A stretch of 64,000 nucleotides of DNA from Candidatus Kapaibacterium sp. GTDB lineage: Bacteria > Bacteroidota > Ignavibacteria > Kapaibacteriales > UBA7675. The stretch is taken from positions 2,922 through 66,921 of the forward strand of contig JANQRB010000176.1 in assembly GCA_028284775.1 (NCBI GenBank), written 5' to 3'. The translations under genes and the position numbers were made by a program. Of this stretch, positions 1-64,000 are shown one piece after another. Positions within the stretch are counted from its first letter, which is position 1. The number at the start of each line of letters is the position of its first letter. The notes under the pieces were generated by a model. That model saw only the letters and a list, made by a program, of their open reading frames with translations. It did not search any database and had not been told where the DNA came from.

Positions 1-362
1 TGGAACGACTGCGCAACGAGGCTGATGTACAAACGGGCATCATTACAGGCGAGACATCCGGCTCGGTCGTCAAACGCGCCGAAAAGCTGCGAATTAGCGA
101 GCTGCATCTCGGAATCAAAGACAAGATGGCGGTTTTCAGAGATATCATCCAACGTCACGGTCTGAAAGCCGAGGAAGTAGCCTATATCGGCGATGACGTC
201 AATGACCTGGATGTACTGAACGTCGCGGGCCTCTCGGCCTGTCCGAATGACGCGATATCATTCGTTCGCAACAGTGTTCATTATGTCTGTCGCGAGCGTG
301 GGGGCAACGGCGCTTTTCGCGAGCTTGCGGAGCTTATTATCGATGCCAGAAGAGAAGAATAG
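1..362 (+). CDS. HAD-superfamily phosphatase, KdsC family (3-deoxy-manno-octulosonate-8-P / nonulosonate-9-P phosphatase-like); 5'-truncated by window edge
   Basis: The reading frame is open from nt 3. The translation is ...ITGETSGSVVKRAEKLRISELHLGIKDKMAVFRDIIQRHGLKAEEVAYIGDDVNDLDVLNVAGLSACPNDA... This matches the KdsC/YrbI-type HAD motif III (GDDxNDL) and conserved tail. The stop is at 360-362. Confidence 0.75.
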   Translation, partial: ERLRNEADVQTGIITGETSGSVVKRAEKLRISELHLGIKDKMAVFRDIIQRHGLKAEEVAYIGDDVNDLDVLNVAGLSACPNDAISFVRNSVHYVCRERGGNGAFRELAELIIDARREE

Positions 363-425
363 CAATAGATTGAAAATTTTGAATGTCTCTCCCGGGCTTT
401 CAACGAACAAACCATCGAGTTTCAC

Positions 426-1331
426 TTGCTGGAGTATCAGTTAATGTTCACGAAAAAATCGAACGACATCAATGTAGGTGAGAGAATTGTCGGCGAAGGG
501 CATCCGGTCTTTATCATCGGTGAAATAGGGATTAACCATAATGGCTCGATGGAAACCGCTAAGAAGATGATCGACGGCGCTCTCTTCGCGGGTTGCGACG
601 CGGTGAAGTTCCAGAAACGGACGCCGGAAATCTGCGTGCCGCGCAGCCAGTGGGAAATCGAGCGCGACACTCCCTGGGGTCGCATGACCTACATCGAATA
701 CAAGCATCGGATCGAATTTGACGCCGATCAATACGCGGAAATTGCCCGCTACTGTAAAGAACGCGGTATTGCATGGAGCGCCTCCTGTTGGGATGAAGAG
801 GCAGTCGATTTCATTGAGCGCTTCGAGCCGCCATTTTACAAGGCGGCATCGGCAAGCCTGACGGACCATAACCTGCTGCGTAAAATGAAGGATACCGGCC
901 GCCCGCTGATGATATCGACCGGTATGTCGACAAGCGAAGAAATCGACAGCGCCGTGGAACTGCTGGGACGCGACAATCTGATGATCGCTCATTCAACTTC
1001 GGCCTACCCCTGCGGTCCCGAAGAGCTTAACCTGCGGATGATCGACACGCTGCGCGAGCAATACTCGCCCGCGCCGATCGGATACTCGGGTCACGAGACA
1101 GGACTGGCGCCGACCTATGCGGCCGTCGCGCTCGGCGCTACTTTTGTGGAGCGTCATATTACGCTCGACCGCGCCATGTGGGGCACCGACCAGGCCGCAT
1201 CCGTGGAAATAATGGGTCTGCATCAACTGGTCCGCAATATTCGCGACATTGAAAAGTCATTGGGTGATGGTGTCAAACGAGTGTACGATAGCGAACTAGG
1301 AGCACGCAAGAAACTACGCCGCGTTCAATAA
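426..1331 (+). CDS. neuB: N-acetylneuraminate synthase family enzyme (NeuB/SpsE-like; possibly Kdn-9-P or Neu5Ac-9-P synthase)
   Basis: The 301-aa ORF contains the NeuB-family core (HPVFIIGEIGINHNGS...AKKMIDGALFAGCDAVKFQK...YSGHETG...ERHITLD). The true start is possibly ATG 444 (MFTKK), which has GGAG about 10 nt upstream. The gene lies 60 nt downstream of the KdsC-like phosphatase gene. Confidence 0.85.
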   Translation: MLEYQLMFTKKSNDINVGERIVGEGHPVFIIGEIGINHNGSMETAKKMIDGALFAGCDAVKFQKRTPEICVPRSQWEIERDTPWGRMTYIEYKHRIEFDADQYAEIARYCKERGIAWSASCWDEEAVDFIERFEPPFYKAASASLTDHNLLRKMKDTGRPLMISTGMSTSEEIDSAVELLGRDNLMIAHSTSAYPCGPEELNLRMIDTLREQYSPAPIGYSGHETGLAPTYAAVALGATFVERHITLDRAMWGTDQAASVEIMGLHQLVRNIRDIEKSLGDGVKRVYDSELGARKKLRRVQ

Positions 1332-1349
1332 CTACAGGTTCTTGCCGCT

Positions 1350-2264
1350 ATGAGTGACACAGCGATAATTGCAGCCGCCTCGATCATCGGGGCGGCCGTC
1401 TTTTTTATTAGTCTCGAACGGTTCTTCCCCTACAACAAGGGCCAGAAATTTTTTCGCCCTGGCTTCTGGACCGACCTGTTTTTTTACACGATCTTTCAGA
1501 GTAAGATACTGGACATCATCATATTCACCGGTATCATTGCCTGGATCGATTCCTCTACCTCGCTCTCCCGCCTGCAGATCGTAACGGATTGGCCGATCTG
1601 GCTGCAGCTTGTATTCTTTACGCTTAGCCACGATCTGTACATTTACTGGTTTCATCGCTGGCAACATAAAAACCGCATCCTGTGGCGCTCGCACGAGGCG
1701 CATCATTCGCCGGAAGATGTCGACTGGCTGGCGGGCTCCCGTTCGCATCCGCTCGAGATCCTGATCAATCAGACCGTGGAGTTCGCTCCGATCGTCTTGC
1801 TTGGCGCGCCCCCCGAGATGATCCTCTACAAAGGAATGGTCAGCGCAATCTGGGGAATGTGGATCCATTCAAATATTAACGTGAATACCGGCCGCCTGCA
1901 GCTCGTTATCAATGGTCCCGAGATGCACCGCTGGCATCACGCGGATCAACCGGCCGAAGCGCTCGACAAAAACTTCAGCACCAAGCTGGCCGTCTGGGAC
2001 TGGCTATTCGGCACGGCCTACCTTCCGCCGGCCAAAGCCGAAAAATACGGCCTCGTCAACTCACGCATGCCGATGCAGCAACCGGGTCCCTATCAATGGC
2101 TGCTGATTCTGGTCGGCTGGGAATGGTTGAAACAAATCGCTTTTGCCTTTCGGCCCTTCGGCACGCAGCCTCCGGCAGCGACAACAACAGCGGATAAAGA
2201 AAGCGATACGACAAACGCAACCGGCGAATCACAGACGCAGGCGGAATTGCTGAACCAATCCTGA
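1350..2264 (+). CDS. Fatty acid hydroxylase / sterol desaturase superfamily integral membrane protein
   Basis: The protein has hydrophobic N-terminal helices. It carries histidine-box motifs (HRWQH, HEAHH, HRWHH) in the order and spacing typical of the di-iron membrane hydroxylase/desaturase family. Confidence 0.75.
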   Translation: MSDTAIIAAASIIGAAVFFISLERFFPYNKGQKFFRPGFWTDLFFYTIFQSKILDIIIFTGIIAWIDSSTSLSRLQIVTDWPIWLQLVFFTLSHDLYIYWFHRWQHKNRILWRSHEAHHSPEDVDWLAGSRSHPLEILINQTVEFAPIVLLGAPPEMILYKGMVSAIWGMWIHSNINVNTGRLQLVINGPEMHRWHHADQPAEALDKNFSTKLAVWDWLFGTAYLPPAKAEKYGLVNSRMPMQQPGPYQWLLILVGWEWLKQIAFAFRPFGTQPPAATTTADKESDTTNATGESQTQAELLNQS

Positions 2265-2585
2265 TTCACGTAGGCATTCCCGATTCAAGCTTACACTGGC
2301 TTTTCGATTCAGGCAGCGGTTCGAACTGGTAGAGGTGGCAGAATATGTGATGCCTACATCAGGCGCACCCGGCAACCCGAAGATCCGTGGCGGAGCTCCC
2401 TTCAATTCAATCATTGCTTAGTACATGTGAAGACACAAAAACGACAAATCGGGCTATTGCGCCGGGCTTGCGAGCGCGCTGCACGGATTGGACGGTTCGT
2501 GCCGGGAAGCATTTCCCGCTCGCAAATTCCGGTCAGCAGCCCGACCTGTACGATTTGCCCGATCGGCAGCATTTGATTCTACGCG

Positions 2586-3083
2586 TCAATCCGCTATGCG
2601 CCGAAAGGCGTAGTCGACCCGCCGCACACTGCCGTCCTCCGCGTCGCCTTCGATTCGCGCATTCAAAATGCCGGCATCTGCAGACTTTTCATAAATGATG
2701 CGCTGCGGAAAGTCATGGTCGGGGTTGGCGAAGACAAAGCTGTCATCCTTCGACGCTTGGAAGGCAAAATGCACCGCTTCCTCGTTGTGAGCTACATTGG
2801 CGATGTAAGTGACGACATCTTTCTCGACGACGATAGCCACCTGTTCGGTAAGCAGTGTATCGCCGTCGGCGCGTACGATATAGCCGCGGCCGTCCATTCG
2901 GTCCGGAGCGGTCAGACGCCACTCTTCGTACAGTCGTTGTCCCCGAAATTCGGCCTGCCAGCTGCCCAACAAAAAACTAAAGGGCGCGAGGCGAGGATGG
3001 ATTTGTTCCGCATCGCGTCCGGGCACATCGCTGAAAATAGTGCCGGCAAGACAAAACGCTACTATCAATGCCGTGAAAACCAT
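2586..3083 (-). CDS. Hypothetical secreted protein (signal peptide; lipocalin/DUF-like fold suspected)
   Basis: The 165-aa ORF starts with a hydrophobic signal-like sequence (MVFTALIVAFCLAGTIFS). It has a conserved-looking FSFLLGSWQ...HDFPQRIIY region. I can assign no catalytic motif. Confidence 0.5.
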   Translation of the reverse strand: MVFTALIVAFCLAGTIFSDVPGRDAEQIHPRLAPFSFLLGSWQAEFRGQRLYEEWRLTAPDRMDGRGYIVRADGDTLLTEQVAIVVEKDVVTYIANVAHNEEAVHFAFQASKDDSFVFANPDHDFPQRIIYEKSADAGILNARIEGDAEDGSVRRVDYAFRRIAD

Positions 3084-3148
3084 TGAGCATTCCTTCGCTA
3101 TGAGATTGCAGATCGCAATTGCAAAGCGTCGAAAATAATCTGCCGCAA

Positions 3149-3994
3149 TCAGAGAAAATTGTAAAATTCCGACAAACGGTTGTGGAGCAGAAACACGTCG
3201 GTCAATTCGTGTCGGTCGGCCAGGAAGGCCTTGGGATTGATGCCGGTAAATGCCTTGAATTCCTTGATAAAATGCGCCTGATCATAGAAACCGCATTCCA
3301 GCGCAATGCCGGTCAGCGCGCGTGGGCTGCCCTGACGCATTGCCTGCATCAATACCTGAAAACGGGTAATCCGCGCAAAGGCTTTCGGATTGATGCCTAC
3401 CTGTTCGCGAAACTTGCGTTCCAACTGGCGTTCGGAGACGGCCAACCTGGCAGCTAGGGCATCGATGCCCTCACGGCCTTGCCGCTGTCGCAAGCTCGCC
3501 ACCGCCCTCCCGATCAGCGGCTCAGGAGGCCCTCCGGCCTTTGCCCGTCGCAGCAGCAGCTGTTCTAAGAGATGAATACGCTCGGCCGTCGTCGACAACG
3601 CGGGAAGTTGATCGCGGGCGGCCCGATAGAGATCGGCCGCGCAAAGATCCAGGGAGGTTGTTGCCTGGCAATTGAATTCCTGCAGCGAATGCCCGAAGAG
3701 AGGCCAGGCGCCGCCGGGTTTGAATCTGAGGCCAAGGATGTCGACCGCCCCCGTCGCTGCGATGCGCTTGGATTGCGAGAGCTCGCCCACGAAGAAATGC
3801 TGCGGCTGCAACACACTGCCTTCCGACCGGAATTCGCGAAACCGGTCGCCAAAATTAAGTACCAGCTCCAGGGTGCCGTCGGGCAAGAGAGTTTCCGGCG
3901 GCGGCGGCTCGGGCGGAGGCCCGGCCCGCAGCGTCCAGAAACATTCCAGGTAGGACGCCAGCAGGGGCGTCGGTAGATACTCGCGGTAATCCAT
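3149..3994 (-). CDS. AraC-family transcriptional regulator
   Basis: The C-terminus has a double helix-turn-helix with the AraC signature (IALECGFYDQAHFIKEFKAFTGINPKAF). An N-terminal effector domain is present. Confidence 0.8.
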   Translation of the reverse strand: MDYREYLPTPLLASYLECFWTLRAGPPPEPPPPETLLPDGTLELVLNFGDRFREFRSEGSVLQPQHFFVGELSQSKRIAATGAVDILGLRFKPGGAWPLFGHSLQEFNCQATTSLDLCAADLYRAARDQLPALSTTAERIHLLEQLLLRRAKAGGPPEPLIGRAVASLRQRQGREGIDALAARLAVSERQLERKFREQVGINPKAFARITRFQVLMQAMRQGSPRALTGIALECGFYDQAHFIKEFKAFTGINPKAFLADRHELTDVFLLHNRLSEFYNFL

Positions 3995-4114
3995 ATTCCT
4001 GATGTACTAGAGTCCGGACCCGACCGATCGAAAAGGCTGCCAGCGCGATGAGCCGGCCTGGAAGGCTCCTGCGCGGAGACAGATAGGGACCGAAGCCATT
4101 GTGAGCGGCTGCCT

Positions 4115-4828
4115 TCAGTCGGCGCTCTCGCATTCAGCGCAAAAGCGCTGCATCGACGCCGTCAGCGCGGCCGGCGCTGATTCGGCCACTTCATGGCTGG
4201 AGTCCGGCAGTACTTCGATCCGGATTCCTTCAATCACCCGCCGGTAGAAATCGATTTCTCCTTCGCGGAGTAAAGCCTCGGACTCGGCGGCCAGCACCAG
4301 AAGTCGTCCCTTGAAGTCGCGGAGCTGCGGGACCAGCAGCTCCTGATTGCTTTCGGCCTGCAGGGCTGTAACTACCCTGCTTCGTTCTTCGGCATCGTCT
4401 TCTTCCGCCAGCCGCGCCAGGATGTCGTCGCGCCACCGCGGCGGAAACTGGGGATAAACCGGGGGATAGTCGATCAGCAGCAGACCGCGAACCAGCTCGC
4501 CTCGCTCGTGAGCCGCCCAGACAGCAAAAGCGACGCCCACCGAATGCGCAACGAGAACGCAGGGCCGATTATAGTGGTCGATCACTGCCAATACATCGCT
4601 CCCCTGCTGCGTAAAGGAATAAGAACCCGCCGCCGGCGCCTGGCTACGTCCCCGTCCCCGCAGACTTAGCGCAAGGCGCGGTCCCTGCATCTGTTCGAGC
4701 ACTTCCAGATACGAATCGGCGTCGCCCAGCATTCCGGGCACGACAATACACAATACTCCCTCTTTATCAAGATCGCCGGATAAAACGTGAATGCGAACTC
4801 CATCATTCTCTAGCCATTGAGATTGCAC
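4115..4828 (-). CDS. Alpha/beta-fold hydrolase
   Basis: The protein has the nucleophile elbow VAHSVG (GxSxG-like). A second, catalytic-looking motif (DSSHE) follows. The overall length and organisation fit small alpha/beta hydrolases. Confidence 0.65.
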   Translation of the reverse strand: MQSQWLENDGVRIHVLSGDLDKEGVLCIVVPGMLGDADSYLEVLEQMQGPRLALSLRGRGRSQAPAAGSYSFTQQGSDVLAVIDHYNRPCVLVAHSVGVAFAVWAAHERGELVRGLLLIDYPPVYPQFPPRWRDDILARLAEEDDAEERSRVVTALQAESNQELLVPQLRDFKGRLLVLAAESEALLREGEIDFYRRVIEGIRIEVLPDSSHEVAESAPAALTASMQRFCAECESAD

Positions 4829-7226
4829 TATTCAGACCCTCTTGATTAGAGCTGTGCAGCGGGGCTGCAAGCGTATGATACTTGTTTAATGCGGGAGCAT
4901 CGAGCAGGGCGCGCCGACCGTCCAGCCAGGTAACGACTAGCGAATCCACGCTACCGTGGCTGCCAAGACCGAAGTGCCGGATGAGCGGATGCTGCGCCGC
5001 GAAGGAGTCGCCATTAACGATCATCGCAGTCTGGAGCCGGCCCGTTGCGTAGAGCTTGAGGCGAGCTCCGATCGATGAGCCTCCGGCCCCCGTCTTCAGT
5101 CGCAGGCCGATCCAGTTGTTCGACGTGGACAGTGTATTGCGCAGCAAATGCAGCTTGTCGGCTCCATTGTTGCTGAGACTCAGGACGATCAGGTCCATTC
5201 GTCCGTCACCGTCGAGATCGTCACTGACCACCGAGCGGCTGTCTGCTTCGATTGCAGTTCCCATCAGGAAGCTGACATTGACGAAGCTGCGGCCGTCGCA
5301 ATTGAGGAAGAGGTGATTTTTCTCGAAAGGATTCCAGGAGATTCCTTCACGACGACGGGTCTTGATAATATTCCTGTAGATGTGCTTCATCACCGGCTGC
5401 TCGTTCGAATTGCTGCGATAAATGTCATCACGCCAGAAATGCGTGCAGTAATCGCGAGCGCTTTCTTTGCTGTCATGGCCGTTCGCGACATAAATATCGA
5501 GGTCGCCGTCATTGTCGAAGTCGAAGGAAGTGCTGCCCCAGGACCAGCCGGTGCGGGCAAGATCGTCCCTGAAAGGCGGCTCGGCATAGCGGCCGTCAGC
5601 CGTGGCGACGAGTATGCGATTGCCGAAGGCCATTACGGATCGCAATCGATTGTGTGCATCGTAGGCCGGCATGATGGCCTGCATGTTGTCGAGCCTGCGC
5701 GCCGTTGTTGAACTCATTCCAAGGATAAACATATCGATGGCGCCGTCCAGGTTATAGTCGCCGAAGGTGTGTGACATTCCAAAGGCTTTATTCTCAGCCA
5801 CGACCGTCGCTGTCTGATCGCGAAAGCGGCCCTTGCCGTCGTTGTAATAAACATCCAGGCCCGCAAAATCACTAACGACAACGAGATCCAGGTCCCGGTC
5901 TTCGTCGAGATCGACTAATGAGGAGCTATAGGTGCGACGATATCGTTTCGTGTCCAGGCCGGCTTCGGCGGTGGCATCGACAAAGAGCCGCCCCCTTTGC
6001 TTGTTTAACAGCAGAAAGGATGGATAACCGTCGTTCGCTTCGTAGTAGGGAGTCGGCATCTGACCGCCTTCATAGGGCGGCTTGTACTGGCTCAACCACA
6101 AATCCGGCGCCCCGTCGGAATTGACGTCGCCGGCGGTCAGGCCGCTGGGGTTAACGAGCCGGTCGTGCAGAAACAGAATCCGCGGGTTGGAATTGAAGTG
6201 TCCCGTCGCGTCAATCGAATAGGCGACAACGAGCGACTGCGTACCCTTGCCCGCCTGGGGCATGCGTGCTTTGTCGAGATGACCGGCACAGATCAGTTCA
6301 GGCAGGCCATCGAGGTTGATATCGGCCAACAAGGCGCTGCTCACCACATCGATCATCGATTTCGACACGCGACTGACTTCGAAGCGGCCGCCAAGATTTT
6401 TGAAATACAGATTAACATTCGGCAACAGAATTTCCGAGAGGCCGTCATCATCGAGGTCATAGACAAGGAGCGGCGCAATGTCCTTCAAATGTTCCAGGCC
6501 GGCTTCTTCCGGTAAAGGCAACGGCTGAAAAGCTACACTGCCGGTCCGCGAATACACTTCCATATCGAAAGGGCGAACCTGTGTCGCCACCAGGTCTGCG
6601 GAAGTTTCAGCGGCACTCCATTCAATTGCCAGCTTGCCGCGTACTATGTCGCGTTGCTTCTTGAGCGCATTAACAATATGCAGCTCCATGGTGAAAATCG
6701 ACTCATAGTTTCCGGCCTGCCCGCGGCGAAAATCCTGGTGATGCCATTCGCCCTGCACGATGCGATAGCCCTCAGCGGCATAGGAATCCAGCAGACGCCG
6801 CCATTCGGCAGTGTTTAAATTGCGATCGCCCTCCGACATTGTCTGCAGCCGAATATTGTGATCCAGCTTCTGAACCGCAGCAGGAAGAAGAGTGGAAATG
6901 TTGCGGAGTGGAAAATTCTTGAGCGCTTCGAATTTGTCACGACGCCCTCGCAGATCGTCCCACATTGCAATAATCGGCGACTCGAACTTTTGCGCCAACA
7001 CTTCCAAGCGCCAAAAGCTTTGATCCAGATCGGCGCGATTGGCGCGGTATTCTTCCAACGACGCGACCGCCTCGACAGATGGCTGCTTTTGTGTGGATAC
7101 TGCAATCCAGACAAAAAGCGCCAGGCTCAATACAATTGCACACAAGAAGATTATACGAACTCTCGTCCAGCCCCGAACGATTCGGCGTGGACTGGGAGTG
7201 GATGTCGTCACCATAGCCCCCGGCAA
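4803..7226 (-). CDS. CRTAC1-family protein: FG-GAP repeat beta-propeller with ASPIC/UnbV C-terminal domain, N-terminal membrane anchor
   Basis: The N-terminus has one TM segment (IIFLCAIVLSLALFVWIAV). FG-GAP-like Ca-binding repeats recur (VNSDGAPDL, DLDEDRDLDLVV, FDNDGDLDIYV, DLDGDGRMDLIV). The C-terminus has an ASPIC/UnbV-like block (HFGLGSHGSVDSLVVTWLDG). Confidence 0.8.
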   Translation of the reverse strand: MPGAMVTTSTPSPRRIVRGWTRVRIIFLCAIVLSLALFVWIAVSTQKQPSVEAVASLEEYRANRADLDQSFWRLEVLAQKFESPIIAMWDDLRGRRDKFEALKNFPLRNISTLLPAAVQKLDHNIRLQTMSEGDRNLNTAEWRRLLDSYAAEGYRIVQGEWHHQDFRRGQAGNYESIFTMELHIVNALKKQRDIVRGKLAIEWSAAETSADLVATQVRPFDMEVYSRTGSVAFQPLPLPEEAGLEHLKDIAPLLVYDLDDDGLSEILLPNVNLYFKNLGGRFEVSRVSKSMIDVVSSALLADINLDGLPELICAGHLDKARMPQAGKGTQSLVVAYSIDATGHFNSNPRILFLHDRLVNPSGLTAGDVNSDGAPDLWLSQYKPPYEGGQMPTPYYEANDGYPSFLLLNKQRGRLFVDATAEAGLDTKRYRRTYSSSLVDLDEDRDLDLVVVSDFAGLDVYYNDGKGRFRDQTATVVAENKAFGMSHTFGDYNLDGAIDMFILGMSSTTARRLDNMQAIMPAYDAHNRLRSVMAFGNRILVATADGRYAEPPFRDDLARTGWSWGSTSFDFDNDGDLDIYVANGHDSKESARDYCTHFWRDDIYRSNSNEQPVMKHIYRNIIKTRRREGISWNPFEKNHLFLNCDGRSFVNVSFLMGTAIEADSRSVVSDDLDGDGRMDLIVLSLSNNGADKLHLLRNTLSTSNNWIGLRLKTGAGGSSIGARLKLYATGRLQTAMIVNGDSFAAQHPLIRHFGLGSHGSVDSLVVTWLDGRRALLDAPALNKYHTLAAPLHSSNQEGLNSAISMARE

Positions 7227-7304
7227 ACAATCTAAGACACGTTTGCCGGAAAGTACGAAATTTCAGCGATTGAAGCCCAAAATGACAGCTGACTGGCCGC
7301 AGAA

Positions 7305-8708
7305 TCACGAAGCGGGGTCGTCCGCCAGAGCGCCGCTCCAGAGTTCAAAAGGCCGACCGCCGCGTTCATCCCCGCGATAGAAGGCCAGGTATGTCATTAC
7401 CTTCCAGCCCAGAAAGGCCGTGGCGTCGTCATGATCGGCGGTACGTTCGTGGACCTGCCGCCAGGTGCCCGTATTAAAATACAATTGGCGCTGCACAGTG
7501 CTGTGATTACCGCTGCGTCTCAGCGCTACCGTCTCGTGGTGATGAGTATGACCGTACACGATGTAGTTCGCCCGTCCGCTGCGAAAGGCCTCTTCGGTCA
7601 TAGCGTGCTCTCGATAGCTTTCTTTACCGGAACCGAATTTGTCGTAGAACCAGGCTGCAACGGAGCTGATGGTACGAATCGAAAAGTGATCGCCGATCTT
7701 GAGCACCAGCTGCAATTTGTCGACATTGTCAAAAGGATTCCAGACCGAGTCGCGCGCGCGAACGAAATCGAGCTTGAGAAAATCGTCTGCGATAGCATTC
7801 CAGGTATCCTTCACCTGGGCCTGCAATATCGTGTCGGTACAGGTATGAACCAGGACATCCTCGATCCAGGTGGGCGCGAGAATCAGGGGTCGCACATTGT
7901 CCAGTTCACGCAGTCCGTTGAGCGTCGCCGCCGGAAGACGCCCTTCGAAATCGCGCCGGACCTGTAGATAGAATTTGTTTAACAGCTCCACGACAACTGC
8001 ATCACCCAGCGAGGAAGCATTGCGATCGCCTTCATAATTCATGCCGTCAAAGATGTCGCCGTGACGCGCCAAGACGCTGTGATCGCGATAGATTTGGGAC
8101 AGGACGGAGCTGGCATCGGGATTATGCGGAAAGGCTTCGTTGGGATTGTTGGCGAGCCCCATGGCATCCACGATTTTCTGCCGGACGGCATTATGGGCGG
8201 CGCCCGGCAGATGATAGAACCAGTCGTGATTGCCCACCATGTAGTGGAGGTGAATCCTGACGGGGACCCTTCCTTCGGCCGCGAGGTCATGACCGACATC
8301 CGCGACCTTTCCGGCGGCGGTTGCCGGAGGAATCGTAACGGCATTTCCCTGTGTGATCTGTTTAAGAATCGCCATCGACTCGCTATTGGCCGCCAGGATA
8401 CGATCGGTGATCGTGCCGACCGTTCGTACGAAGTCCGGCGAGCTGCTGTCATCCCAGGGTTTAACTGTCTCCCAGCCATCGGAGCGGATTACGTCAAGGA
8501 TATCGCCGAGCATCAATACGTGCATTTCCTCCAGCGGGCGATAGCTGCCGTCGCTGCGATGTGATGCGTCGTAGGCCATGTCGCTCAGCCGATACTTAAG
8601 AATATTGAAGGCGCGGCTGCTGATAGTGATGCCGGACACGCTTCGGTCGGTCAGATGCAGATCGCTGAGGATAACCAGCATTGTTGTACTCCTGATATTG
8701 CCTGGCAA
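7305..8708 (-). CDS. Calcineurin-like metallophosphoesterase
   Basis: The N-terminal motif is MLVILSDLHLTD. GDILD, GNHD and VYGHTHHHE motifs occur in canonical order for the MPP superfamily. Confidence 0.75.
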   Translation of the reverse strand: MPGNIRSTTMLVILSDLHLTDRSVSGITISSRAFNILKYRLSDMAYDASHRSDGSYRPLEEMHVLMLGDILDVIRSDGWETVKPWDDSSSPDFVRTVGTITDRILAANSESMAILKQITQGNAVTIPPATAAGKVADVGHDLAAEGRVPVRIHLHYMVGNHDWFYHLPGAAHNAVRQKIVDAMGLANNPNEAFPHNPDASSVLSQIYRDHSVLARHGDIFDGMNYEGDRNASSLGDAVVVELLNKFYLQVRRDFEGRLPAATLNGLRELDNVRPLILAPTWIEDVLVHTCTDTILQAQVKDTWNAIADDFLKLDFVRARDSVWNPFDNVDKLQLVLKIGDHFSIRTISSVAAWFYDKFGSGKESYREHAMTEEAFRSGRANYIVYGHTHHHETVALRRSGNHSTVQRQLYFNTGTWRQVHERTADHDDATAFLGWKVMTYLAFYRGDERGGRPFELWSGALADDPAS

Positions 8709-8722
8709 GATTTGTTTATTGT

Positions 8723-10285
8723 TTAATCATACGCGACAACAGCTTCGGCTATTCGTTCGGCTACCGCGGAAATCGTCATTACGGGATGAAAGCCGATTGA
8801 ACTCGGAATCACCGAGCCATCCGCGACAAACAAGCCCGGATAGCCGTGTACTTCGCCGTCGAGCGAGACCACTCCCCTGTCGGGCGACTCGCTCAGGTGG
8901 CAGCCGCCCAGAGGATGAACCGTCAGGATACGCTTAAACAGATTCCATGAGGCGAGCGGCGCTACTGTTCCGCCATAGTAATCGTTAACGTCTTCCATTG
9001 CACGGGTCATTTTGTTAACCAGTTCTTCATTCTCGGCAGCATAGTTCCAATCGATGTCCAGCCCACCTTTGCCCAGACGAATCTTGCCGTTGGCATTGTC
9101 GCGACCGATGGCGAAGAGATTTGTCATCCGGGCGGGGTTGCCTGCCTTGGGTCCGGGGAAGCGCAGCGGTTTGCTTAGCAGTCCGCGCCGAAATGCCCAG
9201 ACGAGCAGGCCGCCGGTTTTAGGCCACAACCAGTCGGCGAGCAGGCGCGGCAGGCCCAGGCTACCCTGTCCCAGCGAAGCCAGCACTTCCATCGCCGCCT
9301 TGTTGAAGGTCGGCGCGGCCATCGTAAAATGCGGCGCTTCGTCGAAGTAGCGGATAACCGACGTCACGTCCGGTCCGTTCCAGGGTTCCAGTTCCTGTTG
9401 GCTGCTTTGAATCGACCCCAGGAAATCGCCATTGCCGGAGAATCCGAAGCCAAGGCGGTGACTCAGCGCGGGCAGGCTCTGAAAGCTATCCCGGCTGCTT
9501 AACAGGATCAGATTAGTCCCCAGGGTTCCGGCGGCGAGCACGACGCGGCGGCCCGCAACGCTGCAACTGTCGCCGCTAGCCAGGTCCGTATAGTGGACGC
9601 GATAGCCGTCGCCGTCCGGCTCGATGTGTGTAACATTGGACCCGCTGCGCAGTTCGGCGCCCTGTGATTCCGCCCGCGCGAGATAAGTAAAGTCGAGCGA
9701 GTTTTTAGCGCCGAAGTTACAGCCGAATTCGCACTCGGCGACATACTGGCAGGCGCGCCGGCCGGGCTGGTCGGGATCATCCCAACTCACCGCCTGATCC
9801 GGATCGAAGACAGAGCGTTTATTCTGGACGGCCGCGCTGCGATAGACATCCCGTTTATCCATGACAACATCGTCCGGGACCGGGGCGATGCCCATGGTCT
9901 CTGCGACTTTGTCGTAGTATGGATCCAGATTCCGGCGCGTGAACCAGTCCGGCCAGCGCGGATCGTCGAAAACAATCTCGTCGGGCCGAATGTGAATATT
10001 GGCGTAGACAAGCGAACCGCCGCCGACGCCGCTGGCGCTGACGACGCCGATGCCGGAAAAAAAATTCAGCTCGTAAAGGCCGCGATCCGCCGCGTGCCGT
10101 GGATATCGCCAGAACAGCTCACGCGTGGCGCGGACATCGCGCGGAAACTCGCCGGGTCGATAGCGCCGGCCGCGCTCCAGCACCAGCACCGACTTTCCGG
10201 CTTCAGCCAACCGCCGTGCATTTATTGCGCCGCCGAAGCCGGATCCAATGACGACGGCGTCGAAACGTTCGCCTTGTGCGCTCAA
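8723..10285 (-). CDS. GMC-family FAD oxidoreductase (cholesterol-oxidase-like)
   Basis: The N-terminus has the Rossmann FAD-binding motif (DAVVIGSGFGGAINARRLAEAGKSVLVLERG). The C-terminus has the GMC active-site region (HPLGGCHLS...GLFVADGSVIPSSIGFHPVMTISAVAER). The start codon overlaps the stop of the upstream gene as ATGA at 10282-10285. Confidence 0.8.
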   Translation of the reverse strand: MSAQGERFDAVVIGSGFGGAINARRLAEAGKSVLVLERGRRYRPGEFPRDVRATRELFWRYPRHAADRGLYELNFFSGIGVVSASGVGGGSLVYANIHIRPDEIVFDDPRWPDWFTRRNLDPYYDKVAETMGIAPVPDDVVMDKRDVYRSAAVQNKRSVFDPDQAVSWDDPDQPGRRACQYVAECEFGCNFGAKNSLDFTYLARAESQGAELRSGSNVTHIEPDGDGYRVHYTDLASGDSCSVAGRRVVLAAGTLGTNLILLSSRDSFQSLPALSHRLGFGFSGNGDFLGSIQSSQQELEPWNGPDVTSVIRYFDEAPHFTMAAPTFNKAAMEVLASLGQGSLGLPRLLADWLWPKTGGLLVWAFRRGLLSKPLRFPGPKAGNPARMTNLFAIGRDNANGKIRLGKGGLDIDWNYAAENEELVNKMTRAMEDVNDYYGGTVAPLASWNLFKRILTVHPLGGCHLSESPDRGVVSLDGEVHGYPGLFVADGSVIPSSIGFHPVMTISAVAERIAEAVVAYD

Positions 10286-13200
10286 TGATTCGTCTCCTCC
10301 AGGTGTTGCAGAATCGTGGGATATACGTCGCGCACAGCGTGTTTACCGAAGATGCAGTCGATATGACCGTAGGCCGGCACGACATAACGTTTATAAAGCG
10401 ATTTGCCGTTGTGTTCGCGCAGCCAATCATAGCTGCGTTGGGTGCTCGACGGCAGAAAACACTCGTTCTCGCCGCCGGAGATTATCGTCATCGGTAGTGC
10501 CAGACGTTCCACATGAGGCAAGTAATCATTTGCCCCGTCGAGGCTGCGCAGCTCGGCCTTGCGCGCCAGCAGCGCCAGATGCTGAAAGGATTCGATGTTG
10601 GCGACGCCGAACAATTCGTGCAGAGCGTCGAAGGTGGCTTGGTTTAACTGATCCAGTTCGTAGAGCGTGCCGTACAAAAAGGCGATCCTGTTGTGCACGG
10701 GATTGGCGGCGCGTTCTTCGGAGTCCATCGGCCATAGCCTGAGCGCCTTGTCGAAGAGTTTCGCTTCCCAGTCCGAGCGTTCATCCACATAGGCCGTTAA
10801 GCTGTCCACGCCGAGTTTTTCCAGTATCGACGGTACGTGCAGACCTGTTTTAAGCTTGGTTAACAAAGGCACATCAAAGTGCGCCACTACCTGTGAGCAA
10901 ACAGCGGAACGTACTCCCTGCAGCCAGCCGCCCAGCATTGACATCGTCCAGGACGTTGAGCCAAAGCAATGGACGACCATCTGGACGCTCTCGGCACCGG
11001 TCAGGGCACGAACTTTGGCGACGGCGGCCGGGTAGTCATAGCGGGCGATGTCATCGGCGGAGAACTGCGTGGCGGCGGCCGGAAGCTCGATACTGGCGCG
11101 GTAGTCGAGCAGCCAGACGTCGTAGCGATGAGCAAAAAGATACTCCAGCAGGTTGCACTCGATGGTGTCGATACTGAAAATCCGACTGGAAACGCCCAGG
11201 CCGTGCGAGAGTATTACCGGTCCCTTGTCCCCGCCCCGGTAGCGTGTCAGGCGCAGGCCGACTTTGTCTTCGGTACGCAGTTCATGAACTTCAGGCGGCG
11301 TGACGCGCAGGGGACGTTGTTTGCGCGGAGCGGCCGAGGGATCGAAGTAACGACTGCCGGCGACGATCCCGCCGTAGGTGTTAAACAGCACGCCGGCGAA
11401 GAATTCCCCGAATCGCGCCTGGTATTTCAATCGCTCGCCCAGTCCCGAGACATTAGTGACCGACAGAGTCGTCAATTGCTTGGCAAAATCCGCCGGACGA
11501 ATTTTCAGCATTCCCCGGCCGAGTATCGGGCTTTGCGCATTGGGCCCCTCGTACAGCGTTATATACAGAGTTGTCGTATCGGACCAGATGTCGAATCCTT
11601 CATCATCGTGAATGATCTTATCTCCGTGGAAAAAATACGTCGTGCCTTCTTCGCTCGTAAGCCGCATCCAGTAGCGCATCAGCCGGGTGTTAACTTCGTC
11701 CGGGTGCTTGACGAACAAGTTAAACAAACCATCGCTGACGGTCAGCGGGTCACGCGAAAGCGTCGGCGCGTCGACGGTACCGGTCATACGGGCCTGATGC
11801 TGCGGCGAATTAAGCATTTGCTCCAGATCATCGGAGATCACCGTCAGGGTAAAACTGAAGGGCGACATCTCGATCCGCCCCCGCTCATAGGCCCTAGCGA
11901 AATCTTCCTTCTCATTCGTGGAAAAGTAACCGGTCATTTTTTCGGTGAAACGAATGCCGGGTTTGGCAGCCTTCACCTGACGCGTCGGGCGCGACGGCAG
12001 GTCATAACTGATATCCCAGTTATGTTCCCGGGCAATCAGAGCGGCATTGCGTTCGGCCAGCGCCGAGATGGTGAAGAATGGATTAGTACCGACAGGCGTC
12101 GGAATGATGGCTCCATCAGCCACGTACAGGCCCTCGTGCACGGCGCTTCCCGCCTTGCCGCTGAATACCTGGCCTTTGTGATTCGTGACGCCTTCTTCCG
12201 CGGCGTCGGCGATGCAGCAGCCGCCGAGCGGATGCACGGTGATCAGATCATGTCCGAAGAGCTCGGTCCAGATCGGATTACGGATAAAGGTTCCCCCGAG
12301 GGCCTTGGTCGCTTCCTGCAAACGCGCCCGGGCCTGCTCGAAGATCGGCTCGCTGCCGACGCCGGGCCAGCTGATGCGAAGGCGATCTTCGTCGAGGTAC
12401 ATTTCACCGTCACCGCTGTCATAGGTCATTATCAGATAAATCTGCGTATTGTCCATTGCGCCGTGATACGAGCCGCGCACAAGACTTTCAAGTTCGCGTT
12501 TCTTTTCACCCAGGTAGTCGATGACGCCTTCATCCGTGTCGCGGCCCAGCAGCTTCGCCAGGGCGCTAAAAGAGAGGGGCAGGATTGCCGATAGTGCGCC
12601 GGGAAAAGAACCTTCTTCAATCGACATACCCTGGCGGTAATCCTCCGCGCTCGCACGCGTATCGATAATCCCCGTAATGCAAGGGCCAACAGGTTTTTCG
12701 GGGTCGGGAGCGCGGTTGCCCCATCCGACACCGTTGATCGGCTGGTCGCAATTATAGCCGAAGCCGAGCACATCGCCATTGCCGCTGAAGTGTTTACCGA
12801 GCTTATCCGATAGGGCCAGCCCCTCCGCCCGTGAGCGCAGCAGGATTTCGGTGCTACCCAGGGTGCCCGCGGCCAGGATCACAATATCGGCGCTGACAAA
12901 CTGCTCCGGCGCGTCGAAGGCCTCGCGACCGGCGCCCAGCAGTTCGAAGTGCACCAACCACTTGTCATCCTTCTTTTCAATGTAGCGGACCTTTGTTTCG
13001 GTAAAAATCTCCGCACCGTGATTCCAGGCGTCAGGCAGATAATTCATCTGCACGGTGTTTTTCGACGTGTGATTACAGCCCGTGACGCAATCGCCGCACA
13101 AAACACAGGGCGTTTGGCTGACACCTACGTGGTTGAGGTCTTCGTCAAATTCATCAAAAGTAACGGCAATCGGCGGCTTGTAAAACTTCTCATACATGTA

Positions 13201-13701
13201 TTTGCCGGACTCGGCATGGGCAGCTGTTTTGCGCAGCTCCGGGAAGTTGTCGGGATAGGGATTCGGACGCAGCATAGCGCACGCGCGATCATAGCCCTGT
13301 TTAAGTCCGTCAGCAAGATCGTCCCGGATTGCCTGCGGCCAGCGCGGATCGTTAAAGACCCGCGGGTCGGGCTCCAGCGCTACATTGGCATTGATCAGCG
13401 AGGTACCGCCCAGGCCGCAGCCCACCAGAACGTTAATTTCGGAATTGACGTGAAAATTAAACAAGCCGGTGTCGGAGCCGATCTTGCCGGCGGCGGTGTC
13501 GAACTGCATTTCTTCATTGGCCTCGAGCAGGGTATCCGGAAACTCGCCCGGCAGTATCTCCTTCCCGCGTTCCAGCACGCAAACCTTCTGGCCGGCCCGC
13601 GCCATCCGCGATGCGGAGATTCCGCCTCCATAGCCCGATCCGATGACAACCACCGTATAGTGTTCTTTGATTGTAGCGATAGGTGATGCAAGTCGTCGCA
13701 T
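10282..13701 (-). CDS. Fusion protein: N-terminal GMC (cholesterol-oxidase-like) FAD oxidoreductase + C-terminal alpha/beta hydrolase domain (1,139 aa)
   Basis: Residues 1-~570 carry the FAD motif (VVVIGSGYGGGISASRMARAGQKVCVLERG) and the GMC C-terminal block (HPLGGCCIA...GLYVADGAIIPTPVGTNPFFTISALAER). The C-terminal third has alpha/beta hydrolase features (HGLGVSS..., nucleophile elbow HCFGSTS, late His in PAYGHIDCIFG). Confidence 0.8.
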   Translation of the reverse strand: MRRLASPIATIKEHYTVVVIGSGYGGGISASRMARAGQKVCVLERGKEILPGEFPDTLLEANEEMQFDTAAGKIGSDTGLFNFHVNSEINVLVGCGLGGTSLINANVALEPDPRVFNDPRWPQAIRDDLADGLKQGYDRACAMLRPNPYPDNFPELRKTAAHAESGKYMYEKFYKPPIAVTFDEFDEDLNHVGVSQTPCVLCGDCVTGCNHTSKNTVQMNYLPDAWNHGAEIFTETKVRYIEKKDDKWLVHFELLGAGREAFDAPEQFVSADIVILAAGTLGSTEILLRSRAEGLALSDKLGKHFSGNGDVLGFGYNCDQPINGVGWGNRAPDPEKPVGPCITGIIDTRASAEDYRQGMSIEEGSFPGALSAILPLSFSALAKLLGRDTDEGVIDYLGEKKRELESLVRGSYHGAMDNTQIYLIMTYDSGDGEMYLDEDRLRISWPGVGSEPIFEQARARLQEATKALGGTFIRNPIWTELFGHDLITVHPLGGCCIADAAEEGVTNHKGQVFSGKAGSAVHEGLYVADGAIIPTPVGTNPFFTISALAERNAALIAREHNWDISYDLPSRPTRQVKAAKPGIRFTEKMTGYFSTNEKEDFARAYERGRIEMSPFSFTLTVISDDLEQMLNSPQHQARMTGTVDAPTLSRDPLTVSDGLFNLFVKHPDEVNTRLMRYWMRLTSEEGTTYFFHGDKIIHDDEGFDIWSDTTTLYITLYEGPNAQSPILGRGMLKIRPADFAKQLTTLSVTNVSGLGERLKYQARFGEFFAGVLFNTYGGIVAGSRYFDPSAAPRKQRPLRVTPPEVHELRTEDKVGLRLTRYRGGDKGPVILSHGLGVSSRIFSIDTIECNLLEYLFAHRYDVWLLDYRASIELPAAATQFSADDIARYDYPAAVAKVRALTGAESVQMVVHCFGSTSWTMSMLGGWLQGVRSAVCSQVVAHFDVPLLTKLKTGLHVPSILEKLGVDSLTAYVDERSDWEAKLFDKALRLWPMDSEERAANPVHNRIAFLYGTLYELDQLNQATFDALHELFGVANIESFQHLALLARKAELRSLDGANDYLPHVERLALPMTIISGGENECFLPSSTQRSYDWLREHNGKSLYKRYVVPAYGHIDCIFGKHAVRDVYPTILQHLEETNH

Positions 13702-14193
13702 TGATTGTTGTCTCCTTTGTCCATGTAAACTTTAGCCTCGACGCGGCCACAGTGATTAGGGGCTTTGTAATTTGCCGTTTTTCAGCCTCAGCCAAAACCT
13801 GCCGGCACAGCGTCGCGCATAAGCCGCCTTTGCGTTACCGTTTCGTAACAAGGGCCGAAACGCCGAAACAATTCACCGCCCATCTCGCGGCATTTGCCAA
13901 CGGTCAATCTTCGGGTCGGGCGATGTCAATTGCCACAGGGACGGTCTGAGTAGTCGGCAGATGGGACTGCCGTTTTAGCGATCGCGCATAATAACAGACC
14001 GTACACTAAATCACAAATTTCGAGGCGAATAGACAGCTCTTCGGCCGGGAGCATGTGTGGCTTTTTTAGCGATCATGAGTTTTCGCAAAGACAAACAACG
14101 CGTGCCCTCAGCGCGCGCAAAGCAAAGTCGGCAATGTCCTCGAGATCCGGCGCTGCGATTTATTATGCTCTCAACTCTTTGCGCTGAGGCCCC

Positions 14194-14748
14194 TCATTGT
14201 CTTGATCCGGCGGCCGAATTGCGCCCGGCCGACTTATGAATATCATCGATGATCAACAGATGGTGAGCTGTGTGAATCCGCGCAAAACGCAGCCATTGAC
14301 GGCCATCGAGCTGACCGAAAATATAATGCTTATGACGGCCCGGGCTTTGCGCCAAATCCTGCAGCAGCGCTTCCAGCGATTGAACAGTCTGATAACTTTG
14401 TTGCCATTCATCTGCCAAAAAATCTCGGTCGACACGCTCCGGCGGACGCAGACGGATATCGGCCCTGGCCCGGCGGCGCGGAATGCGGCCATACAACAGC
14501 AACATGCTGCCGAGAAAGGTGGCCCGCCCTCCGGAGTTTTCGCTATCTCCGGCCGCAAGCTTTGTGATGATTTCGACAATCGTTTCGTTGGTTTTGGCGA
14601 TATGTATCAGATGCTGGGCCGGCGACCATGCCGAACAGTCGGGAGCAGCTTCCGACAGCTGCGCATCCGGCCACTGCAGCATAGCGTCGGCGTCCCGGTA
14701 CAAGCCAAGCAGTGCCTGATAACTCTTCCCGGCGTTAAATGCGAACAT
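14194..14748 (-). CDS. DinB/YfiT-like (DinB_2 / DUF1569-type) four-helix-bundle protein
   Basis: The 184-aa ORF has His-containing motifs spaced as in the DinB_2 family (WSPAQHLIHIAKTNE...ARIHTAHHLLIIDDI). I recognise no other domain. Confidence 0.5.
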   Translation of the reverse strand: MFAFNAGKSYQALLGLYRDADAMLQWPDAQLSEAAPDCSAWSPAQHLIHIAKTNETIVEIITKLAAGDSENSGGRATFLGSMLLLYGRIPRRRARADIRLRPPERVDRDFLADEWQQSYQTVQSLEALLQDLAQSPGRHKHYIFGQLDGRQWLRFARIHTAHHLLIIDDIHKSAGRNSAAGSRQ

Positions 14749-14840
14749 AAGGATTAGCCCGTAGGATATTGATGAGCATATTTCATCGGTCTTCAGGTGT
14801 TGATCTGTAGACGGGCTGTCATGAAACGCGGCTAAGATAC

Positions 14841-14876
14841 AAAAAAGCGCCGATCCCTTTCAGCAAAGATCAGCGC
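14841..14876 (-). terminator. Rho-independent terminator candidate downstream of the tail-specific protease gene
   Basis: The minus strand reads GCGCTGATC-(12 nt loop)-GATCGGCGC followed by TTTTTT. The stem is imperfect (9 bp, one mismatch). It lies about 90 nt 3' of the prc-like stop. Confidence 0.5.
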
Positions 14877-14967
14877 TTTCAGATTGTCGATCCGGCCGGA
14901 TTCCGCTCCAAGCTCGCCGCGTGGAGCCAGCCGCCCTTCATCACGCTGCGAAGGGCCGGCTTATCAA

Positions 14968-17079
14968 TCAGGAAGTTATCATGTCATGCAGTATGAAGAC
15001 GGCCTCCTGAATGAACACGTCTTTGCGAATTTGTTTATACCATTTGCCGGCTTCTTTTTTCTTGTCCTCATCGCTGTCGATGCGTTCCTTATCGGCCTTC
15101 AGGGTATAAACGGTCAGATCAGGATGCTCGCGGTCGATTTCTTTATACTGCTTGGACTGCTCTTTGAATTCTTCTTCTTCGCGCTGTACCGTCGCCGCGT
15201 TGAGGCTCTGCCGCGTCTGGTCGCGGCGTTTCTTCAGTCGGTCGATATTCTCGTGTAGCAGAGCAAAGGTTTCGTTTTGCTCGACTCGTTCAGCGCTTTT
15301 GCTGCGCAGATCATTCACATAATAAGTAGCGCCCTGCCAGCGACGATAGGATAAGGCATCGGTGGCGCGCCAGGGCAGGGCATGGTCCAGCGAACGCTCG
15401 CCGATCTCGATATAACTGTAGGGATCGGGCAGCAGGACGTCGGGCGTTACGCCTTTGAACTGCGTGGACTCGCCATTGATCCGGTAGAATTGCTGAATCG
15501 TCAGTTTCAGCGAGCCGAAGGGCTGGTCCGACGTTAACTCGGCCGGAATGAATCGATTCATATCGGCAAAGGTCTGCACCGTTCCCTTCCCGAAAGTCGG
15601 CGAGGTGCCGACAATAACGGCCCGGCCGTAATCCTTGAGAGCGCCGGCAACGATTTCAGAGGCCGATGCGCTGTAGGTATTCACCAGCACGACCAGCGGT
15701 CCGTCATAGGTAACGCCCGGATTTTCATCGGTCAGGACGCGCGGCCGTTTCTCCTTGCCGCGCACCTGTACAATCGGTCCGGTCTCGATAAACAGCCCGG
15801 CCATCTTGACCGCGTCCTGCAAAGCGCCGCCGCCGTTATTGCGCAGGTCGAGAATCACGCCGTTCACTTTGTCGCGACGAAGCTTCATAAGTTCGCGCCG
15901 CACGTCTTCGGATGATGTCCGCCCACCTTCGTTGCGGAAATCGGAGTAGAACTTCGGCAGGTAGATATAGCCGATCTTTTCTTCATTTTTGTTTTCGATG
16001 ATGGCGGACTTCGCGTAGGTTTCTTCCAGCACGACCACATCGCGGATGATGGGCACAACAATAATGTCGCCGGCGGGTTTTTTCACGGTCAGACGCACCT
16101 CGGAGCCTTTCGGCCCGCGAATCAGCCGCACGGCATCGTCGATGTCGACATCGACAACGTCTTCCGGCTCGGCATCGCCCTGCGCAACTTTCAGTATGAT
16201 ATCTTCCGCTTCCAGATCGCCCTGCCGCCAGGAAGCGCTGCCCGGCACGATGCGTGTCACCTTAATATAGCCGTTGTCGTCCATCAGTTGCGCGCCGATA
16301 CCTTCCAGCTTGCCGGTCATTGAGATATCAAAATTATCTTTTTCGGCCGGCGGGAAGTATTCCGTGTGAGGACCATAAGCGCGCGCCATGGCGTTAACAT
16401 AAGCGGCGAAGCGGTCGTCTTCGTCTTCATTGCCGACATTGTGAAAAAAGCGCTCCATATTTTCGGCCACTTTGGCGCGGGCGCTTGCCTCAAACTCCGC
16501 CTCAGTTTTCACTTCGACTTCCTCGCCGCTCTCGGCGGCATCCCGGAGCTTGTCCTCCCGCTTGTCGATCATGTTCAGATAGCGATTCAAGGCCGAATAC
16601 TTCAGCACCTTGCGCCAGCGATCTTTGAGCTCGGCCGAACTTTGACAGTATGGGCGCTTGTCGCGGTCGGTTTCCAGGTACTCATCGACGGTGAAATCAA
16701 AGGGAGCGGCCAGAATCTCATCGACGTAAGCCTTAACTTCAGTCCGGCGCTTCGCCACAATCGCCGTCGCGCGCTCATAGAGATTGAAGGTGCCGGCCTG
16801 CAATTCATCATCGATCGTTAAGCGGAACTGGCTGAGGGCGTCAATGTCGCTCTGCAGCAGGAAACGCTTCTGGTAATCGAGACGGTCGACATAAAGGTCG
16901 TAAGCACGTTCGGAGAGTTTATCGTCGAGAGGCAGGGGGTGATAATGACCTGAGTTGAGTACCTGAATCAGGGCCTTGCTCAGTATTGTTTCCTTGTCGA
17001 TGTCCGCGCCGACGAGCGTGTAGCCGGCGATACCCAGCACAAGCAGCGGCAAGACCAGCGTCAAAGTCCATTTCTTCAT
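14968..17079 (-). CDS. prc: Tail-specific (C-terminal processing) protease, S41 family, Prc-like
   Basis: The 703-aa protein has a signal peptide (MKKWTLTLVLPLLVLGIAG). A PDZ region is present. The S41 catalytic core is recognisable (GYIYLPKFY...LDLRNNGGG...LVVLVNTYSASASEIVAGALKDYGRAVIVGTSPTFGKGTVQ). The long N- and C-terminal extensions are typical of Prc. Confidence 0.85.
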   Translation of the reverse strand: MKKWTLTLVLPLLVLGIAGYTLVGADIDKETILSKALIQVLNSGHYHPLPLDDKLSERAYDLYVDRLDYQKRFLLQSDIDALSQFRLTIDDELQAGTFNLYERATAIVAKRRTEVKAYVDEILAAPFDFTVDEYLETDRDKRPYCQSSAELKDRWRKVLKYSALNRYLNMIDKREDKLRDAAESGEEVEVKTEAEFEASARAKVAENMERFFHNVGNEDEDDRFAAYVNAMARAYGPHTEYFPPAEKDNFDISMTGKLEGIGAQLMDDNGYIKVTRIVPGSASWRQGDLEAEDIILKVAQGDAEPEDVVDVDIDDAVRLIRGPKGSEVRLTVKKPAGDIIVVPIIRDVVVLEETYAKSAIIENKNEEKIGYIYLPKFYSDFRNEGGRTSSEDVRRELMKLRRDKVNGVILDLRNNGGGALQDAVKMAGLFIETGPIVQVRGKEKRPRVLTDENPGVTYDGPLVVLVNTYSASASEIVAGALKDYGRAVIVGTSPTFGKGTVQTFADMNRFIPAELTSDQPFGSLKLTIQQFYRINGESTQFKGVTPDVLLPDPYSYIEIGERSLDHALPWRATDALSYRRWQGATYYVNDLRSKSAERVEQNETFALLHENIDRLKKRRDQTRQSLNAATVQREEEEFKEQSKQYKEIDREHPDLTVYTLKADKERIDSDEDKKKEAGKWYKQIRKDVFIQEAVFILHDMITS

Positions 17080-17560
17080 TCATCAATCCAAATAAATTAG
17101 CGTTCGGTATCTCAAACCCATTCCGGCTTGTATCGCTCGCACCGACAGCGCCGGGCATTAGCAACTAATTTCTCATTCTTTAGCCAGCTTTGCAAACAGG
17201 CAAACGATTTTAGTATTCGCCTGGTTTCCGTGAACAAAAAAAGAAACACGGTCTACGGCGCGATAGCCGATAAATCGGCTTGGTCCAAACGTGATGCACG
17301 CTGTTTACGACCTGAGATCAAAAATGTTGTGGTATGAGATTGGGCTTGCGTGCGAAGAGAAATTGCCGGTGCTACTTGGTGTCAATGACCGGAAAATTTT
17401 TCGCACATTCAACAGAAATTCTTTTGCACCCTGTTTTAGCCGTCGCTGTAATGGAACTTGCCAGGTATTCAATGAGTCAATATTTCAAAAATACAGACAC
17501 AATGTTATATTAAAAATTCAGCATACATACGTAGTTAAGCTCACTTGGAGGACTGTTCGT

Positions 17561-19552
17561 GTGAAATCTCCTACCGACAGCAAGAGTGACAATCAAGATG
17601 GCGCCAACCAACCAGGGCTCCGGCAGATGGAAATAGAAGAATTTCTGCGCCGGATTTATGACGGACAAAATGACCAGAAGCGCTTCGCCTTCTTCCTCGG
17701 CGCGGGCTGCTCGTCAAGCTCTGGGATTCCAACCGCCGGCGAACTGGTAAAAAATCATTGGCTTCCGCGCCTGCGTAAATTACTGGCGCCTGATCGTTCC
17801 GACCTCGATCAATGGGCCCGCGAAACAATAAAAGCCTATGATCCTGGGAATCCCGCTCAGTCCTATGGTGCGCTGATTGAACGACTGTTCCTGACCCCCG
17901 AAGAACGACAACAAGAGATCGAAAACCTTTGCGACGGCAAAACGCCTTCCTTCGGCTATGCCGTGCTGGCTCAACTCGTCGCCAGCAATCGTAATCGTTT
18001 TAATATAGTACTGACTACAAACTTCGATGATCTCATTGCCGACGCACTGTACCTCTACACGGAGGCAAGACCGCTCGTCATTCATCACGAGTCGTTGGCC
18101 GCATTCATCCGGCCGACGCGCAGCCGCCCGCTGGTCGTCAAACTTCACGGCGATCATCGTTTGTCGCCGCGCAACACTGCCCTCGAAACCAAGTCGATTG
18201 AACAGGAGATTCGCAAAAACACGGCGATGGTGCTCAACGATCGCGGCCTGATATTCATGGGCTACGGCGGGGCGGATCGCGGCATTATCGAGATGCTAAA
18301 TGGCCTGCCCACACATGCGCTGCCGTTTGGCGTTTTCTGGATTCACCCTAACGAACCTCTGGGTGCGATTCGAAGCTGGCTGGCCGATCGCGGTGGTTAT
18401 TGGGTTAAGAGCGGTCCATTTGATGAAGTCATGCTGCTCGCTCAAAGCGAATTCGAGCTTCCTCATCCGGACCAGGAACGTTTCAATCGTATTTTTGACG
18501 ACTACCATCGAAAGTTCCAGTTACTCTCGGCTTCGATCCAGGACAAGCCCGTAGGCGAAGCGGGAACAGAAGCACTGACTAGGGCGCGTGACGAGGCGGA
18601 AGCGCGATTCCCGGATTACTGGAAAGTAATAAGTGAAGCCGACCGCTATAGAAGTTCCAACCCTGATCGCGCCGACGAGTTATACAAACAAGGCGTAGAA
18701 CAGTTTCCAGACGCAGCTCCTCTCCTCGGCAGCTACGCAAGCTTCCTAATAGATCACCGCAAAGACTCCGACCGCGCTGAGTCAATGTTCAAACGGGCAC
18801 TGTTAGCAAATGCAAAAGACGCCATAAATCTCGGCAACTATGCAAACTTTCTCAAAAATTACCGCGAAGACTTCGACGGTGCTGAAACAAGGTACAAACA
18901 GGCGATGGAAGCAAATCCAAACAACGCCATAAACCTCGGAAACTACGCAACCTTCCTTTGGAAGAATCGCAGGGACTTCGACGGAGCTGAAGCAATGTAC
19001 AAACAGGCGATGGAAGCAAACCCTAAAGACGCCACAAACCTCGGTAACTACGCTGATTTCCTCGCGCACATCCGAACAGACTTGGACGGCGCTGAAACAA
19101 TGTACAAAAGGGCGATGGAAGTAGATCCAAATCTCACCATTTATCTCGCAAATCTGAGCGGACTTATGCTGGCGCGTGGCAAAGAAGAAGGCTTGACTCA
19201 TCTTCAGCGAGCGCTTGAACAATTGCAAAGCAAGCCCTATCCAACTGTCGAGCTCGAGTGTGCATTTTATCTCTATGCTCACGGACCCGCGGAGCAGCGC
19301 ACGAAAGCGTTGGAAACCGCAAGACGGCTGATAGAGTCAGGCGTTCGCTCGCCGGGATGGGATATGTCTCGTAATGTCCAACGAGCGCAAGAGGACAAGC
19401 ACCCGGAATCCCAGTGGTTGGAGAAATTGGCAAAGGTGATCGGCGATGAAGCTGAAGTTGAAGTACTGAACAATTGGAGCGCCTGGGCGAACATCAAATT
19501 CGAGAACAATTCGGACAATGAAGCAGGTAAAGAGCCACCGGCGGCAGGTTAG
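17561..19552 (+). CDS. SIR2-like (SIR2_2/ThsA-type) NAD-binding domain fused to a C-terminal TPR array; candidate NADase-type antiphage defence protein
   Basis: The SIR2_2 signature elements are FFLGAGCSSSSGIPTAGELVKNHW, NIVLTTNFDDLIADAL, VVKLHGDH and IFMGYGGAD. A C-terminal array of four or more 34-aa TPRs is present (xxNLGNYAxFLxxxRxDFDGAExxYKQAMEANPxx). I place the start at in-frame GTG 17561 because GGAGG lies at 17547-17551. The ORF track start at 17291 runs through AT-rich, unconserved-looking leader. Confidence 0.8.
   Translation: MKSPTDSKSDNQDGANQPGLRQMEIEEFLRRIYDGQNDQKRFAFFLGAGCSSSSGIPTAGELVKNHWLPRLRKLLAPDRSDLDQWARETIKAYDPGNPAQSYGALIERLFLTPEERQQEIENLCDGKTPSFGYAVLAQLVASNRNRFNIVLTTNFDDLIADALYLYTEARPLVIHHESLAAFIRPTRSRPLVVKLHGDHRLSPRNTALETKSIEQEIRKNTAMVLNDRGLIFMGYGGADRGIIEMLNGLPTHALPFGVFWIHPNEPLGAIRSWLADRGGYWVKSGPFDEVMLLAQSEFELPHPDQERFNRIFDDYHRKFQLLSASIQDKPVGEAGTEALTRARDEAEARFPDYWKVISEADRYRSSNPDRADELYKQGVEQFPDAAPLLGSYASFLIDHRKDSDRAESMFKRALLANAKDAINLGNYANFLKNYREDFDGAETRYKQAMEANPNNAINLGNYATFLWKNRRDFDGAEAMYKQAMEANPKDATNLGNYADFLAHIRTDLDGAETMYKRAMEVDPNLTIYLANLSGLMLARGKEEGLTHLQRALEQLQSKPYPTVELECAFYLYAHGPAEQRTKALETARRLIESGVRSPGWDMSRNVQRAQEDKHPESQWLEKLAKVIGDEAEVEVLNNWSAWANIKFENNSDNEAGKEPPAAG
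18727..19140 (+). repeat. Intragenic tandem repeats (period 102 nt = one TPR unit), about 4 copies with long near-identical stretches
   Basis: Units begin near 18829, 18931 and 19033. Blocks such as GTACAAACAGGCGATGGAAGCAAA recur at 18893 and 18996. A diverged copy lies near 19099. Confidence 0.7.
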
Positions 19553-19586
19553 TGCTTTTTCAAATAAGTTATTTGCATACTTTCTT

Positions 19587-19693
19587 CCCCTTAAGGTAAG
19601 GGGGTGAGGCGCGGGCTGAGCGCCGAACGAGGAGGGGTTATGAGTATTCAAGGACTTTCTAACTCCCCTACCCCCTCTTTCAAAAAGAGGGGG
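19587..19693. other. Two GC-rich perfect hairpins in the intergenic region after the SIR2-TPR gene (terminator-like / insertion-boundary-like)
   Basis: Hairpin 1 is CCCCTTA-agg-TAAGGGG at 19587-19603. Hairpin 2 is CCCCCTCTTT-caa-AAAGAGGGGG at 19671-19693, followed by an A7 run. GGCGC-N7-GCGCC lies at 19609-19625. Neither hairpin is followed by a canonical T-tract on its own strand. Confidence 0.4.
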
Positions 19694-19840
19694 ACTTAAA
19701 AAAACTAATTTGAAAGAGTACCAGTGAGGATGCTGCGCCGCAAACTCCGGAAGAGCAGCAAAACCGGTTCCAACAAAAATCAGTTAACACACGGCGGCCA
19801 AGACTTCAAGTGAATACAGACGGCACAGTAGCGCGTCCGC

Positions 19841-21148
19841 TCACAAAAGCATAAAGCACAAGCCGGCAACGATCGTAAAGGGAATCGCAAACAGCGCCAG
19901 CTTGAGGGGGCTGAGGCCATTGTCAAAATATTTCTTGAGGATCGCGTTGCCGGCCGGATTCGGGGCATTGGCGATAATGGTCAGGCCGCCGCCTGTGACC
20001 GCGCCCGCGACGATGGCGTATTTCTTTTGTCCGATGGCCGAGAATGGTTCGGAGAATCCCGGTTCAAGCGCCAATGTCGAGAGATAGGTTATCGCGGCAT
20101 TATCGTTGAAGGCGGTCAGGATAGTCGAGCCGAGAAAAAGGGGAACCTCGTCGAGGCTGGCGATGATCGGCGCGATCCACCACTCCTGCAGCGAGCCGTG
20201 GGTAACGAGGCCTGCCAGGAAAAAGCCGACCAGCAAGGCCGGTTTGATATTGATATCATCCTGGTACTCGCCGGAGATCGCGCACCAGCCCAGAAAAAAC
20301 AGGAAGCCCAGCATCAGGAGCACGGCGTGGTGGGCGGTGAAGACAGCCCAGCCGAGCGAGAGAATATGGACGCCTATCACCCAGGCCGGAATTCGCTGCA
20401 CCTTCTCTTCCGCCACGGGCAGGACATCCATCCGCTTAAATTCGCGAAAGAAAAGCGCCGCCGCGCCAAAGGTACAGATCACAATCGAGAGGGCGGCTTT
20501 CCAGCCGAAATGCGTGAACATATAAGTGAAGTTTTCCGCCCAGCCCCATTTGGCGGCAACCATAAGGACCGGCGGCGCGGCAAAGTGCGTCAGCGTCCCT
20601 CCGATTGAGACATTAACAAATAGCAGCGCAATTGTGGTGTATTTCAGGACGTTGCTCGGATTACGCTCGAAAAAGTAGCGCGCCAGCAGCATGGCCGAGA
20701 TCGTCATGGCCGCCGGTTCGGTAATGAAAGACCCCAGGATCGGCGTGATGATCAACACTGCAACGTAGAACTTGGCCGTTTGTCCCGGTATTGGAATGAA
20801 GCGACTGAGGCTAAGGACAATTTTGCGGGTGATATATAATACCGGCCGGGTAGCCGCCATCACCATGATTACGATGACAAAGAGCGGTTCCATCATCTTG
20901 GGCGTCACTTTGTCGAAATAGTCCAGGGTCCAGTTGAGGTCGTAGAACCACCAGGAAAGATAAAACAGCGGCACCAACCACAATCCGAAAACAACTTCGA
21001 TTTCGCCGAGAAAATGAAATATGTTCTCGCGCATCGATCCCTCGGGATAGCGGGAAGCGAGCTTGTTGAAATAACTGGCGCTAAAGGTATGCAGAACGGC
21101 CAGGGCAAAAACGCCGGTCGCGATGTAATCAAAAGAGACTTCGGGCAT
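19841..21148 (-). CDS. Polytopic membrane protein, probable ion transporter (resembles the 'putative Na+/H+ antiporter' DUF1504-type family)
   Basis: The 435-aa protein has about 11-12 predicted hydrophobic helices. It has no ATP-binding motifs. The family assignment is from memory and is weak. Confidence 0.5.
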   Translation of the reverse strand: MPEVSFDYIATGVFALAVLHTFSASYFNKLASRYPEGSMRENIFHFLGEIEVVFGLWLVPLFYLSWWFYDLNWTLDYFDKVTPKMMEPLFVIVIMVMAATRPVLYITRKIVLSLSRFIPIPGQTAKFYVAVLIITPILGSFITEPAAMTISAMLLARYFFERNPSNVLKYTTIALLFVNVSIGGTLTHFAAPPVLMVAAKWGWAENFTYMFTHFGWKAALSIVICTFGAAALFFREFKRMDVLPVAEEKVQRIPAWVIGVHILSLGWAVFTAHHAVLLMLGFLFFLGWCAISGEYQDDINIKPALLVGFFLAGLVTHGSLQEWWIAPIIASLDEVPLFLGSTILTAFNDNAAITYLSTLALEPGFSEPFSAIGQKKYAIVAGAVTGGGLTIIANAPNPAGNAILKKYFDNGLSPLKLALFAIPFTIVAGLCFMLL

Positions 21149-21330
21149 ACAGGAGGTCCAATCGGGATTTTGGTGTCGGAGCTACGCTGGGTCGCAGCCA
21201 AATTATCGAAACGAGCCTAAATACGAAAATCTCGTCGGATGAGTGTTTACCGGTAAAATTCGGCGTGATTTTTTGCCCGCACTCCACGGATGGCAAGCTA
21301 AATTCAGCGGACAATCATTCAGGCTTTACT

Positions 21331-21349
21331 TAGTGTCAAAATAACACTA
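21331..21349. promoter_or_regulatory. Candidate NrtR operator upstream of nrtR: TAGTGT-N7-ACACTA palindrome
   Basis: The site is cTTAGTGTcaaaataACACTAtat, ending 11 nt before the nrtR ATG. A near-identical site sits at the nadV promoter. Confidence 0.5.
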
Positions 21350-21359
21350 TATTTGCCCA

Positions 21360-22025
21360 ATGAAAAAGCCGAACAATCCGATCGCAGCCGTCGACATGGG
21401 CATCTTCCGCTTCGATGGTGAAAGACTAAGCGTCTTTCTCGTGGAGTTGCTTCACGGCTCCTTCCGCGGACGACTGGCGCTCCCCGGCGCCCGCCTGGCC
21501 GCCGAAGAAAGCATGGAAGATGCGGCACTCCGCGTGTACCGGGAAGCAGGCGGCGATACGCCATGCTTCATCGAACAGGTTTATACATTCTCAGCTGTCG
21601 ACCGCGATCCGCGCAGCCGCGCGATCGCAACGGCCTATATGGCTTTTCCGCCGGACGGCTGCCCGCCATTTCAGCCTTGCAGTAAGTATGCCCGCGGCGC
21701 CTGGTACGATGTTTTCACGGTCCGGGACCTGGCCTACGATCATGAGCAGATTTCGCGGGTCTGCCGGCAGCGAATTGCCGCCAAGCTGAACTATACGACG
21801 ATTGCGCTGCTCTTGCTGCCGGAGGAATTTACGCTGACGGAAATGCAGACTCTCTATGAACTGTGCAGCGGCGAACAATTCGATAAACGCAACTTTCGCA
21901 AAAAGATCAAATCGATGAACATCATTGTGGAAACCGGTCGTCAACGAAGCGGTCGCAAAGCCCGTCCCGCAATGCTTTATCGCGCCAAACGGCGAAGCAT
22001 GGAGCTCGTTTCGCTCTTCCGCTAA
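21360..22025 (+). CDS. nrtR: NrtR-type Nudix-related transcriptional regulator of NAD metabolism (Nudix domain + C-terminal winged-helix)
   Basis: The N-terminal Nudix-like fold has a degenerate Nudix box (GRLALPGARLAAEESMEDAALRVYREAGG). The C-terminal ~90 aa match the NrtR DNA-binding domain pattern (ISRVCRQRIAAKLNYTTIALLLLPEEFTLTEMQTLYE...). The gene sits directly upstream of nadV, as in described NrtR regulons. Confidence 0.75.
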   Translation: MKKPNNPIAAVDMGIFRFDGERLSVFLVELLHGSFRGRLALPGARLAAEESMEDAALRVYREAGGDTPCFIEQVYTFSAVDRDPRSRAIATAYMAFPPDGCPPFQPCSKYARGAWYDVFTVRDLAYDHEQISRVCRQRIAAKLNYTTIALLLLPEEFTLTEMQTLYELCSGEQFDKRNFRKKIKSMNIIVETGRQRSGRKARPAMLYRAKRRSMELVSLFR

Positions 22026-22044
22026 AAATTTTTTTTGCCTCACT

Positions 22045-22063
22045 TAGTGTATTTTTTACACTT
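22045..22063. promoter_or_regulatory. Second candidate NrtR operator, immediately upstream of nadV: TAGTGT-N7-ACACTt
   Basis: The site is cacTTAGTGTattttttACACTTaaa, ending 3 nt before the annotated nadV ATG (22067). It shares both half-sites and the AT-rich 7-nt spacer with the site at 21331-21349. Confidence 0.5.
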
Positions 22064-22066
22064 AAA

Positions 22067-23737
22067 ATGCCGGTCCCATTGCTGGCAATGGAGTCCGGAG
22101 AAAGCGAGTCCCTCATGAGTCCGAAACAAGGTAATCCGCAACAGGTATTCCTGCCCCAGCGCAAAACCCACAGAACTCCGCGTCTATTGATGGCCGATGC
22201 CTACACCCTGGGCAGCGGCAAATTCCAGGCGCCCGTCGCACAGGAAAAATCGATATACTATCTCGCCTTTCGCCGCGCCCTGAACGATGTCGACCCAGAG
22301 TTGTATGCCGGGGATGACGAACGCATCGTATTCTGCGGCCTGCAGCGCATACTCGAAAGGCTGTTCTACGAGCCTGTCAGTCATGCCGAGATTGATGAAA
22401 CGCTGCGATTTCTGGCCCGCTTCAAAGCCACGTCGCAGGGCTTGCGGCGCTATCATTTCGACGAAACATTATGGCGCCGCGTCGTGGATGAATTTCAGGG
22501 CCGGCCGCCAATACGCATCGAAGCACTGCCGGAGGGCAGCGTGGCTTATCCCCACGAACCGGTCATACAGGTTAGCTCGCTTGTAGCGGGAATGGGTGAA
22601 TTGGCGGCGTGGTTCGAAAGCAAGATTGTCCAGGTCTGGAGCACGACCGAACGAGCGACCAGGGGACGCCACTGGTTCAAGTATCTGACGGAAATGATTG
22701 CCGAGGTCGATCCTGCCCTGGATCGCGAGGAGCGCTATTTTCTGGCGGCAACACTCACGCACGATTTCGGCGATCGCGGTGGAATCTGCGCGCAGGAATC
22801 CGAAGAGCTGGGAATGACGCACCTGTATTCATTCAGCGGCAGCGACACACTGGCGGGCGCCTACCAGGCCTGGAAAAACAGCGGCGAGCAGGCCGGCGCC
22901 GCAAGCTCGGTGGCAGCCCTGGCGCATCGCAGCGTGCAGCCCTGGCTCCGGGAAGGCGACAGCTACCGCAGCATCTATGACGCGGCCGACAATGGCGACT
23001 TCATTTCGATGGTCGCCGACTGTTATGACTACTTCGCTGCCGTGGATAATTATCTGCTGCCCCTGGCGCTCGAATCGGCCGCCGCCAGCAACGGTAAAAT
23101 TGTGGTTGCGCGGCCTGACAGCGGCGATCCGCTTGACTGCGTGCTCTACGTCTGCAATCTGGCTATTGCGCATGGTTTGTATACCGAATACCATGGCTAC
23201 AAGTATCCGACGACTCTCAAGTGTATCCAGGGCGACGGCATGTCCTTCGCCGTGATGAAACACATCTTCGAAGAACTTAAACAACGGCGATTAGCGCCCC
23301 ACGCCTGGCTGCTCTTCGGTGTCGGCGGCGGCTTGCGCAATCATCTGCAGCGTGATCACCTGGGCGCCAAATATGCCCTCTGCGCTGTCGGCAAGCAAGA
23401 CCGGCCGGTCATTAAATTGTCGGAGACGCCAGGTAAGTCGACACTCCCGGGACCTTTCAAGCTACGCCGCGGTGAAAGTTATCTGCGTTCAGCCACTACG
23501 ATCGCCCTGGCCGCTGAAGCCGGCGACAATGCGCTGATTGAATACTTTAACGGCGCGCGGGTCGAACGACCCTTTGGCCCGGGTCAGGATGATGATTTTG
23601 GCATCATTAGGCAACGCATTCAGGACGGCTTTGACGCGATGCCGCCCAGGATGCCACTGCCCGAGAAAGCATATCCGGCATCAGAGCTGGTGCTGCGGCA
23701 GAGGAAAGCAGAAGAAGAAGCTCGGAGACATAGTTAA
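22067..23737 (+). CDS. nadV: Nicotinamide phosphoribosyltransferase (NAMPT/NadV family)
   Basis: The NAMPT-family signatures present are RIEALPEGSVAYPHEPVIQV, LTHDFGDRG, SFSGSDTLAG and VARPDSGDP. The true start may be a downstream ATG (MESGES at ~22091 or MSPKQ at ~22115), since the operator abuts 22067. Confidence 0.85.
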   Translation: MPVPLLAMESGESESLMSPKQGNPQQVFLPQRKTHRTPRLLMADAYTLGSGKFQAPVAQEKSIYYLAFRRALNDVDPELYAGDDERIVFCGLQRILERLFYEPVSHAEIDETLRFLARFKATSQGLRRYHFDETLWRRVVDEFQGRPPIRIEALPEGSVAYPHEPVIQVSSLVAGMGELAAWFESKIVQVWSTTERATRGRHWFKYLTEMIAEVDPALDREERYFLAATLTHDFGDRGGICAQESEELGMTHLYSFSGSDTLAGAYQAWKNSGEQAGAASSVAALAHRSVQPWLREGDSYRSIYDAADNGDFISMVADCYDYFAAVDNYLLPLALESAAASNGKIVVARPDSGDPLDCVLYVCNLAIAHGLYTEYHGYKYPTTLKCIQGDGMSFAVMKHIFEELKQRRLAPHAWLLFGVGGGLRNHLQRDHLGAKYALCAVGKQDRPVIKLSETPGKSTLPGPFKLRRGESYLRSATTIALAAEAGDNALIEYFNGARVERPFGPGQDDDFGIIRQRIQDGFDAMPPRMPLPEKAYPASELVLRQRKAEEEARRHS

Positions 23738-24070
23738 ACAATTCCGATCGATGCAACATTTTCGTTAACCGGCCACGAAAACGGTTACTGAAGAAAGTCC
23801 TGATATCCGTGGAGCAGAGCTCCGCCAGCAGAAGCAAACACATGTAGCCGGCACCCGGTGCAGATGAAGAAACCTGCCTTTTCCAGTTCGTCTGGCGGTA
23901 GGTTTCTTCGCCTCTTTCAACGGTCCGGAGGAAGAGACAGGAATGCAAGGAGTGGTCGCAAGAAGAATGATTCCGACGAACGTGCCACAAAAAGACAGTT
24001 TACATCGGCAAGCGGCTCCGGGCTGTGCACCGACAGGCTGCAGGGGTTAGCAGTGGAATTGCTAAACCTA

Positions 24071-27000
24071 TCACTGAATTCGCTGAAAGCCCGCCACTGA
24101 TCTACGGCCGTCCCTGTGTACAAACTGAATGAAATACATGCCGGGCGCCAGTCCCGCCGTTGAAATGTTAAATTCCCGGGTATCGGTCAGCTCACGTGAA
24201 AAATGGATAGCACCGTGCAGCGACAAGATTCTGGCGACACCGCTGACGTTTTCGTCGAAGCGCAGCCTAAGTTCGCCGGTCGTTGGGTTGGGAAAACTTG
24301 CTATACCAATCGAGGCGCTGCCGTCGGGCGGATTAACAATCCCGGTGCCGATAACAACTGTGACATCGTTTGACGTCAAGACAGGATAGGTGCCGCTGAA
24401 CATCCGTACTTTTGTGTTAAACACTTCGTCCAATGCGCTTCCGGACTTTATCGGCATAGCAAAGACAAACTCCAGTCTGTCATCCGGAACTACACTCTGT
24501 GGTTCGAAACTCGCGCGGGGAATGTTTAATCGATAGTGCCCCCCGGAACGATGTTCGACGAATCGGTCCTGGCGGTTGAAGTCGACAAGTGTCGGTCCCG
24601 CTGTCGAATATGACGTATCATAATCAATCCAGAACTCGAGCCGGCCCTTGTGACGCAGGTGGCCGCGATTGAGAGCTTCCAGGCGGAAATACACGGTGTC
24701 GCCGCCAGTTACGGCTGTCTGGCGGACAGGAGTGCCTTCATCGAGGATGTCGAGTTGTATGTTTCTCTCTTGCAAGGGCCAGGCAAAACATTGCTCCGTC
24801 AGCGGGTCATTTGGCTGGTCGGACTTTGCAAGCAGATCGAAGCAGACTTCATCGCGGCTCGTTTCCGTCGCTATCGCCACTGTAAGGTTTACTGTCCTTT
24901 CCTCCCAGGGCAGCAGGTCTGAAAATTTCTGTAAAATGATCGTCCCGTCCTCTCGTAATTCGCTTGCGCCATAGTCGCTCGATGAAGCGACAATCTCCAT
25001 AGTTGCACCGCCGGCGCTTAGCCAAACAGCACGGAAACGAGCGTCATTGGCACTCAAATTGCGGAATGTCAGTTCAATGCTGAAAAGGCCGGTTTCAATT
25101 AACGGTTCGACGACAAGTTCGGCAGCAGGCCTTGGAGTCGGCGGCGAGGGAATCGGCAATTCGATGTAGGCATTGTGGCCGGCGCTGTCCTCCAGGTCGA
25201 CCCAAAGGGCATTGTCGGCCCGACCGCAGGGCGGCAACCATTGTTGGCTTGCCTGGAGCCGGATTTTGTGTCGATATCCACTCAAGGGAACAGTGGCTTT
25301 GAAGGATCCGTCCGCAGCGGTGACGACGACATTATCGTCTTGCGAGACCACGACGGCTTCATTTGCCACTGCCGGTTCACCCGGATCGCGTATGCAATCG
25401 TTATCGAGGTCTTCGAACACCAGGCCGCGCAGTGTGAAATTTTCAACACTGCCGGGTTCGCAAATTTCGAAGCGCTCGATAATTCCCTCGCCGGATAGCG
25501 TCAGATACCCGTCTCCCTGCGGTGCAAACACCACATCGGTAAAATTTCGACCCAGGGTCGGACATTCCGATACGATCGAGCCTGTCTCCGTATCGAGCAC
25601 GTAAACATTTTTCGTCACTTTGTCCGCAGCCAGCAAATGACGCGAGTCAGGCATGAAGGCCACTTTGAATGCTCTGACATCGAAACGGCGATAGTTGCTT
25701 AGATTGACCTCCGGCCATGCCTGCGTTTCCCATACAGCGATGTAGTCACCCCGCGCAACCGCAAGCAATTGATCGTCAGGCGCAAAGACAGGCAGGACAC
25801 TCTGGTCCTGTTCCGCATCCGAAAGATTAGTGTTAATTTTCTTAAACTCGTCGGAGTTAAATGAGGCCAAACCTTTCTCATCGAATTTTAATCGTCTGTT
25901 GCCGGCATACTGAACGCTTTCAGGGTTGCCCGGACCTGTTTTTTGTGTTAGCAGATAGCCAAAATTACCATAGGCCAGGGCTGCGTTGTGCGCTGTTGCG
26001 AGACTTACCGTAAGGCCGATCTCCGTCGTGCTGAGCACCGACCGACTGTTCGCATCCAGCAAACTAAGCCACCCGACGGGATCAAGATCGTTGCCGCGAA
26101 AGTGGCCGAAGGCAAGCAGTAAAAAACGGCCGTCGCCGGTATAGGCAATCGCCTGCCTATCCACGTGGTCTGCATCGCTGGTCAGAGGGACTTCCTGCTC
26201 AGCGATCATTGCCCCCGAATAGACATCCCAGGTCTGCAAAACTATCACAGCCCGTTTGTGATCAGAGGCCAGGGTTAAACGGCGGCCATCAGCGGTAAAA
26301 TCAAGATTGCTGCCTCGATAGGGCGACAGCTCGATGCGATGACGCACTGTTCCATCGGCCTCGAGAATTCCGACAAGCGCCGCATTATCCGGCGATGTGA
26401 TATTGCTTTTGCGGGCTTTGTAGACGATCGATCCCCCGTCCGGCGCGAAGTCAAGATAGTCGACATGCCTATAGTCTGCCTGCCGCAGCCAACTAGCCCG
26501 GGCAAAATGTTTACTGAAGTCGCCGTCCACTTTCAGGGATTCGTTGTAAAAAGTTCCAGCTTCGGTATATATTTTCAAGGTCACAGTCTTCCGCCCGGCG
26601 GCATTGGCTGTAATACTAAGCGGAAGGTCTATGCAGGATGCCACTGCTAATGACAGGGGAAAAATGTTGTCGGTAAAGCTAAGGGCGGGCATGCCATCGC
26701 CCGGCATAACCTCGATGCCGAAGATCGTCAGGCTGACAGTGTTTGTGGAGCTATTGCATATTCGCAAAGTTTCGTTCAACGGCAGCCCCGGCTCCGCCTG
26801 ATAGATCGGCTCGGCGGGAGAATCATCCTTTAGGCGAAAAATCCTGATCTGTTTTCCCGGGTCGGACAACTCGATGATGGCGCGTTGCGATGGATACCAA
26901 TCCGTATCCACCACAATCTCGACCATGTCATCACTCTTGCGGGGACCATTAAACTGGAACTCGACTGTCTGTGATTGGCCGGATTCCAGGAAGACATCAT

Positions 27001-27643
27001 CATAACTCTCGGGAATGTCTATCGGCGAGAAAGCGCCGCGCGCCGGCCGGATTGCCTTGATGGGCAGGGGTAGCTGACCGGTGTTAATCAGACGAAAAGT
27101 TCCGATTGTCTTTTCGCTCAGATCATCATAGCGAATATCGATCCGATCAATCTTAATACCGGTTTCCCGATACTCGACACTCAGCTTGATCTCCTCGGAA
27201 TGATTTCCCCAACGAGTCCGAAGAAAGGTAAAAGGGCGCCCGAACATGGCTGTCGTCAATTTGAGCGGAATGGTAATGGTATCCGATTGCTCGGTCTGAA
27301 AGGGTGTCTGCGGCGCGCCTGCGGCAAATTCGAATCCCGCCTCGTCGGAAGCAAAACTCAAATCCGAAATCAACAATGGCGTGTGCGTCACCATTCGCAA
27401 ATTCACGATCGTGTCGACGCCCCGCGGCAATGACGGCCGTTCATAGATAAAACTCAGGCTTTGGCTGAGCAGCTGATCCCTGGACTCGTGGGCTTTGCCG
27501 TAGCTTTGCGGCTCAGGAATTTGCGGATATCCATACAGTCCGCTTATTGAACCCGACGACATCAGAGCAATCAAACAGAGTAACTGCCAACGAAACACCG
27601 ACATAGTATTGCCCTGCAAGTTTTTTGTGACTGTCATATTCAT
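24071..27643 (-). CDS. Large secreted multidomain protein (1,190 aa) with T9SS C-terminal sorting domain; beta-propeller-like and CarboxypepD_reg/SdrD-B-like modules
   Basis: The N-terminus has a signal peptide (RWQLLCLIALMSSGSISG). An internal module fits the Cna-B/CarboxypepD_reg pattern (RGLVFEDLDNDCIRDPGEPAVANEAVVV...TAADGSFKA). The C-terminal ~80 aa fit the T9SS CTD pattern (SFPNPTTGELRLRF...GMYFIQF...). Confidence 0.75.
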   Translation of the reverse strand: MNMTVTKNLQGNTMSVFRWQLLCLIALMSSGSISGLYGYPQIPEPQSYGKAHESRDQLLSQSLSFIYERPSLPRGVDTIVNLRMVTHTPLLISDLSFASDEAGFEFAAGAPQTPFQTEQSDTITIPLKLTTAMFGRPFTFLRTRWGNHSEEIKLSVEYRETGIKIDRIDIRYDDLSEKTIGTFRLINTGQLPLPIKAIRPARGAFSPIDIPESYDDVFLESGQSQTVEFQFNGPRKSDDMVEIVVDTDWYPSQRAIIELSDPGKQIRIFRLKDDSPAEPIYQAEPGLPLNETLRICNSSTNTVSLTIFGIEVMPGDGMPALSFTDNIFPLSLAVASCIDLPLSITANAAGRKTVTLKIYTEAGTFYNESLKVDGDFSKHFARASWLRQADYRHVDYLDFAPDGGSIVYKARKSNITSPDNAALVGILEADGTVRHRIELSPYRGSNLDFTADGRRLTLASDHKRAVIVLQTWDVYSGAMIAEQEVPLTSDADHVDRQAIAYTGDGRFLLLAFGHFRGNDLDPVGWLSLLDANSRSVLSTTEIGLTVSLATAHNAALAYGNFGYLLTQKTGPGNPESVQYAGNRRLKFDEKGLASFNSDEFKKINTNLSDAEQDQSVLPVFAPDDQLLAVARGDYIAVWETQAWPEVNLSNYRRFDVRAFKVAFMPDSRHLLAADKVTKNVYVLDTETGSIVSECPTLGRNFTDVVFAPQGDGYLTLSGEGIIERFEICEPGSVENFTLRGLVFEDLDNDCIRDPGEPAVANEAVVVSQDDNVVVTAADGSFKATVPLSGYRHKIRLQASQQWLPPCGRADNALWVDLEDSAGHNAYIELPIPSPPTPRPAAELVVEPLIETGLFSIELTFRNLSANDARFRAVWLSAGGATMEIVASSSDYGASELREDGTIILQKFSDLLPWEERTVNLTVAIATETSRDEVCFDLLAKSDQPNDPLTEQCFAWPLQERNIQLDILDEGTPVRQTAVTGGDTVYFRLEALNRGHLRHKGRLEFWIDYDTSYSTAGPTLVDFNRQDRFVEHRSGGHYRLNIPRASFEPQSVVPDDRLEFVFAMPIKSGSALDEVFNTKVRMFSGTYPVLTSNDVTVVIGTGIVNPPDGSASIGIASFPNPTTGELRLRFDENVSGVARILSLHGAIHFSRELTDTREFNISTAGLAPGMYFIQFVHRDGRRSVAGFQRIQ

Positions 27644-28413
27644 TCGATGTATCAGCCCGATTCCAATATCGCCAAATTGCGGCCAGGCTCGACTACTGTA
27701 TTTCTACAACAGCGTATTTCGAATTCCCGATTGCGGATTTTCTGCTGTCCTGTTTTAGAGTTTGCACAAAAAACCACATTTGGCTTTGAAAATGGAACGA
27801 AAGCATTTTCTGGATAAAGTGAATAGTACACGAGATACGGGGTGCTTTAGTCCTGATACACAATTCTCCATTATCGAAAGGTTATGATGATGTCGAGTCA
27901 AAGGTGGGCAAGACAATAGAGAATAAGGTCGCTGCGGACCTTCTTTTGATCAATATTCCTGCTTTTCCCTGCCTTTGACTCTGCGAATCACAATTAAATC
28001 AGACCAAGAGTACAAGTATTTGTGCCTCTGCGCCAGGGTCAAAGGGTAAGCGCGCCACTTTGTCCTGCAAGCGCTGGAGATATTCGAGTATTCGCAACAG
28101 ATTTGCAATGTCGCGCCAGCTTCCCCTCCAACACTGCTGTGCCAGGAATCTTGCCGCACGAAGAATGGTCAAGTGTAAGGAAACATTCAAAAAACCCTGG
28201 CTAATTCAAAGAAAGTGGCTGTAAGCAAAGGAGAGCAAGTATCCGAAGCTCAGGCAATTCACGCGAAGCTCTAAACAGGCTTACACTAGATTGCTGTTTC
28301 GCGATCGACAGTGTATCATCTCGTAATTTTCGATTTACGGCTGCAGGCAAAAAATGCCAGACCACTCCGAACCAAGGTGTTTATGTACTACGATCGGACC
28401 GGATCCAGGCGCG

Positions 28414-31400
28414 TCAGTCTTTTCCATTCTTCAGCGCGCGTTCGATACCCGCGACTCCTTTGTTAAGCGCGCGCATCTGGCGAACAGCTTCATCGAGGGT
28501 ATCGCCGCTATCTCCGCCGCCGAAAAGCTGATTGTCCCGAAAGGTGGTTTTAATGTGTTCCCAACGCTCTTCTTCCTCCGGACTCAACATCCCATTGATC
28601 GCGCGGAATTTAAGCAGGTTGGCTTCAGCATTACCGGCAAGCGTCTGCGACTCATTGACATAATGACTGAGAACAAGGTTTTTCAGTTCTTCGTCATTCA
28701 TCATCGGCAGTACTTTCTCGGCGATTTTGTTCATGTCGCGATACGAGCCCTGCAAGAGAAAGGGGGGCTCCGTGCGGTAGGCGTCGGCTGTAGCGGCCGA
28801 TTCGATGTACTGTTGGTTTACGCGCAGGATGACGTCACGGACCCATATCAGCTTGCGAACGACATTAACATACTCATTCATATCGGCGGCGGAATGATCA
28901 CCGTAAAATTCGATCCCCTCCCGCCGGTCGGAATCCGCCCACTGGATAAAGGCGTAGAGATCTTCCCGATGGCGGGCGGCAAGGCGACTCAGGCTTACAT
29001 TCGAGGTCATACAGTTTTCCAGATAGCTGAGTTTAAAGGCTTCGCCCTCACCGCTGCCGATATCCCCTAAGTTGTAGGTATCGGCTCGGTTCGCGAGCAT
29101 ATCGGGAATAGTGAACTTTTCGCCGCTTTCGGTATAGGGATTGCCGGCCATAACAACCGCAACCTTGCGACCGCGTAAATCGTGCGTTGTGGATTTTCCC
29201 CGGTACACGCCTTCAATTTTACGCTGCGCATCGCAGAGCGAGATAAACTTCTGGAGAAATTCCGGATGACAATGTTGAATGTCATCCACATATATCATGA
29301 CGTTGTCGCCCATTTCAAAAGCCAGGTTGAGCTTTTCCATTTCTTCGCGCGCAGCGGCGTTCGGGGCTTCGCCAGGGTCGAGCGATGTAACGCGATGGCC
29401 GATGGCAGGTCCGTTAATTTTCATGAAGAAAAGACCCAGACGATTGGCTACATATTCCATCAGGGTCGTTTTGCCATAGCCGGGCGGTGATATAAGAAGC
29501 AACAGGCCCATTCGGTCGGTGCGCGTCTCGACGCCGGCCTGCCCCATTTGTTTGGCGAGGTTATCGCCTATCAAGGGCAAATAAACACGGTCGATCAGAC
29601 GATTGCGAACAAATGATGTCAGAACCCGCGGCATAAACTCGCTCAGACGCATTTCTTCACGTGTTTTGTCAGCCAATTCCTTTTTGCCCTGGCTGAATGT
29701 GCGGAACAGGGGTACGACCTCCCTGCAATAATAACTAAGTCTTTGAATGAATTCATTGTAGTCAAGCCTGTACACGCTCTTTGTGATATGCTGATGAACA
29801 CCGTTCATTCCGCTGATTGTTCGTCGGACGGAAATGTCGATCAGGTTTTCGTTAGCCAGCTCGTGCTTGTTAAATATCATTGATGCCGCCTCGTCCAGAT
29901 AGCGTTCTCTGAACTCGTCATTGCCGGTGGTCAGGAAAGCCCGAAGCCAGCTCCGCACTACCTGGTAGCGTCCGATCGCATCGCCGCCGATGCGGTCGAG
30001 AGCTCCGTTGAAGGCGGCAATAAAGTTGTTGGCGTACAGATGATCGGTGAATGCCTGCAGGAGTGCGGCAGCCTCGGGAGCGATGGCAAATCCATTCCCG
30101 CGCGTCAACTCATAAAACAGGTATTCTCCCGCTTCCTCTGTAGTCGACTCGGCGAACAAGGAACTACTTACTGCAAACTCATGCAGCAATTGCTGCAGAT
30201 CCTTCACATAGGTCCGATGGGTACGGGCTGAAGGAAAGAGCTTTAACATTTCACCGATACCGTTGAGACGTCCGGCCAAAAGGTCGCGTTGCTCGCCGTC
30301 GATGAAATTTTGCCAGTAGACGATGGCGCAGGCGCGTGCCGTCGACGAATAGCGCAGTAAACCGATGCGATGATGGAGATCAAGAAGGGCTTTCAACAGG
30401 AGTGCGGCATCACTATCATGCACGCCCTTGATGTATCCTTCGTCATAGCGGCCGGCACAGAATTGCCGTACATAATCCGCAAGCTTGTCAGCCGGAGCAT
30501 CCCGCAACGCTTCGGCTTCCCTGCCATCACCGGCGGTCACTTGCCGAAGAATCGTGTAGGCCAGAAATTCGCCACGATAAACATCATCATTTTCCGACGG
30601 AAGCTGTTGCTGCCAGACAGGGCGTGTCGCCATGAACGAGGCATCCTCGACTTCACGAAAATACTTCGTACCAGTGAGATGATAAAACATCGAATCATCG
30701 CGTCTGACGATTGTCACGTCTAAAACTTCGGTATTAACCGAAAAGTTGTGTTTGCCGAGCCGAATGACATTGCTGCCGTCTACAAACAATTCGGAACGAT
30801 CCTTAAGCTGACGCAGCGCTTCTTCCTTGGCAGTCTTCAGGCGGGTCTGCACGTCATCGGCCTTAACACTATCGCCAATTTCATTGAGCGAATCGATAAT
30901 ATCCCGAACCTTTTCAATCATGAGATCCGCCGCGAAATAGGAGCTGATCTCTTCAGCGCTGGTCATAGTGTCGGAGCGTTTGCTTACACCCGTCAGGATG
31001 CGCTCGGCCGATGCCAATAATGCCAGCGAACGACGATTGCGCGCTTCCACCAGCGCCAGTTTTTTCGATTCAAAGGCATTGTAGACTTCTTCCCGCTTTT
31101 CCACCAGGATTGCTGCGAATTCATCAAATTCCGTAAAACGCGCTTCCAGCTCTTCAAGCTGCACCATCAGCTTCGTCAGGAATTCATCGCAGCGGGCAGG
31201 TGTATCGCACAAGTCGAGATAGTTAATTAAGCCCTGGCTCACCAGTTTGATTTGAGCGGCGAATTCGGCGCGGCCCTCCGCCTCCGCCAGCTGCTGTTTC
31301 CGCCCTCGCAACTGCGCACGAACCTGATTGAGCTTTGCAAAATTGGCAGAGATGTTGTCGATTATCAGCGTTGTTTTACTACTGTCTCCGATTTTGAGGT

Positions 31401-33333
31401 TGCTGACAATTTCGATTAACAACTCCAGATCACCGGCAACAGCGTCGATCGCTGCTTCACATTCAAGTGCGGCTCTCACCTTTTCAAGATCGGCAACAGC
31501 GCTTTCGATTCCATCGACGCGCTCCTTATATGATTGAAGAGCATCCTCCCGCATCAGAAAGTCGATACACTGCGCGGAGAGTTCGTCAGTTTTGCTTTTC
31601 ACTCTTTCATCGAGACCGACAACCAGATCGGTATCAACATAGCGTAGTTCCTGCAAGGCGATAAGCGTCCCTCGGAGCGTTCGCAGAGCCGCCAGGTATT
31701 CCACGAATTCGCGCAGCTCATTCAATGAAGCGAGGCGAATGGCTTTCAAAAGTTCTTCGGTCCTGCCGGCGGCGGCGGCAACCTGCCGGCTTGTATCCTT
31801 CTTAACTGCCTGCACTTTCTCAAATTCGTCAACCGCAGAGCTTGCCGCGGACCTGATGGATGCCAGCGCCAACCCGAGGTTGTGCGCCCGGTCGTCGTTT
31901 ATCCAGAAAAATGTGTCGAGAATATCGCCGCTGCGCTTGACAATGTCCAGGTAGAGATTCGCGTAATTGTCTTCCTTCTGCAGCAAGGAATACAACTCAT
32001 GGCATTCGGCCATACAGCGAACGACATCTTTGTTGCCGAGTTGATAGAGATAACTGTCTTCATGGACCGTCATCTTGAAGTTGGGGCCGACATATGGAGT
32101 TTGCCAGATCTGTAAAACATGATGCTTCTGCGGTTCTAGTTCGGCCTTGAAGTACAGCAGCTTTCCATCTTCGAACAATGAAAATCCATTGCAGATGATG
32201 GGTGTCTGTACGCGCTGCTCGATGAGGTTGTACGACAGCAGAACATACACGCCGGCATCACGATTATAAAAGATGAAAAGGATATCTTCGCCGTTCGGCG
32301 CCGGAATTCGCCGTTCGAAGACCATTTCGTTCAGATTCGTCTCAAAAGCAAAGTATTCACCGGTCGCCAGATAATAGCCCTTGGGAAAGATAAATCCGTG
32401 CCCTTCCGGCAATAGTATTGTCGCTTCATCCAGGGCATCGATGCGCAAAGCGCTGCCCGTCTTTTCATTAAACAACACATACCGGAAGTCTTGCTCGCGA
32501 TAGGGTCGGATTCGTAAGATAATGATATGGCCAAGCAGAGCATACTGAAGTTCAAGATCATCGAGTTGCTGTTCCCGCTCTTGTACCGCTTCAGCGTATA
32601 TGCCTTCGCCCGTATCGGTATTGTCTTCGATTTTCAGAACGAGCTGCCCCTTTTGCAGTCCGACAAACAGGCGGTCGGCAATCGCGATATGCGGAAATTC
32701 GCCTTCGCGCTGCAGGTCACGGCTGCTACGGATCCAGTCGAACTCATGCTGTGGCGGATAACGCAGTTCGTGATCGCTGCGATTGTCGACATACTCGAGC
32801 CTATGATCCCCGTGCATCAACCACTTAAACACCTTGAAATCGTCAATGCTCTTGCCGACGCGGAACTTCATGTACAGATAAGGGCTGCGAAAGGCAAACT
32901 TGACAAAATGGGTCTGCTTATAGTACTTGTACAATCCTTTGAAGTCACGCTTGAAGTTGTCGTCTTGGATGAGCGACGCAGTGATCGGTTTGAAATGATC
33001 ACCGTCAAAACTATAGACTGACAATACATCTTCGACTGTTGTTTCGGATTTGAGGCCGATATGGACATTGTAGCCGAAGATAAAATCTTCGCCGACAGAC
33101 ACCATATCGCGCGGCACGCAATTGTTCACCGTTGTGACGCGTTCGCTGCTTAACAATCCGGTGGCGATGGAGCCGAATACTTCTTTGCGCTCTTTGTTTA
33201 ACAGGTTGAGACGCTGAAGCAAGTCCTTGGCTGCTTTTAGCAGACGTTCGCGAATAAGCTCATAACTGCCGCCGTCGAGCCCCTGGTTGCTTGAATCAGT
33301 TTTATCTTCTGTTGAAAGTGGACTTTCCGCCAT
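28414..33333 (-). CDS. Giant (1,639 aa) AAA+ ATPase of the AAA_5 (dynein/MoxR/McrB-related) type with ~1,200-aa non-catalytic N-terminal region; function unknown
   Basis: A single AAA_5-like module lies near residues ~1230-1400. It has Walker A (LLISPPGYGKTTLMEY), Walker B (MIYVDDIQH), sensor-1 (VAVVMAGNPYTES) and an arginine-finger region (RADTYNL). The N-terminal region is long and mixes coiled-coil and aromatic-rich beta segments. I recognise no nuclease, helicase or peptidase motif. The gene lies 333 bp downstream of the flotillin gene on the same strand. Confidence 0.7.
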   Translation of the reverse strand: MAESPLSTEDKTDSSNQGLDGGSYELIRERLLKAAKDLLQRLNLLNKERKEVFGSIATGLLSSERVTTVNNCVPRDMVSVGEDFIFGYNVHIGLKSETTVEDVLSVYSFDGDHFKPITASLIQDDNFKRDFKGLYKYYKQTHFVKFAFRSPYLYMKFRVGKSIDDFKVFKWLMHGDHRLEYVDNRSDHELRYPPQHEFDWIRSSRDLQREGEFPHIAIADRLFVGLQKGQLVLKIEDNTDTGEGIYAEAVQEREQQLDDLELQYALLGHIIILRIRPYREQDFRYVLFNEKTGSALRIDALDEATILLPEGHGFIFPKGYYLATGEYFAFETNLNEMVFERRIPAPNGEDILFIFYNRDAGVYVLLSYNLIEQRVQTPIICNGFSLFEDGKLLYFKAELEPQKHHVLQIWQTPYVGPNFKMTVHEDSYLYQLGNKDVVRCMAECHELYSLLQKEDNYANLYLDIVKRSGDILDTFFWINDDRAHNLGLALASIRSAASSAVDEFEKVQAVKKDTSRQVAAAAGRTEELLKAIRLASLNELREFVEYLAALRTLRGTLIALQELRYVDTDLVVGLDERVKSKTDELSAQCIDFLMREDALQSYKERVDGIESAVADLEKVRAALECEAAIDAVAGDLELLIEIVSNLKIGDSSKTTLIIDNISANFAKLNQVRAQLRGRKQQLAEAEGRAEFAAQIKLVSQGLINYLDLCDTPARCDEFLTKLMVQLEELEARFTEFDEFAAILVEKREEVYNAFESKKLALVEARNRRSLALLASAERILTGVSKRSDTMTSAEEISSYFAADLMIEKVRDIIDSLNEIGDSVKADDVQTRLKTAKEEALRQLKDRSELFVDGSNVIRLGKHNFSVNTEVLDVTIVRRDDSMFYHLTGTKYFREVEDASFMATRPVWQQQLPSENDDVYRGEFLAYTILRQVTAGDGREAEALRDAPADKLADYVRQFCAGRYDEGYIKGVHDSDAALLLKALLDLHHRIGLLRYSSTARACAIVYWQNFIDGEQRDLLAGRLNGIGEMLKLFPSARTHRTYVKDLQQLLHEFAVSSSLFAESTTEEAGEYLFYELTRGNGFAIAPEAAALLQAFTDHLYANNFIAAFNGALDRIGGDAIGRYQVVRSWLRAFLTTGNDEFRERYLDEAASMIFNKHELANENLIDISVRRTISGMNGVHQHITKSVYRLDYNEFIQRLSYYCREVVPLFRTFSQGKKELADKTREEMRLSEFMPRVLTSFVRNRLIDRVYLPLIGDNLAKQMGQAGVETRTDRMGLLLLISPPGYGKTTLMEYVANRLGLFFMKINGPAIGHRVTSLDPGEAPNAAAREEMEKLNLAFEMGDNVMIYVDDIQHCHPEFLQKFISLCDAQRKIEGVYRGKSTTHDLRGRKVAVVMAGNPYTESGEKFTIPDMLANRADTYNLGDIGSGEGEAFKLSYLENCMTSNVSLSRLAARHREDLYAFIQWADSDRREGIEFYGDHSAADMNEYVNVVRKLIWVRDVILRVNQQYIESAATADAYRTEPPFLLQGSYRDMNKIAEKVLPMMNDEELKNLVLSHYVNESQTLAGNAEANLLKFRAINGMLSPEEEERWEHIKTTFRDNQLFGGGDSGDTLDEAVRQMRALNKGVAGIERALKNGKD

Positions 33334-33516
33334 ACATGCCTCGGTGTTCTGAAATCAATTTTTCTTACCAGAGTCTCTGGCCCATACTTCACGTACTTTG
33401 TACGCGAGCGTGAGAATGCAGCAGCCCGCCTCAAGCCGAAAAAAAATTGTATACGCATCACTGTTGCAATGAAGCTGTGTCGCTTGCATTTGACACTCCG
33501 AGTACTTGGGCAACAA

Positions 33517-33544
33517 GTCTCTCTCTCCAGATTGAGAGAGAGAG
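33517..33544. other. Perfect 11-bp alternating CT/GA hairpin between the flotillin and giant-ATPase genes
   Basis: The sequence is GTCTCTCTCTC-cagatt-GAGAGAGAGAC. It is palindromic, so it forms on either strand. It lies 123 nt 3' of the flotillin stop and about 185 nt 5' of the ATPase start. Confidence 0.5.
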
Positions 33545-33666
33545 ACCGCTACGGTCGGATCAGACTATTCTCATTGGCCAGATCACTGAACAGACTAAAC
33601 ACAGGACCGGTAAAAGTGGACTTGTCTCGGAATGCGGATGCTGTCCCGGGCAGACCTGGCAAGGGG

Positions 33667-35904
33667 CTACTTAAGAATGGACGCCGCCGGTGCATCCGCC
33701 ATACCGCTATCCTGAATCAGACCGTGAAGTTTTTGCAGGACGCCGCGGGTGTCTTCATCCGCCATCGTCATCAGCTTAATCATCAGGGCCGAGATACTGA
33801 GGTTTTTAACATCGTCCGAGCTGAGTCCGAATCTGGCTACAAAGCTCTTGAGCTTGGCCGCAAAGTCCTCGGGACCGCCACCATCGAAGAAAGCGCTTTT
33901 CACATCGCTGAGCACCGTGCTATTGTTTACAAGTCTGTCGACGGATTTACCCTTAGTGATCGAGTTAACTATCTGATCGAAGAACATCGTATCGCCGCCG
34001 ACGATGTCGATCTTTGCGGTTTTGAGCCCTTCCCTGATAATGTCGGCCTGAGCTTCGGCAATATCTTTCTGGATCGTAATCTGCGCCAGTTCGATCTTCT
34101 TTTCTTTTTCAAGACGGAGCTTGAATTCTTCGTGTTCTTTGCCAACGCCATCGAGTCGCTTCATCGCTTCAGCTTTTTCCTCGATACCCTGCGCTTCGGC
34201 GCTGTATTTTTTGTGCATGACACTGGCCTGCGCCATTCCTTCTTTTTCCAGTGCGACTGCTTTGGCCTCCTGACCTTTAGCTTCAGCAAAGGCTTTTTGC
34301 TCCATGACCTGGGCTTCGGCCTCACCTTGCCTGGCCAAGGCTGCAGCGTGCGCTTTCACACCTTCCGCTTCAGCCGCAGCCTTTTTGGCGAGCACCGCTG
34401 CTTCGGCGGCGCCCTGCTGCTCCGTCGCTTCCGCGTGCGCCTTCACACCCTTGGCTTCGGCAAATGCTTTCATTTCGATAACCTGAGCATCGGCGGCACC
34501 TTGTTTCTCGATTGCCAGCGCTTTGGCCTCCAGCACCCGCGCTTCCGACAAGCCCAGCGTCGCTTCTTCCACAGCGCGAGCATCGGCAATCGTCTTCATT
34601 GCCTCGGCCTTTTTCTCCGCCGTCGCCCTGTCGGCATCTGCCTCGATAATTTTCTGTTCGGCCTCTTGCTTGGCGGCATCTTTGCCGGCTTCGGCAGCGG
34701 TTACTTCCTTTATTTTCAGCTTCAGCGCATCCTGTTCGGCCTGTGTTAATGCCACGAGCTTTTCGCGATCGGCGCCGGCGCGTGCGCGCGTGTCTTTAAT
34801 CTTTTCTTCTTCTTCAACCACCGCCTTTTCAACGATGACGCGCTCGCGTATCACTTCCTGAATATTGCGACGTTCTTCCTCCACGGCACGCTCTTTTTCG
34901 ATGGTGGCCAGATCGACAATCTTCTCTTTCTCAGTTAACTCAAGCAAACGATCTTTATCGACCCGCTGGGTTTCTACGGCATCGGTGCGTTCTTTGCTGC
35001 GTTGGGCAATGATGATCTGCCGCTGCTTGTTCTGCTCCGACACCTGAATTTCTTCTTCGGTCTGGATTCGGGACTGCTCCACTTTCAGTTTTTCTTCATA
35101 TTGTACTCGCTCGGCTTCCGACTGTTCACGAGCAGTAATCGTAGCGACTTCCTTGGCTTGTTTCTGCTCGGTTTCCGCGAGCTGCCGCTCCATCTCTAGT
35201 ATCTTTTCGCGCGCCTCAACATCCTGCTGAGTAATGATCTTTTCTTTGTTGCGTTCGATTTCATTTTTAAGGATCGCCTCGCGGGCAGTGATTTCCGTAA
35301 TCTTTTTAATTCCCTCGGCATCAAAAATGTTGCTGGCAATCATATTCGTCAATGGCGTCTGTTCGAGATGATCGATTGCCGCATCCTCCAGCACATAACC
35401 ATTGAGATCGGTGCCGATAGTATTCAGTATTTCCTGCTTGAATCGGTCGCGAGAGTCGTACAGCTCTTCGAAGTCGAATCGTTTACCGATTGTTTTAAGC
35501 GCTTCCGAAAACTTCGCATCGAATAATTCGATAAGGGCTTCCTGCTGCGAGGCACGCGCGCAGCCCAGCGACTCCGCTACCTTGAGAACGTTGTCCGCTG
35601 TTTTATTAACACGTACGAAAAACGCCACCTTTATATCGGCACGGAGATTGTCCTTGCAAATCAGGCCGGCCTGCCCCAGCCGTTCAATCTCGATGCGTTT
35701 CAGCGATATGTCCATCAACTCCGCCCGGTGAACTACCGGCACAACAAACATCCCGGCGAAATCGACTTTCGTCCCCCCCATCCCGTTGCGGACAAGCGCT
35801 TTCCCCTGCTCAACTTTTTTGTACATTTTCACGATCCAGGCAATAGCCCCGGCTACAATAAATGCTACAACAGCGATTGCTACATACGATACGGATTCGA
35901 GCAC
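33667..35904 (-). CDS. Flotillin-family SPFH (band 7) protein, YqiK/FloT-like, with extended coiled-coil
   Basis: The N-terminus has a TM helix (VAIAVVAFIVAGAIAWIV). The SPFH domain is present (…GKALVRNGMGGTKVDF…VVPVVHRAELMDISLKRIEIER…). A long Ala/Glu-rich coiled-coil carries flotillin-type repeats (AEAEGVKAHAEA…). Confidence 0.85.
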   Translation of the reverse strand: MLESVSYVAIAVVAFIVAGAIAWIVKMYKKVEQGKALVRNGMGGTKVDFAGMFVVPVVHRAELMDISLKRIEIERLGQAGLICKDNLRADIKVAFFVRVNKTADNVLKVAESLGCARASQQEALIELFDAKFSEALKTIGKRFDFEELYDSRDRFKQEILNTIGTDLNGYVLEDAAIDHLEQTPLTNMIASNIFDAEGIKKITEITAREAILKNEIERNKEKIITQQDVEAREKILEMERQLAETEQKQAKEVATITAREQSEAERVQYEEKLKVEQSRIQTEEEIQVSEQNKQRQIIIAQRSKERTDAVETQRVDKDRLLELTEKEKIVDLATIEKERAVEEERRNIQEVIRERVIVEKAVVEEEEKIKDTRARAGADREKLVALTQAEQDALKLKIKEVTAAEAGKDAAKQEAEQKIIEADADRATAEKKAEAMKTIADARAVEEATLGLSEARVLEAKALAIEKQGAADAQVIEMKAFAEAKGVKAHAEATEQQGAAEAAVLAKKAAAEAEGVKAHAAALARQGEAEAQVMEQKAFAEAKGQEAKAVALEKEGMAQASVMHKKYSAEAQGIEEKAEAMKRLDGVGKEHEEFKLRLEKEKKIELAQITIQKDIAEAQADIIREGLKTAKIDIVGGDTMFFDQIVNSITKGKSVDRLVNNSTVLSDVKSAFFDGGGPEDFAAKLKSFVARFGLSSDDVKNLSISALMIKLMTMADEDTRGVLQKLHGLIQDSGMADAPAASILK

Positions 35905-36379
35905 TGCATACTCCTTCTTCTATTAACAAGAGTTTTATGGTTATCTGTTTATGTATTATTGACTTTACTATTACCCTGTCTTTCCGGTTTACTGCTAGTC
36001 CAGTATTCCTGAGAAAGAAGCATTGCGTCAATGGGTTTAATATCCCCTTCTCTACGAAGCGCTAAAATGCTCCGATCGCGAGAGCTGTTTTCACTGACTC
36101 TCAGAGAACAAGAATCGGCGCTTCCCGTCATTCCGCTCCGTGTCTGCCCCGGAGAAGAATGACGGTCGGCGAACTGAGGTCAATGGATGAAGCCGCGTTA
36201 ACTCCACCATCGACCGTATTGCAACAGCAGGAATGGCTCTGTTACAAGTTCTGTGTTTGCTCCGGAGGCGGTGCACTGTGCAACCGCAGGCTCTGCGGCG
36301 TACAATTCAGCTTCCGAAAGTTATTTGAGTTTAGTCGGATAAGGGCCGTCTCTCGATAGGGTCGCGCGGCCAGACGCGC

Positions 36380-37066
36380 TTAGCTTTCAAATGGCTGTAT
36401 GTAATACAGGTTTTCAGTTTCGTTGAACTCGACCACGACAGCCTGCTGCCCCTTATTGATAGGTCGGCCGCCGAAAGTCTTGGCATTCAGCAATAGCGGC
36501 GCTCCGGACGTCGGCACCTCGATTTGTCCCAGACGATTTGATTCGACGCTGGTAATGGCAATGCCGACTTTGCCGACAATGACCCGGCGCTCGCGCTCTT
36601 CCTTCTGCATCGACGCAAACATTTTTTTCAGCGGCGCGGTTATCAACTTTGTCGCCAGAAGACTTATGCCAAAGTTGGGCAGGAAGACGAGTAATGCGGT
36701 CCAGCCGGAGTCAGCGGCATTGAAATAGTGATTACCCAGAACCGATCCAACCCAGAGAAAAAGGGCGAAAAAAGAGATGACAATCATGAACGGCACCGTG
36801 CCGAGATTGACAAATGCCAGCAGCGATTGCACCCAACCGAGTTCCGTTCCGCCATCAATGTCGGCACCCGCATCAACATCCGCGTCAAGATTGACATCGG
36901 CGGAAACATCGACATCCGTGTCGAGGTCGGCATCCAAATCAAAGTCCAGGAAGCTGATGTCCAGGGCTCCGAACATCACGATGCTCCAGTAAAGCAGCAC
37001 CAGCAAAAGCAAAAGAGTAAAAGGTAGGTTGAGTATTGAAAAAGAAACCTGTATCAATTCAGCCAT
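36380..37066 (-). CDS. NfeD-like / YqiJ-family membrane protein (flotillin operon partner, OB-fold C-terminus)
   Basis: Two N-terminal TM helices are followed by an acidic D-x-D repeat stretch (DLDADLDTDVDVSADVNLDADVDAGADID). More TM segments follow. The C-terminus is a beta-rich ~70 aa (GKVGIAITSV...GQIEVPTSGAPLLLNAKTF). It sits directly upstream of the flotillin gene in the classic yqiJ-yqiK arrangement. Confidence 0.6.
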   Translation of the reverse strand: MAELIQVSFSILNLPFTLLLLLVLLYWSIVMFGALDISFLDFDLDADLDTDVDVSADVNLDADVDAGADIDGGTELGWVQSLLAFVNLGTVPFMIVISFFALFLWVGSVLGNHYFNAADSGWTALLVFLPNFGISLLATKLITAPLKKMFASMQKEERERRVIVGKVGIAITSVESNRLGQIEVPTSGAPLLLNAKTFGGRPINKGQQAVVVEFNETENLYYIQPFES

Positions 37067-37406
37067 GGAATTCTCCGAAAAAATTTCGTCGGCATTTCAA
37101 CAGGTTATCGGAAACGTGTAGGTTGTTATGCCACATAGCTCAACTACGGAGTAGAACCTTGATTTGGTTCAAAAATCGGTCCGCAACTTTTCAGCGAAGT
37201 CAAGACATGCCTCCTGCGAACGCAAGTAATCGGCGTACGCTAAAATACGATTTCGGAGACAACAAGGGAAGGCAGTTCTCGCTTTCCGGTAACATCGCAT
37301 CAGGATGTTTCGGCGGTGACGTGAAGCGGGCGGAGCTCAGTCCCTCTCCTACTCGCTGACGGATTTTCAGGCGCTCAGGCAGAATACGGCAGCGCAATTA
37401 TTCGAA

Positions 37407-38432
37407 CTAACTCAACAGATAAATCAAAACGCCGAGAGCGGCCAGCCAGAGATTGGTTATGTTGCTCACAATAATATTGAGCAAGGCCGCTTTCGGCATG
37501 TCCTGACGCAGCATTGACAGTGTCGATTTGAATTCGGGCCAGGACGTTAAAGTTGACAAAATGAGAAAACCGATAATGCCCTTGGGTGCGCGAGATGCTT
37601 CGGATGTATATGTCACCATAAAATCAAGCAGAAATCCCGTCAAAATTAATGTCAGCATAGCCGGTAGAAACCAGACACGGGATATTGCCAGTTCGACATC
37701 TTCATCTTCACCTTCGTCATCAGGCCGGGTGATAAACAGGTAGACCGTTATAGCGACAACGAGTACGACCCAATAAAAATAGAGCGCTTCTTCGATGAGG
37801 TAAAATGAGAGTGCCAGGCTGATGGTTATGACAAATACGCACAGTCGGTATATGATATTGAGGCCCCAAACATCCTTCATCCGCCGGGCAAGCATACTTG
37901 CGGCCAGCAGCAGCAGGACATTCATGAGATTGGAGCCCAGCGGCGTAGAAGACGCAAAAATAATATCATTGCTTAACAGACCAATTACCAATACCAGCAA
38001 TTCCGGGCCGTTGGTCAAAAAGCCAACGATCGTGCCGATACCCCGTACGTTGCGCAATGTCGCAATGAGAATTTCAACCGACGTGCCGACCAGATACATC
38101 GCAAGCACAATACCGCAGGCGCCGAGAAAGGCCTGTTCCGCCTGACCGCCGTTTATGAACGCCGTAATGACGAAAAACGGCAGCACGACAGCCCAAACGA
38201 CCAGGTCAATTTTCGAAACCGATTCGCGAAGAAAAGCGCCTAATTCGTTCACAGTATTATCTATTAATCGTACTTTTGTCGGGGGCGAAACCGGGCCAAA
38301 AAAGCGATACCGACCAGCGGAAAGTGACGCAACGGCCCTGAAATTTAATCGAAAGGCAGCCATTGTTGATGAGCAGCCAAGCCAGCCGCAACGCTGACGC
38401 CGTCCGGCAGCATCGCGGTGTATAACGCGCAA
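37407..38432 (-). CDS. CaCA-family (Na+/Ca2+ exchanger-like) membrane transporter; start codon uncertain
   Basis: Two internal repeats carry alpha-repeat-like motifs (TNGPELLVLV / GSNLMNVLLLL and TSWPEFKSTLSML / SNITNLWLAALG). The protein is polytopic. The first ~25 codons of the tracked ORF are Arg-rich and probably not translated, so the likely start is a downstream Met. Confidence 0.55.
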   Translation of the reverse strand: MRVIHRDAAGRRQRCGWLGCSSTMAAFRLNFRAVASLSAGRYRFFGPVSPPTKVRLIDNTVNELGAFLRESVSKIDLVVWAVVLPFFVITAFINGGQAEQAFLGACGIVLAMYLVGTSVEILIATLRNVRGIGTIVGFLTNGPELLVLVIGLLSNDIIFASSTPLGSNLMNVLLLLAASMLARRMKDVWGLNIIYRLCVFVITISLALSFYLIEEALYFYWVVLVVAITVYLFITRPDDEGEDEDVELAISRVWFLPAMLTLILTGFLLDFMVTYTSEASRAPKGIIGFLILSTLTSWPEFKSTLSMLRQDMPKAALLNIIVSNITNLWLAALGVLIYLLS

Positions 38433-38558
38433 AGCCCGGCTTTAGTATTGAAGAATACTCCACACGCCTGCCCGGCAATCGGAATATTCTCCGTCGGGGG
38501 CTGTGCTTCCTGGCCTGTAACAAAAAATTCCCAGATGGATTGCTTGCGGTGAGCGCTT

Positions 38559-39119
38559 ATGAAAATGTCCGACGATCTACGCTCGATGTCTGACGACGAG
38601 GTGTTTGCGCTCGTGCGTCAGGACAACGAGCGCGCCTTCGACGAGATTTACGACCGATACGAAAAACGTTTGTTTGCTTACTGTTTGACGGTGCTGAAGG
38701 ACCGTGAGGCGGCGGCGGATGTATACCAAACGACCATGCTGACGGCCTTCAACAGCCGACATTCGTACAAGGGCGGCAATTTTCCGGCTTGGTTCTTCAC
38801 CATAGCACGCAATTTTTGCCTGAAAGCAAAGCGCAATGTATTGCAGGTCACGTCCATTGACGACTACGCAGAGAGCATTCCCAACGAGCGCGACAGGACA
38901 AACGCCGACTTTCTGCTGGATGAAGCGTTCAGCCGAGCGATCGCCGAGTTGCCCGAGGAATTTCGTCTGCCGATCGAATACAAGTACATGGGCGGCTTTG
39001 CCTACGACGAAATCGCAGAAATGCTCGGTATTAGTCTCTCGCTGGTCAAAGTTCGCATCTTCCGCGGCAAAAAGATCTTACGCAAGGTGCTTCAACCCTA
39101 CATGCAAGAATTGTCATGA
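38559..39119 (+). CDS. ECF-type RNA polymerase sigma-70 factor
   Basis: Region 2 is FDEIYDRYEKRLFAYCLTVLKDREAAADVYQTTMLTAF. Region 4 HTH is LPEEFRLPIEYKYMGGFAYDEIAEMLGISLSLVKVRIFRGKKIL. Confidence 0.85.
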   Translation: MKMSDDLRSMSDDEVFALVRQDNERAFDEIYDRYEKRLFAYCLTVLKDREAAADVYQTTMLTAFNSRHSYKGGNFPAWFFTIARNFCLKAKRNVLQVTSIDDYAESIPNERDRTNADFLLDEAFSRAIAELPEEFRLPIEYKYMGGFAYDEIAEMLGISLSLVKVRIFRGKKILRKVLQPYMQELS

Positions 39120-40201
39120 AAAATGATGAATTGATTGAAGGTCTGCTGGACGGCCGACTCAACGAGAAGGAACGAAAGGAGCTGGAGCGGCGCTCGGCCG
39201 CTTCACAGGAGTTGGCTGATGAAGTAAAGGATTTGCAGCGCGTTGAGCAGCTGCTGTTGCGACGCGCCGATGGTATCCTCGGATCCTCAGGAGCGATGCG
39301 CGATAAGGTCCGCGAACGTTTGCGCGATGAGCTGGGCTTCACGGCGCAGAAGAATGATGTCAGTGCGAACGTACAACAGGCGAATAAAAAGAAACGGCGG
39401 CGAATAATTTTCTTTTTCATCGTTTTTCTGGGCCTGAGCTCCACGATCGCATGGCTGACGCTCGGCGGCAGCTCCGGCGTAGTGCCTTCCGGCAGCGACA
39501 CTGCAGACAATATCGACATCACTCGCCAGACAGAAGCGGATCCCGTAATTTCCGAGCACACTGCAAGCGAAGCAATTGTTGTCGACGCCACTTCTCAGTC
39601 GGAAGACGGCCCAAGCAGTGACGGACAGTTCGATGAGACGGCAACGACAGCGCCTGCGGGCGAAGCCGAAGAAACTGACTTTGCAGACTCGGAAGAGCGT
39701 TCACAGCAAGTGTTGCAGTCACCCCCTGAGTCTAGGCCGGAACAGCCTGGAAACGAAGCTCCCCAGAGTTTAGCTGCCGACACCCCGGAAGGCATGCAGC
39801 CGCAGGAGCGGGAAGAGATTGTCGGCAGCGTCGAGTCTTCGGATGCGCTGCAGCAGCAGCTTCGCAAGGCAATCGCCGGTCTGGAAAGGACGTTTGCGGC
39901 GGGCGGAACGGCAATGGACAGAGCCGTCGCAGCACAACGCATTGCGGCTATGTATACGCGCCTTCAGGAAGCGGAGCAGGCTGCCGGCTATCTGCAAGAG
40001 GCTGTAGATCTTGCGCGCGAAGCGGGGTTAGACGCAATCGAAGCCGACGCACTGGGTCATCTTGCTTTGAACCGCGCCGAGTTGGGCCTGGAAGGCAAAG
40101 CGACTGAGTTGCTGGAACGATGTATCGCGATCCTGCAATCGACCGATTCCAATGAATTGGGACGCTGGCAAATGGAGCTGGAAAAACTGCGGCAGCGTTG
40201 A
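39116..40201 (+). CDS. Putative anti-sigma factor (single-pass membrane protein, TPR-like C-terminal region)
   Basis: The start overlaps the sigma-factor stop as ATGA. One TM helix (IIFFFIVFLGLSSTIAWLTLGG) lies around residue 100, after a charged N-terminal region. The periplasmic part is acidic and low-complexity, followed by helical repeats. Confidence 0.55.
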   Translation: MKNDELIEGLLDGRLNEKERKELERRSAASQELADEVKDLQRVEQLLLRRADGILGSSGAMRDKVRERLRDELGFTAQKNDVSANVQQANKKKRRRIIFFFIVFLGLSSTIAWLTLGGSSGVVPSGSDTADNIDITRQTEADPVISEHTASEAIVVDATSQSEDGPSSDGQFDETATTAPAGEAEETDFADSEERSQQVLQSPPESRPEQPGNEAPQSLAADTPEGMQPQEREEIVGSVESSDALQQQLRKAIAGLERTFAAGGTAMDRAVAAQRIAAMYTRLQEAEQAAGYLQEAVDLAREAGLDAIEADALGHLALNRAELGLEGKATELLERCIAILQSTDSNELGRWQMELEKLRQR

Positions 40202-40369
40202 CAGAAGGGGAATGGAAGCAAAAACATCCTGAAAACTCCTTACTCGCCCAACTGCGCGAGTTAACAATCTCCGCGCAGCGGAGCACAGCCCGGCGAGAGG
40301 TCACACAGCCGTCTTGTATCGTGCGGGCGGCTCAGCAGTAGAGCCCACAGGTGCACCATACCTGTGGGC

Positions 40370-42520
40370 TTAATTTTTTCCGTCCTGATTATGCCAGACC
40401 AAGACGCGAACCCGTCGACCGTACATCCGACCTTCCGGAAGAGTGTCGGGCAGCGGCCCAACAGACGCGCCAAGGCCAAGCGTCTCCGCTTCGGGCAGCC
40501 CCAGTGCCTGTGCCACCGCCTCCGCACGCCGCCGTGACAACTCACGATTCGTCTCCTCCGTACCACTCAGATCGGCCGCGCCGAGGATTCGGACACTATC
40601 GGCATTGCGCACTGATCCGGCAATCGCCGTGATCATCGCTCGATGATGCGGCTTTAACTGCGCGCTATTATGATCGAACCAGGCAAAGGTGAAGACTCTG
40701 ACCGCTGTGTCGAGAATCGCGCGATTCTGACGGCGGATACTGTGGCTAAAGCTTATAGCGCCGGGCGTCGTTATTTTTTGTGAGCCATCGAGATCCCGTA
40801 CGCTCATCGTATGCTCAAAATTCTGCGATAGGCCGGAAATTTTCAGGGCTTCATCGCTTGTGACGAATCGCCAGGATACCTGCCCGGGCGGATCGCCCTT
40901 GCCGCTGAAAGTTTTGACGACGCCTTCGCTGCCGGACACATCAATTCGCCAATCCGCCACGCCCGCCTCGGCATACACTTCCGGATAAAAACGCACTTCC
41001 GGCGGCGTTCCCTCTCGCAGCGTGTCGGCAAGACTCAGAGGCGCTAAAATCCGCGGATCATCTGCTTCAAAGTTCAGCCGGCGTCGCTCCGCCGCCTGCC
41101 GCTCATCGGAAAGCGCGTCTGCCGATTCGCCGGCGACAGCCAGCCGCAATTCGATCCGCTCTTTATCGATCCGCCAAATATCCACCAGATAGTCCCGAAT
41201 CGAGGCAAAACGCGCGGCAGACAATTTCTCGGCCTCAGCCGAATTTGTGGTTTCCTGCCTGATACCGAGCGTGGCGTCGCGATGCAGCTGCATCCGCCTT
41301 CCGATTACATTGAGCAGCTGGTAATACGACTCGCCCTCGCTCTGCTGGTCAAAACGCTCGCGAAACTGCCGCACCTCGCTGCGGCTAAGCTGCACATATC
41401 GCTCCGGCAGTTCTGACGATCCCTCCGCAAAGAAGAGGCAGGGCAGCAGCGGAAAATGCTCTTTCCGGATAAACTCATCGACTTCAATACGTACTTCATC
41501 GGTCTCACTGCCGTCGGGCAAGACGAATCGGACGTCAAGACCGGCCAGCAACAATGCCTCCGGCTTTGGCACTTCGCGCAGCCAGGACTCGTGAATCGTG
41601 GTGCGCCGAAAGCTGATGTTGTCGCGCTCCCAAGAGCTGTCAAGCGGATTACTGCCGATCAATGTCACACGATCCCGTGAAATACCGGCTGTCAGAGTAA
41701 TAACCGTGTCGCGGCGAAAGAGGGTATCAGCGATTATCCTCGGCGGCGGCGATGCAAGGTAACGAAAGCCGAGGCCCACGCTCAGGCGGCTGACATTCCA
41801 GTTGGCGTCGCCGGCAAGTGAGCTGAGGGATTGCTCAATGCCCAGCTCAGCACGCGGCTCCACGCCGCCCAGGCGCAGCACGGGCAAGCCCAGTTGCAGG
41901 GCAGCCCGCAGCGAGGCCGTCACTGTGGCGAGTTGATCGAGCGCGCCGCTCTTGGTGGATCGAGTCCGCGAACCATTGAGAAAGAGAGGCCCCGGCGGAC
42001 TAATGATTGTCTCCGACTGGGCAAAGCTGCTGCTGGTGGGAATATCCAGCCGGATGCCGCTGACAAGATAGAGCTCGTTCATCCACGGCAATACCAGGCG
42101 CGCAAAGGGCGTAATACTCAGAAAAGCAGCATCGACTTCAAGCTGGTGGAGGATGACACCCTCCTCGTTGTTTCCCGCCACGATAAAGGTGGTGTTTTCC
42201 CGGGCTTCCAGTTCAATCGAAGGAAAGGGTTCGTAAGCGAGCCGCAGCCCGAGTCCCAACCAGGGACGCGCGTGGACGAGACCCTCCAGTGCCAGGGAAA
42301 AACCGCTGCCGCTTCCGGTGGAAAAAGGATCGGAAGTGGGCGGCAACTCAATCGGAGCGAGCGTTGAAAAATTAGGGCTGTGATCGCTGAAAGTAAACAA
42401 CAGGAGAGCGCCGAATTCCGGCGCGACCCGGTCCGCGGCCGTCACTGTACCGGCGGTCCCGGCAAATAACAGGCAAATACAGAATCTTGCGAACCACTCC
42501 CGCCGGTGCTGCACTATCAT
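40370..42520 (-). CDS. OmpA-family outer-membrane/peptidoglycan-associated protein (716 aa)
   Basis: A signal peptide is present. The C-terminal OmpA-like domain is recognisable (NSAQLKPHHRAMITAIAGSVRNADSVRILGAADLSGTEETNRELSRRRAEAVAQALG). The N-terminal two-thirds are beta-rich. Confidence 0.75.
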   Translation of the reverse strand: MIVQHRREWFARFCICLLFAGTAGTVTAADRVAPEFGALLLFTFSDHSPNFSTLAPIELPPTSDPFSTGSGSGFSLALEGLVHARPWLGLGLRLAYEPFPSIELEARENTTFIVAGNNEEGVILHQLEVDAAFLSITPFARLVLPWMNELYLVSGIRLDIPTSSSFAQSETIISPPGPLFLNGSRTRSTKSGALDQLATVTASLRAALQLGLPVLRLGGVEPRAELGIEQSLSSLAGDANWNVSRLSVGLGFRYLASPPPRIIADTLFRRDTVITLTAGISRDRVTLIGSNPLDSSWERDNISFRRTTIHESWLREVPKPEALLLAGLDVRFVLPDGSETDEVRIEVDEFIRKEHFPLLPCLFFAEGSSELPERYVQLSRSEVRQFRERFDQQSEGESYYQLLNVIGRRMQLHRDATLGIRQETTNSAEAEKLSAARFASIRDYLVDIWRIDKERIELRLAVAGESADALSDERQAAERRRLNFEADDPRILAPLSLADTLREGTPPEVRFYPEVYAEAGVADWRIDVSGSEGVVKTFSGKGDPPGQVSWRFVTSDEALKISGLSQNFEHTMSVRDLDGSQKITTPGAISFSHSIRRQNRAILDTAVRVFTFAWFDHNSAQLKPHHRAMITAIAGSVRNADSVRILGAADLSGTEETNRELSRRRAEAVAQALGLPEAETLGLGASVGPLPDTLPEGRMYGRRVRVLVWHNQDGKN

Positions 42521-42529
42521 CCGGCAAAT

Positions 42530-45500
42530 TTATTCAAAGCGCACTGTCCGTACCAGAGAAAATGTGCCTGAACGCAGCCGACAGAAATAAATCCCGGAGG
42601 GTAACTCATCGGCGCCAAGGCTGGTGCTGCTTTCCCCCGCCTGACGGTCGATCCGCTCGCTCAGATCGAGCACAAGGCTGCCGGCCATATCGAATATCTC
42701 GAGCGCGACGTCGCCGGCGGGATAACTGACGATAATTTCGGCTTCGCCTTCGCTAAGCGAGCTGGGTGTGATCTGCAAAGTCAGCGGCACCCCGTTTGGG
42801 TTGACAAAACGGAGACTTTCGTCGTAGTCCCAGATATCACTGGTCCGAAACTGGCCGGACTGCAACTCGATGTCGGCTTCGATCACGTTGCCCTCGCCAT
42901 CAAGCCAGGCAAAGTCGTCAAGCCCGAGAGGCGTTGTTTCGGCATCGCCAAGTCCCGCAATCATGGGAATGGCGATCAGGGTCTGCGCGCCGCCCGTCAG
43001 GCCTGCAACGTCGAATGCGCTGTTAACGGTCATCCTTTGCAAGCCATCTTCGACAGGGCCTCGCAGCGCCGGATCGGCAGCAGTGCACATACTGGCGTTG
43101 AAGCTGAGACGAAATCGCAGGGAGGCGACGTCGGCCACTGTTAATGATTCATTATACTCTTCAATAATCAGCGGCAGCAAAAAACGCTCGCCGACCCGGG
43201 CCGTCAGTTCCGCCGGAATACTGAGTCTGGCGAAAGGCGGCGGCCGCTCACCGGTTCCGCTCAGTCTAACGACAAGATCCCAGGGCTCATCGCTAACAAT
43301 TTTGAGTTCAGCCTCAAACAGGCCCTCTTCCTGCGGCTTGAAGCGTAGACGCAACGTTATCGATGCACAGGGAGCCAGCGTGCCGGTCGACGCACTTAAC
43401 AACTCGAAATAGTCATAATCCTGGAGGATGTCGCTAATCTCAAAATTGATGGTTTCGCGCGATTGGTTGCTAATGCGCAGATTTTTGACTCTTTCTTCAC
43501 CGATCATGACGACGCCCATTCCCAATGAGCTTCCGACGGCCAATCCGCGGGGCGCTTCCGGCGTGAAGAGACCCACGAAGGCTTCCCGGGTCGGCAGCTC
43601 GTCTTCCGCTTTCTTAAACCTGGCCTGCGCTGCTTTGCCTCTGATGGGCAGATCGACTGATTCGGTATAGCCGGCAAGGACGATCAATCCCTGGCTATTG
43701 AGCGCCAGATCGTGTCCCGCATCAAAACTGCTTCCGCCGAAAACATCGCTATAGGTAAAGCGGGGCTGCTCTTCCAGCCTCAGGCTTGCCAGGAAGACGT
43801 CGCTGGAATCCACGGCGCCGGTACAGCCTGCATTAATCAGAGGAAAGTTCTTTGAATAGGTGCTGCCGCAGATAAATACATTTTGTTCGCGATCCCAGCT
43901 TAGTGCGTAGGCAGTGTCGACGGTCTCGCCGCCGATGTAGGACGCGAACTCCACCGTACCGCCGTTCGCGGACATCAGGGCCACAAAGGCATCGACATCG
44001 CCTTCCGCCAGGAGGGGGTACGGCGCTTCATCGCTGACAGGGAAATCCTTCGAGTTGGTTGCGCCGGCCAGCACTACGCGACCGTTGTCGACGAGGGCGA
44101 TGTCCATGGCAATTTCATCACCCTCGCCGCCCATCATAGTCGAGGAGATCAATTGACCGCTGAAGCTGAACCTGCTGAGAAAAATGTCGTCTCCATCCAG
44201 ATACTTGACGCCGCCCCCTTCCGTGACGAAGTCATCGGATCGGGTCAAGCCGGTAACGTAAACATCTTCGTCGTCGCCCAGGGTCAAGGCCGTGGCGCGG
44301 TCATTGTTCATGCCGCCCAGAAAAGTCGCATAGCGCAGTTCCCTCAGATTGGGCGTCAGCGCCATGACGAAGGCATCGAATTCGTCGCTCTTGTCTTCAC
44401 TGCGGTTAAGATTAGCCTGAAAAGCTTCTTCCAATGGGAAGTCACCCGAATTCGTCCAGCCCGCCAGATAAACACGACCGTCTTCGCCGACAGATACCGC
44501 GGTGGCGGCTTCGTGCAGATCTCCACCCAGGTAGCTGGCATAGATCAGCTCGGAGGCATCGGCATTAAGACGCGCGACGAAGGCATCGCGTCCGCCATAA
44601 AACTTTTGGCCGACGACGCCTTCACTGATGGGAAAGTCCAGTTGAGATTCGGTCTGGCCGCAAATGATGATGTCGCCTTCAGGGCCGAGAGCAAGGTCCA
44701 GCGCGACATCGCGCTCTTCGCCGCCAAAGTAGGTCGCGCTCTTTACTACGGAGGCATCAGGGCTGAGAATTGCGATGACGGCATCGACATCCTGATTCTG
44801 TTCGCGCTGGTAGGCACCATCCTGCGCCGGGAAATCAGCCGAAGTGCTCTGGCCGACTGCTATGATGTTATCGTTTTCGTCCACAGCAATTGCATGAAAC
44901 TCGTCATTGGCCGTCCCGCCGATAAAGGTCGATGATACCAGGGGATCGATAATCAGTTCACGGCTCTTGTCGTAGGCCGCCAGCTCGAAGTCGACGGTAG
45001 GATGCGTGTCGACGTAAGAAAGCCGGAAGGCACAGGCTACCTCGACCGTATCCTCGCCAAACATCTGGTAGGCGAACAAATTATCCTGCCGCCATTCGTC
45101 CTGTCCGGTTTCCATAATCAAGGCCGCGTCATTGTCGAGCCGGACGTTGCGACAGCCGGTGATCGCAATGCGGATGAGCGAGGGATCGCTGCCCGGCGCC
45201 ACATGCAAATCGTAGCGCGGCTGTCCATTCTGAAATTTCACGACGGCATCGATGCCGGGATACAGATCGCGCATAACAGCGCGCTCGTACTGCGCAACAT
45301 TGCCCACATGCCGGCTCGAACGAATGTAATGGCGGCGGCCGGGCACAGATCCCCATCCTTCGCAGCGTGAATCCGCGCCAATGAAACGCAACGTCACCAC
45401 GGCACCGCGTCGCATTGAATGGTCGCTCGACCTTATCCGGTCGGCAAGAAAGGGGGCGGCTTGCGGTTGATTGTCGGTGCCGGAAGCGGGATTCGGCGAG

Positions 45501-45760
45501 CCATACATATCGATAACGATGCGATCACCACACAGCCACAGATCGGTGCCGGGTGCCTGCGCCTGCATCTGTACGTCCTGCTGCCATTGACCTTCGTTGG
45601 GAACAAAGGCTGCCGGCACCATGACATCAGGCAGAGGCGATCCCGCCTGCAGCTCGCTTCCACAAAATGCAAACGCCTGCAGCAGAAACAGTACCAATGC
45701 TCCTGCCTGCAGGCGTATGCCTGAAGCGATAACTCCGAAAGTCATCGACGAAATATTCAT
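42530..45760 (-). CDS. Large secreted protein (1,076 aa) with SBBP beta-propeller repeats and T9SS C-terminal sorting domain
   Basis: A signal peptide is present. SBBP-type repeats recur (ATYFGGEERDVALDLAL, ASYLGGDLHEAATAV, ATFLGGMNNDRATALTL, ASYIGGETVDTAYAL). The C-terminus fits the T9SS CTD pattern (...ALEIFDMAGSLVLDL...GIYFCRL...). Confidence 0.8.
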   Translation of the reverse strand: MNISSMTFGVIASGIRLQAGALVLFLLQAFAFCGSELQAGSPLPDVMVPAAFVPNEGQWQQDVQMQAQAPGTDLWLCGDRIVIDMYGSPNPASGTDNQPQAAPFLADRIRSSDHSMRRGAVVTLRFIGADSRCEGWGSVPGRRHYIRSSRHVGNVAQYERAVMRDLYPGIDAVVKFQNGQPRYDLHVAPGSDPSLIRIAITGCRNVRLDNDAALIMETGQDEWRQDNLFAYQMFGEDTVEVACAFRLSYVDTHPTVDFELAAYDKSRELIIDPLVSSTFIGGTANDEFHAIAVDENDNIIAVGQSTSADFPAQDGAYQREQNQDVDAVIAILSPDASVVKSATYFGGEERDVALDLALGPEGDIIICGQTESQLDFPISEGVVGQKFYGGRDAFVARLNADASELIYASYLGGDLHEAATAVSVGEDGRVYLAGWTNSGDFPLEEAFQANLNRSEDKSDEFDAFVMALTPNLRELRYATFLGGMNNDRATALTLGDDEDVYVTGLTRSDDFVTEGGGVKYLDGDDIFLSRFSFSGQLISSTMMGGEGDEIAMDIALVDNGRVVLAGATNSKDFPVSDEAPYPLLAEGDVDAFVALMSANGGTVEFASYIGGETVDTAYALSWDREQNVFICGSTYSKNFPLINAGCTGAVDSSDVFLASLRLEEQPRFTYSDVFGGSSFDAGHDLALNSQGLIVLAGYTESVDLPIRGKAAQARFKKAEDELPTREAFVGLFTPEAPRGLAVGSSLGMGVVMIGEERVKNLRISNQSRETINFEISDILQDYDYFELLSASTGTLAPCASITLRLRFKPQEEGLFEAELKIVSDEPWDLVVRLSGTGERPPPFARLSIPAELTARVGERFLLPLIIEEYNESLTVADVASLRFRLSFNASMCTAADPALRGPVEDGLQRMTVNSAFDVAGLTGGAQTLIAIPMIAGLGDAETTPLGLDDFAWLDGEGNVIEADIELQSGQFRTSDIWDYDESLRFVNPNGVPLTLQITPSSLSEGEAEIIVSYPAGDVALEIFDMAGSLVLDLSERIDRQAGESSTSLGADELPSGIYFCRLRSGTFSLVRTVRFE

Positions 45761-46048
45761 AAGTCAGATCTCGGATTTGCGGCCTAGCGCTCTCGGGGCT
45801 TTCGGCGGTACCGGCACGCGCTAAAACACCGCGAATGCTCTTCGTGCATATACCAGGGCATTGCGGAAAGTTACAGAGAGCGCCTCGACTTCGCCAAAGC
45901 AAATCGACGAATTTCGAAGGATTGCGCAGAAGCTGTGATGCGCCGTCGCGGGATCCTTCACAGCCTCTGCTACAAAGCAAAACGGGGATGCCTCAGCACA
46001 CCCCCGTTTACATCGTTCATTCAGTTTTGAAATGCTCGCGACCTAAAG

Positions 46049-46759
46049 TCAATCGTCACCGCCGGCAAAGGCCATGAGCAGGTGCAACACCGACTGGAAG
46101 ATCATAAAGACGCCGGCGAAAAGCATCACCGCACCGATAATCGGACTGTCGATTGTGTCGTTATGCAGCAGTTCCGAGGTTGAAAACACCAGGGACAAGA
46201 CGCCGAAGACGCCGATGCCGACACTGATCAAAAGACCGAATGGTCCGAGCGGAGCGATGAAACTCAGGAGTACCGCGGCGGAGATGCCGATGAAGAGTCC
46301 TGTCATCAGGTTTTTCGGGGCCGAGAATTTCTTGCCGGAGGTCCAGACCACAAAACTCACTGCGCCGAAGACGAGAGCGGTGATTACCAGGGCGTTCATC
46401 AATATGCTTGCGCCGGTGGCCATCATACCGACGACCCAGAGGATGGGGCCAAGGACCGCGCCTGCCACGAAGCCGTAGGCCAGCAGGGAGAGCAGGCCCG
46501 TTGTCGGGTTATTGGCAGTCTTGATTGCCAGACGCGGCAGGAAATTGATCAAGACCATTGCCAGAATCCAGCCAATCCAGCCGGTAAACAAGGAGCGGAT
46601 CGGCTCGACGGAAGCACCGACGTAGCCGCCGAACATTGCCGCGACAACCGCCAGCGACAACATCATGTAGGATTGCTTGACAAGCGCACTGCGTGATTCA
46701 CTGAGCTCCACTTTTTCGCGCATGCGCTCGGTAAACGTTGCTTCTTGTGCATAAGCCAT
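46049..46759 (-). CDS. Bax inhibitor-1/YccA-family membrane protein
   Basis: The protein has 7 TM segments. Its length (236 aa) and the conserved N-terminal region (SALVKQSYMMLSLAVVAAMFGGYVG) fit the BI-1/YccA family. Confidence 0.75.
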   Translation of the reverse strand: MAYAQEATFTERMREKVELSESRSALVKQSYMMLSLAVVAAMFGGYVGASVEPIRSLFTGWIGWILAMVLINFLPRLAIKTANNPTTGLLSLLAYGFVAGAVLGPILWVVGMMATGASILMNALVITALVFGAVSFVVWTSGKKFSAPKNLMTGLFIGISAAVLLSFIAPLGPFGLLISVGIGVFGVLSLVFSTSELLHNDTIDSPIIGAVMLFAGVFMIFQSVLHLLMAFAGGDD

Positions 46760-46891
46760 AACAGAAACCCTTTCTCTATAAGATGGAATAACATGATTTT
46801 CAACACTGTCGCATCAATACGACGAGGGGCGGCTGTTGTTTCTTGCCACAAAATTTACAAATAATCGCCTTAGCGTCCACCGAAATTCGCA

Positions 46892-48226
46892 TCAAATCAA
46901 TCCCCGCGCTTTCAGTTCCAGATAACGGTTGATCGTATTGACGGTCAGTTGCTCCGGCGGCGTCAGAATGGAATGAATGCCGAAACGTTCGAGCTCCTTG
47001 ACAATTTCGCGCTTCTGAAAGGCAAAATGTTCGCCTATCGTTTTGATGTAGATGTCTTCCACCCTTTTCGGCTGCGATTCCAGCAGTTCCCGCAGTTCGG
47101 TGTTCTCAAAAAAAATCGTCACTAACACGTGACGCCGCGCAATGCCGCGCAGGTACGGCAATTGCCGCCTCATAGACGACACAGTTTCGAAATTGGTGAA
47201 GAGGACGATCAGGCTGCGCTGCCGCACCTTGTGCTGCAGCGCCGCATACATGGCCTCGTAGTTGGATTCAAGGTAGCCGGTCTCCTGATTGTACAGAACT
47301 TCCAAAATACGATTCAAATGCGCTTTTTTGCGCTCAGCGGGCAGGACGGTCCCCATCTCGTGGGCAAAGGTCATGAGTCCTGCTTTGTCATACTTCAGCA
47401 TGGCGATGTTGGAAATGACAAGACAGGCATTGATGGCATAATCGAGCAGCGTCAGACCATCGAAGGGCATTTTCATGACACGTCCCATGTCAATGATGCT
47501 GAATACCTGCTGCGAGCGTTCGTCCTGAAACTGATTCACCATCAGGTTGTGGCTGCGGGCCGTCGCTTTCCAGTTGACGGTACGAACATCATCGCCGGGA
47601 ACATACTGGCGTATCTGATCGAACTCCATACTGTGGCCTATGCGACGTATCTTTTTGACGCCCGCCTCGCCGAGCCGGTTTGATATTGCCAGCAATTCAT
47701 AACGGCGCATTTGCATAAACGAAGGATACACGGGCACCATGGCTTCGTCCCGCCCGCGATAGCGTCGTTGAATAAGACCGATGGGCGAAGCAACGAAAAC
47801 ATTAATACAGCCAAAATGATATTCGCCCCGCGCGACTGGCCGCAGCCGATACTCGATCCTTGCGGAAGCACCCGCAGACAGATGGAGGTGAAATGCCTGA
47901 TCCCGTTTCTGAAACTGGACCGGTACTTCATCGATGATGCTGAGTCTGGTAGTGAAGTTGTAAAAGCTTTCAAGATAAATTTCGACAAGATTGTCGTCCC
48001 CATTCGAAAACTTTTCGGCGGTGCCGCGACGCGCAAACAGCCCTTCGCGCATGCGATACAGGATCAGAATGTCGAGAATGACCAATACCAGGAAGAGCAA
48101 TAGAGCGCTTTTCATCACTATAAAGGCCAGCGGCCAAAAGTAACCGAGCACTCCCAAGGCAACGATGGCGGCGCTGCCGTAAAAAAAGCGATCGTCCAGG
48201 TACAGACTGCGAAGCAAGGCCTTCAC
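46892..48226 (-). CDS. DUF58-domain protein (MoxR-associated, vWA-like)
   Basis: Two N-terminal TM helices precede the DUF58 core (GHSMEFDQIRQYVPGDDVRTVNWKATARSHNLMVNQFQDE...IIDMG). The start codon overlaps the stop of the upstream moxR. Confidence 0.8.
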   Translation of the reverse strand: MKALLRSLYLDDRFFYGSAAIVALGVLGYFWPLAFIVMKSALLLFLVLVILDILILYRMREGLFARRGTAEKFSNGDDNLVEIYLESFYNFTTRLSIIDEVPVQFQKRDQAFHLHLSAGASARIEYRLRPVARGEYHFGCINVFVASPIGLIQRRYRGRDEAMVPVYPSFMQMRRYELLAISNRLGEAGVKKIRRIGHSMEFDQIRQYVPGDDVRTVNWKATARSHNLMVNQFQDERSQQVFSIIDMGRVMKMPFDGLTLLDYAINACLVISNIAMLKYDKAGLMTFAHEMGTVLPAERKKAHLNRILEVLYNQETGYLESNYEAMYAALQHKVRQRSLIVLFTNFETVSSMRRQLPYLRGIARRHVLVTIFFENTELRELLESQPKRVEDIYIKTIGEHFAFQKREIVKELERFGIHSILTPPEQLTVNTINRYLELKARGLI

Positions 48227-49206
48227 TAGCGCGGTACCTCGATCTTCCTGATCAGCTCCCTGATGACCTCGTCGGGATTTACCCCTTCCATTTCTTTTTC
48301 CGGCGTGAGCATAATCCGGTGGCGCAGTACCGGGTAGGCCGCGCGCTGGATATCCTCGGGAATCACAAAATCGCGCCCGGCCAGCGCTGCCAGCGCTTTC
48401 GACGCCGCCAATATCGCCAGCGAGGCACGCGGCGAAGCTCCAAGGTACAGGGCCGGACTCGTGCGCGACTGATGCACGATCTGCGCGATGTATTCCAGCA
48501 AACGGGCGTCGGCATGCAACTCCCGCACCTGCGCGCGATAGTGTTCAAGCTCCGCGGCGCTGATGACGGCTTCCGCCAGGGTCCCCGCAGGCTCGGCGGT
48601 CGGCTTGTTGTTGTTCGCCAGGATACGTATTTCGTCCTCCAGCGAGGGATAGGCCACTTCAATCTTAAACAAAAAGCGGTCGAGCTGCGCTTCCGGCAGA
48701 CGATAGGTGCCTTCATGCTCAACGGGGTTTTGGGTCGCTACCACCATAAACGGTGCCTGCAAAGGGTAGGTCTTGCCGTCAACGCTAATCTGGCGTTCCT
48801 CCATTGCCTCGAAGAGCGCCGACTGCGTTTTGGCCGGGGCGCGGTTAATCTCATCCACCAGGACGATATTCGCAAAGACGGGACCATGGCGAAATTCGAA
48901 GTTCCCGGACTGAGGATTAAAAACCGAGGTGCCGATGACGTCGGAAGGCATCAGGTCGGGGGTGAATTGCAGGCGCGCGAAATCAACCGAGACCGTACGG
49001 GCCATCAGGCGCGCGCTGAGTGTTTTGGCGACGCCGGGCACGCCCTCGATCAAAACGTGACCGTCCGACAGCAGGGCCGCAATCAGCAAATCGAGCATTT
49101 CTTCCTGCCCGACAATCGTGCGTCCGATTTCCGCCCGCACTTTATCGGCCGCGCCGCGCAGTCCGTCAAGTTTACCTGACTCCGGTGCTATGTCCCTGTT
49201 TTCCAT
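48226..49206 (-). CDS. MoxR-family AAA+ ATPase
   Basis: Walker A is LIEGVPGVAKT. Walker B is VLVDEINRA. The protein also has FMVVATQNPVEHEGTYRLPEAQLDRF and a C-terminal helical lid. It is 326 aa. Confidence 0.9.
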   Translation of the reverse strand: MENRDIAPESGKLDGLRGAADKVRAEIGRTIVGQEEMLDLLIAALLSDGHVLIEGVPGVAKTLSARLMARTVSVDFARLQFTPDLMPSDVIGTSVFNPQSGNFEFRHGPVFANIVLVDEINRAPAKTQSALFEAMEERQISVDGKTYPLQAPFMVVATQNPVEHEGTYRLPEAQLDRFLFKIEVAYPSLEDEIRILANNNKPTAEPAGTLAEAVISAAELEHYRAQVRELHADARLLEYIAQIVHQSRTSPALYLGASPRASLAILAASKALAALAGRDFVIPEDIQRAAYPVLRHRIMLTPEKEMEGVNPDEVIRELIRKIEVPR

Positions 49207-50537
49207 TAGTAGTTGCTTTCACGATAAAATGAATCAATACGATAGTTTAAGTCGATCAGGCTTCCGGTACTGATGGATCGCTTCCTGCGAAGCGTGCTAA
49301 CACTTGCAATCATGCCGGCAACCCGCTCATGGTCGACACCGGATTTCAGCGCCAGTCTGGCGATAAAGTCTTCGTCCAACTCATTGGTTTTCAGCCGATA
49401 ACGCGCACGAATGTACTCCAGCAGATGTGTTATCTTTTTCCCGGCGACGTTGACGTGATCGTTATGTTGAAAATACAGCCTGCCGATGGTGGTGACAAAA
49501 CTGAGCGTGGCATTTGCCGGCGCCGTCAGCACCGGAACAACTCTCTGACGTCGCCGAGCCTTAAAGACCAGGAAAAGCAGCACCGCGATCAGCGCTGTTC
49601 GCCAGGACCATTTGAGCGATTCTTCGGCCATCAGAACGCGCAATTCAGACCGGTCTTTATAGCGCCCCTCGGCGTCATATTGGTCCCATAAAACATCTTT
49701 CACCGGCAGGTAGGAAAGCGCACTCGCAACGTAGTCGCTGTTCGCGCCGCTCAACAGATTGTAGTTTGTGAACATCAGTGGAATGGTAGATATATAAAAG
49801 CCGCCCTTTCCGTATTCGATGTGAATAAAGTTAATACCGCCGTCAGCGAATTCGCCCAGTGCTGTTGTCCTCAGGCTGTCGAGGAAGGTAAAGGACTTTC
49901 GTATGAGGCTCGTTGTAAATGCGTATGAGCTGTCGGCCCGCAAAGCGGGATTGAGAAAGTTAACAGCTGCGTTAAAAGTACCCGGCAGATTGCGCTCCCC
50001 ATCGGCTTCCGAAAGACTTCCTTTCTCGCTCTCGGGTTCGATGTCAACCGAGTCATTCCCTACAATCTGTTCTGCATCGGCCTCCAAGTCCTTATCACTG
50101 CCGGTCTGACTCTCGCTATCACGGGCTGTGCCGAAATTCCACGTGTCGGCAATCGCAAAGTTCAGCGAGTCGCTGAAGGCCTTGTGGAACTGTGTGGCGG
50201 CGATAAAGATCTGGTTACCGCGGGCCGCGAATTGCAAGAGTGCTTCGATACTTGTCTGATCGGGCGTAAACTTCTCGCCGACAAAGATGTAATTGACGTC
50301 CGCCGTGCTGTCACGGCCCTGCGGCAACTCGAAGAACGTGGTTTCCACGGCGTCGACGGCCGCGCCGGGAAAGAGGCCGGGCAGCATGGTGTACAGCACA
50401 TATGTACCATAGGGAACTTTGTCATCGACACGGTAGGTATGACGCCAGTCGAGCGGCTGCGGACGCTGTAGCTGCGCATACACCGCCGCGATAAAGATCA
50501 GCGCAAGGACAGCGAGATAAACGCGGTACTTCGTCAT
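49206..50537 (-). CDS. DUF4350-like membrane-anchored protein
   Basis: An N-terminal TM helix is followed by an extracytoplasmic domain, then a second TM helix near the C-terminus. The position between the DUF4129 and MoxR genes matches the conserved cluster. The family call is from memory. Confidence 0.55.
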   Translation of the reverse strand: MTKYRVYLAVLALIFIAAVYAQLQRPQPLDWRHTYRVDDKVPYGTYVLYTMLPGLFPGAAVDAVETTFFELPQGRDSTADVNYIFVGEKFTPDQTSIEALLQFAARGNQIFIAATQFHKAFSDSLNFAIADTWNFGTARDSESQTGSDKDLEADAEQIVGNDSVDIEPESEKGSLSEADGERNLPGTFNAAVNFLNPALRADSSYAFTTSLIRKSFTFLDSLRTTALGEFADGGINFIHIEYGKGGFYISTIPLMFTNYNLLSGANSDYVASALSYLPVKDVLWDQYDAEGRYKDRSELRVLMAEESLKWSWRTALIAVLLFLVFKARRRQRVVPVLTAPANATLSFVTTIGRLYFQHNDHVNVAGKKITHLLEYIRARYRLKTNELDEDFIARLALKSGVDHERVAGMIASVSTLRRKRSISTGSLIDLNYRIDSFYRESNY

Positions 50538-51250
50538 GTGCCCTCACTCAGCCTGGCGGAAAACAATTCGAAGTGGGCTTGTAAGCGCTGAAACTGTTCG
50601 GAGCTGATGTTCAATTCGCCATACCAGACAATTTCGAAAAGCCGGCTAACCTCCCTGAAGTCCGACGCAAACGCTGAATGTCGCAGCTCCCTGGCATAAT
50701 CGAGATTCGTTTTCTCCCGCTGCCAGTTAATCAGCTTGCGATCTGTTAACTCGCGCAGGCACTTCAGATACAACAGGCGGACGGCTTTGCGAAAACTGCG
50801 CTCTTCGATGGCTTCCTGAATCAAGGCGTCCAGACTCATTTCGCGAATGTCATCGACGGCGACGCGATAGGCAATCTGCGATTGATCGCTCCTGCCGCTG
50901 AGTAAACCGCTGACACTCGATCTGCTGAGGAGGACAACGACCAGGATAGCCGCCGCGACGACAACGGCGTAGGCCATCAATTCTTCGAAGCTAATCGGTG
51001 CATCATCCGGATAAAACCGGTCGAGGATGTCGCTGAGCCAGTCCCAGAAAGACCAGGAGTCCGCCGCATTCACAAGCCCGGCGCGCGGGTAATTGAACTC
51101 GGTGTCATTAGCCATTGAATGCAGCAGGTCGGCATCGAATTCGCGAAGCTGCAGCAGGCTGCTGTCGCGCCTAATAGTCGACAGCCCGGTATCCGCCGGC
51201 AGGTTGGCGGGCAACAGCAACAGCAATAGCATGAGGCCGATTTTAGGCAT
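50534..51250 (-). CDS. DUF4129-domain protein
   Basis: A signal/TM segment is present, with a central TM helix. The C-terminal region has the DUF4129-like motif (REKTNLDYARELR...FEIVWYG). The gene overlaps the downstream gene by 4 nt. Confidence 0.55.
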   Translation of the reverse strand: MPKIGLMLLLLLLPANLPADTGLSTIRRDSSLLQLREFDADLLHSMANDTEFNYPRAGLVNAADSWSFWDWLSDILDRFYPDDAPISFEELMAYAVVVAAAILVVVLLSRSSVSGLLSGRSDQSQIAYRVAVDDIREMSLDALIQEAIEERSFRKAVRLLYLKCLRELTDRKLINWQREKTNLDYARELRHSAFASDFREVSRLFEIVWYGELNISSEQFQRLQAHFELFSARLSEGT

Positions 51251-51595
51251 TTAATGCAGGCCCCGCTGTAGTTCGAATTTTTAACAGCAACATTATTTTC
51301 AGGCATCCTTGTTGTAGTACATAATCAAACTACATACTCTTAGGCATTCGGAGTCCAGCCGACTGCTCCCTTAAGTCCACTCAAGAGCAAAGCTGTCAGA
51401 TGCAGCATCAGAGACTCGTATTCTGTCTTCGATTGTTTAGGTCCATCACCGACCGACTAAACTTCCGTCGCCGAGCTGAGCGGATGACAGGGGCAATGCG
51501 GGGACTACAGCAATCCCGACGCCTGATCCATCGGCCGGTGGATAGCAGGGTTCAACAATTCCGCCCGAAAGGGTGGCGGGTCGGAAATGAAATGT

Positions 51596-52642
51596 TTATG
51601 ATTTTTGTGAATCCGGGTCGCTATCGTCCGTCCCTCTCCCAGGTTCGGAAGGAGGACGAAATCTATTTGTGTCATCCTGTTCGTCCTGTCCGCCGGCATC
51701 AGCCTGGTCCGGATTCGGCTCCGCCCGGAAAAAGGCGTCCGAAGACGCTGCATCATCCCCTTCGTCGTCGTTGATATCGTCGATACGATTCATCAGGCCG
51801 GTCGCATCTCGCCGCTCGCGCAGATTGTAATAGTGCACGGCAAAGGCCAGTGCTATAACTACGAAGCAGAAGGTCCCCAAGCTGGAAATGGTCGTCAGAA
51901 CCGAAAGGTAAACCGGATCACTGCTTAAGTCGCTGCCGTTAATGCCATCCATCAATGCGACTAGAAAAAGAGGCAATTGAAAAATGAGATTAAGCACATA
52001 GGCTAAAATACCCATGATAATTATGAGGCCAAAGCTAAACCACCAGTTGTCTTTGATGATATTGAAGACAGCGCTCAGCGCGCCTGAAAAATCCAGGTCG
52101 TGACGATCAAGCTTCAATATCGGCAAGAGCAGCATTATAGGCAATAAATAGAGCCCCGGGATGGTGCAACACATGAAGGCAATCGTGAGGACAATCGAGA
52201 TAAAGATCGGTACGAAAACAAGCATTCCAACATTGGCGAACATAGCGCCGGTGATGTCTTCCACGCTTATCCCGCTGCCCTTTTCAACATACAGGTGAGC
52301 ATAGAGATAGCCGATCCACAGCACGACCCAGTAAGCAAGCGTGCTGAAAAACGCCGACAACAAGACCACTGGCATCGTCACAACAGCTGTTGTCCAATAT
52401 GCGAATTCCATCAGCAGATCATTGGGATCGGCATTGACGTCGGGTTCAAAGGCCATTTCCCCAATACTCAGCTGCGCGGCAATACTCACAATGATTGACA
52501 GAAGCACAAAGGGACCGGCTATCAGCAACAGAGCACGCATCAACGGCTTAAATTCCTGTCGCAGCAATTCAAAGGCACCGCTCACGACGGCGCCGAAGTC
52601 ACGCTGTCGGCACAAATCGATCTGAGGCATGCTGTCATACAT
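51596..52642 (-). CDS. Hypothetical polytopic membrane protein with acidic C-terminal tail
   Basis: The protein has 6 or more hydrophobic helices. The C-terminal 60 aa are D/E-rich. The gene overlaps the upstream SpoIIM-like gene by 8 nt. Confidence 0.5.
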   Translation of the reverse strand: MYDSMPQIDLCRQRDFGAVVSGAFELLRQEFKPLMRALLLIAGPFVLLSIIVSIAAQLSIGEMAFEPDVNADPNDLLMEFAYWTTAVVTMPVVLLSAFFSTLAYWVVLWIGYLYAHLYVEKGSGISVEDITGAMFANVGMLVFVPIFISIVLTIAFMCCTIPGLYLLPIMLLLPILKLDRHDLDFSGALSAVFNIIKDNWWFSFGLIIIMGILAYVLNLIFQLPLFLVALMDGINGSDLSSDPVYLSVLTTISSLGTFCFVVIALAFAVHYYNLRERRDATGLMNRIDDINDDEGDDAASSDAFFRAEPNPDQADAGGQDEQDDTNRFRPPSEPGRGTDDSDPDSQKS

Positions 52643-53600
52643 TACTGAAACCCTTTTTGGCTAGTTGGAGAGGAAAGATACATGTATACCAGACTATGAA
52701 AATCAAAGAAGCGCCGATGATTGCAAATGCAGCCTCCTGCGGCATCGAGGTATAGCGGGTCACGAAGCCCTCCAGAAAGGCGGCGAAAATATAAATCGGC
52801 ACCAGGCCGATCGCAATCTTGAGTCCTTTCACCGCGCCGCGCTTCAACGATTCGACACGCGAGTAAGTGCCCGGGAAAAGTATACTTCGGGCCACCACCA
52901 GGCTGGCGCAGCCTGAAATGACAATCGCCGATAATTCAAGCGCCCCGTGAATGTAAATAGTCTGCATCGATTCGAGGCCTACATCGTGCTGGAAGAAAAA
53001 ATACTGAAATGAACCGAGCATGACGCCATTCTTAAAGAGCAGATAGAACGTCAGAATTCCGCCCGCAAAGCCCGCTATGAAAATCAGAATCGACACGCGT
53101 AAGTTGTTCTGTGCGATATAGGCAAACATTCCCAATTCGCCCATCTGTTTATATACGCCCATCGGATCGCCGTTTTCGATGTTGCGAATCGTCTGGTTAA
53201 CATAAGCGTCGCCCAGAATCAAGCGTACGAAAGACTTGTCCTGACTGGCAGAAAAGACGCCGATGCCGCAGGCAAACAGAAACATCAGCATTGCATACAG
53301 CAACTCGCGACGCGATGCACCGAGGATCAGCGGCAATTCGAGCTGCCAGAAGCGCAATATGCGTCCCGTTTCTTCTTTCTTATTGCGGTAGATCCGCTGG
53401 TGCACTTTGGCCGCCAGCGCATTAAGGTAGCTGGTAGTCTTACTTCGCGGGTAAAAAGTCTTGGCGTAGGACAAGTCGTCGGTCAGTTCGATAAACTGAT
53501 CGGCCAGCGTATCGGGGTCGGCTTCCTGCGGATTTGCCAGCACGGCTTCGAAGGACTCCCACTTGGGCTTGTTCTTCTTCAGGAAGGTGATTTCACGCAT
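52635..53600 (-). CDS. Stage II sporulation protein M-like (DUF95) membrane protein
   Basis: The N-terminal cytoplasmic region is followed by 5-6 TM helices. The conserved NN.RVSILIFIAG...GILT...KNGVMLG block is typical of the SpoIIM/DUF95 family. Confidence 0.6.
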   Translation of the reverse strand: MREITFLKKNKPKWESFEAVLANPQEADPDTLADQFIELTDDLSYAKTFYPRSKTTSYLNALAAKVHQRIYRNKKEETGRILRFWQLELPLILGASRRELLYAMLMFLFACGIGVFSASQDKSFVRLILGDAYVNQTIRNIENGDPMGVYKQMGELGMFAYIAQNNLRVSILIFIAGFAGGILTFYLLFKNGVMLGSFQYFFFQHDVGLESMQTIYIHGALELSAIVISGCASLVVARSILFPGTYSRVESLKRGAVKGLKIAIGLVPIYIFAAFLEGFVTRYTSMPQEAAFAIIGASLIFIVWYTCIFPLQLAKKGFSNV

Positions 53601-53646
53601 TGCGTTCCGGGTGAATTGCTTATTTTGACTGCCCTTTCAGCATTCC

Positions 53647-54414
53647 TTGGCAGAAAATAGTAAAAAATTAAGCCGTATGGAAAAGGTCCGTATTGAAACG
53701 GCGCAAAACGTCAGCATCGACTTTGAGATTGCCGGAATCGGCGATCGGCTGGTCGCTGCGATCATCGATGCGGTGATTGTTTGCGGCTACTGTTTCCTCG
53801 GCATGTTTATTCTGCTGCCCAACGGCTTGTCAACGCGATTGAGCGCGATGACCTTCGCCGTCATTTTGTTTTATGCACCGATCGTCTTTTACGATCTTAT
53901 CTGTGAAGTATTCCTCGACGGACAAAGCCTGGGCAAAAAAGTCATGCGTATCAAGGTGGCGCGCCTGGACGGTAGCTCGCCTAGCTTTGGCGGCTATCTG
54001 ATGCGATGGATAATCGGCTTAGCGGAAAAATACGGCACTTGTGGATTCGTTGCGCTCGTGGCCTACCTCATCCGCGGCAACGGTCAACGTCTTGGCGATC
54101 TGCCGGTCGGAACCACCGTCGTCCGCCTTCGGGCACCGGCGGCCCTCAGCGAGACGATACTCGTCGAAACCGCGGACGACTACGAGGTACATTTTGCTGA
54201 AGTCGCCGGACTCAGAGACAATGACATCGACATCATCGTGCAGGTGCTGGACCATTACCGACAGCAAGGTCAATCCTGGCGAAGCGAGCAAATAGTGGTG
54301 AAGACAGCCGAACAAATCGAGCGCAAGATGGGGCTGGAGCTCGACTGGGATCCGCTGGACTTCCTGAAGACCGTCATCAGCGACTATAATCATCTTGCCG
54401 CGAAGGAATCCTAG
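53647..54414 (+). CDS. RDD-family membrane protein
   Basis: The RDD motif region is GDRLVAAIIDAVIV. Two or three TM helices are present. The gene is transcribed divergently from the SpoIIM-like gene. Confidence 0.7.
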   Translation: MAENSKKLSRMEKVRIETAQNVSIDFEIAGIGDRLVAAIIDAVIVCGYCFLGMFILLPNGLSTRLSAMTFAVILFYAPIVFYDLICEVFLDGQSLGKKVMRIKVARLDGSSPSFGGYLMRWIIGLAEKYGTCGFVALVAYLIRGNGQRLGDLPVGTTVVRLRAPAALSETILVETADDYEVHFAEVAGLRDNDIDIIVQVLDHYRQQGQSWRSEQIVVKTAEQIERKMGLELDWDPLDFLKTVISDYNHLAAKES

Positions 54415-54454
54415 GCTCCGGCTCTCCCGGCCTGTCGCGCGCTATCCTCTTTAG

Positions 54455-55543
54455 TCAAATTCGCTGTCCCTGATCGTCAAAAACATAAATGTGATCCGGG
54501 TCGATTGCGATGTCGTAATCGCGGCCTTCGTGCGGCGCATCATGCTTGTGAGGCCGGCGGCCGACTTTCGCACTTCCGCCGCTGTTGAAGTGAAACAGAA
54601 GTTCGTGCCCCAGAAACTCCAGCAGTTCCAGGCGCGCGCGTAGCTGAATCTCATTTGCGCCACCGGTAGGCACAAGCCGCAGATGTTCGGGGCGAACCCC
54701 GACCGATACTCTGGCAGCAGAGGATGGCGGATTGCGCAGGGCAAGCGGAGGAATCCGGAAGGCCGCGCCCCCCTCTTCTTCCTGAAAGCTGCCGTCGCTA
54801 TCCATCAGACCCTGGAAGAAGTTCATACTGGGACTGCCGAGAAAACCGGCCACAAAGCGATTGGCGGGATTAAAGTAGACCTCGTCCGGCGGACCGATCT
54901 GCTGTACTTCGCCCTTGTTCAGGATGACGATACGGTCGCCCATCGTCATCGCCTCGGTCTGATCGTGCGTGACATAGACGGCGGCGCGGCCGACCTGACG
55001 CTGAAGGCGCATAATCTCGGCCCGCATCAGGACGCGCAGCTTGGCGTCGAGGTTGGAAAGCGGTTCGTCAAAAAGAAAAACACGCGGCCGACGGACGATT
55101 GCGCGGCCCAGCGCCACCCGCTGCCGCTGCCCCCCTGAAAGCTGCTTCGGCCTGCGCGCCAGCAATTCGCCCAGCTCCAATGTCGCGGCGACCTCCTGCA
55201 CTCGTTCGGCGATTGCCGCTTTGGACAGGCCCTGGATGCGCAGGGGAAAGGCAATATTCTCTGCCACGCTGAGGTGCGGATACAGGGCATAGTTTTGGAA
55301 CACCATTCCGACATCGCGTTCTTTCGGCGCCTTGTCGTTCATCCGCTCGTCGTCGAAGTACAAATCGCCGGCGCTGATGTCCTCCAGGCCGGCAATCATT
55401 CGCAGGGTCGTTGTCTTACCGCAGCCCGAAGGCCCGAGCAGAACCACGAATTCTCCGTCGGCAATATCGAGCGTCAGCTTCCTGACGGCCTGAAAACCGT
55501 TATCGTAAAGTTTTTCAATGTTGACAAGTCTGATCTCGGACAT
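54455..55543 (-). CDS. ABC transporter ATP-binding protein, MalK/UgpC-type (sugar/glycerol-3-P importer ATPase)
   Basis: Walker A is GPSGCGKTT. The Q-loop and signature (LSGGQRQRVALGRA) are present. Walker B is LFDEPLSNLD. The C-terminus has a TOBE-like regulatory domain. No permease or binding-protein gene is adjacent. Confidence 0.85.
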   Translation of the reverse strand: MSEIRLVNIEKLYDNGFQAVRKLTLDIADGEFVVLLGPSGCGKTTTLRMIAGLEDISAGDLYFDDERMNDKAPKERDVGMVFQNYALYPHLSVAENIAFPLRIQGLSKAAIAERVQEVAATLELGELLARRPKQLSGGQRQRVALGRAIVRRPRVFLFDEPLSNLDAKLRVLMRAEIMRLQRQVGRAAVYVTHDQTEAMTMGDRIVILNKGEVQQIGPPDEVYFNPANRFVAGFLGSPSMNFFQGLMDSDGSFQEEEGGAAFRIPPLALRNPPSSAARVSVGVRPEHLRLVPTGGANEIQLRARLELLEFLGHELLFHFNSGGSAKVGRRPHKHDAPHEGRDYDIAIDPDHIYVFDDQGQRI

Positions 55544-55609
55544 GCGAATTACCGGAAAAATAGTTCCTGCTGCCTGGCGCTTTTCAGCTCGTTCGATGCT
55601 GCGCGGACA

Positions 55610-56395
55610 TCAGAGCTCGTAGTTCATCTTGCGCTTGTGTACCAGCGTCGAGCTGGCCTGATCGCTGGGAAAGATCAGCATGTCGGCGATGTTGACATGC
55701 GCCGGTCTGGTGGCGCAAAACAGAATGGCTTCCGCGACATCGCGGCCCTTCAGCGGTGTATATCCTTCGTAGACCTGACGCGCAAGCTCGCTGTCGCCGC
55801 GAAAACGTACCTGGGAAAACTCCGTTTCAACCAGGCCGGGGTCGATATTGCAGACGCGGACACCCGTTCCGTTGGTGTCGATCATCATGGCCTGTGAAAG
55901 AGCTTTTGCGGCGTGCTTGGTGGCGCAGTAGACATTGCCCCGCGGATAGACTTCACGCCCGGCGATCGAGGCAACGTTGATGACCATTCCGCGGCCGCGC
56001 GCAACCATTCCGGGCAGTACGGCCTTGCTGACATACAACAAGCCCTTGATATTCGTATCGATCATTTCTTCCCAGTCCTGCAGGCGGCCCTCGTGAATTT
56101 TGTCCAGACCGCGTGACAAACCCGCATTGTTGATCAGCAGGTCGATATCGCGCCATGATTCCGGCAGCTTGGCAATCGCGGCGTTCACGGCCGAGACCTC
56201 ACGTACATCGCAGACAAGTATCTGCGTTTCGCAGCCCGTTGAATCTTTCAGTTCGTCCGCCAGACGGCGGAGCAGTTCTTCGCGACGCGCCAGCAAAATC
56301 AAGCGGGCGCCTTCTTCGGCAAAAAGCCGGGCTGTCTCAATGCCGATGCCTGCCGAGGCGCCGGTAATAAGTGCTGTTTGGGTATTCAGACGCAT
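55610..56395 (-). CDS. Short-chain dehydrogenase/reductase (SDR), YdfG-like NADP-dependent
   Basis: The cofactor motif is TALITGASAGIG. A YxxxK catalytic tetrad region (NVYCATKHA) is present. The protein is 261 aa. Confidence 0.85.
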   Translation of the reverse strand: MRLNTQTALITGASAGIGIETARLFAEEGARLILLARREELLRRLADELKDSTGCETQILVCDVREVSAVNAAIAKLPESWRDIDLLINNAGLSRGLDKIHEGRLQDWEEMIDTNIKGLLYVSKAVLPGMVARGRGMVINVASIAGREVYPRGNVYCATKHAAKALSQAMMIDTNGTGVRVCNIDPGLVETEFSQVRFRGDSELARQVYEGYTPLKGRDVAEAILFCATRPAHVNIADMLIFPSDQASSTLVHKRKMNYEL

Positions 56396-56583
56396 GTCGT
56401 AAGCTCCAGGTCCTCAGATTTCAAACTCGATGCCGCGTATTCGCACAAGGCTCAAAATACGCATTTTACTGCAAAGCGGGTCCGGCCGGACAAGTGCGGG
56501 CGCGGCAAGTATGCAATTCAGACAGAAAAAAATCGTAAATTGCGTGTTCTTCGTAGGGCCTTGTTTCGTAAGCGAAGCAGCTG

Positions 56584-57318
56584 GTGCAATGTATCATTCA
56601 GCAAAAAAGTGCTGCGAGTATGGGAAAAGCCAAATTCGTTTCGAATAAAGATGAGACAGTCCGCCTGTTCGAAAATCCGGTGTTGGAATATTTCTCGCAC
56701 ATCCATCCGGCGACGCCGGTCGTTGCCTACGTTCCCGTAATGATCTGGATGCTGGTACTGGCATTCCAGGCCGTATCGGTCCTGAACGTTGTCTGGAGTT
56801 TTGCTCTCGGACTGCTGCTTTGGACGCTGACCGAGTACAGCATTCATCGTTGGGCCTTCCATTATCCTCCGCGCTCCGCCTGGGGTAAACGGATTCATTT
56901 TCTTGTCCACGGCATTCATCATGATTATCCGCGGGACAGCACGCGCCTTGTCATGCCGCTCATGGTAAGCGTTCCGCTGGCTCTTCTTTTCTATTATGCC
57001 TTTGCGGCGGTATTCGGTGATCTGGTCTACTCCGTGTTTGCGGGCTTCATCATCGGTTACGTCGCCTACGACAGTATTCATTACGCCACTCATCACATGC
57101 CGATGCGCGGCAAGATCGGCCGCTTTCTGAAAGAGTATCACATGAAGCATCATTTTGTGGAAGACACGTCCGCTTATGGCGTAAGCAATCCATTGTGGGA
57201 TTTCGTGTTCAAAACCACACCGGAGTATTGGAAAAAGAGCAACGGCAAACATTCACAATCTTCTACACATTCTTCTCACGAGCCCGTCAAAACCGACTCG
57301 GGCGGCGAGCAATCCTAA
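56584..57318 (+). CDS. Fatty acid hydroxylase superfamily membrane protein (FA2H/CrtZ-like)
   Basis: The histidine boxes are HRWAFH, HGIHHDYP, HYATHH and HMKHH. The protein has 4 TM helices. The true start is probably the Met at MGKAKF (~56620). Confidence 0.7.
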   Translation: MQCIIQQKSAASMGKAKFVSNKDETVRLFENPVLEYFSHIHPATPVVAYVPVMIWMLVLAFQAVSVLNVVWSFALGLLLWTLTEYSIHRWAFHYPPRSAWGKRIHFLVHGIHHDYPRDSTRLVMPLMVSVPLALLFYYAFAAVFGDLVYSVFAGFIIGYVAYDSIHYATHHMPMRGKIGRFLKEYHMKHHFVEDTSAYGVSNPLWDFVFKTTPEYWKKSNGKHSQSSTHSSHEPVKTDSGGEQS

Positions 57319-57332
57319 AGCGAGGTAGGGCA

Positions 57333-57857
57333 ATGGGAATCAGTACGACAACCATTCGTGAAATTTTGGCGCCCATCTGCGGCAATACGACCCTGTACGA
57401 GCACCGCGGTGACCGAACTTTCGGCATCGATCGCGATGACATCGTCGACGCCGCCAGAGAGCTGCGCGACAACCCGGACACGCAGTTTACGATGCTGCGC
57501 GACGTTACCGCAGTCGATTGGTATGACCGCCGCAGTCCGCGTTTTGACGTCATTTACATCCTCTATTCGCTGGCATTCAAGGATCGGATTCGCCTGCGCG
57601 TTTCGATTGAAGAAAAAGATCTCATCTGCCCCAGTGTCGTTGAAGTGTGGGAAGCGGCGAACTGGTACGAACGCGAGACCTTCGATATGTATGGTATTGT
57701 CTTCGAGGGCCACCCCGATCTGCGCCGTTTTTATATGCCGGAGGATTTCGTCGATCCCGAAACAGGCGAAGCGCTGTATCCGATGCGCAAAGATTTTCCC
57801 GTCATGGGAGTACCGGGCTCCCTCCCCTTGCCTAGTATGGATCCGAACGACAACTGA
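57333..57857 (+). CDS. nuoC: NADH-quinone oxidoreductase subunit C (complex I 30-kDa subunit) homologue, stand-alone
   Basis: The NuoC signatures present are TMLRDVTAVDWYDRRSPRFDVIYILYS, RLRVSIEEKD...PSVVEVWEAANWYERETFDMYGIVFEGHPDLRRFYMPEDF. The start is ATG 57333, preceded by GAGGTAGG. No other nuo genes are adjacent. Confidence 0.75.
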   Translation: MGISTTTIREILAPICGNTTLYEHRGDRTFGIDRDDIVDAARELRDNPDTQFTMLRDVTAVDWYDRRSPRFDVIYILYSLAFKDRIRLRVSIEEKDLICPSVVEVWEAANWYERETFDMYGIVFEGHPDLRRFYMPEDFVDPETGEALYPMRKDFPVMGVPGSLPLPSMDPNDN

Positions 57858-57932
57858 CGGCAGCCAGCGCCTGTCGATCCGCAATTGGCCGCAGCAGATG
57901 TACCTGCCGGCATCTTCGACACTTCCGGGTAG

Positions 57933-59003
57933 TTGCAGCATTTGGCTCCCTCGATTCTGATACTTCGACTTTCGTCGATGGGCGACGTCTTGCTGACGAC
58001 GCCGTTCATCCGCCAGCTGCGTCACAGTATGCCTTCGGCGCGTATCGACATTATCACCGGTGCGAAGTTTGAGGAGATTCTGCGGCACAACCCGCAGCTC
58101 GACAATGTCCATTCTTATAGACGCGACGCTACACCTGCAGACATTGCTCAATTCCGCTCCGAAATTCTGACCTCCCTTAACAGCGGCAAGTTCGACCTCG
58201 TTATCGATCTGCAGCGCAACCGCCGCTCCGCCCGACTGCGCAGGGCTATGGGCGTATCCCTGGTTAAACTTAACAAATACCGCCTGCCGAAGCTGGCGCT
58301 CGTCTACGCCAAAGCGAAGGCGCTTGGAAACCTCCCCCATGTTGCCGATCGCTATCGCCAGACAGCGACGCAACCTGAGGTCGAGGATGATGGCGATGGA
58401 CTGGAGCTTTGGCTGCCGGAGGAAAGACATCTGACCGAATATCCGCCCCGCAGCCGCATCGTTCCGCCACAGCCAGCGCTCCGGATTGCCCTGGCGCCCG
58501 GCGCGGGTCATGCCACCAAGCGCTGGCTCCCGGAGGGCTTTGCCGCAGCGGCGGCGGAAGTCGCTAAAAAGTACAATGCGACCATCGTGCTGCTTGGCGG
58601 ACCGGAAGAACGCGATCTCTGCGAAGGGATACGGCAGCAGATCGGCGAAGGCACCACGACGATTAACGCGGCGGGCGCCGATTCCGTCTATCAGACGGCA
58701 CGCGAGCTCGACCGCTGTTCCCTCCTATTGACCAACGACTCGGCGGCAGTCCATATCGCCGCGGCCCGGCGCATTCCGGTAGTGTGCATCTATGGTTCTA
58801 CGGTGCCTGCTTTCGGCTTCAGTCCCTATCGGGTGCCGCAGCGCATCGTGGAATTCCAGGAGCTTGGCTGTCGCCCCTGTACTCACATCGGCAGAGCAGC
58901 CTGCCCCAAAGGGCACTTTAGCTGTATGCGGGGAATTGAATCTTCGGACGTCACGACCGCCATTTACTCCTTACTCGACGAACAGGCGGGCGCTGCTCGA
59001 TAA
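57933..59003 (+). CDS. Glycosyltransferase family 9 (ADP-heptose:LPS heptosyltransferase-like)
   Basis: The N-terminus is ILILRLSSMGDVLLTTPFIRQLR. The C-terminal Rossmann region has LLTNDSAAVHIAAA. The 356-aa length is typical of GT9. Confidence 0.8.
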   Translation: MQHLAPSILILRLSSMGDVLLTTPFIRQLRHSMPSARIDIITGAKFEEILRHNPQLDNVHSYRRDATPADIAQFRSEILTSLNSGKFDLVIDLQRNRRSARLRRAMGVSLVKLNKYRLPKLALVYAKAKALGNLPHVADRYRQTATQPEVEDDGDGLELWLPEERHLTEYPPRSRIVPPQPALRIALAPGAGHATKRWLPEGFAAAAAEVAKKYNATIVLLGGPEERDLCEGIRQQIGEGTTTINAAGADSVYQTARELDRCSLLLTNDSAAVHIAAARRIPVVCIYGSTVPAFGFSPYRVPQRIVEFQELGCRPCTHIGRAACPKGHFSCMRGIESSDVTTAIYSLLDEQAGAAR

Positions 59004-59125
59004 AAGCTCTGTTTAACGGTAATAATCGCCGAACAACTGTCAATACTCTTCGCAAAGTATGCCGCTAATTTGCTAAATTGTCCCGCTCAGACAGAGATTA
59101 ACATTTTTGTGCGTGGAGTAAGGTT

Positions 59126-60148
59126 GTGCCGATGAGCAGAGATCGTGTTCGTGTCGCGCTGATAGGAGCCGGTAATATTGCCCAGAATTTTCATCTCCCG
59201 ATCCTGGCCAATCTCCACAATGTTGAACTCGTTGCTATCTGCGACCGCAACAAATCCAAAGCCAAAATCCTGGCGGAGAAATACGGGGTGCCGCATCATT
59301 GCCGTACCCTGGAAGAATTGTTGAAGATTGACGGAATCGATGCGGTTGATGTCTGCACCAGCACCGACGGACACTTCGACATCGCTCAGGCCTGCCTCGA
59401 AAGCGGCAAGGATATTCTGATCGAGAAACCCATCACCCGCACAGCAGCCGAAGCCAAAGCAATTGTCGAACTGGCCGAACGCCTTGATCGCAAGCTCATG
59501 GTCGGAATGAATCATCGCTTTCGACCCGATACGGTCTTCCTGAAAGATCAACTGGAGCGCGACGAGCTGGGCGATGTGTTTTACATGAAGTCGGGCTGGT
59601 TGTCGCAGCGCTCCAATCAACGCAATTGGCTTGAACAGCATGATCGCGCCGGCGGCGGCGTGCTGCTTGATCTCGGTATCGTCCTGCTGGATCTGATGCT
59701 GTGGCTCTATAACTACGAAGAAGTTCATTCGGTGCGGGCGACAATGCATCATCACCATACCAAAAAAGTTGAAGACTTTATCGTAGCCTATATCAACTTT
59801 CGCGATGACAGAGTAGCTACGCTTGAAGCGAGCTGGACACTGATGCGGCCGGAAGAGTTTTATTACTGCAATATATTCGGCGAACGCGGCAGCGCCTTTA
59901 TCAATCCCCTGAAAATTATCAAACGCGTGGGCAAGGAGTTTAGCGAACGCGATGATTTGATCTCGACGCGCGGCCGCACGGAGACCTACCGGAAGTCCTA
60001 CAAAACCGAATTACAACATTTCGTCAACGCCGTCCGCGGTCTGGTGCCCGTGGTCTCAACCGGACGAGAAGCATACCAGCGAATGCGTATTATCGAAGCC
60101 TTGTACTTCTCGGCAAAAGAACGCTCGGAAGTGACCTTGATAGCATGA
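59126..60148 (+). CDS. Gfo/Idh/MocA-family NAD(P)-dependent oxidoreductase
   Basis: The N-terminal Rossmann motif is VRVALIGAGNIAQNFHLPIL. The EKP motif is ILIEKPIT. The C-terminus has the alpha/beta domain. Confidence 0.85.
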   Translation: MPMSRDRVRVALIGAGNIAQNFHLPILANLHNVELVAICDRNKSKAKILAEKYGVPHHCRTLEELLKIDGIDAVDVCTSTDGHFDIAQACLESGKDILIEKPITRTAAEAKAIVELAERLDRKLMVGMNHRFRPDTVFLKDQLERDELGDVFYMKSGWLSQRSNQRNWLEQHDRAGGGVLLDLGIVLLDLMLWLYNYEEVHSVRATMHHHHTKKVEDFIVAYINFRDDRVATLEASWTLMRPEEFYYCNIFGERGSAFINPLKIIKRVGKEFSERDDLISTRGRTETYRKSYKTELQHFVNAVRGLVPVVSTGREAYQRMRIIEALYFSAKERSEVTLIA

Positions 60149-60379
60149 GATCCCGAAGGAATCGCAGACATTTTCCACACCGGCGAGACATCGAGCCTAG
60201 GAAGCCGGGCACCCCGAAATATGCAGCGCTTTTTTGAGTTTCCGCCACGCACTATTAGCGCCTGAATACCGTCTACTGCGTTTTTTACGCGGCACCACGA
60301 AAAAATCGACAAGCTGAAAGTCAGGAATTAAACAATACATTTTTAGTATTCAGACATTTTCTTTGATTCGCGAGGTACC

Positions 60380-61333
60380 ATGAAAACGATTGGATTGCTC
60401 TTCGGAATGGAACAATCTTTTCCTCCTGCGCTGGTTGAACGCATCAACAGTATGGACGTGCCGGGCATTTCGGCTGAGTTCGTCAAAATAGGCGCCGCCA
60501 AAATGGCCGATCTAAGCCGCTACGATGTCATTCTCGACCGAATTTCGCATGACATTCCCTTTTATCGGTCGATGCTGAAAAACGCAATGCTCACCGGCAC
60601 GCGCGTGGTGAATAACCCCTTCTGGTGGAGCGCCGACGACAAATTCTTCAACTACGCGCTGGCCTCGCTGATCGATGTGCCGGTGCCCCGCACTGTGTTG
60701 CTGCCGTCAAAAGAACATCCGGAAGGGACGTCGAGCGAATCCTTTCGCAACCTGCAGTATCCGCTGGATTGGGATGCCATATTCGAATACGTAGGCTTTC
60801 CGGCCTTTCTTAAGCCTCACGATGGCGGCGGCTGGAAACAGGTGTATAAAGTAAATGATCCGCAGGAGTTTTTCGCTGCCTATAACGACTCCGGCGACAG
60901 CACGATGGTCTTGCAGGCAAATGTGGATTTCACGGAGTATTATCGCTGTTATGTGATCGGCCGCAAGCACGTGCATATAATGCCTTACGACCCCCGCAAT
61001 CCCCACCATCTGCGTTACGTCGCGGATTTCAGCCTCAGCCCGGCGCGTAAAAAACAAATCGAGGCGCTCTGTGAAAAGATATGTTCAGCCCTGGGTTACG
61101 ACTTCAATACGGTGGAATTCGCTGTCGAAAATGATATCCCCTACGCGATCGATTATATGAATCCCGCGCCCGACGCCGAGTTGAGTTCCGTGCAGGAGGA
61201 AAATTTCGAATGGGTCGTACAGACTACAGCCAATTTCCTGATCGAACAGGCCAGGCTGGGCCGCGCGGAGCCGAAGGAGTTTACATGGAGTCAGTTTATC
61301 GGTAAAGGTCGGCGCGGCGCACGTAAGAAATAG
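60380..61333 (+). CDS. ATP-grasp-fold protein of unknown substrate
   Basis: The length and organisation (...FPAFLKPHDGGGWKQVYKV..., ...YYRCYVIG..., ...TVEFAV...) suggest an ATP-grasp ligase. Motifs are partly degenerate. Confidence 0.5.
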   Translation: MKTIGLLFGMEQSFPPALVERINSMDVPGISAEFVKIGAAKMADLSRYDVILDRISHDIPFYRSMLKNAMLTGTRVVNNPFWWSADDKFFNYALASLIDVPVPRTVLLPSKEHPEGTSSESFRNLQYPLDWDAIFEYVGFPAFLKPHDGGGWKQVYKVNDPQEFFAAYNDSGDSTMVLQANVDFTEYYRCYVIGRKHVHIMPYDPRNPHHLRYVADFSLSPARKKQIEALCEKICSALGYDFNTVEFAVENDIPYAIDYMNPAPDAELSSVQEENFEWVVQTTANFLIEQARLGRAEPKEFTWSQFIGKGRRGARKK

Positions 61334-61909
61334 TTACTCGGCAGACGAGGGATCCAGCATACGCTGCACGACGGCATGCGCCTCGGCAAGAGCCTGCTCA
61401 AGTCGGTCGTTGGTAATGACGTGGTGAAATTTCTTCTGCTGCGCCAGTTCCGAATGCGCCCGGCTCAGCCGGGTGCTGCGTTGATGAGCGCTTTCGGTAT
61501 TGCGTCCATCGAGACGGCGTTCCAGCTCCGATATGCTGGGCGGCGTGATGAATACCAGGACGCTCTGCTCCGGGTACAAAGTATTCAGATTGAGCGCACC
61601 GCGCACATCGACATCAAAGATCAGGTACTCGCCGGCCTGCAGGGCCTTGTTGATTTCCGATTTGAGCGTTCCATAATAGTTGCCGAAAATCTCCTCGTAT
61701 TCGACCAGGTCGCCCTGGCGAATGCGTCGTTCGAATTCAGCATTGCTCAGGAAAAAATAGTGCTTGCCGTGTACTTCGCCTGTCCGCCTCGGTCTGGTGG
61801 TGGCCGAAACGGAAAATCGCAACTGAGGAAATTGCCGGAGCAAATGTTGTGCAATTGTCGTCTTCCCCGCTCCGCTCGGAGCAGAGATAATAAGTAACTG
61901 TTTCTTCAC
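61334..61909 (-). CDS. gmk: Guanylate kinase
   Basis: The P-loop is ISAPSGAGKTT. The GMP-binding block is SVSATTRPRRTGEVHGKHYFF. The protein is 191 aa. Confidence 0.9.
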   Translation of the reverse strand: MKKQLLIISAPSGAGKTTIAQHLLRQFPQLRFSVSATTRPRRTGEVHGKHYFFLSNAEFERRIRQGDLVEYEEIFGNYYGTLKSEINKALQAGEYLIFDVDVRGALNLNTLYPEQSVLVFITPPSISELERRLDGRNTESAHQRSTRLSRAHSELAQQKKFHHVITNDRLEQALAEAHAVVQRMLDPSSAE

Positions 61910-61975
61910 GCGCTCACTCAGCGGAATTCAGCGTTGGCGCCCAGTGTCGGCGCCGGATCAATGATTGCCCGATCA

Positions 61976-62854
61976 TTATTCAATGTTCTGCACTTGCTCG
62001 CGTATCTTTTCCAGATCTTCCTTGACTGCGACAACGAGATGTGAAATCTCGGCGTCGTTGGCTTTGGCGCCCATGGTATTGATTTCACGATTCATTTCCT
62101 GCAGCAGGAAATTGATCTTGCGACCGGCCTGATCTTTACTCTTCAGCGCTTCATTAAAAAATTTGATGTGGCTGCGGATCCGCACACATTCTTCCGAAAT
62201 GTCGAGTTTGTCGGCCAGAATAACGATCTCCATTTCCAGGCGCTGCTCGTCGATTTCATCGCTTTCAAAGAGCTTCCCGATCCGTTCGCGCAACCGCTGC
62301 CGTTCCTGCGGGACCCGGTCGATCGTCATCTTTTCAATCTTGCCTACGTTAATTTCAATGGACTTTATCCGCTTCAACAGATCGCGGCTAAGTTCCCGGC
62401 CCTCCTTTTTGCGCATCGTGTTCAGCGCTTCCAGGGCTGAATCAATGGCATTGGCAATGATTGTCCATTCTTCATCGGAGGCTTCGCCATTGGTCTCCGC
62501 CGGCTTGAACAACTCCGGGTATTGTAAAAGATGTTCAAACTTTACCGTCTCCTTGATTTTGAGCTGCTTGCGCACTTCCTGCAGCGAGTCGTGGTATTGA
62601 CGCGCAATTTCAAGGTTGACAAGACCACCGGAAACTTCATTGGTGTTTTCGATCGTTAACGCGACGCTGATCTTACCGCGAGCAACTTTCGACTTGATCA
62701 TATCGCGCATATCATTTTCGCGATAATTCAGACGCTTGGGTATGCCGGTGGAGATCTCCAAAAAGCGACTATTGACGCTGCGTACCTCCGCGACAACGGA
62801 AATATTAGCTTGCGATGCTTCGCCGCGGCCAAAGCCTGTCATACTGGTTACCAT
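61976..62854 (-). CDS. yicC: YicC-family protein (YicC N-terminal domain + DUF1732)
   Basis: The N-terminus is MVTSMTGFGRGE. The C-terminal conserved block is NFLLQEMNREINTMGAKAND. The protein is 292 aa. It is adjacent to gmk, as is common. Confidence 0.85.
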   Translation of the reverse strand: MVTSMTGFGRGEASQANISVVAEVRSVNSRFLEISTGIPKRLNYRENDMRDMIKSKVARGKISVALTIENTNEVSGGLVNLEIARQYHDSLQEVRKQLKIKETVKFEHLLQYPELFKPAETNGEASDEEWTIIANAIDSALEALNTMRKKEGRELSRDLLKRIKSIEINVGKIEKMTIDRVPQERQRLRERIGKLFESDEIDEQRLEMEIVILADKLDISEECVRIRSHIKFFNEALKSKDQAGRKINFLLQEMNREINTMGAKANDAEISHLVVAVKEDLEKIREQVQNIE

Positions 62855-63091
62855 TTGCCCTCTTGCGATTTTTGCTCGAAACGGTTTTGCACACTTATGC
62901 GAACTTTCAGCGCCATTGCGCCGAAAAAGCTGTCCTGACGTTCGCCGCTCCTCGGAAAGAATCGGCCGCGCCGATTTGGCAAACCGTTAAAATACGAATC
63001 TTCTCGATTAGAATATTTGCATCCGGTGAATTTTATTTGCTACCTGCAATTATTTTTGAGTTCTTCGGATCACATTAGCCGGTCTGGCGCA

Positions 63092-63589
63092 ATGAAACGC
63101 TATATTTTAGACGCCCATAACATACTGTACGCCAATGCCGAGTGGAGTGAAATGCTCGCGCAGTCTCTCGTCGATGCGCGCGAAGCCCTGGTCGAGGCAG
63201 TCCGCGATGTTGCGGCCAGGCTTCCCGAAGACCGGTTCACCATAGTTTTCGACGGCAGCGATGTCGGCTCGCGTACCTTCGGAGCGGCAATTACGGTACG
63301 AGGAACACGCAGCGGGCAAAAGGCCGACGACGTCATCAAAAATCTCATTCGCAATGACCCTAAGCCGCGTAGCTGCTACGTCGTATCATCAGACGCCGAA
63401 GTAGCCGGATTCGCCCGCCGCTTCGAGTGCAAGAGCCTCAGCGCCAAGGAGTTTGTAGCTTTCCTTCATCGCAAATCAGGCAAAAGGAAACCGACACAGC
63501 CAACGCGGACAGCCGCCGAACGATCGGAAAAGCCAACCGATGTGTCACCCGAGGAAATCGCCACAATGAAACGCCTTTTCGGCCTCTGA
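63092..63589 (+). CDS. NYN-domain (YacP/Rae1-like) putative ribonuclease
   Basis: The N-terminus is MKRYILDAHNILYA (DGYN-like). Later acidic residues (VFDGSD, VVSSDAE) are spaced as in YacP-like NYN nucleases. The start is ATG 63092, in frame within the tracked ORF. Confidence 0.5.
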   Translation: MKRYILDAHNILYANAEWSEMLAQSLVDAREALVEAVRDVAARLPEDRFTIVFDGSDVGSRTFGAAITVRGTRSGQKADDVIKNLIRNDPKPRSCYVVSSDAEVAGFARRFECKSLSAKEFVAFLHRKSGKRKPTQPTRTAAERSEKPTDVSPEEIATMKRLFGL

Positions 63590-63591
63590 TG

Positions 63592-64000
63592 CTAGTCATC
63601 AGCCTGAGGCAGGTCGCGCGGCGACATAGTCTGAACGCGGGGAGCTTCCCCTTCCGGCTCTCCAGACTCCTCTTGGTCGGCAAGATCTTCGCTGTGCGCT
63701 TTTGACGCTTCCGTCTGCTTCGCCGCGCTTTCGTCAGCGCTCTTTTCGGCTTCCGAGGTATCAGCTGGCGGAGGAAGAACTTGTTCCGGCCCGCTTTGCA
63801 GGCTTGCCTCTCCATCAGGATCTTCAAGCGGGCCCGGCTCGGGCTGCGGCTCCGCTTCATCCCTGGTTAGCGGATCGGAGGACGTTGCATCGTCCTGCGG
63901 CTCGGGTACAGTCTGGTCCGGCTTGGCAGCAGCAACATCCTGCGGCGATGCAAGGGCAGATTGATCGCTCTCGTTCGATTCATCGGCGGGGGGCGCGTCG
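63592..64000 (-). CDS. 3' end of a minus-strand gene entering from beyond the window: acidic, Pro/Glu/Asp/Ala-rich low-complexity C-terminal tail
   Basis: The reverse-strand frame is open for all 136 codons from the window edge to a TAG at 63592-63594. Its translation is ...PQDDATSSDPLTRDEAEPQPEPGPLEDPDGEASLQSGPEQVLPPPADTSEAEKSADESAAKQTEASKAHSEDLADQEESGEPEGEAPRVQTMSPRDLPQADD*. An open frame of this length can occur by chance in GC-rich DNA. Confidence 0.35.
   Translation of the reverse strand, partial: DAPPADESNESDQSALASPQDVAAAKPDQTVPEPQDDATSSDPLTRDEAEPQPEPGPLEDPDGEASLQSGPEQVLPPPADTSEAEKSADESAAKQTEASKAHSEDLADQEESGEPEGEAPRVQTMSPRDLPQADD

Follow-up and report, generated by a model that had tools for sequence, protein, structure and literature searches.

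Among the immune NAD+ hydrolases described so far, DSR2 and the SIR2-APAZ protein of SPARSA are the closest counterparts of the protein considered here. In DSR2, the binding of a ligand on the repeat arm frees the NADase activity (PMC11850899; PMC10981675). In GsSir2, the SIR2-APAZ protein of SPARSA, alanine mutants of N142 and H186 lose NADase activity (PMC10781750). A published phylogeny places the SIR2_2 or 'SIRim' proteins in an immunity-associated clade (bioRxiv 10.1101/2024.09.18.613514). SIR2_2 proteins with tetratricopeptide repeats (TPR) are already marked in a published sirtuin tree (PMC12700824), and a literature search found no publication on a SIR2-TPR family.

The gene described here lies in a stretch of 64,000 nucleotides that was analysed as a whole (the window). 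It is a real gene and, as judged from its sequence, it joins a sirtuin-like, predicted NAD-cleaving domain to a repeat "sensor" arm (Table 1). Sequence comparison, structural modelling and analogy together give roughly even chances that its product is a single-gene, DSR2-like, NAD-depleting abortive-infection protein.

Table 1. Features of the SIR2-TPR locus, in window coordinates.
Feature	Position	Strand	Details or source
Prc/Tsp S41 protease gene, upstream, divergent	14968-17079	-	Pfam
AT-rich intergenic leader, 481 bp, between divergent prc and SIR2-TPR	17080-17560	.	gene call, GC
SIR2-TPR coding sequence	17561-19552	+	663 aa, GTG start
SIR2_2 (SIRim-type) Rossmann-like predicted NADase domain, aa 21-300	17621-18460	+	Pfam PF13289, PADLOC, PDB profile, Foldseek
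Helical linker from SIR2 to repeat array, aa 305-348	18473-18604	+	AF2
TPR-like alpha-solenoid, aa 352-592, ~7 helical hairpins	18612-19336	+	Pfam, AF2, Foldseek, TRF
C-terminal cap (conserved), aa 545-650; its first part overlaps the last repeats	19193-19510	+	57-homologue alignment
Structured 3' intergenic region	19553-19730	+	two perfect hairpins
PF07399 Na+/H+ antiporter-family gene, downstream, convergent	19841-21148	-	Pfam

The gene and its predicted domains

The coding sequence is held in an open reading frame at 17291-19552 (+) and probably starts at the GTG at 17561, with a GGAGG upstream at 17549-17553. Independent gene calling on a contig from this organism likewise gives 663 aa. 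Another possible start is the ATG at 17629 (M23), near the usual homologue start; alignments to homologues begin at about residue 20 of the query.

The ordered SIR2_2 signature reported in the preliminary description is present in full: all four motifs (FLGAGCSSSSGIP, LTTNFDDL, VKLHGDH, and MGYGGAD) occur in this order, and Pfam detects SIR2_2 (PF13289) at aa 149-252 with an E value of 5e-10. The GAGCS loop (aa 47-51) is invariant among homologues, and GYGGAD occupies aa 234-239. The Asn and His named in that description as catalytic, N154 within TTNFDD (codon 18020-18022) and H196 within KLHGD (codon 18146-18148), are likewise predicted to be the catalytic pair; both are invariant in the full-length alignment (57 of 57 homologues), and in the PDB profile search they line up with N142 and H186 of GsSir2. 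That search, made with a family profile, matched only the NADases of SPARSA (GsSir2, 8in8/8jl0, E 6e-27), DSR2 (2.7e-6), and KomC (1e-5), and canonical sirtuins were absent from the matches at E <= 0.01.

The Rossmann-like SIR2 fold that had been anticipated is recovered in the AF2 model of the protein (pLDDT 89.5, pTM 0.77), for which the best Foldseek match is SPARSA SIR2-APAZ (8jl0_A) and the second DSR2. In this model, helices span aa 59-140 and form a helical small domain without a Zn-ribbon module. The protein has only three Cys (positions 50, 124, and 567) and no CxxC pairs, and therefore has no Zn-ribbon. In PADLOC, the top matches are SIR2-APAZ models (E 2e-39), which cover aa 21-291 only; the candidate PDC-S65 matches the SIR2 domain (E 4.7e-25), ThsA reaches merely 2.6e-5, and no DSR model appears at E <= 1. 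Only the SIR2 domain is matched and no full-length PADLOC model fits the architecture, which agrees with the earlier view that this is not one of the well-characterised systems.

By sequence and predicted fold, the domain is thus nearest to SPARSA SIR2-APAZ, then to DSR2 and KomC, and is near neither ThsA nor the deacetylase sirtuins. Its sequence makes it a sirtuin of the SIR2_2/'SIRim' type rather than a deacetylase. The kinship to ThsA and DSR proteins proposed at the outset needs correction: DSR2 is found by PDB profile, but SIR2-APAZ is nearer, ThsA is weak, and the DSR models of PADLOC are silent. These results bear on a second reading, somewhat unlikely in our judgment, in which the protein is a housekeeping or regulatory NAD-dependent enzyme (a deacylase, an ADP-ribosyltransferase, or a growth-control NADase) whose TPR recruits a cellular substrate or partner rather than anything of phage origin. 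The strong conservation of the catalytic domain, with 40-74% identity across phyla, is in keeping with such an enzyme, whereas the lack of both a Zn-ribbon and detectable similarity to deacetylase sirtuins, and the fact that the structural and profile neighbours are all immune NADases, argue against it.

The linker consists of two helices in the AF2 model (H305-327 and H336-348, pLDDT 84-93). For the C-terminal half, the TPR array that had been read from the sequence is recognised by Pfam families (TPR_19, TPR_17, TPR_14, and TPR_TmcB on aa 350-640), and AF2 and Foldseek support a TPR superhelix: the solenoid is modelled with pLDDT > 93 as seven TPR-like hairpins of 35 residues each, and it resembles consensus TPR and OGT TPR superhelices. 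The three central units are near-identical 35-residue repeats (LGNYAxFLxxxRxDxDGAExxYKxAMExxP), encoded by 3.9 copies of a 105-bp unit at 18724-19131 (TRF), and an Asn/Tyr is conserved in each repeat unit. The cap carries the motif ECxFYxxAH...RSPGWDxSxN...HP..WL.KLA.VI, in which W600, L636, and W642 are invariant, and its HMM matches 86 of 143 family representatives. In a check for effector swapping on the TPR-cap module, a query with the C-terminal part retrieved mainly fragments and TPR-only proteins, with a few having unannotated or P-loop N-termini.

The repeat arm is also the starting point of a third reading, in which stress or damage sets off an NADase for suicide or dormancy. It would answer with toxin-like growth arrest to a signal from within the cell, for example unfolded or unprocessed C-termini of proteins, or peptides, rather than to a phage-specific protein. 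The high regularity of the repeats, with the conserved Asn/Tyr in every unit, fits this reading, and the modelled likeness to the peptide-binding OGT superhelix suggests generic extended peptide binding. However, the reading is purely inferential, no antitoxin-like gene lies nearby, and the adjacency of the C-terminal protease Prc recurs at no other locus; we consider it quite improbable.

Flanking DNA and the NAD salvage genes

The flanks are as first described, with the Prc protease gene upstream and a transporter gene, now assigned to the PF07399 antiporter family, downstream. The leader is non-coding by gene call and AT-rich, as had been noted, with a GC content of 0.428 vs 0.515 for all intergenic DNA of the window, and it contains a promoter-like, sigma-70-like match at 17484-17511. 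An RNA element in the leader or elsewhere was rejected, as Rfam gave no family in the leader or in the whole window at gathering scores.

Both perfect hairpins reported 3' of the gene were found again by inverted-repeat search, at 19587-19603 and 19671-19693, with stems of 7 and 10 bp, respectively, and loops of 3 nt each; for the second, the chance expectation is 0. The region as a whole has an MFE of -69.5 kcal/mol (z -4.6). The + strand terminator search found no T-run after either hairpin, so that they do not follow the intrinsic-terminator consensus; canonical intrinsic terminators were ruled out on this ground, the U-tract and a + strand consensus match both being absent. A repeated REP/MITE element was also ruled out, as neither the window nor the fetched loci contain a second copy. 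Lying between convergent genes, the 3' region may stop transcription from both sides.

The gene had further been described as lower in GC than its neighbours, which is marginally so. Its GC of 0.527 against a window mean of 0.550 is a modest shift (z -0.76), but its GC3 (0.562 vs 0.642, z -1.87) is the second lowest among 41 genes. With these values, and with no clean insertion demonstrable, the proposal of an acquired AT-rich cassette finds little to sustain it.

Beyond the antiporter gene, and 1.8 kb downstream of the SIR2-TPR gene, lie a gene for the ADP-ribose-responsive repressor NrtR (21360-22025) and a NAMPT/NadV-like gene (22067-23737). The SIR2-TPR gene could then be a member of a local NAD salvage regulon co-regulated by NrtR, since a SIR2 NADase would yield both the ligand of NrtR (ADP-ribose) and the substrate of NadV (nicotinamide). 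However, the palindrome TAGTGT-N7-ACACTA, a plausible NrtR operator, stands before nrtR and nadV and not in the SIR2-TPR leader, and the antiporter gene intervenes on the opposite strand. Furthermore, no homologue of NrtR, NadV, the antiporter, or Prc was found within 10 kb of 76 other SIR2-TPR loci. The missing NrtR box and the lack of NrtR/NadV at other loci largely refute this link, which we hold to be extremely improbable.

Family distribution and genomic context

The family comprises 1,344 clusters at 50% identity (E <= 1e-30) and is patchily distributed over more than 20 phyla, Asgard archaea among them; between phyla, identity reaches 69% for the protein and is 40-74% for its catalytic domain. 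The SIR2-plus-TPR architecture is by no means rare; it belongs to a huge cross-domain family, and the published tree already contains TPR-bearing SIR2_2 proteins. Homologues are 560-1060 aa long and differ in how many TPR units they have, this SIR2 subtype is sometimes fused to other sensor-type modules (SAVED with GT4-conflict, FGE-sulfatase), and two copies can occur per locus or per genome. Counted toward a sensor logic were the varying TPR number, the near-identical tandem repeats, and the other sensor-module fusions.

Partner genes were sought by clustering ORFs of >= 90 aa within ±10 kb and ORFs of 30-120 aa within 800 bp. No conserved partner, large or small, was found in the 76 related loci, in agreement with the claim that the gene stands without one. 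By Pfam, the neighbours of close homologues are ordinary metabolic or housekeeping genes. PADLOC matched 2 of the 125 ORFs adjoining the gene (one per side) at E <= 1e-10 and, among the 109 next ORFs outward, gave a few generic kinase/UvrD-type matches; in the window, none of ten large neighbours matched. Combined, at most about 2% of the 234 neighbouring ORFs match, all generically, a missing island signal that is weak negative evidence because PADLOC is biased to cultured taxa and the ORF calls are crude. The close relatives are not in recognisable defence islands.

The gene is in syntenic position among related genomes in at least five lineages. In Solirubrobacterales, it is only 60-81% identical and its flanks mostly 77-95%; in a Heimdallarchaeota pair it is 80% conserved vs 57-64% for the flanks. 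In favour of a housekeeping or regulatory enzyme were counted the surroundings of close homologues, where housekeeping genes prevail and known defence genes are practically lacking, the retained synteny, the Heimdallarchaeota pair more conserved than its flanks, and the TPR-only proteins, or those with another N-terminus, that bear the same repeat type in ordinary contexts. The absent defence-island signal is also compatible with the stress-triggered NADase.

At the same time, no conserved partner or operon indicates a pathway for a housekeeping enzyme, the distribution is patchy, as horizontal transfer predicts, and relatives occur on plasmids and proviruses beside integrases. SIR2_2+TPR relatives with 30-37% identity adjoin the integrase of a Haloferax provirus and are also found on plasmids: a conjugative one of Rhizobium, where FRG, NERD-kinase, and S8-peptidase genes surround them, and an IS-flanked one of Methylobacterium. 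In a Vibrio prophage, a SIR2_2 relative in which no TPR is detectable separates int from cI. No relative of the close family was found in the 2.9 million viral contigs of IMG/VR. The preliminary description would have given up the defence reading had orthologues sat in conserved housekeeping context: this is so for the syntenic sites of close homologues, but not for the distant relatives on plasmids and proviruses.

The gene is missing beside prc in the nearest relatives. In the nearest relatives by Prc (56-57% identity), the Prc-DinB_2 synteny is kept and the SIR2 side is wholly different, so that the gene can only be called absent at this position; as these relatives differ across the whole right flank, a clean insertion is not demonstrable. 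The prc-orthologue route to an insertion test also came back empty in a metagenome scan. Toward an accessory or mobile character were counted the patchy spread, the absence beside prc in relatives, the lower identity of the gene than of its flanks in Solirubrobacterales, the duplicates, and the plasmid and provirus relatives. Counted against defence were the lack of islands, the conserved positions with the Heimdallarchaeota pair, the lack of an IMG/VR relative, and the modest composition shift.

Proposed mechanism and relation to described systems

Genomic surroundings do not prove a defence role for the SIR2-TPR protein, and its enzymology is inferred by homology. Defence is nevertheless the most probable reading, aided by the distant SIR2-TPR relatives on plasmids and proviruses. 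The gene product would be a self-contained sensor-effector protein, whose effector is the N-terminal SIR2_2 domain with the predicted fold and the Asn/His dyad of immune NAD+ hydrolases (SPARSA SIR2-APAZ, DSR2). The TPR superhelix and cap would keep the enzyme off in the absence of a ligand, which would be a protein or a peptide and most plausibly comes from a phage as one of its proteins. Its binding to the arm would turn the enzyme on, probably through a change of oligomeric state as in DSR2 and SPARSA. The active enzyme would then convert NAD+ to ADP-ribose and nicotinamide, and the infection would be aborted.

A broader proposition, which we regard as unlikely, is that the SIR2-TPR proteins are very widespread, unrecognised innate immune receptors made of one protein, in Bacteria as well as in Archaea with the Asgard group, that they work without NTPase or partner and stay stably in core chromosomal neighbourhoods instead of defence islands, and that their SIR2 module is sister to, or the source of, that of SIR2-APAZ and of those eukaryotic 'SIRim' clades with which SIR2-APAZ groups.

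Should the defence reading prove right, the known repertoire would gain a single-gene NAD-depletion system that is very abundant, with more than a thousand 50%-identity clusters in soil and sediment phyla and in archaea, and it would have been missed by island-based discovery because the family lies outside defence islands. It would also be a minimal model for the gating of a SIR2 NADase by a simple TPR arm, with neither NTPase nor Argonaute, and would help to trace where the pAgo-associated SIR2 module came from in evolution. If it is wrong, an 'immune-type' sirtuin would have been recruited to cellular regulation, a warning against assigning defence from domain content alone.

In comparison with described systems, the ThsA protein of Thoeris has a SIR2_2-type NADase domain, the weak PADLOC match mentioned above, together with a SLOG or Macro ligand-binding domain, and its TIR partner ThsB makes the signalling nucleotide; the present protein has no SLOG or Macro domain and its gene no TIR neighbour. 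The PADLOC candidate PDC-S65 is, like it, a single-gene system and matches at aa 38-284, but the C-terminal half differs, since only positions 29-276 of the 592-position model are matched; a literature search on PDC-S65 gave nothing relevant. Avs5/SIR2-STAND and bNACHT-SIR2 also have a SIR2 effector and a repeat sensor of TPR type on a single polypeptide (PMC12931631), but a central STAND/NACHT NTPase drives their oligomerisation. No NTPase family was found in the SIR2-TPR protein by Pfam or NCBIfam, and AF2 shows only two linker helices; the P-loop NTPase of the STAND/Avs proteins is thus lacking.

SPARSA SIR2-APAZ (GsSir2; 8in8, 8jkz, 8jl0) has the closest SIR2 domain, with a PDB profile match over aa 21-284, and shares the helical insertion, the TTNFDD Asn, and the HGD His loop. 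However, the SIR2-TPR protein bears the TPR array and cap instead of APAZ, and no Argonaute gene is present in the window or in related loci. Neither the APAZ fusion nor the adjacent short pAgo of SPARSA is thus found here; with no APAZ and no Argonaute gene, sensing cannot be nucleic-acid-guided.

The best mechanistic analogue is DSR2 of Bacillus subtilis (PDB 8k98, 8wya, and others), in which one polypeptide has the SIR2 NADase at its N-terminus and an alpha-solenoid repeat sensor at its C-terminus and which, like the SIR2-TPR loci, needs no partner gene. The two SIR2 domains are only distantly related: the sequence match in the PDB search is confined to about 100 residues of the SIR2 core, whereas the Foldseek match extends over the whole SIR2-TPR length. 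DSR2 differs in its size (about 1000 aa), its MID domain, and its HEAT-like repeats in place of canonical TPR, and its ligand is a tail tube protein. The SIR2-TPR protein therefore falls outside the full-length DSR2/DSR1 HMM families but has the DSR-type architecture, a single gene that joins SIR2 to a C-terminal alpha-solenoid.

The SIR2-TPR gene and its product

The region singled out in the preliminary description contains a single long open reading frame (17291-19552, + strand), the first 270 nt of which are AT-rich (GC 0.38-0.41) and are aligned by no homologue. The GTG at 17561 has a GGAGG box 7 nt ahead, and an independent gene call (Logan contig, same organism) yields the same 663-aa product. 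Because the start of most homologues falls near query residue 20, the ATG at 17629 is a possible alternative start. The AT-richness noted for the leader was borne out (481 bp, GC 0.428 vs 0.515 in all intergenic DNA of the window). The claim that the gene has lower GC than its neighbours is only marginally true: its GC is 0.527 vs 0.550 ± 0.031 in the window (z -0.76), and its GC3, 0.562 vs 0.642 ± 0.043 (z -1.87), is the second lowest among 41 genes. Pfam agreed with the flanks as described, a Prc-type protease upstream and a transporter downstream. The two perfect hairpins past the stop codon are indeed present (19587-19603 and 19671-19693); no T-run follows them, and no terminator-like site was found on the + strand. 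The interval that separates SIR2-TPR from the convergent antiporter gene (19553-19730) has an unusually stable fold (-69.5 kcal/mol, z -4.6), with four hairpins closed by a long-range stem. L001, an independent assembly of the same organism, breaks off within this interval, at window position 19645.

The N-terminal domain carries the ordered motifs FLGAGCSSSSGIP, LTTNFDDL, VKLHGDH and MGYGGAD, as first read by eye. In PADLOC, the best matches were SIR2-APAZ proteins of short-Argonaute systems (E 2e-39, aa 39-291), followed by a SIR2-pAgo fusion model (1.6e-31) and the candidate PDC-S65 (4.7e-25); ThsA scored weakly (2.6e-5) and no DSR model was among the matches. A profile of 24 N-terminal domains (A1) matched only three kinds of protein in the PDB at E ≤ 0.01, all immune NADases and none a deacetylase sirtuin: GsSir2, the Geobacter SPARSA Sir2-APAZ protein (8in8, 8jkz, 8jl0; E 6e-27 over 264 profile positions), DSR2 (2.7e-6) and the Kongming NADase KomC (1e-5). 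The proposed likeness to ThsA and DSR proteins is retained for DSR2 by the PDB profile, but the closest kin are SIR2-APAZ proteins. When aligned by A1, the TTNFDD Asn and the KLHGD His coincide with N142 and H186 of GsSir2, and NADase activity is lost when either of these is replaced by alanine (PMC10781750). N154, H196, the glycine-rich loop and GYxGxD do not vary among the 57 full-length homologues (57/57). With only three cysteines, the protein lacks a Zn-ribbon. The AlphaFold2 model computed from the alignment of these 57 sequences was confident (mean pLDDT 89.5, pTM 0.77) and showed the expected SIR2 fold; its PDB matches were, in order, SPARSA Sir2-APAZ chains, full-length DSR2, and consensus-TPR and O-GlcNAc-transferase TPR superhelices. 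The SIR2_2 assignment thus withstands the refutation set for it beforehand, which called for canonical deacetylases among the best matches or loss of the Asn/His pair.

Both Pfam families and modelled hairpins support the assignment of the C-terminal half to a TPR array. Its central three units are 35-residue near-copies, whose coding DNA is a 105-bp tandem repeat (3.9 copies, 76% match). Among family representatives, the TPR HMM matched 121/143 and the cap HMM 86/143; homologue length ranges from about 560 to 1060 aa because repeat number varies. A group of TPR-only proteins of about 307 aa shares its repeat type with the arm of SIR2-TPR and has no N-terminal enzyme domain; one of them (P0265, at L085 6001-6924) adjoins a DinB-family gene.

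Features of the SIR2-TPR protein, the window and related loci
Feature	Position	Orientation	Remarks
SIR2_2	aa 149-252		Pfam, E 5e-10
Linker, two helices	aa 305-348		AlphaFold2 model
Several TPR families	across aa 350-640		Pfam
Helical hairpins, about seven	aa 352-592		AlphaFold2 model
Conserved cap	about aa 545-650		overlaps last hairpins; invariant W600, L636, W642
Tail-specific protease gene	upstream	divergent	Pfam: TSP_NTD, PDZ, Peptidase_S41, DUF3340
'Putative Na+/H+ antiporter' gene	downstream	convergent	Pfam: PF07399
Palindrome TAGTGT-N7-ACACTA	21331-21349		perfect; just upstream of NrtR-like gene
NrtR-like gene	21360-22025
Palindrome TAGTGT-N7-ACACTA	22045-22063		one mismatch; just upstream of NAMPT/NadV-like gene
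NAMPT/NadV-like gene	22067-23737
1190-aa protein	within 24071-37066	-	no Pfam match
1639-aa protein	within 24071-37066	-	DUF3686 ('ATPase involved in DNA repair'), DUF7902, AAA
745-aa protein	within 24071-37066	-
228-aa protein	within 24071-37066	-	no Pfam match
Short SIR2 ORF, Methanosarcinaceae	L046 9998-11158
Short SIR2 ORF, Methanosarcinaceae	L050 9989-11197
Short SIR2 ORF, Methylomirabilales	L023 5858-6856
Short SIR2 ORF, Methylomirabilales	L052 4284-5141

Distribution and genomic context of the family

A word-indexed search with the SIR2-TPR protein returned 774 proteins at E ≤ 1e-5, the best 120 of which are 33-63% identical over their full length and have both SIR2_2 and TPR; the N-terminal 345 residues alone are 34-74% identical to homologues. 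When 1.84 billion representatives were searched exhaustively with HMMER and the SIR2 profile, 6,510 matched at E ≤ 1e-3 and 1,344 at the stricter E ≤ 1e-30. Within this very large family, the window's copy is an ordinary member. Relatives are encoded in 170 stretches of species-representative genomes, and the 80 kept as loci span more than 20 phyla (Acidobacteriota, Chloroflexota, Verrucomicrobiota, Planctomycetota, Gemmatimonadota, Actinomycetota, Myxococcota, Pseudomonadota, Cyanobacteria and others) and Archaea (Methanosarcinaceae, Methanoperedenaceae, Heimdallarchaeota). The best matches in these genomes, in Acidobacteriota, reach 69% identity, which points to spread across phyla by horizontal transfer. 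The genome of the window itself has the look of a deep FCB-group lineage, since its Prc is at most 57% identical to any other, the next-best being about 50%, in Bacteroidota.

Occasionally this SIR2 subtype is joined to other domains. In the predicted proteins P0438, P0386, P0403, P0317 and P0305, these are SAVED with a GT4-conflict glycosyltransferase, FGE-sulfatase, HisKA/HATPase, a PPIase or phosphoglucomutase domains; some of the five may be gene-call fusions. The short ORFs of the Table (285-402 aa) lack the TPR array though well inside their contigs, and may be SIR2-only or split variants.

That the gene has no partner, as originally proposed, is well supported. When ORFs called ±10 kb around 76 loci were clustered, the commonest neighbour besides SIR2-TPR itself, a generic sigma-54-type response regulator, occurred at 8/76 loci, followed by SDR dehydrogenases, FtsX permeases and similar clusters. 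No Pfam family among 125 immediately adjacent ORFs was present in more than three loci, and among small ORFs (30-120 aa) less than 800 bp away, none was shared beyond close relatives.

Evidence for a variable or defence context, as opposed to a conserved housekeeping one, is mixed. The main rival explanation, that the protein serves a cellular, non-defence role, draws on the ordinary and syntenic settings of these genes, and we consider it rather unlikely. Adjacent ORFs encode alcohol, aldehyde and acyl-CoA dehydrogenases, gyrase A, glutamine synthetase, ClpP, NAD synthase and Obg; only 2/125 had a PADLOC match at E ≤ 1e-10, and the few matches among the 109 next ORFs out were of generic kinase and UvrD-helicase type. 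Ten large genes surrounding the copy in the window had no PADLOC match. Position is conserved between related genomes in Solirubrobacterales (L032/L037/L068), Methanosarcinaceae (L046/L050), Heimdallarchaeota (L042/L049), Methylomirabilales (L023/L052) and Neomegalonema (L079/L081), and no relatives were found on IMG/VR viral contigs. On the other side stand lower identity than in the flanks, second copies, mobile relatives and the fusions to SAVED with the glycosyltransferase and to FGE-sulfatase. In the Solirubrobacterales set, SIR2-TPR is 60-81% identical vs mostly 77-95% for the flanks, and between L032 and L068 the SIR2 domain is 75% identical vs 61% for the C-terminal half. Two copies may occur at one locus (L004) or in one genome (L050/L065). 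In the two closest relatives of the window's organism, Prc-DinB_2 synteny is retained, and the other side of prc has TonB-receptor/HmuY genes and no SIR2-TPR.

In annotated collections, the SIR2_2+TPR architecture was found on mobile elements at 30-37% identity: near integrase and attP in a Haloferax pleolipovirus provirus (L090 2062-3729, Haloferax virus Halfgib1, MW344766.1), flanked by IS5/IS3 on a Methylobacterium plasmid, on a Photobacterium plasmid, and on a Rhizobium phaseoli conjugative plasmid (L088 8004-9899, NZ_CP013540.1). The last lies between FRG, S8-peptidase and DUF3616 genes on one side and a NERD-kinase gene on the other, in a run that also has genes for large ATP-binding proteins and looks like a defence island. 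In addition, Vibrio phage 10N.286.45.B12_PE001 (PQ189330.1, L089 4947-6785) encodes a 612-aa relative of the same SIR2 subtype with a different, unannotated C-terminal half, between int and cI of a 186-like temperate prophage. This interval is a typical place of prophage-borne defence cargo in temperate phages.

Other features of the window

NrtR and NAMPT/NadV-like genes lie 1.8 kb downstream of SIR2-TPR, and a link to NAD salvage is attractive since a SIR2 NADase makes ADP-ribose and nicotinamide. The two palindromes are likely the NrtR operators of a small NAD-salvage operon. However, the motif is absent from the SIR2-TPR leader, and NrtR, NadV, antiporter and Prc occur within 10 kb at 0/76 other loci; the adjacency is best treated as coincidence.

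The run of large genes at 24071-37066 (- strand) has lower GC3 (about 0.59) and no PADLOC match; this large-ATPase cluster might be an acquired module. The nearest relatives L082/L084 keep Prc-DinB_2-UnbV_ASPIC synteny (cf. window 8723-13701). In the window, DinB_2 is separated from the UnbV_ASPIC gene (4803-7226) by two GMC-oxidoreductase-type genes (8723-10285, 10282-13701) and a 467-aa ORF (7305-8708) with no Pfam match.

Proposed mechanism and known systems

The analysis shows that the immune-type SIR2 active site is intact, that the chain also carries a confidently modelled TPR superhelix, and that there is no partner gene. We have good confidence in a narrow claim, that the protein consumes NAD+ as a SIR2_2 enzyme under the control of its TPR arm. 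By analogy with DSR2 (PMC11850899, PMC10981675) and SPARSA (PMC10781750, PMC11452484), the repeat arm would hold the enzyme off until a protein or peptide ligand, probably phage-derived, bound and shifted its conformation or oligomeric state; the switched-on enzyme would then drain NAD+ and abort infection. Such ligand-released, NAD+-depleting abortive infection is the most likely mechanism, with about an even chance of being correct.

The architecture had been called not well-characterised, and our literature search found no paper characterising a stand-alone SIR2-TPR protein; however, a published sirtuin tree already marks SIR2_2 members with 'TPR' domains (PMC12700824), and the combination would not surprise a specialist. 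In a preprint, SIR2_2/'SIRim' proteins fall in a clade associated with immunity, and the eukaryotic clades D/E branch among pAgo-associated ones (bioRxiv 10.1101/2024.09.18.613514). Of interest are rather the size of the family, its extension to Asgard archaea, its relatedness to the SIR2 module of pAgo systems and its lack of defence-island association.

Like DSR2 and DSR1, the system comprises one gene with SIR2 and a solenoid sensor, although it is no sequence member of either. Its SIR2 domain groups with Argonaute-associated SIR2-APAZ, but it has neither APAZ nor Argonaute. Unlike Avs5 and bNACHT receptors, it has no NTPase, and it differs from Thoeris in lacking both the SLOG/Macro domain and the ThsB partner.

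What the first reader, a model, noticed from the sequence alone, without database searches (positions are those of the whole stretch)
18727..19140. Near-identical 102-nt tandem repeats inside the SIR2-TPR gene (one TPR per repeat)
At least three consecutive 102-nt units (starting ~18829, 18931, 19033) share long identical nucleotide runs, for example GTACAAACAGGCGATGGAAGCAAA. Identity at this level points to recent duplication or ongoing concerted evolution of the sensor TPRs. Repeat-number variation by slipped-strand or recombinational gain or loss is a plausible route to diversify or phase-vary target recognition.
Basis: seen in the sequence. Interest (0 to 1): 0.5.

Follow-up and report, generated by a model that had tools for sequence, protein, structure and literature searches.

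The report
Diverged TPR repeat array, SIR2 protein
A gene for a predicted NAD-destroying, immune-type enzyme contains four in-frame 105-base repeats, each coding one helical hairpin of its probable target-binding arm; in this genome the copies are old and only 66-79% alike, but in related genes the same array gains and loses whole units and varies mainly at its binding-face residues.

Summary
The tandem array is real, but it was mis-measured. Its period is 105 nt (35 aa), not 102. It has four units (18725-19144) that are 66-79% identical, not near-identical. Only one exact run of 20 nt or more exists (24 nt, units 2-3). Each unit is one TPR-like helix pair in a standalone SIR2_2 protein (17561-19552) whose SIR2 domain is closest to Argonaute-associated SPARSA SIR2. 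Synonymous divergence between units is high (pS about 0.4-0.5). Rare residues shared by units 2-4 still show that they duplicated within this lineage, so the duplicates are old and not being homogenised now. No strain-level relative exists, so copy number could not be compared for this gene. Alleles at least 90% identical differ by exact multiples of 35 aa, through clean unit gain or loss with hybrid junction units. Some relatives have arrays 90-93% identical at the nucleotide level. Among young units, pN/pS exceeds 1 at the positions equivalent to the TPR concave ligand-binding face and is about 0.3 elsewhere. No partner gene is conserved. My best reading is a single-protein sensor-effector in which the TPR groove binds an invader molecule and switches on NAD+ cleavage; that step is inferred. 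Phase variation is not supported.

The parts
17484..17511 (+). Promoter-like site (TTCAAA-16-TATATT, with TG) upstream of the gene
   Evidence: Consensus scan. The count is no higher than in shuffled sequence, so this is weak evidence.
17548..17552 (+). Shine-Dalgarno-like GGAGG, 8 nt before the GTG start codon
   Evidence: Read from the sequence. It supports the GTG start at 17561 used in the public 663-aa product P0001.
17561..19552 (+). SIR2_2-TPR gene: 663 aa plus stop (product P0001)
   Evidence: ORF list, translation, exact match to P0001.
17621..18460 (+). SIR2_2 (SIRim-type) Rossmann domain, residues about 21-300. It carries GAGCS (47-51), TTNFDD (N154, D156) and KLHGD (H196).
   Evidence: Pfam PF13289 scores 39.5 bits against a cut-off of 24.5. 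PADLOC Aga_SIR2-PNTD gives E = 2.8e-39. The motif residues N154, D156 and H196 are invariant and G47, G49, C50 and S51 are at least 90% conserved in 28 homologues. They align to SPARSA Sir2 structure 8jkz. Strands and helices are seen in the model.
18473..18715 (+). Helical linker and N-terminal cap of the solenoid (residues 305-385). It includes a degenerate 'unit 0' helix B (PDRADELYKQGVEQFP).
   Evidence: Model helices H305-327, H336-348, H353-363 and H368-381. tblastn with two units finds a 51%-identical stretch at 18665-18829.
18725..18829 (+). Repeat unit 1 (LGSYASFLIDHRKDSDRAESMFKRALLANAKDAIN)
   Evidence: It is 76%, 72% and 66% identical in nucleotides to units 2, 3 and 4.
18830..18934 (+). 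Repeat unit 2 (LGNYANFLKNYREDFDGAETRYKQAMEANPNNAIN)
   Evidence: It is 79% identical to unit 3. The first copy of the 24-nt exact run lies at 18892-18915.
18935..19039 (+). Repeat unit 3 (LGNYATFLWKNRRDFDGAEAMYKQAMEANPKDATN)
   Evidence: The second copy of the 24-nt run lies at 18997-19020.
19040..19144 (+). Repeat unit 4 (LGNYADFLAHIRTDLDGAETMYKRAMEVDPNLTIY)
   Evidence: It is 66-71% identical to the other units.
19145..19336 (+). Two degenerate TPR-like hairpins (residues 529-592) that continue the solenoid but are not recognisable as repeats at the DNA level
   Evidence: Model helices H526-538/H543-557 and H561-574/H577-592. Nucleotide identity to the array units is 22-34%.
19337..19549 (+). 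Family-conserved C-terminal module (SPGWD...WL.KLA...W.AW) and disordered tail
   Evidence: Conserved columns in the 28-sequence alignment. Helices H603-643 are present and pLDDT falls below 50 after residue 649. The C-terminal region is 78% identical, against 66% for the array, in close homologue pairs.

Best explanation
The feature is a four-unit, in-frame, 105-nt (35-codon) tandem array. It encodes the central hairpins of a TPR-like alpha-solenoid in a standalone SIR2_2 (SIRim-type) protein. Each unit is a 15-residue helix A, a two-residue turn, a 14-residue helix B and a four-residue loop. It is a canonical TPR with one extra residue at the end of helix A. At the DNA level the units are old duplicates made within this lineage. 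They have drifted to 66-79% identity and are probably stable now. In the wider family the same array changes in two ways. Whole units are gained and lost by in-register recombination between similar units, which gives 35-aa length steps among near-identical alleles. Amino-acid replacement is concentrated at unit positions 6, 9, 10, 32, 34 and 35, which correspond to the concave ligand-binding face of canonical TPRs, while the scaffold positions are under purifying selection. Inferred mechanism: the concave groove carries a conserved Asn at the position of the O-GlcNAc transferase (OGT) asparagine ladder, flanked by the variable residues. It binds a foreign molecule, most likely an extended stretch of an invader protein. 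Binding relieves inhibition or drives assembly of the N-terminal SIR2 domain, which cleaves NAD+ and aborts the infection. Shown here: the repeat anatomy, the fold prediction, intact catalytic motifs, family-wide unit polymorphism, the site-specific replacement pattern and the absence of a conserved partner gene. Inferred: ligand binding, NADase activity and a defence role.
For: Anatomy. The period is 105 with 3.9 copies. The model has one helix pair per 35 aa with pLDDT above 93. Pfam TPR_19, TPR_17 and TPR_14 all score above their cut-offs. The array matches consensus TPR proteins and OGT TPRs in sequence (E = 3.5e-66 to 7e-37) and in fold.

Age. pS is 0.42-0.49. Codon sharing is 64-72% against about 45% expected. 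Units 2-4 share rare residues.

Family dynamics. All inspected homologues have 35-aa periodicity, with 2-15 units. Mean nucleotide identity of units reaches 0.88-0.93 in L065, L004, L041, L023, L012, L009 and L032, three of which (L012, L023, L041) are chromosome-level assemblies. Allele clusters differ by exact 35-aa steps, and units 7-11 of P0050 show clean deletions with hybrid junctions. The units that recombine are 81-94% identical with 39-81-nt exact runs. In close homologue pairs the array is 66% identical, against 90% for the SIR2 region.

Site pattern. Among 189 unit pairs at least 85% identical from 25 loci, pN/pS is 1.2-9.7 at positions 6, 9, 10, 32 and 34. Pooled over the hypervariable codon set (6, 9, 10, 11, 32, 34, 35) it is 1.44, against 0.34 elsewhere. 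HMMER alignment to OGT maps these positions to canonical TPR positions 9, 11-13, 34, 2 and 3, and maps unit N3 to canonical position 6. Magliery and Regan list positions 2, 5, 9, 12, 13, 33 and 34 as the variable concave-face positions (PMC1261162).

Effector. The SIR2_2 domain scores above its Pfam cut-off. Its best matches are Argonaute-associated SIR2 models (2.8e-39) and the SPARSA structures 8jkz, 8jl0 and 8in8. The catalytic residues N154, D156 and H196 are invariant and the GAGCS glycines are at least 90% conserved.

Genomic context. No neighbour is conserved across 80 loci. The family is spread sporadically across many bacterial and archaeal phyla. A family member lies on a Rhizobium plasmid, a full-length match on a Methylobacterium plasmid, and a more distant SIR2+TPR relative in a Haloferax provirus.
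Against: There is no experimental evidence for NADase activity, ligand binding or phage defence in any family member; no paper on this architecture was found. Neighbours in 17 loci are mostly housekeeping genes. Among 131 neighbour ORFs, PADLOC hits were scattered: every model listed was matched by a single ORF, largely through generic domains, so there is no defence-island signal. The pN/pS counts pool non-independent unit pairs and ignore recombination, so positive selection has not been formally established. Some length variants in short-read metagenome assemblies could be collapsed repeats, for example P0002 versus P0061. I could not inspect model coordinates, so placing the variable residues on the concave face rests on sequence alignment to canonical TPRs and on helix register.
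Confidence: 0.62

Rival explanations
1. The units in this gene are recent duplicates, or are being actively homogenised, and the array changes copy number at an appreciable rate by slippage or recombination, giving phase-variable or diversifying target recognition in this organism.
For: A 24-nt exact run is shared by units 2 and 3. Codon sharing exceeds expectation. Relatives clearly show unit-number polymorphism.
Against: Nucleotide identity is 66-79% and pS is 0.42-0.49. Only one run reaches 20 nt. Polymorphic arrays in relatives have 81-94% identity and 39-81-nt runs. Units are no closer to each other than to units of unrelated proteins. The independent assembly is identical. The unit length is divisible by three, so no on/off switch is possible.
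Confidence: 0.08
2. Protein-level periodicity only. The nucleotide similarity between units merely reflects selection for the same TPR scaffold residues plus codon bias, and says nothing about DNA-level duplication history or dynamics.
For: Most identical stretches code for the conserved scaffold motifs (LGNYA, DGAE, YKQAMEA). The 24-nt run is only marginally unexpected, P = 0.036.
Against: Same-amino-acid codons are identical in 64-72% of cases against about 45% expected from local codon usage. Units 2-4 share M26, which is present in 1% of family units, plus G17, and Q24 in units 2-3. That points to common descent within this lineage. Relatives have units up to 100% identical in nucleotides.
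Confidence: 0.08
3. Not an immune sensor. The protein is a cellular NAD-dependent regulator or protein-modifying sirtuin whose TPR arm docks onto host partners. The array's variability reflects relaxed constraint on a generic scaffold.
For: Neighbourhoods are mostly housekeeping and show no defence-island signal. In the window the gene lies between a tail-specific protease and an antiporter, near the NAD-salvage genes NrtR and NAMPT.
Against: The family is sporadic: 245 confirmed hits among 185,579 species genomes, spread over distant bacterial and archaeal phyla, plus plasmid copies and a more distant SIR2+TPR gene in a provirus. The SIR2 domain is closest to the pAgo-associated NADase clade. 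Relaxed constraint would not push pN/pS above 1 at specific concave-face codons while scaffold codons stay at 0.01-0.3. The NAD-salvage neighbours are not conserved in relatives.
Confidence: 0.17
4. The 35-residue units act like pentatricopeptide (PPR) or TALE-type modules. Each unit reads one element of a linear nucleic acid through its variable residues, and this couples sequence-specific RNA or DNA recognition to an Argonaute-type SIR2.
For: The 35-aa period equals that of PPR motifs. Variation is confined to a few positions per unit. The SIR2 domain is closest to that of nucleic-acid-triggered SPARSA.
Against: No Pfam PPR family appears among the matches at E up to 0.1, whereas several TPR and HAT families do. 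The best matches are peptide-binding TPRs (OGT, consensus TPR proteins). The unit consensus carries roughly as many conserved acidic residues (D14, D16, E19, E27, D29) as basic ones (R12, K13, K23, R24), as read. The variable positions match the TPR peptide-binding face.
Confidence: 0.05

Closest known systems
DSR2 (defence-associated sirtuin 2) of Bacillus subtilis
   Same: Both are single polypeptides with an N-terminal SIR2_2-type NADase and a C-terminal alpha-solenoid. In DSR2 the solenoid binds a phage protein, the tail tube, and switches on NAD+ depletion (PMC11850899, abstract). Foldseek aligns the whole model to DSR2 chains at E about 5e-7.
   Different: No DSR model appears among the PADLOC hits. 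Foldseek TM-scores are only 0.25. The DSR2 sensor is not a tandem array of homologous units, whereas here the sensor is a 35-aa TPR array followed by a family-specific C-terminal module.
SPARSA: SIR2-APAZ with short prokaryotic Argonaute (structures 8jkz, 8jl0, 8in8)
   Same: This is the closest SIR2 domain by profile (Aga_SIR2-PNTD 2.8e-39), by sequence (3.7e-19, with shared GAGxS, TTNFDD, HGD and GYxGxD motifs) and by fold (E = 1.8e-8).
   Different: The PADLOC match covers only profile positions 5-276 of 558, so no APAZ domain is matched. No Argonaute gene is found in the window or as a conserved neighbour in 80 loci. TPRs replace the nucleic-acid-sensing partner.
Fungal NOD-like receptors with highly internally conserved TPR, ANK or WD repeats (Dyrka et al. 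2014, PMC4986451)
   Same: The evolutionary regime matches that seen in relatives of this gene: high internal repeat conservation, repeat-number polymorphism between isolates (2 to more than 14 TPRs), and positively selected sites on the concave TPR face (compared).
   Different: There is no NACHT or NB-ARC NTPase here. The family is prokaryotic. The unit length is 35 aa. The window's own array (58% mean amino-acid identity) falls well below the 85% criterion used for fungal arrays.
O-GlcNAc transferase TPR superhelix and designed consensus TPR proteins
   Same: These are the best sequence and fold matches for the array. The conserved unit Asn3 aligns with canonical position 6, the OGT asparagine-ladder position (alignment; the ladder's role in binding the peptide backbone is from my own knowledge of the OGT literature).
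   Different: Those repeats are 34 residues long. OGT's TPRs present substrates to a glycosyltransferase and are not polymorphic in number.
Avs/AVAST STAND receptors, including SIR2-bearing Avs5 (PMC12931631)
   Same: They follow the same logic: a SIR2 effector plus a C-terminal repeat-type sensor that recognises phage proteins (abstract).
   Different: Avs proteins need a central STAND ATPase for oligomerisation. None is detectable here.
Bacterial contingency loci (slipped-strand phase variation)
   Same: Both involve a tandem repeat inside a coding region.
   Different: Contingency repeats are short, near-perfect and shift the reading frame. These units are 105 nt, in frame, and in this gene only 66-79% identical.

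Membership tests
Tetratricopeptide repeat (TPR) | Helix-turn-helix hairpin per unit, stacking into a solenoid | tested here: met
   The AlphaFold2 model has helix pairs 386-400/403-416, 421-435/438-451, 456-470/473-486 and 491-505/508-521, with pLDDT above 93. Foldseek matches consensus TPR proteins and OGT TPRs.
Tetratricopeptide repeat (TPR) | Sequence match to curated TPR profiles above threshold | tested here: met
   TPR_19 scores 51 bits (cut-off 25), TPR_17 41 (24.4) and TPR_14 34 (23.5).
Tetratricopeptide repeat (TPR) | 34-residue unit length | tested here: not met
   The period is 35 aa (105 nt) in the window and in every homologue inspected. HMMER places a one-residue insertion at the end of helix A relative to OGT TPRs. 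It is therefore a 35-residue TPR variant.
SIR2_2 / SIRim subfamily of sirtuins | Match to PF13289 above the gathering score | tested here: met
   39.5 bits against a cut-off of 24.5.
SIR2_2 / SIRim subfamily of sirtuins | GxG NAD-binding motif, xxNxD motif and catalytic His retained | tested here: met
   N154, D156 (TTNFDD) and H196 (KLHGD) are invariant, and the GAGCS residues G47, G49, C50 and S51 are at least 90% conserved, in 28 homologues. They align with the same motifs in SPARSA Sir2. The motif definition comes from 10.1101/2024.09.18.613514.
SIR2_2 / SIRim subfamily of sirtuins | NAD+ glycohydrolase activity | not testable with these tools
   This needs biochemistry.
SPARSA (SIR2-APAZ plus short pAgo) | APAZ domain fused to SIR2 | tested here: not met
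   PADLOC and PDB alignments stop at the end of the SIR2 domain. The C-terminal half is TPR.
SPARSA (SIR2-APAZ plus short pAgo) | Adjacent short Argonaute gene | tested here: not met
   The neighbours in the window are a tail-specific protease and a Na+/H+ antiporter. No neighbour is conserved in 80 loci.
DSR2 | Sequence membership (PADLOC DSR models) | tested here: not met
   No DSR model appears among 14 PADLOC hits at E up to 0.1.
Phase-variable tandem-repeat (contingency) locus | Near-identical units able to misalign | tested here: not met
   Units are 66-79% identical and the longest exact run is 24 nt.
Phase-variable tandem-repeat (contingency) locus | Length differences among closely related genomes or reads | tested here: inconclusive
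   No relative above 68% identity was found. One independent assembly is identical. Read-level data are not available.
Highly internally conserved repeat arrays of immune receptors (fungal NLR type) | At least 85% amino-acid identity between units | tested here: not met
   The window array averages 58%, with a maximum of 71%. The criterion is met in relatives such as P0007 (0.94), P0091 (0.90) and P0009 (0.88).
Highly internally conserved repeat arrays of immune receptors (fungal NLR type) | Repeat-number polymorphism among alleles | tested here: inconclusive
   It is met in four clusters of relatives at least 90% identical but could not be tested for the window gene.
Highly internally conserved repeat arrays of immune receptors (fungal NLR type) | Excess amino-acid replacement at ligand-face codons | tested here: met
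   This holds at family level. pN/pS is 1.44 at the hypervariable codons against 0.34 elsewhere, in 189 young unit pairs. The counts are crude and not a recombination-aware test.
Pentatricopeptide repeat (PPR) | 35-residue helical hairpin matching PPR profiles | tested here: not met
   The length matches, but no Pfam PPR family appears among the matches at E up to 0.1, and TPR and HAT families match instead.
Diversity-generating retroelement target | Template repeat and reverse transcriptase nearby | tested here: not met
   No second copy of the unit exists anywhere in the 64-kb window. Across 80 loci no neighbour gene of any kind is conserved.

The most novel reading that the evidence does not exclude
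The SIR2-TPR35 family may be a prokaryotic counterpart of fungal NLR-type receptors that works without an NTPase. Populations would keep a repertoire of sensor arms, generated by cassette-like gain, loss and shuffling of 35-residue units together with diversifying selection on an asparagine-ladder groove. Each unit would contribute a few specificity residues that read successive segments of an extended invader polymer (a peptide or, less likely, a nucleic-acid strand). Array length and unit order would then set specificity and directly gate an Argonaute-type SIR2 NADase.
Probability: 0.2. Interest if true: 0.7.

Novelty: new variant of a known kind. Interest (0 to 1): 0.42.

Why it matters
On its own, the repeat in this window is an ordinary, diverged TPR array. 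Following it outward reveals a widespread protein family that, as far as I could find, has not been studied experimentally. More than 1,150 homologues were detected, across many bacterial and archaeal phyla, on plasmids, and as a more distant relative in a provirus. In this family a SIR2 NADase of the Argonaute-associated clade is fused directly to a modular TPR arm. That arm shows the three hallmarks of a fast-evolving immune receptor: internal repeat conservation, unit-number polymorphism among near-identical alleles, and replacement focused on the ligand face. If the inferred mechanism holds, the family would be a compact system for studying how repeat number and a handful of groove residues set recognition specificity. 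It would also be a prokaryotic parallel to the repeat dynamics known from fungal NLRs. Cultured carriers exist and would make it testable: Azospirillum canadense DS2, Magnetofaba australis, and Rhizobium phaseoli R630 plasmid pRphaR630c.

Tried and rejected
- **Period of 102 nt (34 aa).** Rejected: Tandem Repeats Finder and direct alignment give 105 nt.
- **Strain-level copy-number comparison for this gene.** Not possible. The best protein relatives are 63-68% identical, two exact or wobble-degenerate scans of metagenome contigs returned nothing, and the only other contig carrying the gene is identical.
- **Conserved partner genes.** All-against-all clustering of 1,477 flanking ORFs from 80 loci gave no cluster present in more than 7 loci, and the top clusters are generic families such as short-chain dehydrogenases, histidine kinases and ABC ATPases.
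- **Defence-island association.** A PADLOC scan of 131 neighbour ORFs from 17 loci gave only scattered hits; each model listed was matched by a single ORF.
- **Diversity-generating retroelement.** No template copy of the unit exists in the window, and no neighbour gene of any kind is conserved across the 80 loci.
- **PPR identity.** There are no Pfam PPR hits.
- **Antisense ORF 18803-19282 (159 aa).** It has no NCBIfam hit and lies wholly antisense to the array, so I treat it as spurious.
- **Phage carriage.** One distant SIR2-only hit was found in IMG/VR. The INPHARED phage hits cover only the SIR2 domain, apart from a Haloferax provirus SIR2+TPR protein with different repeats.
- **NCBIfam name.** Only generic TPR models matched, all below cut-off.
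- **Literature.** No paper contains 'SIR2-TPR'. SIR2_2 fused to TPR appears only as a label in phylogenetic trees.
- **NAD-salvage neighbours as functional partners.** They are not conserved in relatives.
Full report
**1. The observation**

The sequence at 18500-19500 contains one tandem array. Tandem Repeats Finder places it at 18724-19131 with period 105, 3.9 copies, 76% matches, no indels and score 410. The repeat finder gives start-to-start spacings of 105 and 105. It is the only tandem array scoring 60 or more in the whole 64-kb window, and no other copy of the unit occurs elsewhere in the window.

In codon register the units start at 18725, 18830, 18935 and 19040. Pairwise nucleotide identity is 66-79% and amino-acid identity 46-71%. 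Neighbouring 105-nt blocks outside the array are 22-40% identical to the units.

It is the only exact run of 20 nt or more; the next longest are 11 nt. Given 22 mismatches placed at random in 105 positions, a run that long arises with P = 0.036.

So the repeat is real and non-random, but three stated details are wrong. The period is 105, not 102. There are four units, not three. 'Near-identical' overstates the similarity.

**2. The gene**

The array lies in an ORF whose public product (P0001, 663 aa) starts at a GTG at 17561, 8 nt after a GGAGG motif, and ends at 19552.

The N-terminal half is a SIR2_2 domain (PF13289, 39.5 bits against a cut-off of 24.5). Its best matches are:
- the Argonaute-associated SIR2 models of PADLOC (2.8e-39; a pAgo model at 2.3e-31; the candidate PDC-S65 at 6.5e-25), always over the SIR2 part only;
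- the Sir2 subunit of the solved SPARSA complexes, by sequence (3.7e-19, with shared GAGxS, TTNFDD, HGD and GYxGxD motifs) and by fold.

In 28 homologues N154, D156 and H196 are invariant and the GAGCS residues are at least 90% conserved. These are the GxG and NxD motifs used to define catalytically competent SIRim domains (10.1101/2024.09.18.613514).

The C-terminal half scores above threshold on several Pfam TPR families. No NCBIfam model describes the protein. The antisense ORF 18803-19282 has no family match.

**3. Structure of a unit**

An AlphaFold2 model built with 28 homologues has mean pLDDT 85.6, and above 93 through the array. Each 35-residue unit is a 15-residue helix, a two-residue turn, a 14-residue helix and a four-residue loop. 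Two further degenerate hairpins and a small conserved C-terminal module follow, and a helical cap precedes the array. 'One TPR per repeat' is therefore right.

The profile of the family matches designed consensus TPR proteins (E down to 3.5e-66) and the TPR superhelix of O-GlcNAc transferase (OGT) (7e-37). Foldseek agrees.

HMMER's residue-level alignment to OGT places a single-residue insertion at the end of helix A. Unit position p corresponds to canonical TPR position p+3 in helix A and p+2 from position 9 onward. The conserved unit Asn3 falls on canonical position 6.

**4. Age of the window's units**

Between units, pS is 0.42-0.49 and pN is 0.15-0.22. These are old duplicates, at roughly 0.6-0.8 synonymous substitutions per site after Jukes-Cantor correction (my calculation).

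At the protein level each unit is as close to units of unrelated homologues (23-25 of 35 identical) as to its own neighbours (20-25 of 35).

Common descent within this lineage is still visible:
- Codons for identical residues match in 64-72% of cases, against about 45% expected from local codon usage.
- Units 2-4 share M26 (1% of 833 family units) and G17 (12%). Units 2-3 also share Q24 (4%) and F15 (6%).

I conclude that the array arose by duplication in this lineage and has since drifted. Nothing indicates homogenisation now.

**5. The family**

A search of 5.8 billion proteins found 1,153 homologues at E up to 1e-5 among the 8,000 candidates scored. The best relative other than the protein itself is 63% identical. 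The 120 listed proteins are 541-1062 aa long. Every homologue inspected has units spaced 35 aa apart, and the number of units runs from about 2 to 15.

A scan of one genome per species found 245 confirmed loci. They include Acidobacteriota, Verrucomicrobiota, Chloroflexota, Gemmatimonadota, Planctomycetota, Actinomycetota, Pseudomonadota, Methanosarcinaceae, Methanoperedenaceae, Halobacteria and Heimdallarchaeota. This is a sporadic distribution that looks like horizontal transfer.

Relatives also occur on plasmids and in a provirus:
- Rhizobium phaseoli R630 plasmid pRphaR630c, conjugative by PLSDB typing, carries a confirmed full-length member. It sits next to genes for an FRG-domain protein, an S8 peptidase and a NERD-kinase.
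- A Methylobacterium currus plasmid carries a match covering 95% of the query.
- A Haloferax pleolipovirus provirus carries a more distant SIR2+TPR gene next to its integrase.

IMG/VR viral contigs essentially lack the family.

**6. Repeat dynamics in relatives**

Mean in-register nucleotide identity of units ranges from 0.34 to 0.93 across 65 arrays. The window's value of 0.72 lies near the middle of that range (32nd of 65). Seven loci reach 0.88-0.93, with unit pairs up to 100% identical. These include three single-contig chromosome assemblies (L012, L023, L041), so near-identical arrays are not just a short-read artefact.

Within 90%-identity clusters, lengths differ by exact multiples of 35 aa: 1062/1027/992/922, 810/775/740, 816/851 and 657/622/587. 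Unit-by-unit comparison shows every other unit identical at 34-35 of 35 residues. The differences are clean loss or gain of units, with hybrid units at the junctions. The same variants recur in independent data sets. That is the signature of in-register recombination between units.

The units involved are 81-94% identical with exact runs of 39-81 nt, well above anything in the window's array. Among 50 homologue pairs with SIR2 regions 85-99% identical, 38 differ in unit number. Mean identity in these pairs is 90% for the SIR2 region, 78% for the C-terminal module and 66% for the array.

One case, P0002 versus P0061, is a 7-unit deletion between near-identical unit pairs and could be an assembly collapse.

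**7. Where units differ**

Within proteins, the positions that most often differ between units are 10, 6 and 9 (70-79% of unit pairs differ). Next come 34, 35 and 32 (63-67%). Scaffold positions differ in 22-45% of pairs.

I then restricted the analysis to 189 unit pairs at least 85% identical in nucleotides, from 25 loci:
- pN/pS is 1.2-9.7 at positions 6, 9, 10, 32 and 34.
- It is 0.01-0.3 at the scaffold positions L1, Y4, F7, L8, R12, A18, Y22 and R24.
- Pooled, it is 1.44 at the hypervariable codon set (6, 9, 10, 11, 32, 34, 35) and 0.34 elsewhere.

The pairs are not independent and recombination is ignored. This is a strong pattern, not a formal test.

Using the mapping, the variable positions correspond to canonical TPR positions 9, 11-13, 34, 2 and 3. 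Magliery and Regan identified positions 2, 5, 9, 12, 13, 33 and 34 as the hypervariable, concave, ligand-contacting positions of TPRs (PMC1261162).

**8. Genomic context**

In the window the gene is flanked by a tail-specific protease (14968-17079, minus strand) and a Na+/H+ antiporter (19841-21148, minus strand). An NrtR-like regulator and a NAMPT-type enzyme lie further downstream.

Clustering 1,477 flanking ORFs from 80 loci found no neighbour family in more than 7 loci, and the commonest were generic. A PADLOC scan of 131 neighbours from 17 loci gave only scattered hits; every model listed was matched by a single ORF.

The protein is therefore a standalone unit, and it is not visibly embedded in defence islands. 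I count that against the immune reading, although the Rhizobium plasmid context looks defence-like.

**9. Mechanism**

What is shown: the repeat anatomy, the fold prediction, intact catalytic motifs, unit polymorphism in relatives, replacement focused on the groove face, no conserved partner gene, and a sporadic, partly mobile distribution.

What is inferred: the concave groove carries a conserved Asn at the OGT-ladder position, flanked by the variable residues. It binds a foreign molecule, most plausibly an extended segment of an invader protein. Binding activates the SIR2 domain to hydrolyse NAD+. This would parallel DSR2, in which a C-terminal solenoid binds the phage tail tube and activates an N-terminal SIR2 NADase (PMC11850899).

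The rivals are set out separately with their probabilities:
- active instability in this gene;
- pure protein-level periodicity;
- a non-immune sirtuin;
- a PPR-like nucleic-acid reader.

**10. Comparison with what is known**

The effector belongs to SIR2_2/SIRim. It is closest to the SPARSA clade but lacks APAZ and Argonaute. In architecture the protein works like DSR2, but it is not a DSR2 family member.

The evolutionary behaviour of the array in relatives matches that described for TPR, ANK and WD arrays of fungal NLRs: internal repeat conservation, repeat-number polymorphism, and positive selection on the concave face (PMC4986451). Here there is no NOD NTPase.

I found no paper on this architecture. 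'SIR2-TPR' returns nothing, and TPR appears only as a fusion label in SIR2_2 trees.

**11. Verdict**

The window's repeat itself is ordinary. The family behind it is a moderately interesting, testable variant of known single-protein sensor-NADase systems.

Noticed in passing
window 21360-23737 (+): An NrtR-like Nudix/winged-helix regulator (21360-22025) and a NAMPT-type nicotinamide phosphoribosyltransferase (22067-23737) lie about 1.8 kb downstream of the predicted NADase gene. A Na+/H+ antiporter on the other strand separates them from it. NAD-salvage genes next to an NAD-consuming enzyme is suggestive, but these neighbours are not conserved in 80 related loci.
   Followed up: partly
window 28414-35904 (-): A 1639-aa protein with DUF3686 ('ATPase involved in DNA repair'), DUF7902 and an AAA domain lies at 28414-33333. 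The adjacent 745-aa ORF at 33667-35904 has no Pfam or PADLOC match and lies in a stretch of strong strand asymmetry (AT skew -0.30, GC skew -0.16 at 34-36 kb). The function is unknown, and together they may form a system worth a separate look.
   Followed up: partly
window 24071-27643 (-): A 1190-aa protein carries a C-terminal type IX secretion sorting domain (Por_Secre_tail, weak and below the Pfam cut-off), which hints at a host from the Bacteroidota/FCB group. I did not determine the organism.
   Followed up: no
L087 2062-3729 (Haloferax virus Halfgib1, MW344766.1): A pleolipovirus provirus encodes a SIR2 plus TPR protein beside its integrase and a Dcm methyltransferase. Its SIR2 domain matches the family profile (4.4e-55), but its repeats are of a different kind.
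   Followed up: partly
L086 8004-9899 (Rhizobium phaseoli R630 plasmid pRphaR630c, WP_064829460.1): A full-length family member in a cultured strain, on a plasmid typed as conjugative, with degenerate repeats. It is flanked by genes for an FRG-domain protein, an S8 peptidase, a DUF3616 protein and a NERD-domain kinase, a context that looks defence-like. It is a practical starting point for experiments.
   Followed up: partly
P0002 (816 aa) versus P0061 (571 aa): These two metagenomic proteins are identical except for a clean deletion of seven units, which falls between two near-identical unit pairs. It is either a large natural recombination event or a short-read assembly collapse.
   Followed up: partly
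L003 (CAMASI010000008.1): A 53%-identical family member sits on a contig labelled 'MAG: Klebsiella pneumoniae'. That is an unexpected host for a family otherwise seen in environmental phyla, so the contig may be mis-binned or mislabelled.
   Followed up: no
window 39116-40201 (+): A second, unrelated protein with a weak TPR_12 match (below the Pfam cut-off). It shares no similarity with the 35-residue units.
   Followed up: no

What the first reader, a model, noticed from the sequence alone, without database searches (positions are those of the whole stretch)
21327..22069. nrtR-nadV module with two copies of a TAGTGT-N7-ACACTA palindrome: predicted autoregulated NAD-salvage operon
A Nudix/winged-helix NrtR-type regulator is followed 41 nt later by a NAMPT-family nicotinamide phosphoribosyltransferase. 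Both promoters carry the same imperfect palindrome with an AT-rich 7-nt spacer. The sites are cTTAGTGTcaaaataACACTAt at 21329-21350 and cTTAGTGTattttttACACTTa at 22043-22064. The second site abuts the nadV start codon. Sharing one site between the two promoters of a regulator-target pair is the classic signature of an operator.
Basis: partly seen in the sequence, partly recalled or inferred. Interest (0 to 1): 0.55.

Follow-up and report, generated by a model that had tools for sequence, protein, structure and literature searches.

The report
NrtR repressor boxes controlling nicotinamide salvage
A regulator gene and the adjacent vitamin-B3 (nicotinamide) recycling enzyme gene each carry the regulator's standard DNA docking site, so this is an ordinary, well-understood type of self-controlled NAD-salvage switch found here in an uncultured bacterium.

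Summary
Two 21-bp palindromes lie exactly where stated: TTAGTGTCAAAATAACACTAT at 21330-21350 and TTAGTGTATTTTTTACACTTA at 22044-22064. One precedes an NrtR-family gene (21360-22025). The other lies between that gene and a NAMPT/NadV gene (22067-23737).

They are not chance. A PWM built only from sites in other genomes scores them 26.3 and 27.7 bits. The next best hit in 64 kb is 9.6, and 100 shuffles peak at 17.1.

The box sits at the same promoter position in seven other orthologous loci. It matches the published NrtR signature (21-bp palindrome, GT-N7-AC core). Its GTGT-N7-ACAC core is the one seen in the BtAraR-DNA crystal structure. Every base-contacting residue named for BtAraR except wing Lys204 (Ala201 here) is identical in this protein.

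Box 1 fills the 17-nt spacer of a sigma-70-like promoter (TTTACT/TATATT) that ends 6 nt before the ATG. This implies autorepression of a leaderless mRNA. Box 2 probably blocks read-through or a weak internal promoter.

Three points stay unproven: the effector (ADP-ribose is inferred only), the real nadV start codon (22067, 22088 or 22115), and whether nadV has its own promoter.

Verdict: a new member of a known kind, of low novelty.

The parts
21325..21330 (+). -35-like hexamer TTTACT of the nrtR promoter; its last base is the first base of box 1
   Evidence: Promoter scan. Orthologs carry TTGACT, TTGTTT or TTGCGA at the same position.
21330..21350 (.). NrtR box 1, TTAGTGTCAAAATAACACTAT. The 21-bp palindromic operator fills the 17-nt promoter spacer and overlaps the -10.
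   Evidence: PWM built from orthologs only: 26.3 bits. Same position in seven other orthologs.
21348..21353 (+). -10-like hexamer TATATT, 6 nt upstream of the nrtR ATG. This implies a leaderless or near-leaderless mRNA.
   Evidence: A conserved TAxxxT hexamer lies 5-7 nt before the start codon in 7 of 8 loci, with no Shine-Dalgarno sequence.
21360..22025 (+). [quoted passage not shown] Recognition segment D175-K176-R177-N178-F179-R180-K181 and wing residue R202.
   Evidence: Pfam PF21906. PDB 5bs6 at 3e-27 and 3gz5 at 3e-23. Ortholog alignment A1. DNA-contact mapping from PMC4666351.
22044..22064 (.). NrtR box 2, TTAGTGTATTTTTTACACTTA, lying 18 nt after the nrtR stop codon and in front of nadV
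   Evidence: PWM 27.7 bits. Equivalent second boxes lie between nrtR and the next gene in L081, L082 and L172.
22097..22100 (+). GGAG, the only Shine-Dalgarno-like element upstream of nadV. It lies 14 nt before the third in-frame ATG (22115).
   Evidence: Read from the sequence. Non-leaderless genes in the ortholog loci use AGGAG/GGAG 5-9 nt before the ATG.
22067..23737 (+). nadV: long-form nicotinamide phosphoribosyltransferase. The longest ORF is 556 aa; alternative starts lie at 22088 and 22115.
   Evidence: Pfam NAPRTase and NAMPT_N. PDB NAMPT matches at 1e-33 to 1e-39, with HDFGxRG, GSDT, the His of ALAH, RPDSG, IQGDG, GGGL and RD conserved. Clade alignment A2.

Best explanation
The two palindromes are operators for the NrtR-family repressor encoded between them.

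A dimer of the 221-aa protein reads the GTGT half-sites with its winged-helix recognition helix (DKRNFRK) and wing arginine. At box 1 the bound dimer covers the spacer and the -10 of the nrtR promoter (TTTACT-17-TATATT). It therefore excludes RNA polymerase and represses its own, probably leaderless, transcript. At box 2, 18 nt past the nrtR stop, it limits expression of the nicotinamide phosphoribosyltransferase NadV. It could do so by blocking polymerase reading through from the nrtR promoter, or by occluding a weak internal promoter.

A small-molecule signal of NAD turnover binds the catalytically degenerate Nudix-like domain, releases the protein from DNA and induces nicotinamide salvage. 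By analogy with characterised NrtRs, that signal is most likely ADP-ribose.

Shown here: the sites, their significance, their conservation, the match of the DNA-contact residues and the promoter overlap. Inferred: repression, the identity of the effector, the operon structure and the leaderless start.
For: 1. The sites are unique and highly significant in the window.
2. Phylogenetic footprint. The same box lies at the same place in L081, L082, L083/84, L087, L088, L172/173 and L174, whose regulators are 50-61% identical to the window's. In all but L088 it is flanked by a -35-like hexamer and overlaps a -10-like hexamer 5-7 nt from the start codon.
3. Second boxes lie between nrtR and the next gene in L081, L082 and L172.
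4. The box matches the published family signature, a 21-bp palindrome with a GT-N7-AC core. ADP-ribose releases two NrtRs from DNA in vitro (PMC2330246). Mycobacterial NrtR is an ADPR-released auto-repressor (PMC6800001).
5. The BtAraR-DNA crystal used GCAAAAGTGTTACTTTTACACCCATGC. There D178, K179, R180, N181, R183, K184 and R205 'define the GTGT motif' (PMC4666351). All seven are identical in the window protein (D175, K176, R177, N178, R180, K181, R202; alignment). All but K181 (nearly invariant) are invariant in its orthologs.
6. The same box occurs in 109 of 159 loci encoding about 40%-identical family members. 62% of those hits fall in the 270 nt upstream of nrtR. It directly precedes pncB-nrtR-pncA in Novipirellula, as published for the Pirellula group. 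pncB or pncA adjoin nrtR in more than 20 of these loci.
7. The Nudix box is degenerate (G-x6-E-x7-R-V-Y-R-E-A), so the domain is a sensor and not an enzyme.
8. NadV keeps all NAMPT catalytic motifs.
Against: - The effector is not established. Of the named SoNrtR ADP-ribose contacts, only the R98 equivalent (R85) is kept. The R41, N43 and K76 positions are L30, H32 and A63. Y10 and F15 fall in an N-terminal extension that is absent here.
- The best solved relative is the arabinose sensor BtAraR, not an ADPR sensor.
- Both proteins fall well below the NCBIfam equivalog cut-offs (108 vs 400 and 197 vs 405).
- In most close orthologs the boxed downstream gene is not a recognisable NAD gene.
- One ortholog sub-clade (L001, L085/86) has no box within 4 kb.
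- No promoter consensus was detected at box 2.
- The distant loci were retrieved with a peptide pattern that is the recognition helix itself. This biases them toward the same box.
- There is no expression or binding data.
Confidence: 0.82

Rival explanations
1. The operator-repressor pairing is the same, but the effector is not ADP-ribose. The Nudix-like pocket would sense another metabolite, for example NAD itself (as reported for Corynebacterium NdnR), NMN, nicotinamide riboside, a nucleoside or a sugar.
For: Three of the four alignable SoNrtR ADPR contacts are replaced (R41 to L30, N43 to H32, K76 to A63), and the adenine-stacking N-terminal extension is missing. The family is known to include NAD-responsive and arabinose-responsive members (PMC4666351). 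The closest solved relative is BtAraR. Partner genes in the sister loci include a nucleoside-2-deoxyribosyltransferase-like protein. In Pedobacter the same box flanks glycolytic genes.
Against: The window's regulated gene is NadV, whose substrate nicotinamide is released together with ADP-ribose when NAD is cleaved. R85 matches the ADPR-contacting R98 of SoNrtR, where the arabinose sensor has Gly. The arabinose contact R34 of BtAraR is Leu here. ADPR is the effector in all three NAD-linked NrtRs cited as tested in vitro.
Confidence: 0.3
2. nadV has its own NrtR-controlled promoter, with box 2 overlapping it. One candidate is CTCACT at 22039-22044, an 18-nt spacer and TAAAAT at 22063-22068, with translation starting at 22115. 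This is the first reader's two-promoter picture, as opposed to an operon with box 2 as an internal roadblock.
For: By analogy with box 1, the hexamers flanking box 2 occupy the -35 and -10 positions, and TAAAAT matches the -10 consensus at 5 of 6 positions (read). The published nrtR-#prs-nadV loci place the operator after nrtR. A transcription start near 22075 would leave a 40-nt leader containing the GGAG before ATG 22115.
Against: The consensus scan found no promoter there, and the -35 candidate is poor. In L081 and L172 a promoter of that geometry would start transcription inside or after the Shine-Dalgarno sequence. No terminator follows nrtR, so read-through from the nrtR promoter is expected anyway.
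Confidence: 0.4
3. The palindromes are not protein operators of this regulator. They could be chance AT-rich inverted repeats, sites for another factor, or RNA hairpins (a terminator or attenuator after nrtR).
For: The simple pattern count alone is only modestly significant (7 of 100 shuffles). Box 2 can form a 6-bp hairpin in RNA.
Against: The PWM from independent genomes gives 26-28 bits against a shuffle maximum of 17. The box is conserved in position, across orthologs whose flanking genes are unrelated. The DNA-contact residues are identical to those of a crystallised GTGT-binding relative. The fold of the intergenic RNA is not unusually stable (z = -1.3), the hairpin is weak and AU-rich, and no U-tract follows it.
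Confidence: 0.03

Closest known systems
Shewanella oneidensis NrtR (SO1979) and its nrtR-#prs-nadV locus (PMC2330246; PDB 3GZ5/3GZ6/3GZ8)
   Same: It has the same two-domain architecture: a degenerate Nudix-like domain plus a winged helix. The regulator gene lies immediately upstream of nadV, with the operator after nrtR. The operator is a 21-bp palindrome with a GT-N7-AC core. It acts as a repressor. The full-length alignment gives E = 3e-23.
   Different: There is no prs gene here. Single boxes replace the tandem pair. There is an additional autoregulatory box inside the nrtR promoter. The recognition segment differs (DKRNFRKK here, GKSFRRR in SoNrtR). Several ADPR contacts are not conserved. 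The NadV is a long form of 530-560 aa.
Bacteroides thetaiotaomicron AraR (BT0354; PDB 5BS6/5DD4; PMC4666351)
   Same: It is the best solved relative (3e-27). The DNA-contact residues named in the paper are identical except wing K204 (A201 here), and the operator core GTGT-N7-ACAC is the same. The crystallised operator scores 15.8 bits with the PWM. The Nudix signature is degenerate.
   Different: AraR senses L-arabinose and controls ara genes. Its arabinose contact R34 is Leu here. Its Gly89 is Arg here, as in the ADPR sensor. There are no sugar genes in the window's locus.
Pirellula-group #pncB-nrtR-pncA operon (PMC2330246), seen here in Novipirellula rosea (L077)
   Same: It has the same box (TTAGTGTATTGAAAACACTAA, 20.7 bits) directly upstream of an operon that contains nrtR and NAD-salvage genes.
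   Different: It uses salvage route I (PncA/PncB) and not NadV. There is one box ahead of the operon, not one on each side of nrtR. The regulator is about 36% identical.
Mycobacterium smegmatis NrtR (PMC6800001)
   Same: It is a demonstrated auto-repressor of the NrtR family. It is released from DNA by ADP-ribose and has an inactive Nudix motif.
   Different: Its operator differs (GTTTTCGA-N7-TCGAAAAC). It controls de novo synthesis genes (nadABC). It is additionally regulated by acetylation.
Characterised NAMPT/NadV enzymes (human NAMPT; Xanthomonas 7YQO; phage KVP40-type NadV)
   Same: The catalytic motifs are conserved.
   Different: Identity is only about 26-30%, and the score is below the NCBIfam equivalog cut-off. 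The protein belongs to a separate 530-560-aa clade with a conserved C-terminal extension. Its nearest relatives (59-60%) lie on phage-like contigs, and a 52% homolog lies in a 635-kb uncultured phage.

Membership tests
NrtR family (Nudix-related transcriptional regulators) | N-terminal Nudix-fold domain fused to a C-terminal NrtR-type winged-helix DNA-binding domain | tested here: met
   PF21906 NrtR_WHD at 9e-23. Alignment over residues 8-210 to the solved structures 5bs6 and 3gz5 covers both domains.
NrtR family (Nudix-related transcriptional regulators) | Impaired Nudix signature GX5EX7REUXEEXGU, so the domain is a sensor and not a hydrolase. This is typical of the family but not universal. 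| tested here: met
   The window protein has G43-x6-E50-x7-R58-V-Y-R-E62-A63. Two of the three REUXEE glutamates are lost, and the same holds in the orthologs. There is no Pfam NUDIX hit.
NrtR family (Nudix-related transcriptional regulators) | Cognate operator is a roughly 21-bp palindrome with a GT-N7-AC core, near its own gene or its targets | tested here: met
   Two such boxes flank nrtR. They are conserved in the orthologs. The definition comes from PMC2330246.
NrtR family (Nudix-related transcriptional regulators) | Genomic linkage to NAD biosynthesis or salvage genes | tested here: met
   nadV lies 41 nt downstream. Linkage is only partial in the close orthologs: a degenerate nadV paralog in L081 and non-NAD or unknown partners elsewhere.
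NrtR family (Nudix-related transcriptional regulators) | DNA binding relieved by ADP-ribose | not testable with these tools
   Only residue mapping was possible. The R98 equivalent is kept, while the R41, N43 and K76 equivalents are changed.
NCBIfam NF050029 'ADPR responsive transcriptional repressor NtrR' (equivalog) | Score at or above the curated cut-off of 400 bits | tested here: not met
   108 bits. The protein is a family member but not an equivalog of that model.
Bacteroidetes AraR subgroup of the NrtR family | Arabinose-contact residues R34, R86 and H131, Gly at position 89, and ara-gene context | tested here: not met
   R34 is L30 here and G89 is R85; R86 and H131 are kept (R82, H128). 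There are no arabinose genes in the window.
NAMPT / NadV (nicotinamide phosphoribosyltransferase) | NAMPT_N and type-II PRTase catalytic domains | tested here: met
   PF18127 at 5.5e-07 and PF04095 at 1.2e-16, both above their gathering scores. NAMPT structures match at 1e-33 to 1e-39.
NAMPT / NadV (nicotinamide phosphoribosyltransferase) | Catalytic and substrate residues: Tyr18, Phe193, Arg196, Asp219, His247, Arg311, Asp313, Gly353-Asp354, Gly383-Gly384, Arg392. This is human NAMPT numbering, recalled from my own knowledge. | tested here: met
   The aligned motifs DAYT, HDFGDRG, GSDT, ALAHRS, RPDSGD, IQGDG, GVGGGL and QRD match human NAMPT. They are invariant in the clade. Asp219, which sets nicotinamide over nicotinate specificity, is present.
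NAMPT / NadV (nicotinamide phosphoribosyltransferase) | NCBIfam NF006629 equivalog cut-off of 405 bits | tested here: not met
   197 bits. This is a divergent long sub-clade.
NAMPT / NadV (nicotinamide phosphoribosyltransferase) | Nicotinamide + PRPP to NMN activity | not testable with these tools
   An enzyme assay is needed.

The most novel reading that the evidence does not exclude
In this uncultured clade the position behind nrtR, guarded by the second box, acts as an exchangeable 'cargo slot'. It holds an active long-form NadV (window), a catalytically dead NadV paralog (L081), a conserved nucleoside-2-deoxyribosyltransferase-like protein (three lineages) or an unknown 184-aa protein (L082). 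If all of these answer to the same NAD-turnover signal, the uncharacterised cargos would be new NAD- or ADP-ribose-handling proteins. The window's NadV, whose nearest relatives sit on phage-like contigs, would then be a virus-type salvage enzyme captured under host NrtR control. It might also buffer NAD loss caused by the SIR2-type NADase-like gene two genes upstream.
Probability: 0.15. Interest if true: 0.5.

Novelty: new member of a known kind. Interest (0 to 1): 0.2.

Why it matters
It gives a confident regulatory annotation, with operator, promoter and repressor, for a gene pair in an uncultured lineage related to MAGs labelled Calditrichia and Gemmatimonadota. It shows that one well-defined box, TTAGTGTA-N5-TACACTAA, is shared by NrtR-family proteins with a DKRNFRK recognition helix across many bacterial phyla and some archaeal MAGs. 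That box can therefore be used directly for regulon prediction in metagenomes. It does not change what is known about how NrtR regulators work.

Tried and rejected
- The genome and metagenome scans with the ortholog alignment returned almost only family members of about 40% identity. Just one close ortholog came back (L001), so close orthologs had to be fetched one by one.
- Site sequences from the 2008 NrtR paper were not available, because no supplement is held. The 2009 SoNrtR structure paper is not held. One literature query failed on a term that was too short.
- I tested for a terminator after nrtR and found no convincing one.
- I tested for an independent sigma-70 promoter at box 2. None passed the scan.
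- I looked for a GC anomaly that would suggest recent transfer of nadV and found none.
- I looked for other NAD genes in window positions 1-48 kb and found none.
- I tried to identify the partner proteins of the sister loci (376, 184 and 133-165 aa) with Pfam, NCBIfam and PDB. The results were a weak Nuc_deoxyri_tr2 hit and the NadV-paralog relationship; otherwise nothing.
- I considered and rejected AraR-type sugar regulation (residues and context do not fit), an RNA hairpin or terminator role for box 2, and chance.
- I did not run structure prediction, because full-length sequence matches to solved NrtR-family structures already settle the fold.
Full report
**1. Observation**

The sequence is exactly as described. 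cTTAGTGTcaaaataACACTAt lies at 21329-21350 and cTTAGTGTattttttACACTTa at 22043-22064. The first ends 9 nt before the ATG of a 221-aa ORF (21360-22025). The second begins 18 nt after that ORF's stop codon and ends 2 nt before the first ATG of a 556-aa ORF (22067-23737). The gap between the two ORFs is 41 nt.

Pattern counts show these are the only two matches in 64 kb. For TAGTGT-N7-ACACTA with up to 2 mismatches, 0.45 are expected and 7 of 100 shuffles reach two. For the exact core GTGT-N7-ACAC, 0.22 are expected and 2 of 100 reach two.

A sharper and non-circular test used a symmetrised 21-bp weight matrix. It was built only from ten sites found in other genomes. It scores the window sites 27.7 and 26.3 bits. 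The next best position in the window scores 9.6, and the maximum over 100 shuffled windows is 17.1.

**2. The two genes**

The first protein carries the NrtR winged-helix domain (PF21906, 9e-23). It aligns over residues 8-210 to two solved NrtR-family regulators: Bacteroides AraR (5bs6, 3e-27) and Shewanella NrtR (3gz5, 3e-23).

Pfam finds no active-type NUDIX domain in it. The Nudix box reads G43-x6-E50-x7-R58-V-Y-R-E62-A63, so two of the three glutamates of REUXEE are lost. The same holds in 22 orthologs. This is the pattern described for non-catalytic, ligand-sensing NrtR proteins (PMC4666351; PMC6800001).

It scores far below the NCBIfam 'NtrR' equivalog cut-off (108 vs 400). It is therefore a family member, not an equivalog of a characterised protein.

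The second protein has the NAMPT_N and NAPRTase domains. It matches NAMPT structures at 1e-33 to 1e-39. In the residue-level alignment to human NAMPT it keeps HDFGxRG, G-S-D-T, the histidine of A-L-A-H, RPDSG, IQGDG, GGGL and RD. By my knowledge of human NAMPT these correspond to Phe193/Arg196, Asp219, His247, Arg311/Asp313, Gly353-Asp354, Gly383-384 and Arg392.

It belongs to a populous clade of 530-560 residues at 50-60% identity in which these positions are invariant. It is only 26-29% identical to annotated phage NadV enzymes. It also falls below the NCBIfam equivalog cut-off (197 vs 405).

**3. Conservation of the box**

The closest regulators (45-67% identity) come from uncultured bacteria. 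One record is labelled Calditrichia and one Gemmatimonadota.

In L081, L082, L083/84, L087, L088, L172/173 and L174 the regulators are 50-61% identical to the window's. The same palindrome ends 8-12 nt before the regulator's start codon (2 nt in L088). The genes flanking these loci are unrelated to one another. The conserved element therefore travels with the regulator.

In L081, L082 and L172/173 a second copy lies between the regulator and the next gene, as in the window. One sub-clade (L001, L085/86) lacks the box, which I cannot explain.

**4. Promoter anatomy**

Anchoring on the box gives the same layout in seven of eight loci. A -35-like hexamer (TTGACT, TTTACT, TTGTTT or TTGCGA) ends on the first base of the 21-mer. 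A 17-nt spacer follows, made up entirely of box sequence. A -10-like hexamer (TATAAT, TATACT, TATATT or GATATT) starts at box position 19. Then come 5-7 nt and the start codon, with no Shine-Dalgarno sequence.

In the window this is TTTACT (21325-21330), 17 nt, then TATATT (21348-21353), also found by the consensus scan. The ATG follows 6 nt later.

From this I infer two things. A bound dimer would occlude RNA polymerase, which is classical autorepression. And the nrtR mRNA is leaderless or nearly so. The ortholog N-termini support ATG 21360 as the start, because no later Met is conserved.

**5. Box 2 and nadV**

No terminator-like structure follows nrtR. The fold of 21960-22075 is not unusually stable (z = -1.3). 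No promoter passed the consensus scan at box 2.

In the orthologs the second box is followed by AGGAG or GGAG and the start codon 15-27 nt later. In the window the only GGAG (22097-22100) precedes the third in-frame ATG (22115). The conserved core of the NadV clade begins at residue 29 (LPxRK), so ATG 22067, 22088 and 22115 are all admissible.

Two readings remain:
- An nrtR-nadV operon in which box 2 is an internal roadblock.
- A weak internal promoter (CTCACT, 18 nt, then TAAAAT at 22063-22068) that box 2 overlaps. This would exclude ATG 22067 as the start.

I cannot decide between them computationally.

**6. Comparison with known operators**

[quoted passage not shown] It lists nrtR-#prs-nadV in Shewanella, Chromobacterium and Cytophaga, and #pncB-nrtR-pncA in the Pirellula group. 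It shows that ADP-ribose abolishes DNA binding of two NrtRs (PMC2330246).

The BtAraR-DNA crystal used GCAAAAGTGTTACTTTTACACCCATGC. According to that paper, Asp178, Lys179, Arg180, Asn181, Arg183 and Lys184 of helix alpha-6 and Arg205 of the wing 'define the GTGT DNA sequence motif' (PMC4666351).

Through the ungapped alignment these are D175, K176, R177, N178, R180, K181 and R202 of the window protein. All seven are identical to BtAraR, and all but K181 (nearly invariant) are invariant in alignment A1. The one named base contact that differs is wing Lys204, which is Ala201 here. This supplies a structural reason why this protein should read this box.

**7. Breadth of the box**

Scanning 159 loci that encode family members of about 40% identity gives at least one box of 18 bits or more in 109 loci. 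These loci come from Gammaproteobacteria, Planctomycetota, Bacteroidota, Chloroflexota, Patescibacteria and archaeal MAGs. Of the 155 hits, 96 fall in the 270 nt upstream of nrtR, which is 4.3% of the sequence.

In Novipirellula rosea the box directly precedes pncB-nrtR-pncA. pncB adjoins nrtR in 11 loci and pncA in about 20.

There is a caveat. These loci were retrieved with the peptide DKRNFRKK, which is the recognition helix itself. The sample is therefore enriched for proteins that read the same DNA.

In Pedobacter the same box flanks pfk and gapdh. The box therefore reports the DNA-binding subtype, not the effector or the pathway.

**8. Effector**

The AraR paper names the residues that distinguish ADP-ribose binding in SoNrtR from arabinose binding in BtAraR. 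I mapped them through the alignments.

The window protein keeps the equivalents of SoNrtR R98 (R85; this is Gly in AraR) and of the shared R86 and H131 (R82, H128). At the R41, N43 and K76 positions it has L30, H32 and A63. It also lacks the N-terminal segment that carries the adenine-stacking Y10 and F15.

ADP-ribose remains the best guess. NAD cleavage yields ADP-ribose together with nicotinamide, the NadV substrate, and all the NAD-linked NrtRs cited as tested respond to it. This step is inference, and I give roughly 0.3 to a different ligand.

**9. Verdict**

This is a canonical NrtR-type operator pair, an autoregulated regulator and a NadV target, so it is a new member of a known kind.

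The only mildly unusual features are these:
- The operator sits exactly within the promoter spacer of a leaderless transcript.
- The NadV is the divergent long form, whose nearest relatives lie on phage-like contigs.
- The boxed partner gene varies among sister lineages. It includes a catalytically dead NadV paralog in L081 and a conserved Nuc_deoxyri_tr2-like protein.

Noticed in passing
window 17291-19552 (+): A 753-aa protein has a SIR2_2 domain and TPR repeats. Its SIR2 part matches the SIR2 effectors of short-pAgo defence systems (PADLOC Aga_SIR2, 2.8e-39). No Argonaute gene is adjacent. It lies two genes upstream of nrtR-nadV. SIR2-type NADases would produce ADP-ribose and nicotinamide, the presumed NrtR signal and the NadV substrate. 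The linkage is not seen in any ortholog locus, so it may be coincidence.
   Followed up: partly
window 21325-21362; L081, L082, L083, L087, L172, L174 at the same relative position: The nrtR promoter ends 5-7 nt before the start codon in 7 of 8 orthologs, and there is no Shine-Dalgarno sequence. Downstream genes in the same loci do use AGGAG. This points to a conserved leaderless mRNA for the regulator.
   Followed up: partly
L081 4746-5876: The gene behind the second box is a 376-aa NadV paralog that has lost its catalytic motifs (QPGRKD for RPDSGD; SLAEKQQSKR for GVGGGLRN). It looks like a NAMPT-derived pseudoenzyme still under NrtR control.
   Followed up: partly
L083/L084 4669-5070; L087 4671-5087; L172 4125-4622: A small protein of 133-165 aa with a weak Nuc_deoxyri_tr2 match is the conserved downstream partner of nrtR in three lineages. 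The copies are mutually 36-42% identical. In L172 it is preceded by its own box. It has no solved relative and its function is unknown.
   Followed up: partly
L169 1265-3936; L170 3501-5120; phage record LR745206.1: The closest NadV homologs (59-60%) lie on contigs full of small unannotated ORFs. In L169 a bifunctional NMN adenylyltransferase/Nudix gene lies directly upstream (stop and start codons overlap). In L170 an RNA ligase gene lies about 0.8 kb upstream. A 52% homolog lies in a 635-kb uncultured phage. None of these carries the NrtR box.
   Followed up: partly
L001; L085/L086 (regulators P0012-like and P0014): This ortholog sub-clade keeps the DKRNFRKK recognition helix, yet no box of 16 bits or more lies within about 4 kb. 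L085 has GGTGT-N23-ACACC upstream instead. Unexplained.
   Followed up: no
L032 (Pedobacter montanisoli) 866, 3856, 5730: The same box flanks a pfk, unknown gene and gapdh cluster and a BadF-type kinase / beta-eliminating lyase pair. No NAD genes are involved. This suggests a same-box NrtR-family regulator with a carbon-metabolism regulon.
   Followed up: partly
L088 1949-1969: A near-perfect box (TTAGTGTAAAAAACACACTAA, 24.5 bits) lies 34 nt upstream of a Band_7/SPFH gene, 2 kb from nrtR.
   Followed up: no
window 28414-33333 (-), with 33667-35904 (-) and 36380-37066 (-): A 1639-aa protein (DUF3686 'ATPase involved in DNA repair', DUF7902 and an AAA domain) lies next to two sizeable ORFs with no Pfam match. 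This may be an uncharacterised multi-gene system.
   Followed up: no
window 24071-27643 (-) and 42530-45760 (-): Two large secreted-type proteins are present. The first has a weak, sub-threshold match to the T9SS C-terminal sorting domain (Por_Secre_tail, 24.9 bits vs cut-off 27) and the second has beta-propeller and DUF7948 domains. This is weakly consistent with an FCB-group or related uncultured lineage.
   Followed up: no
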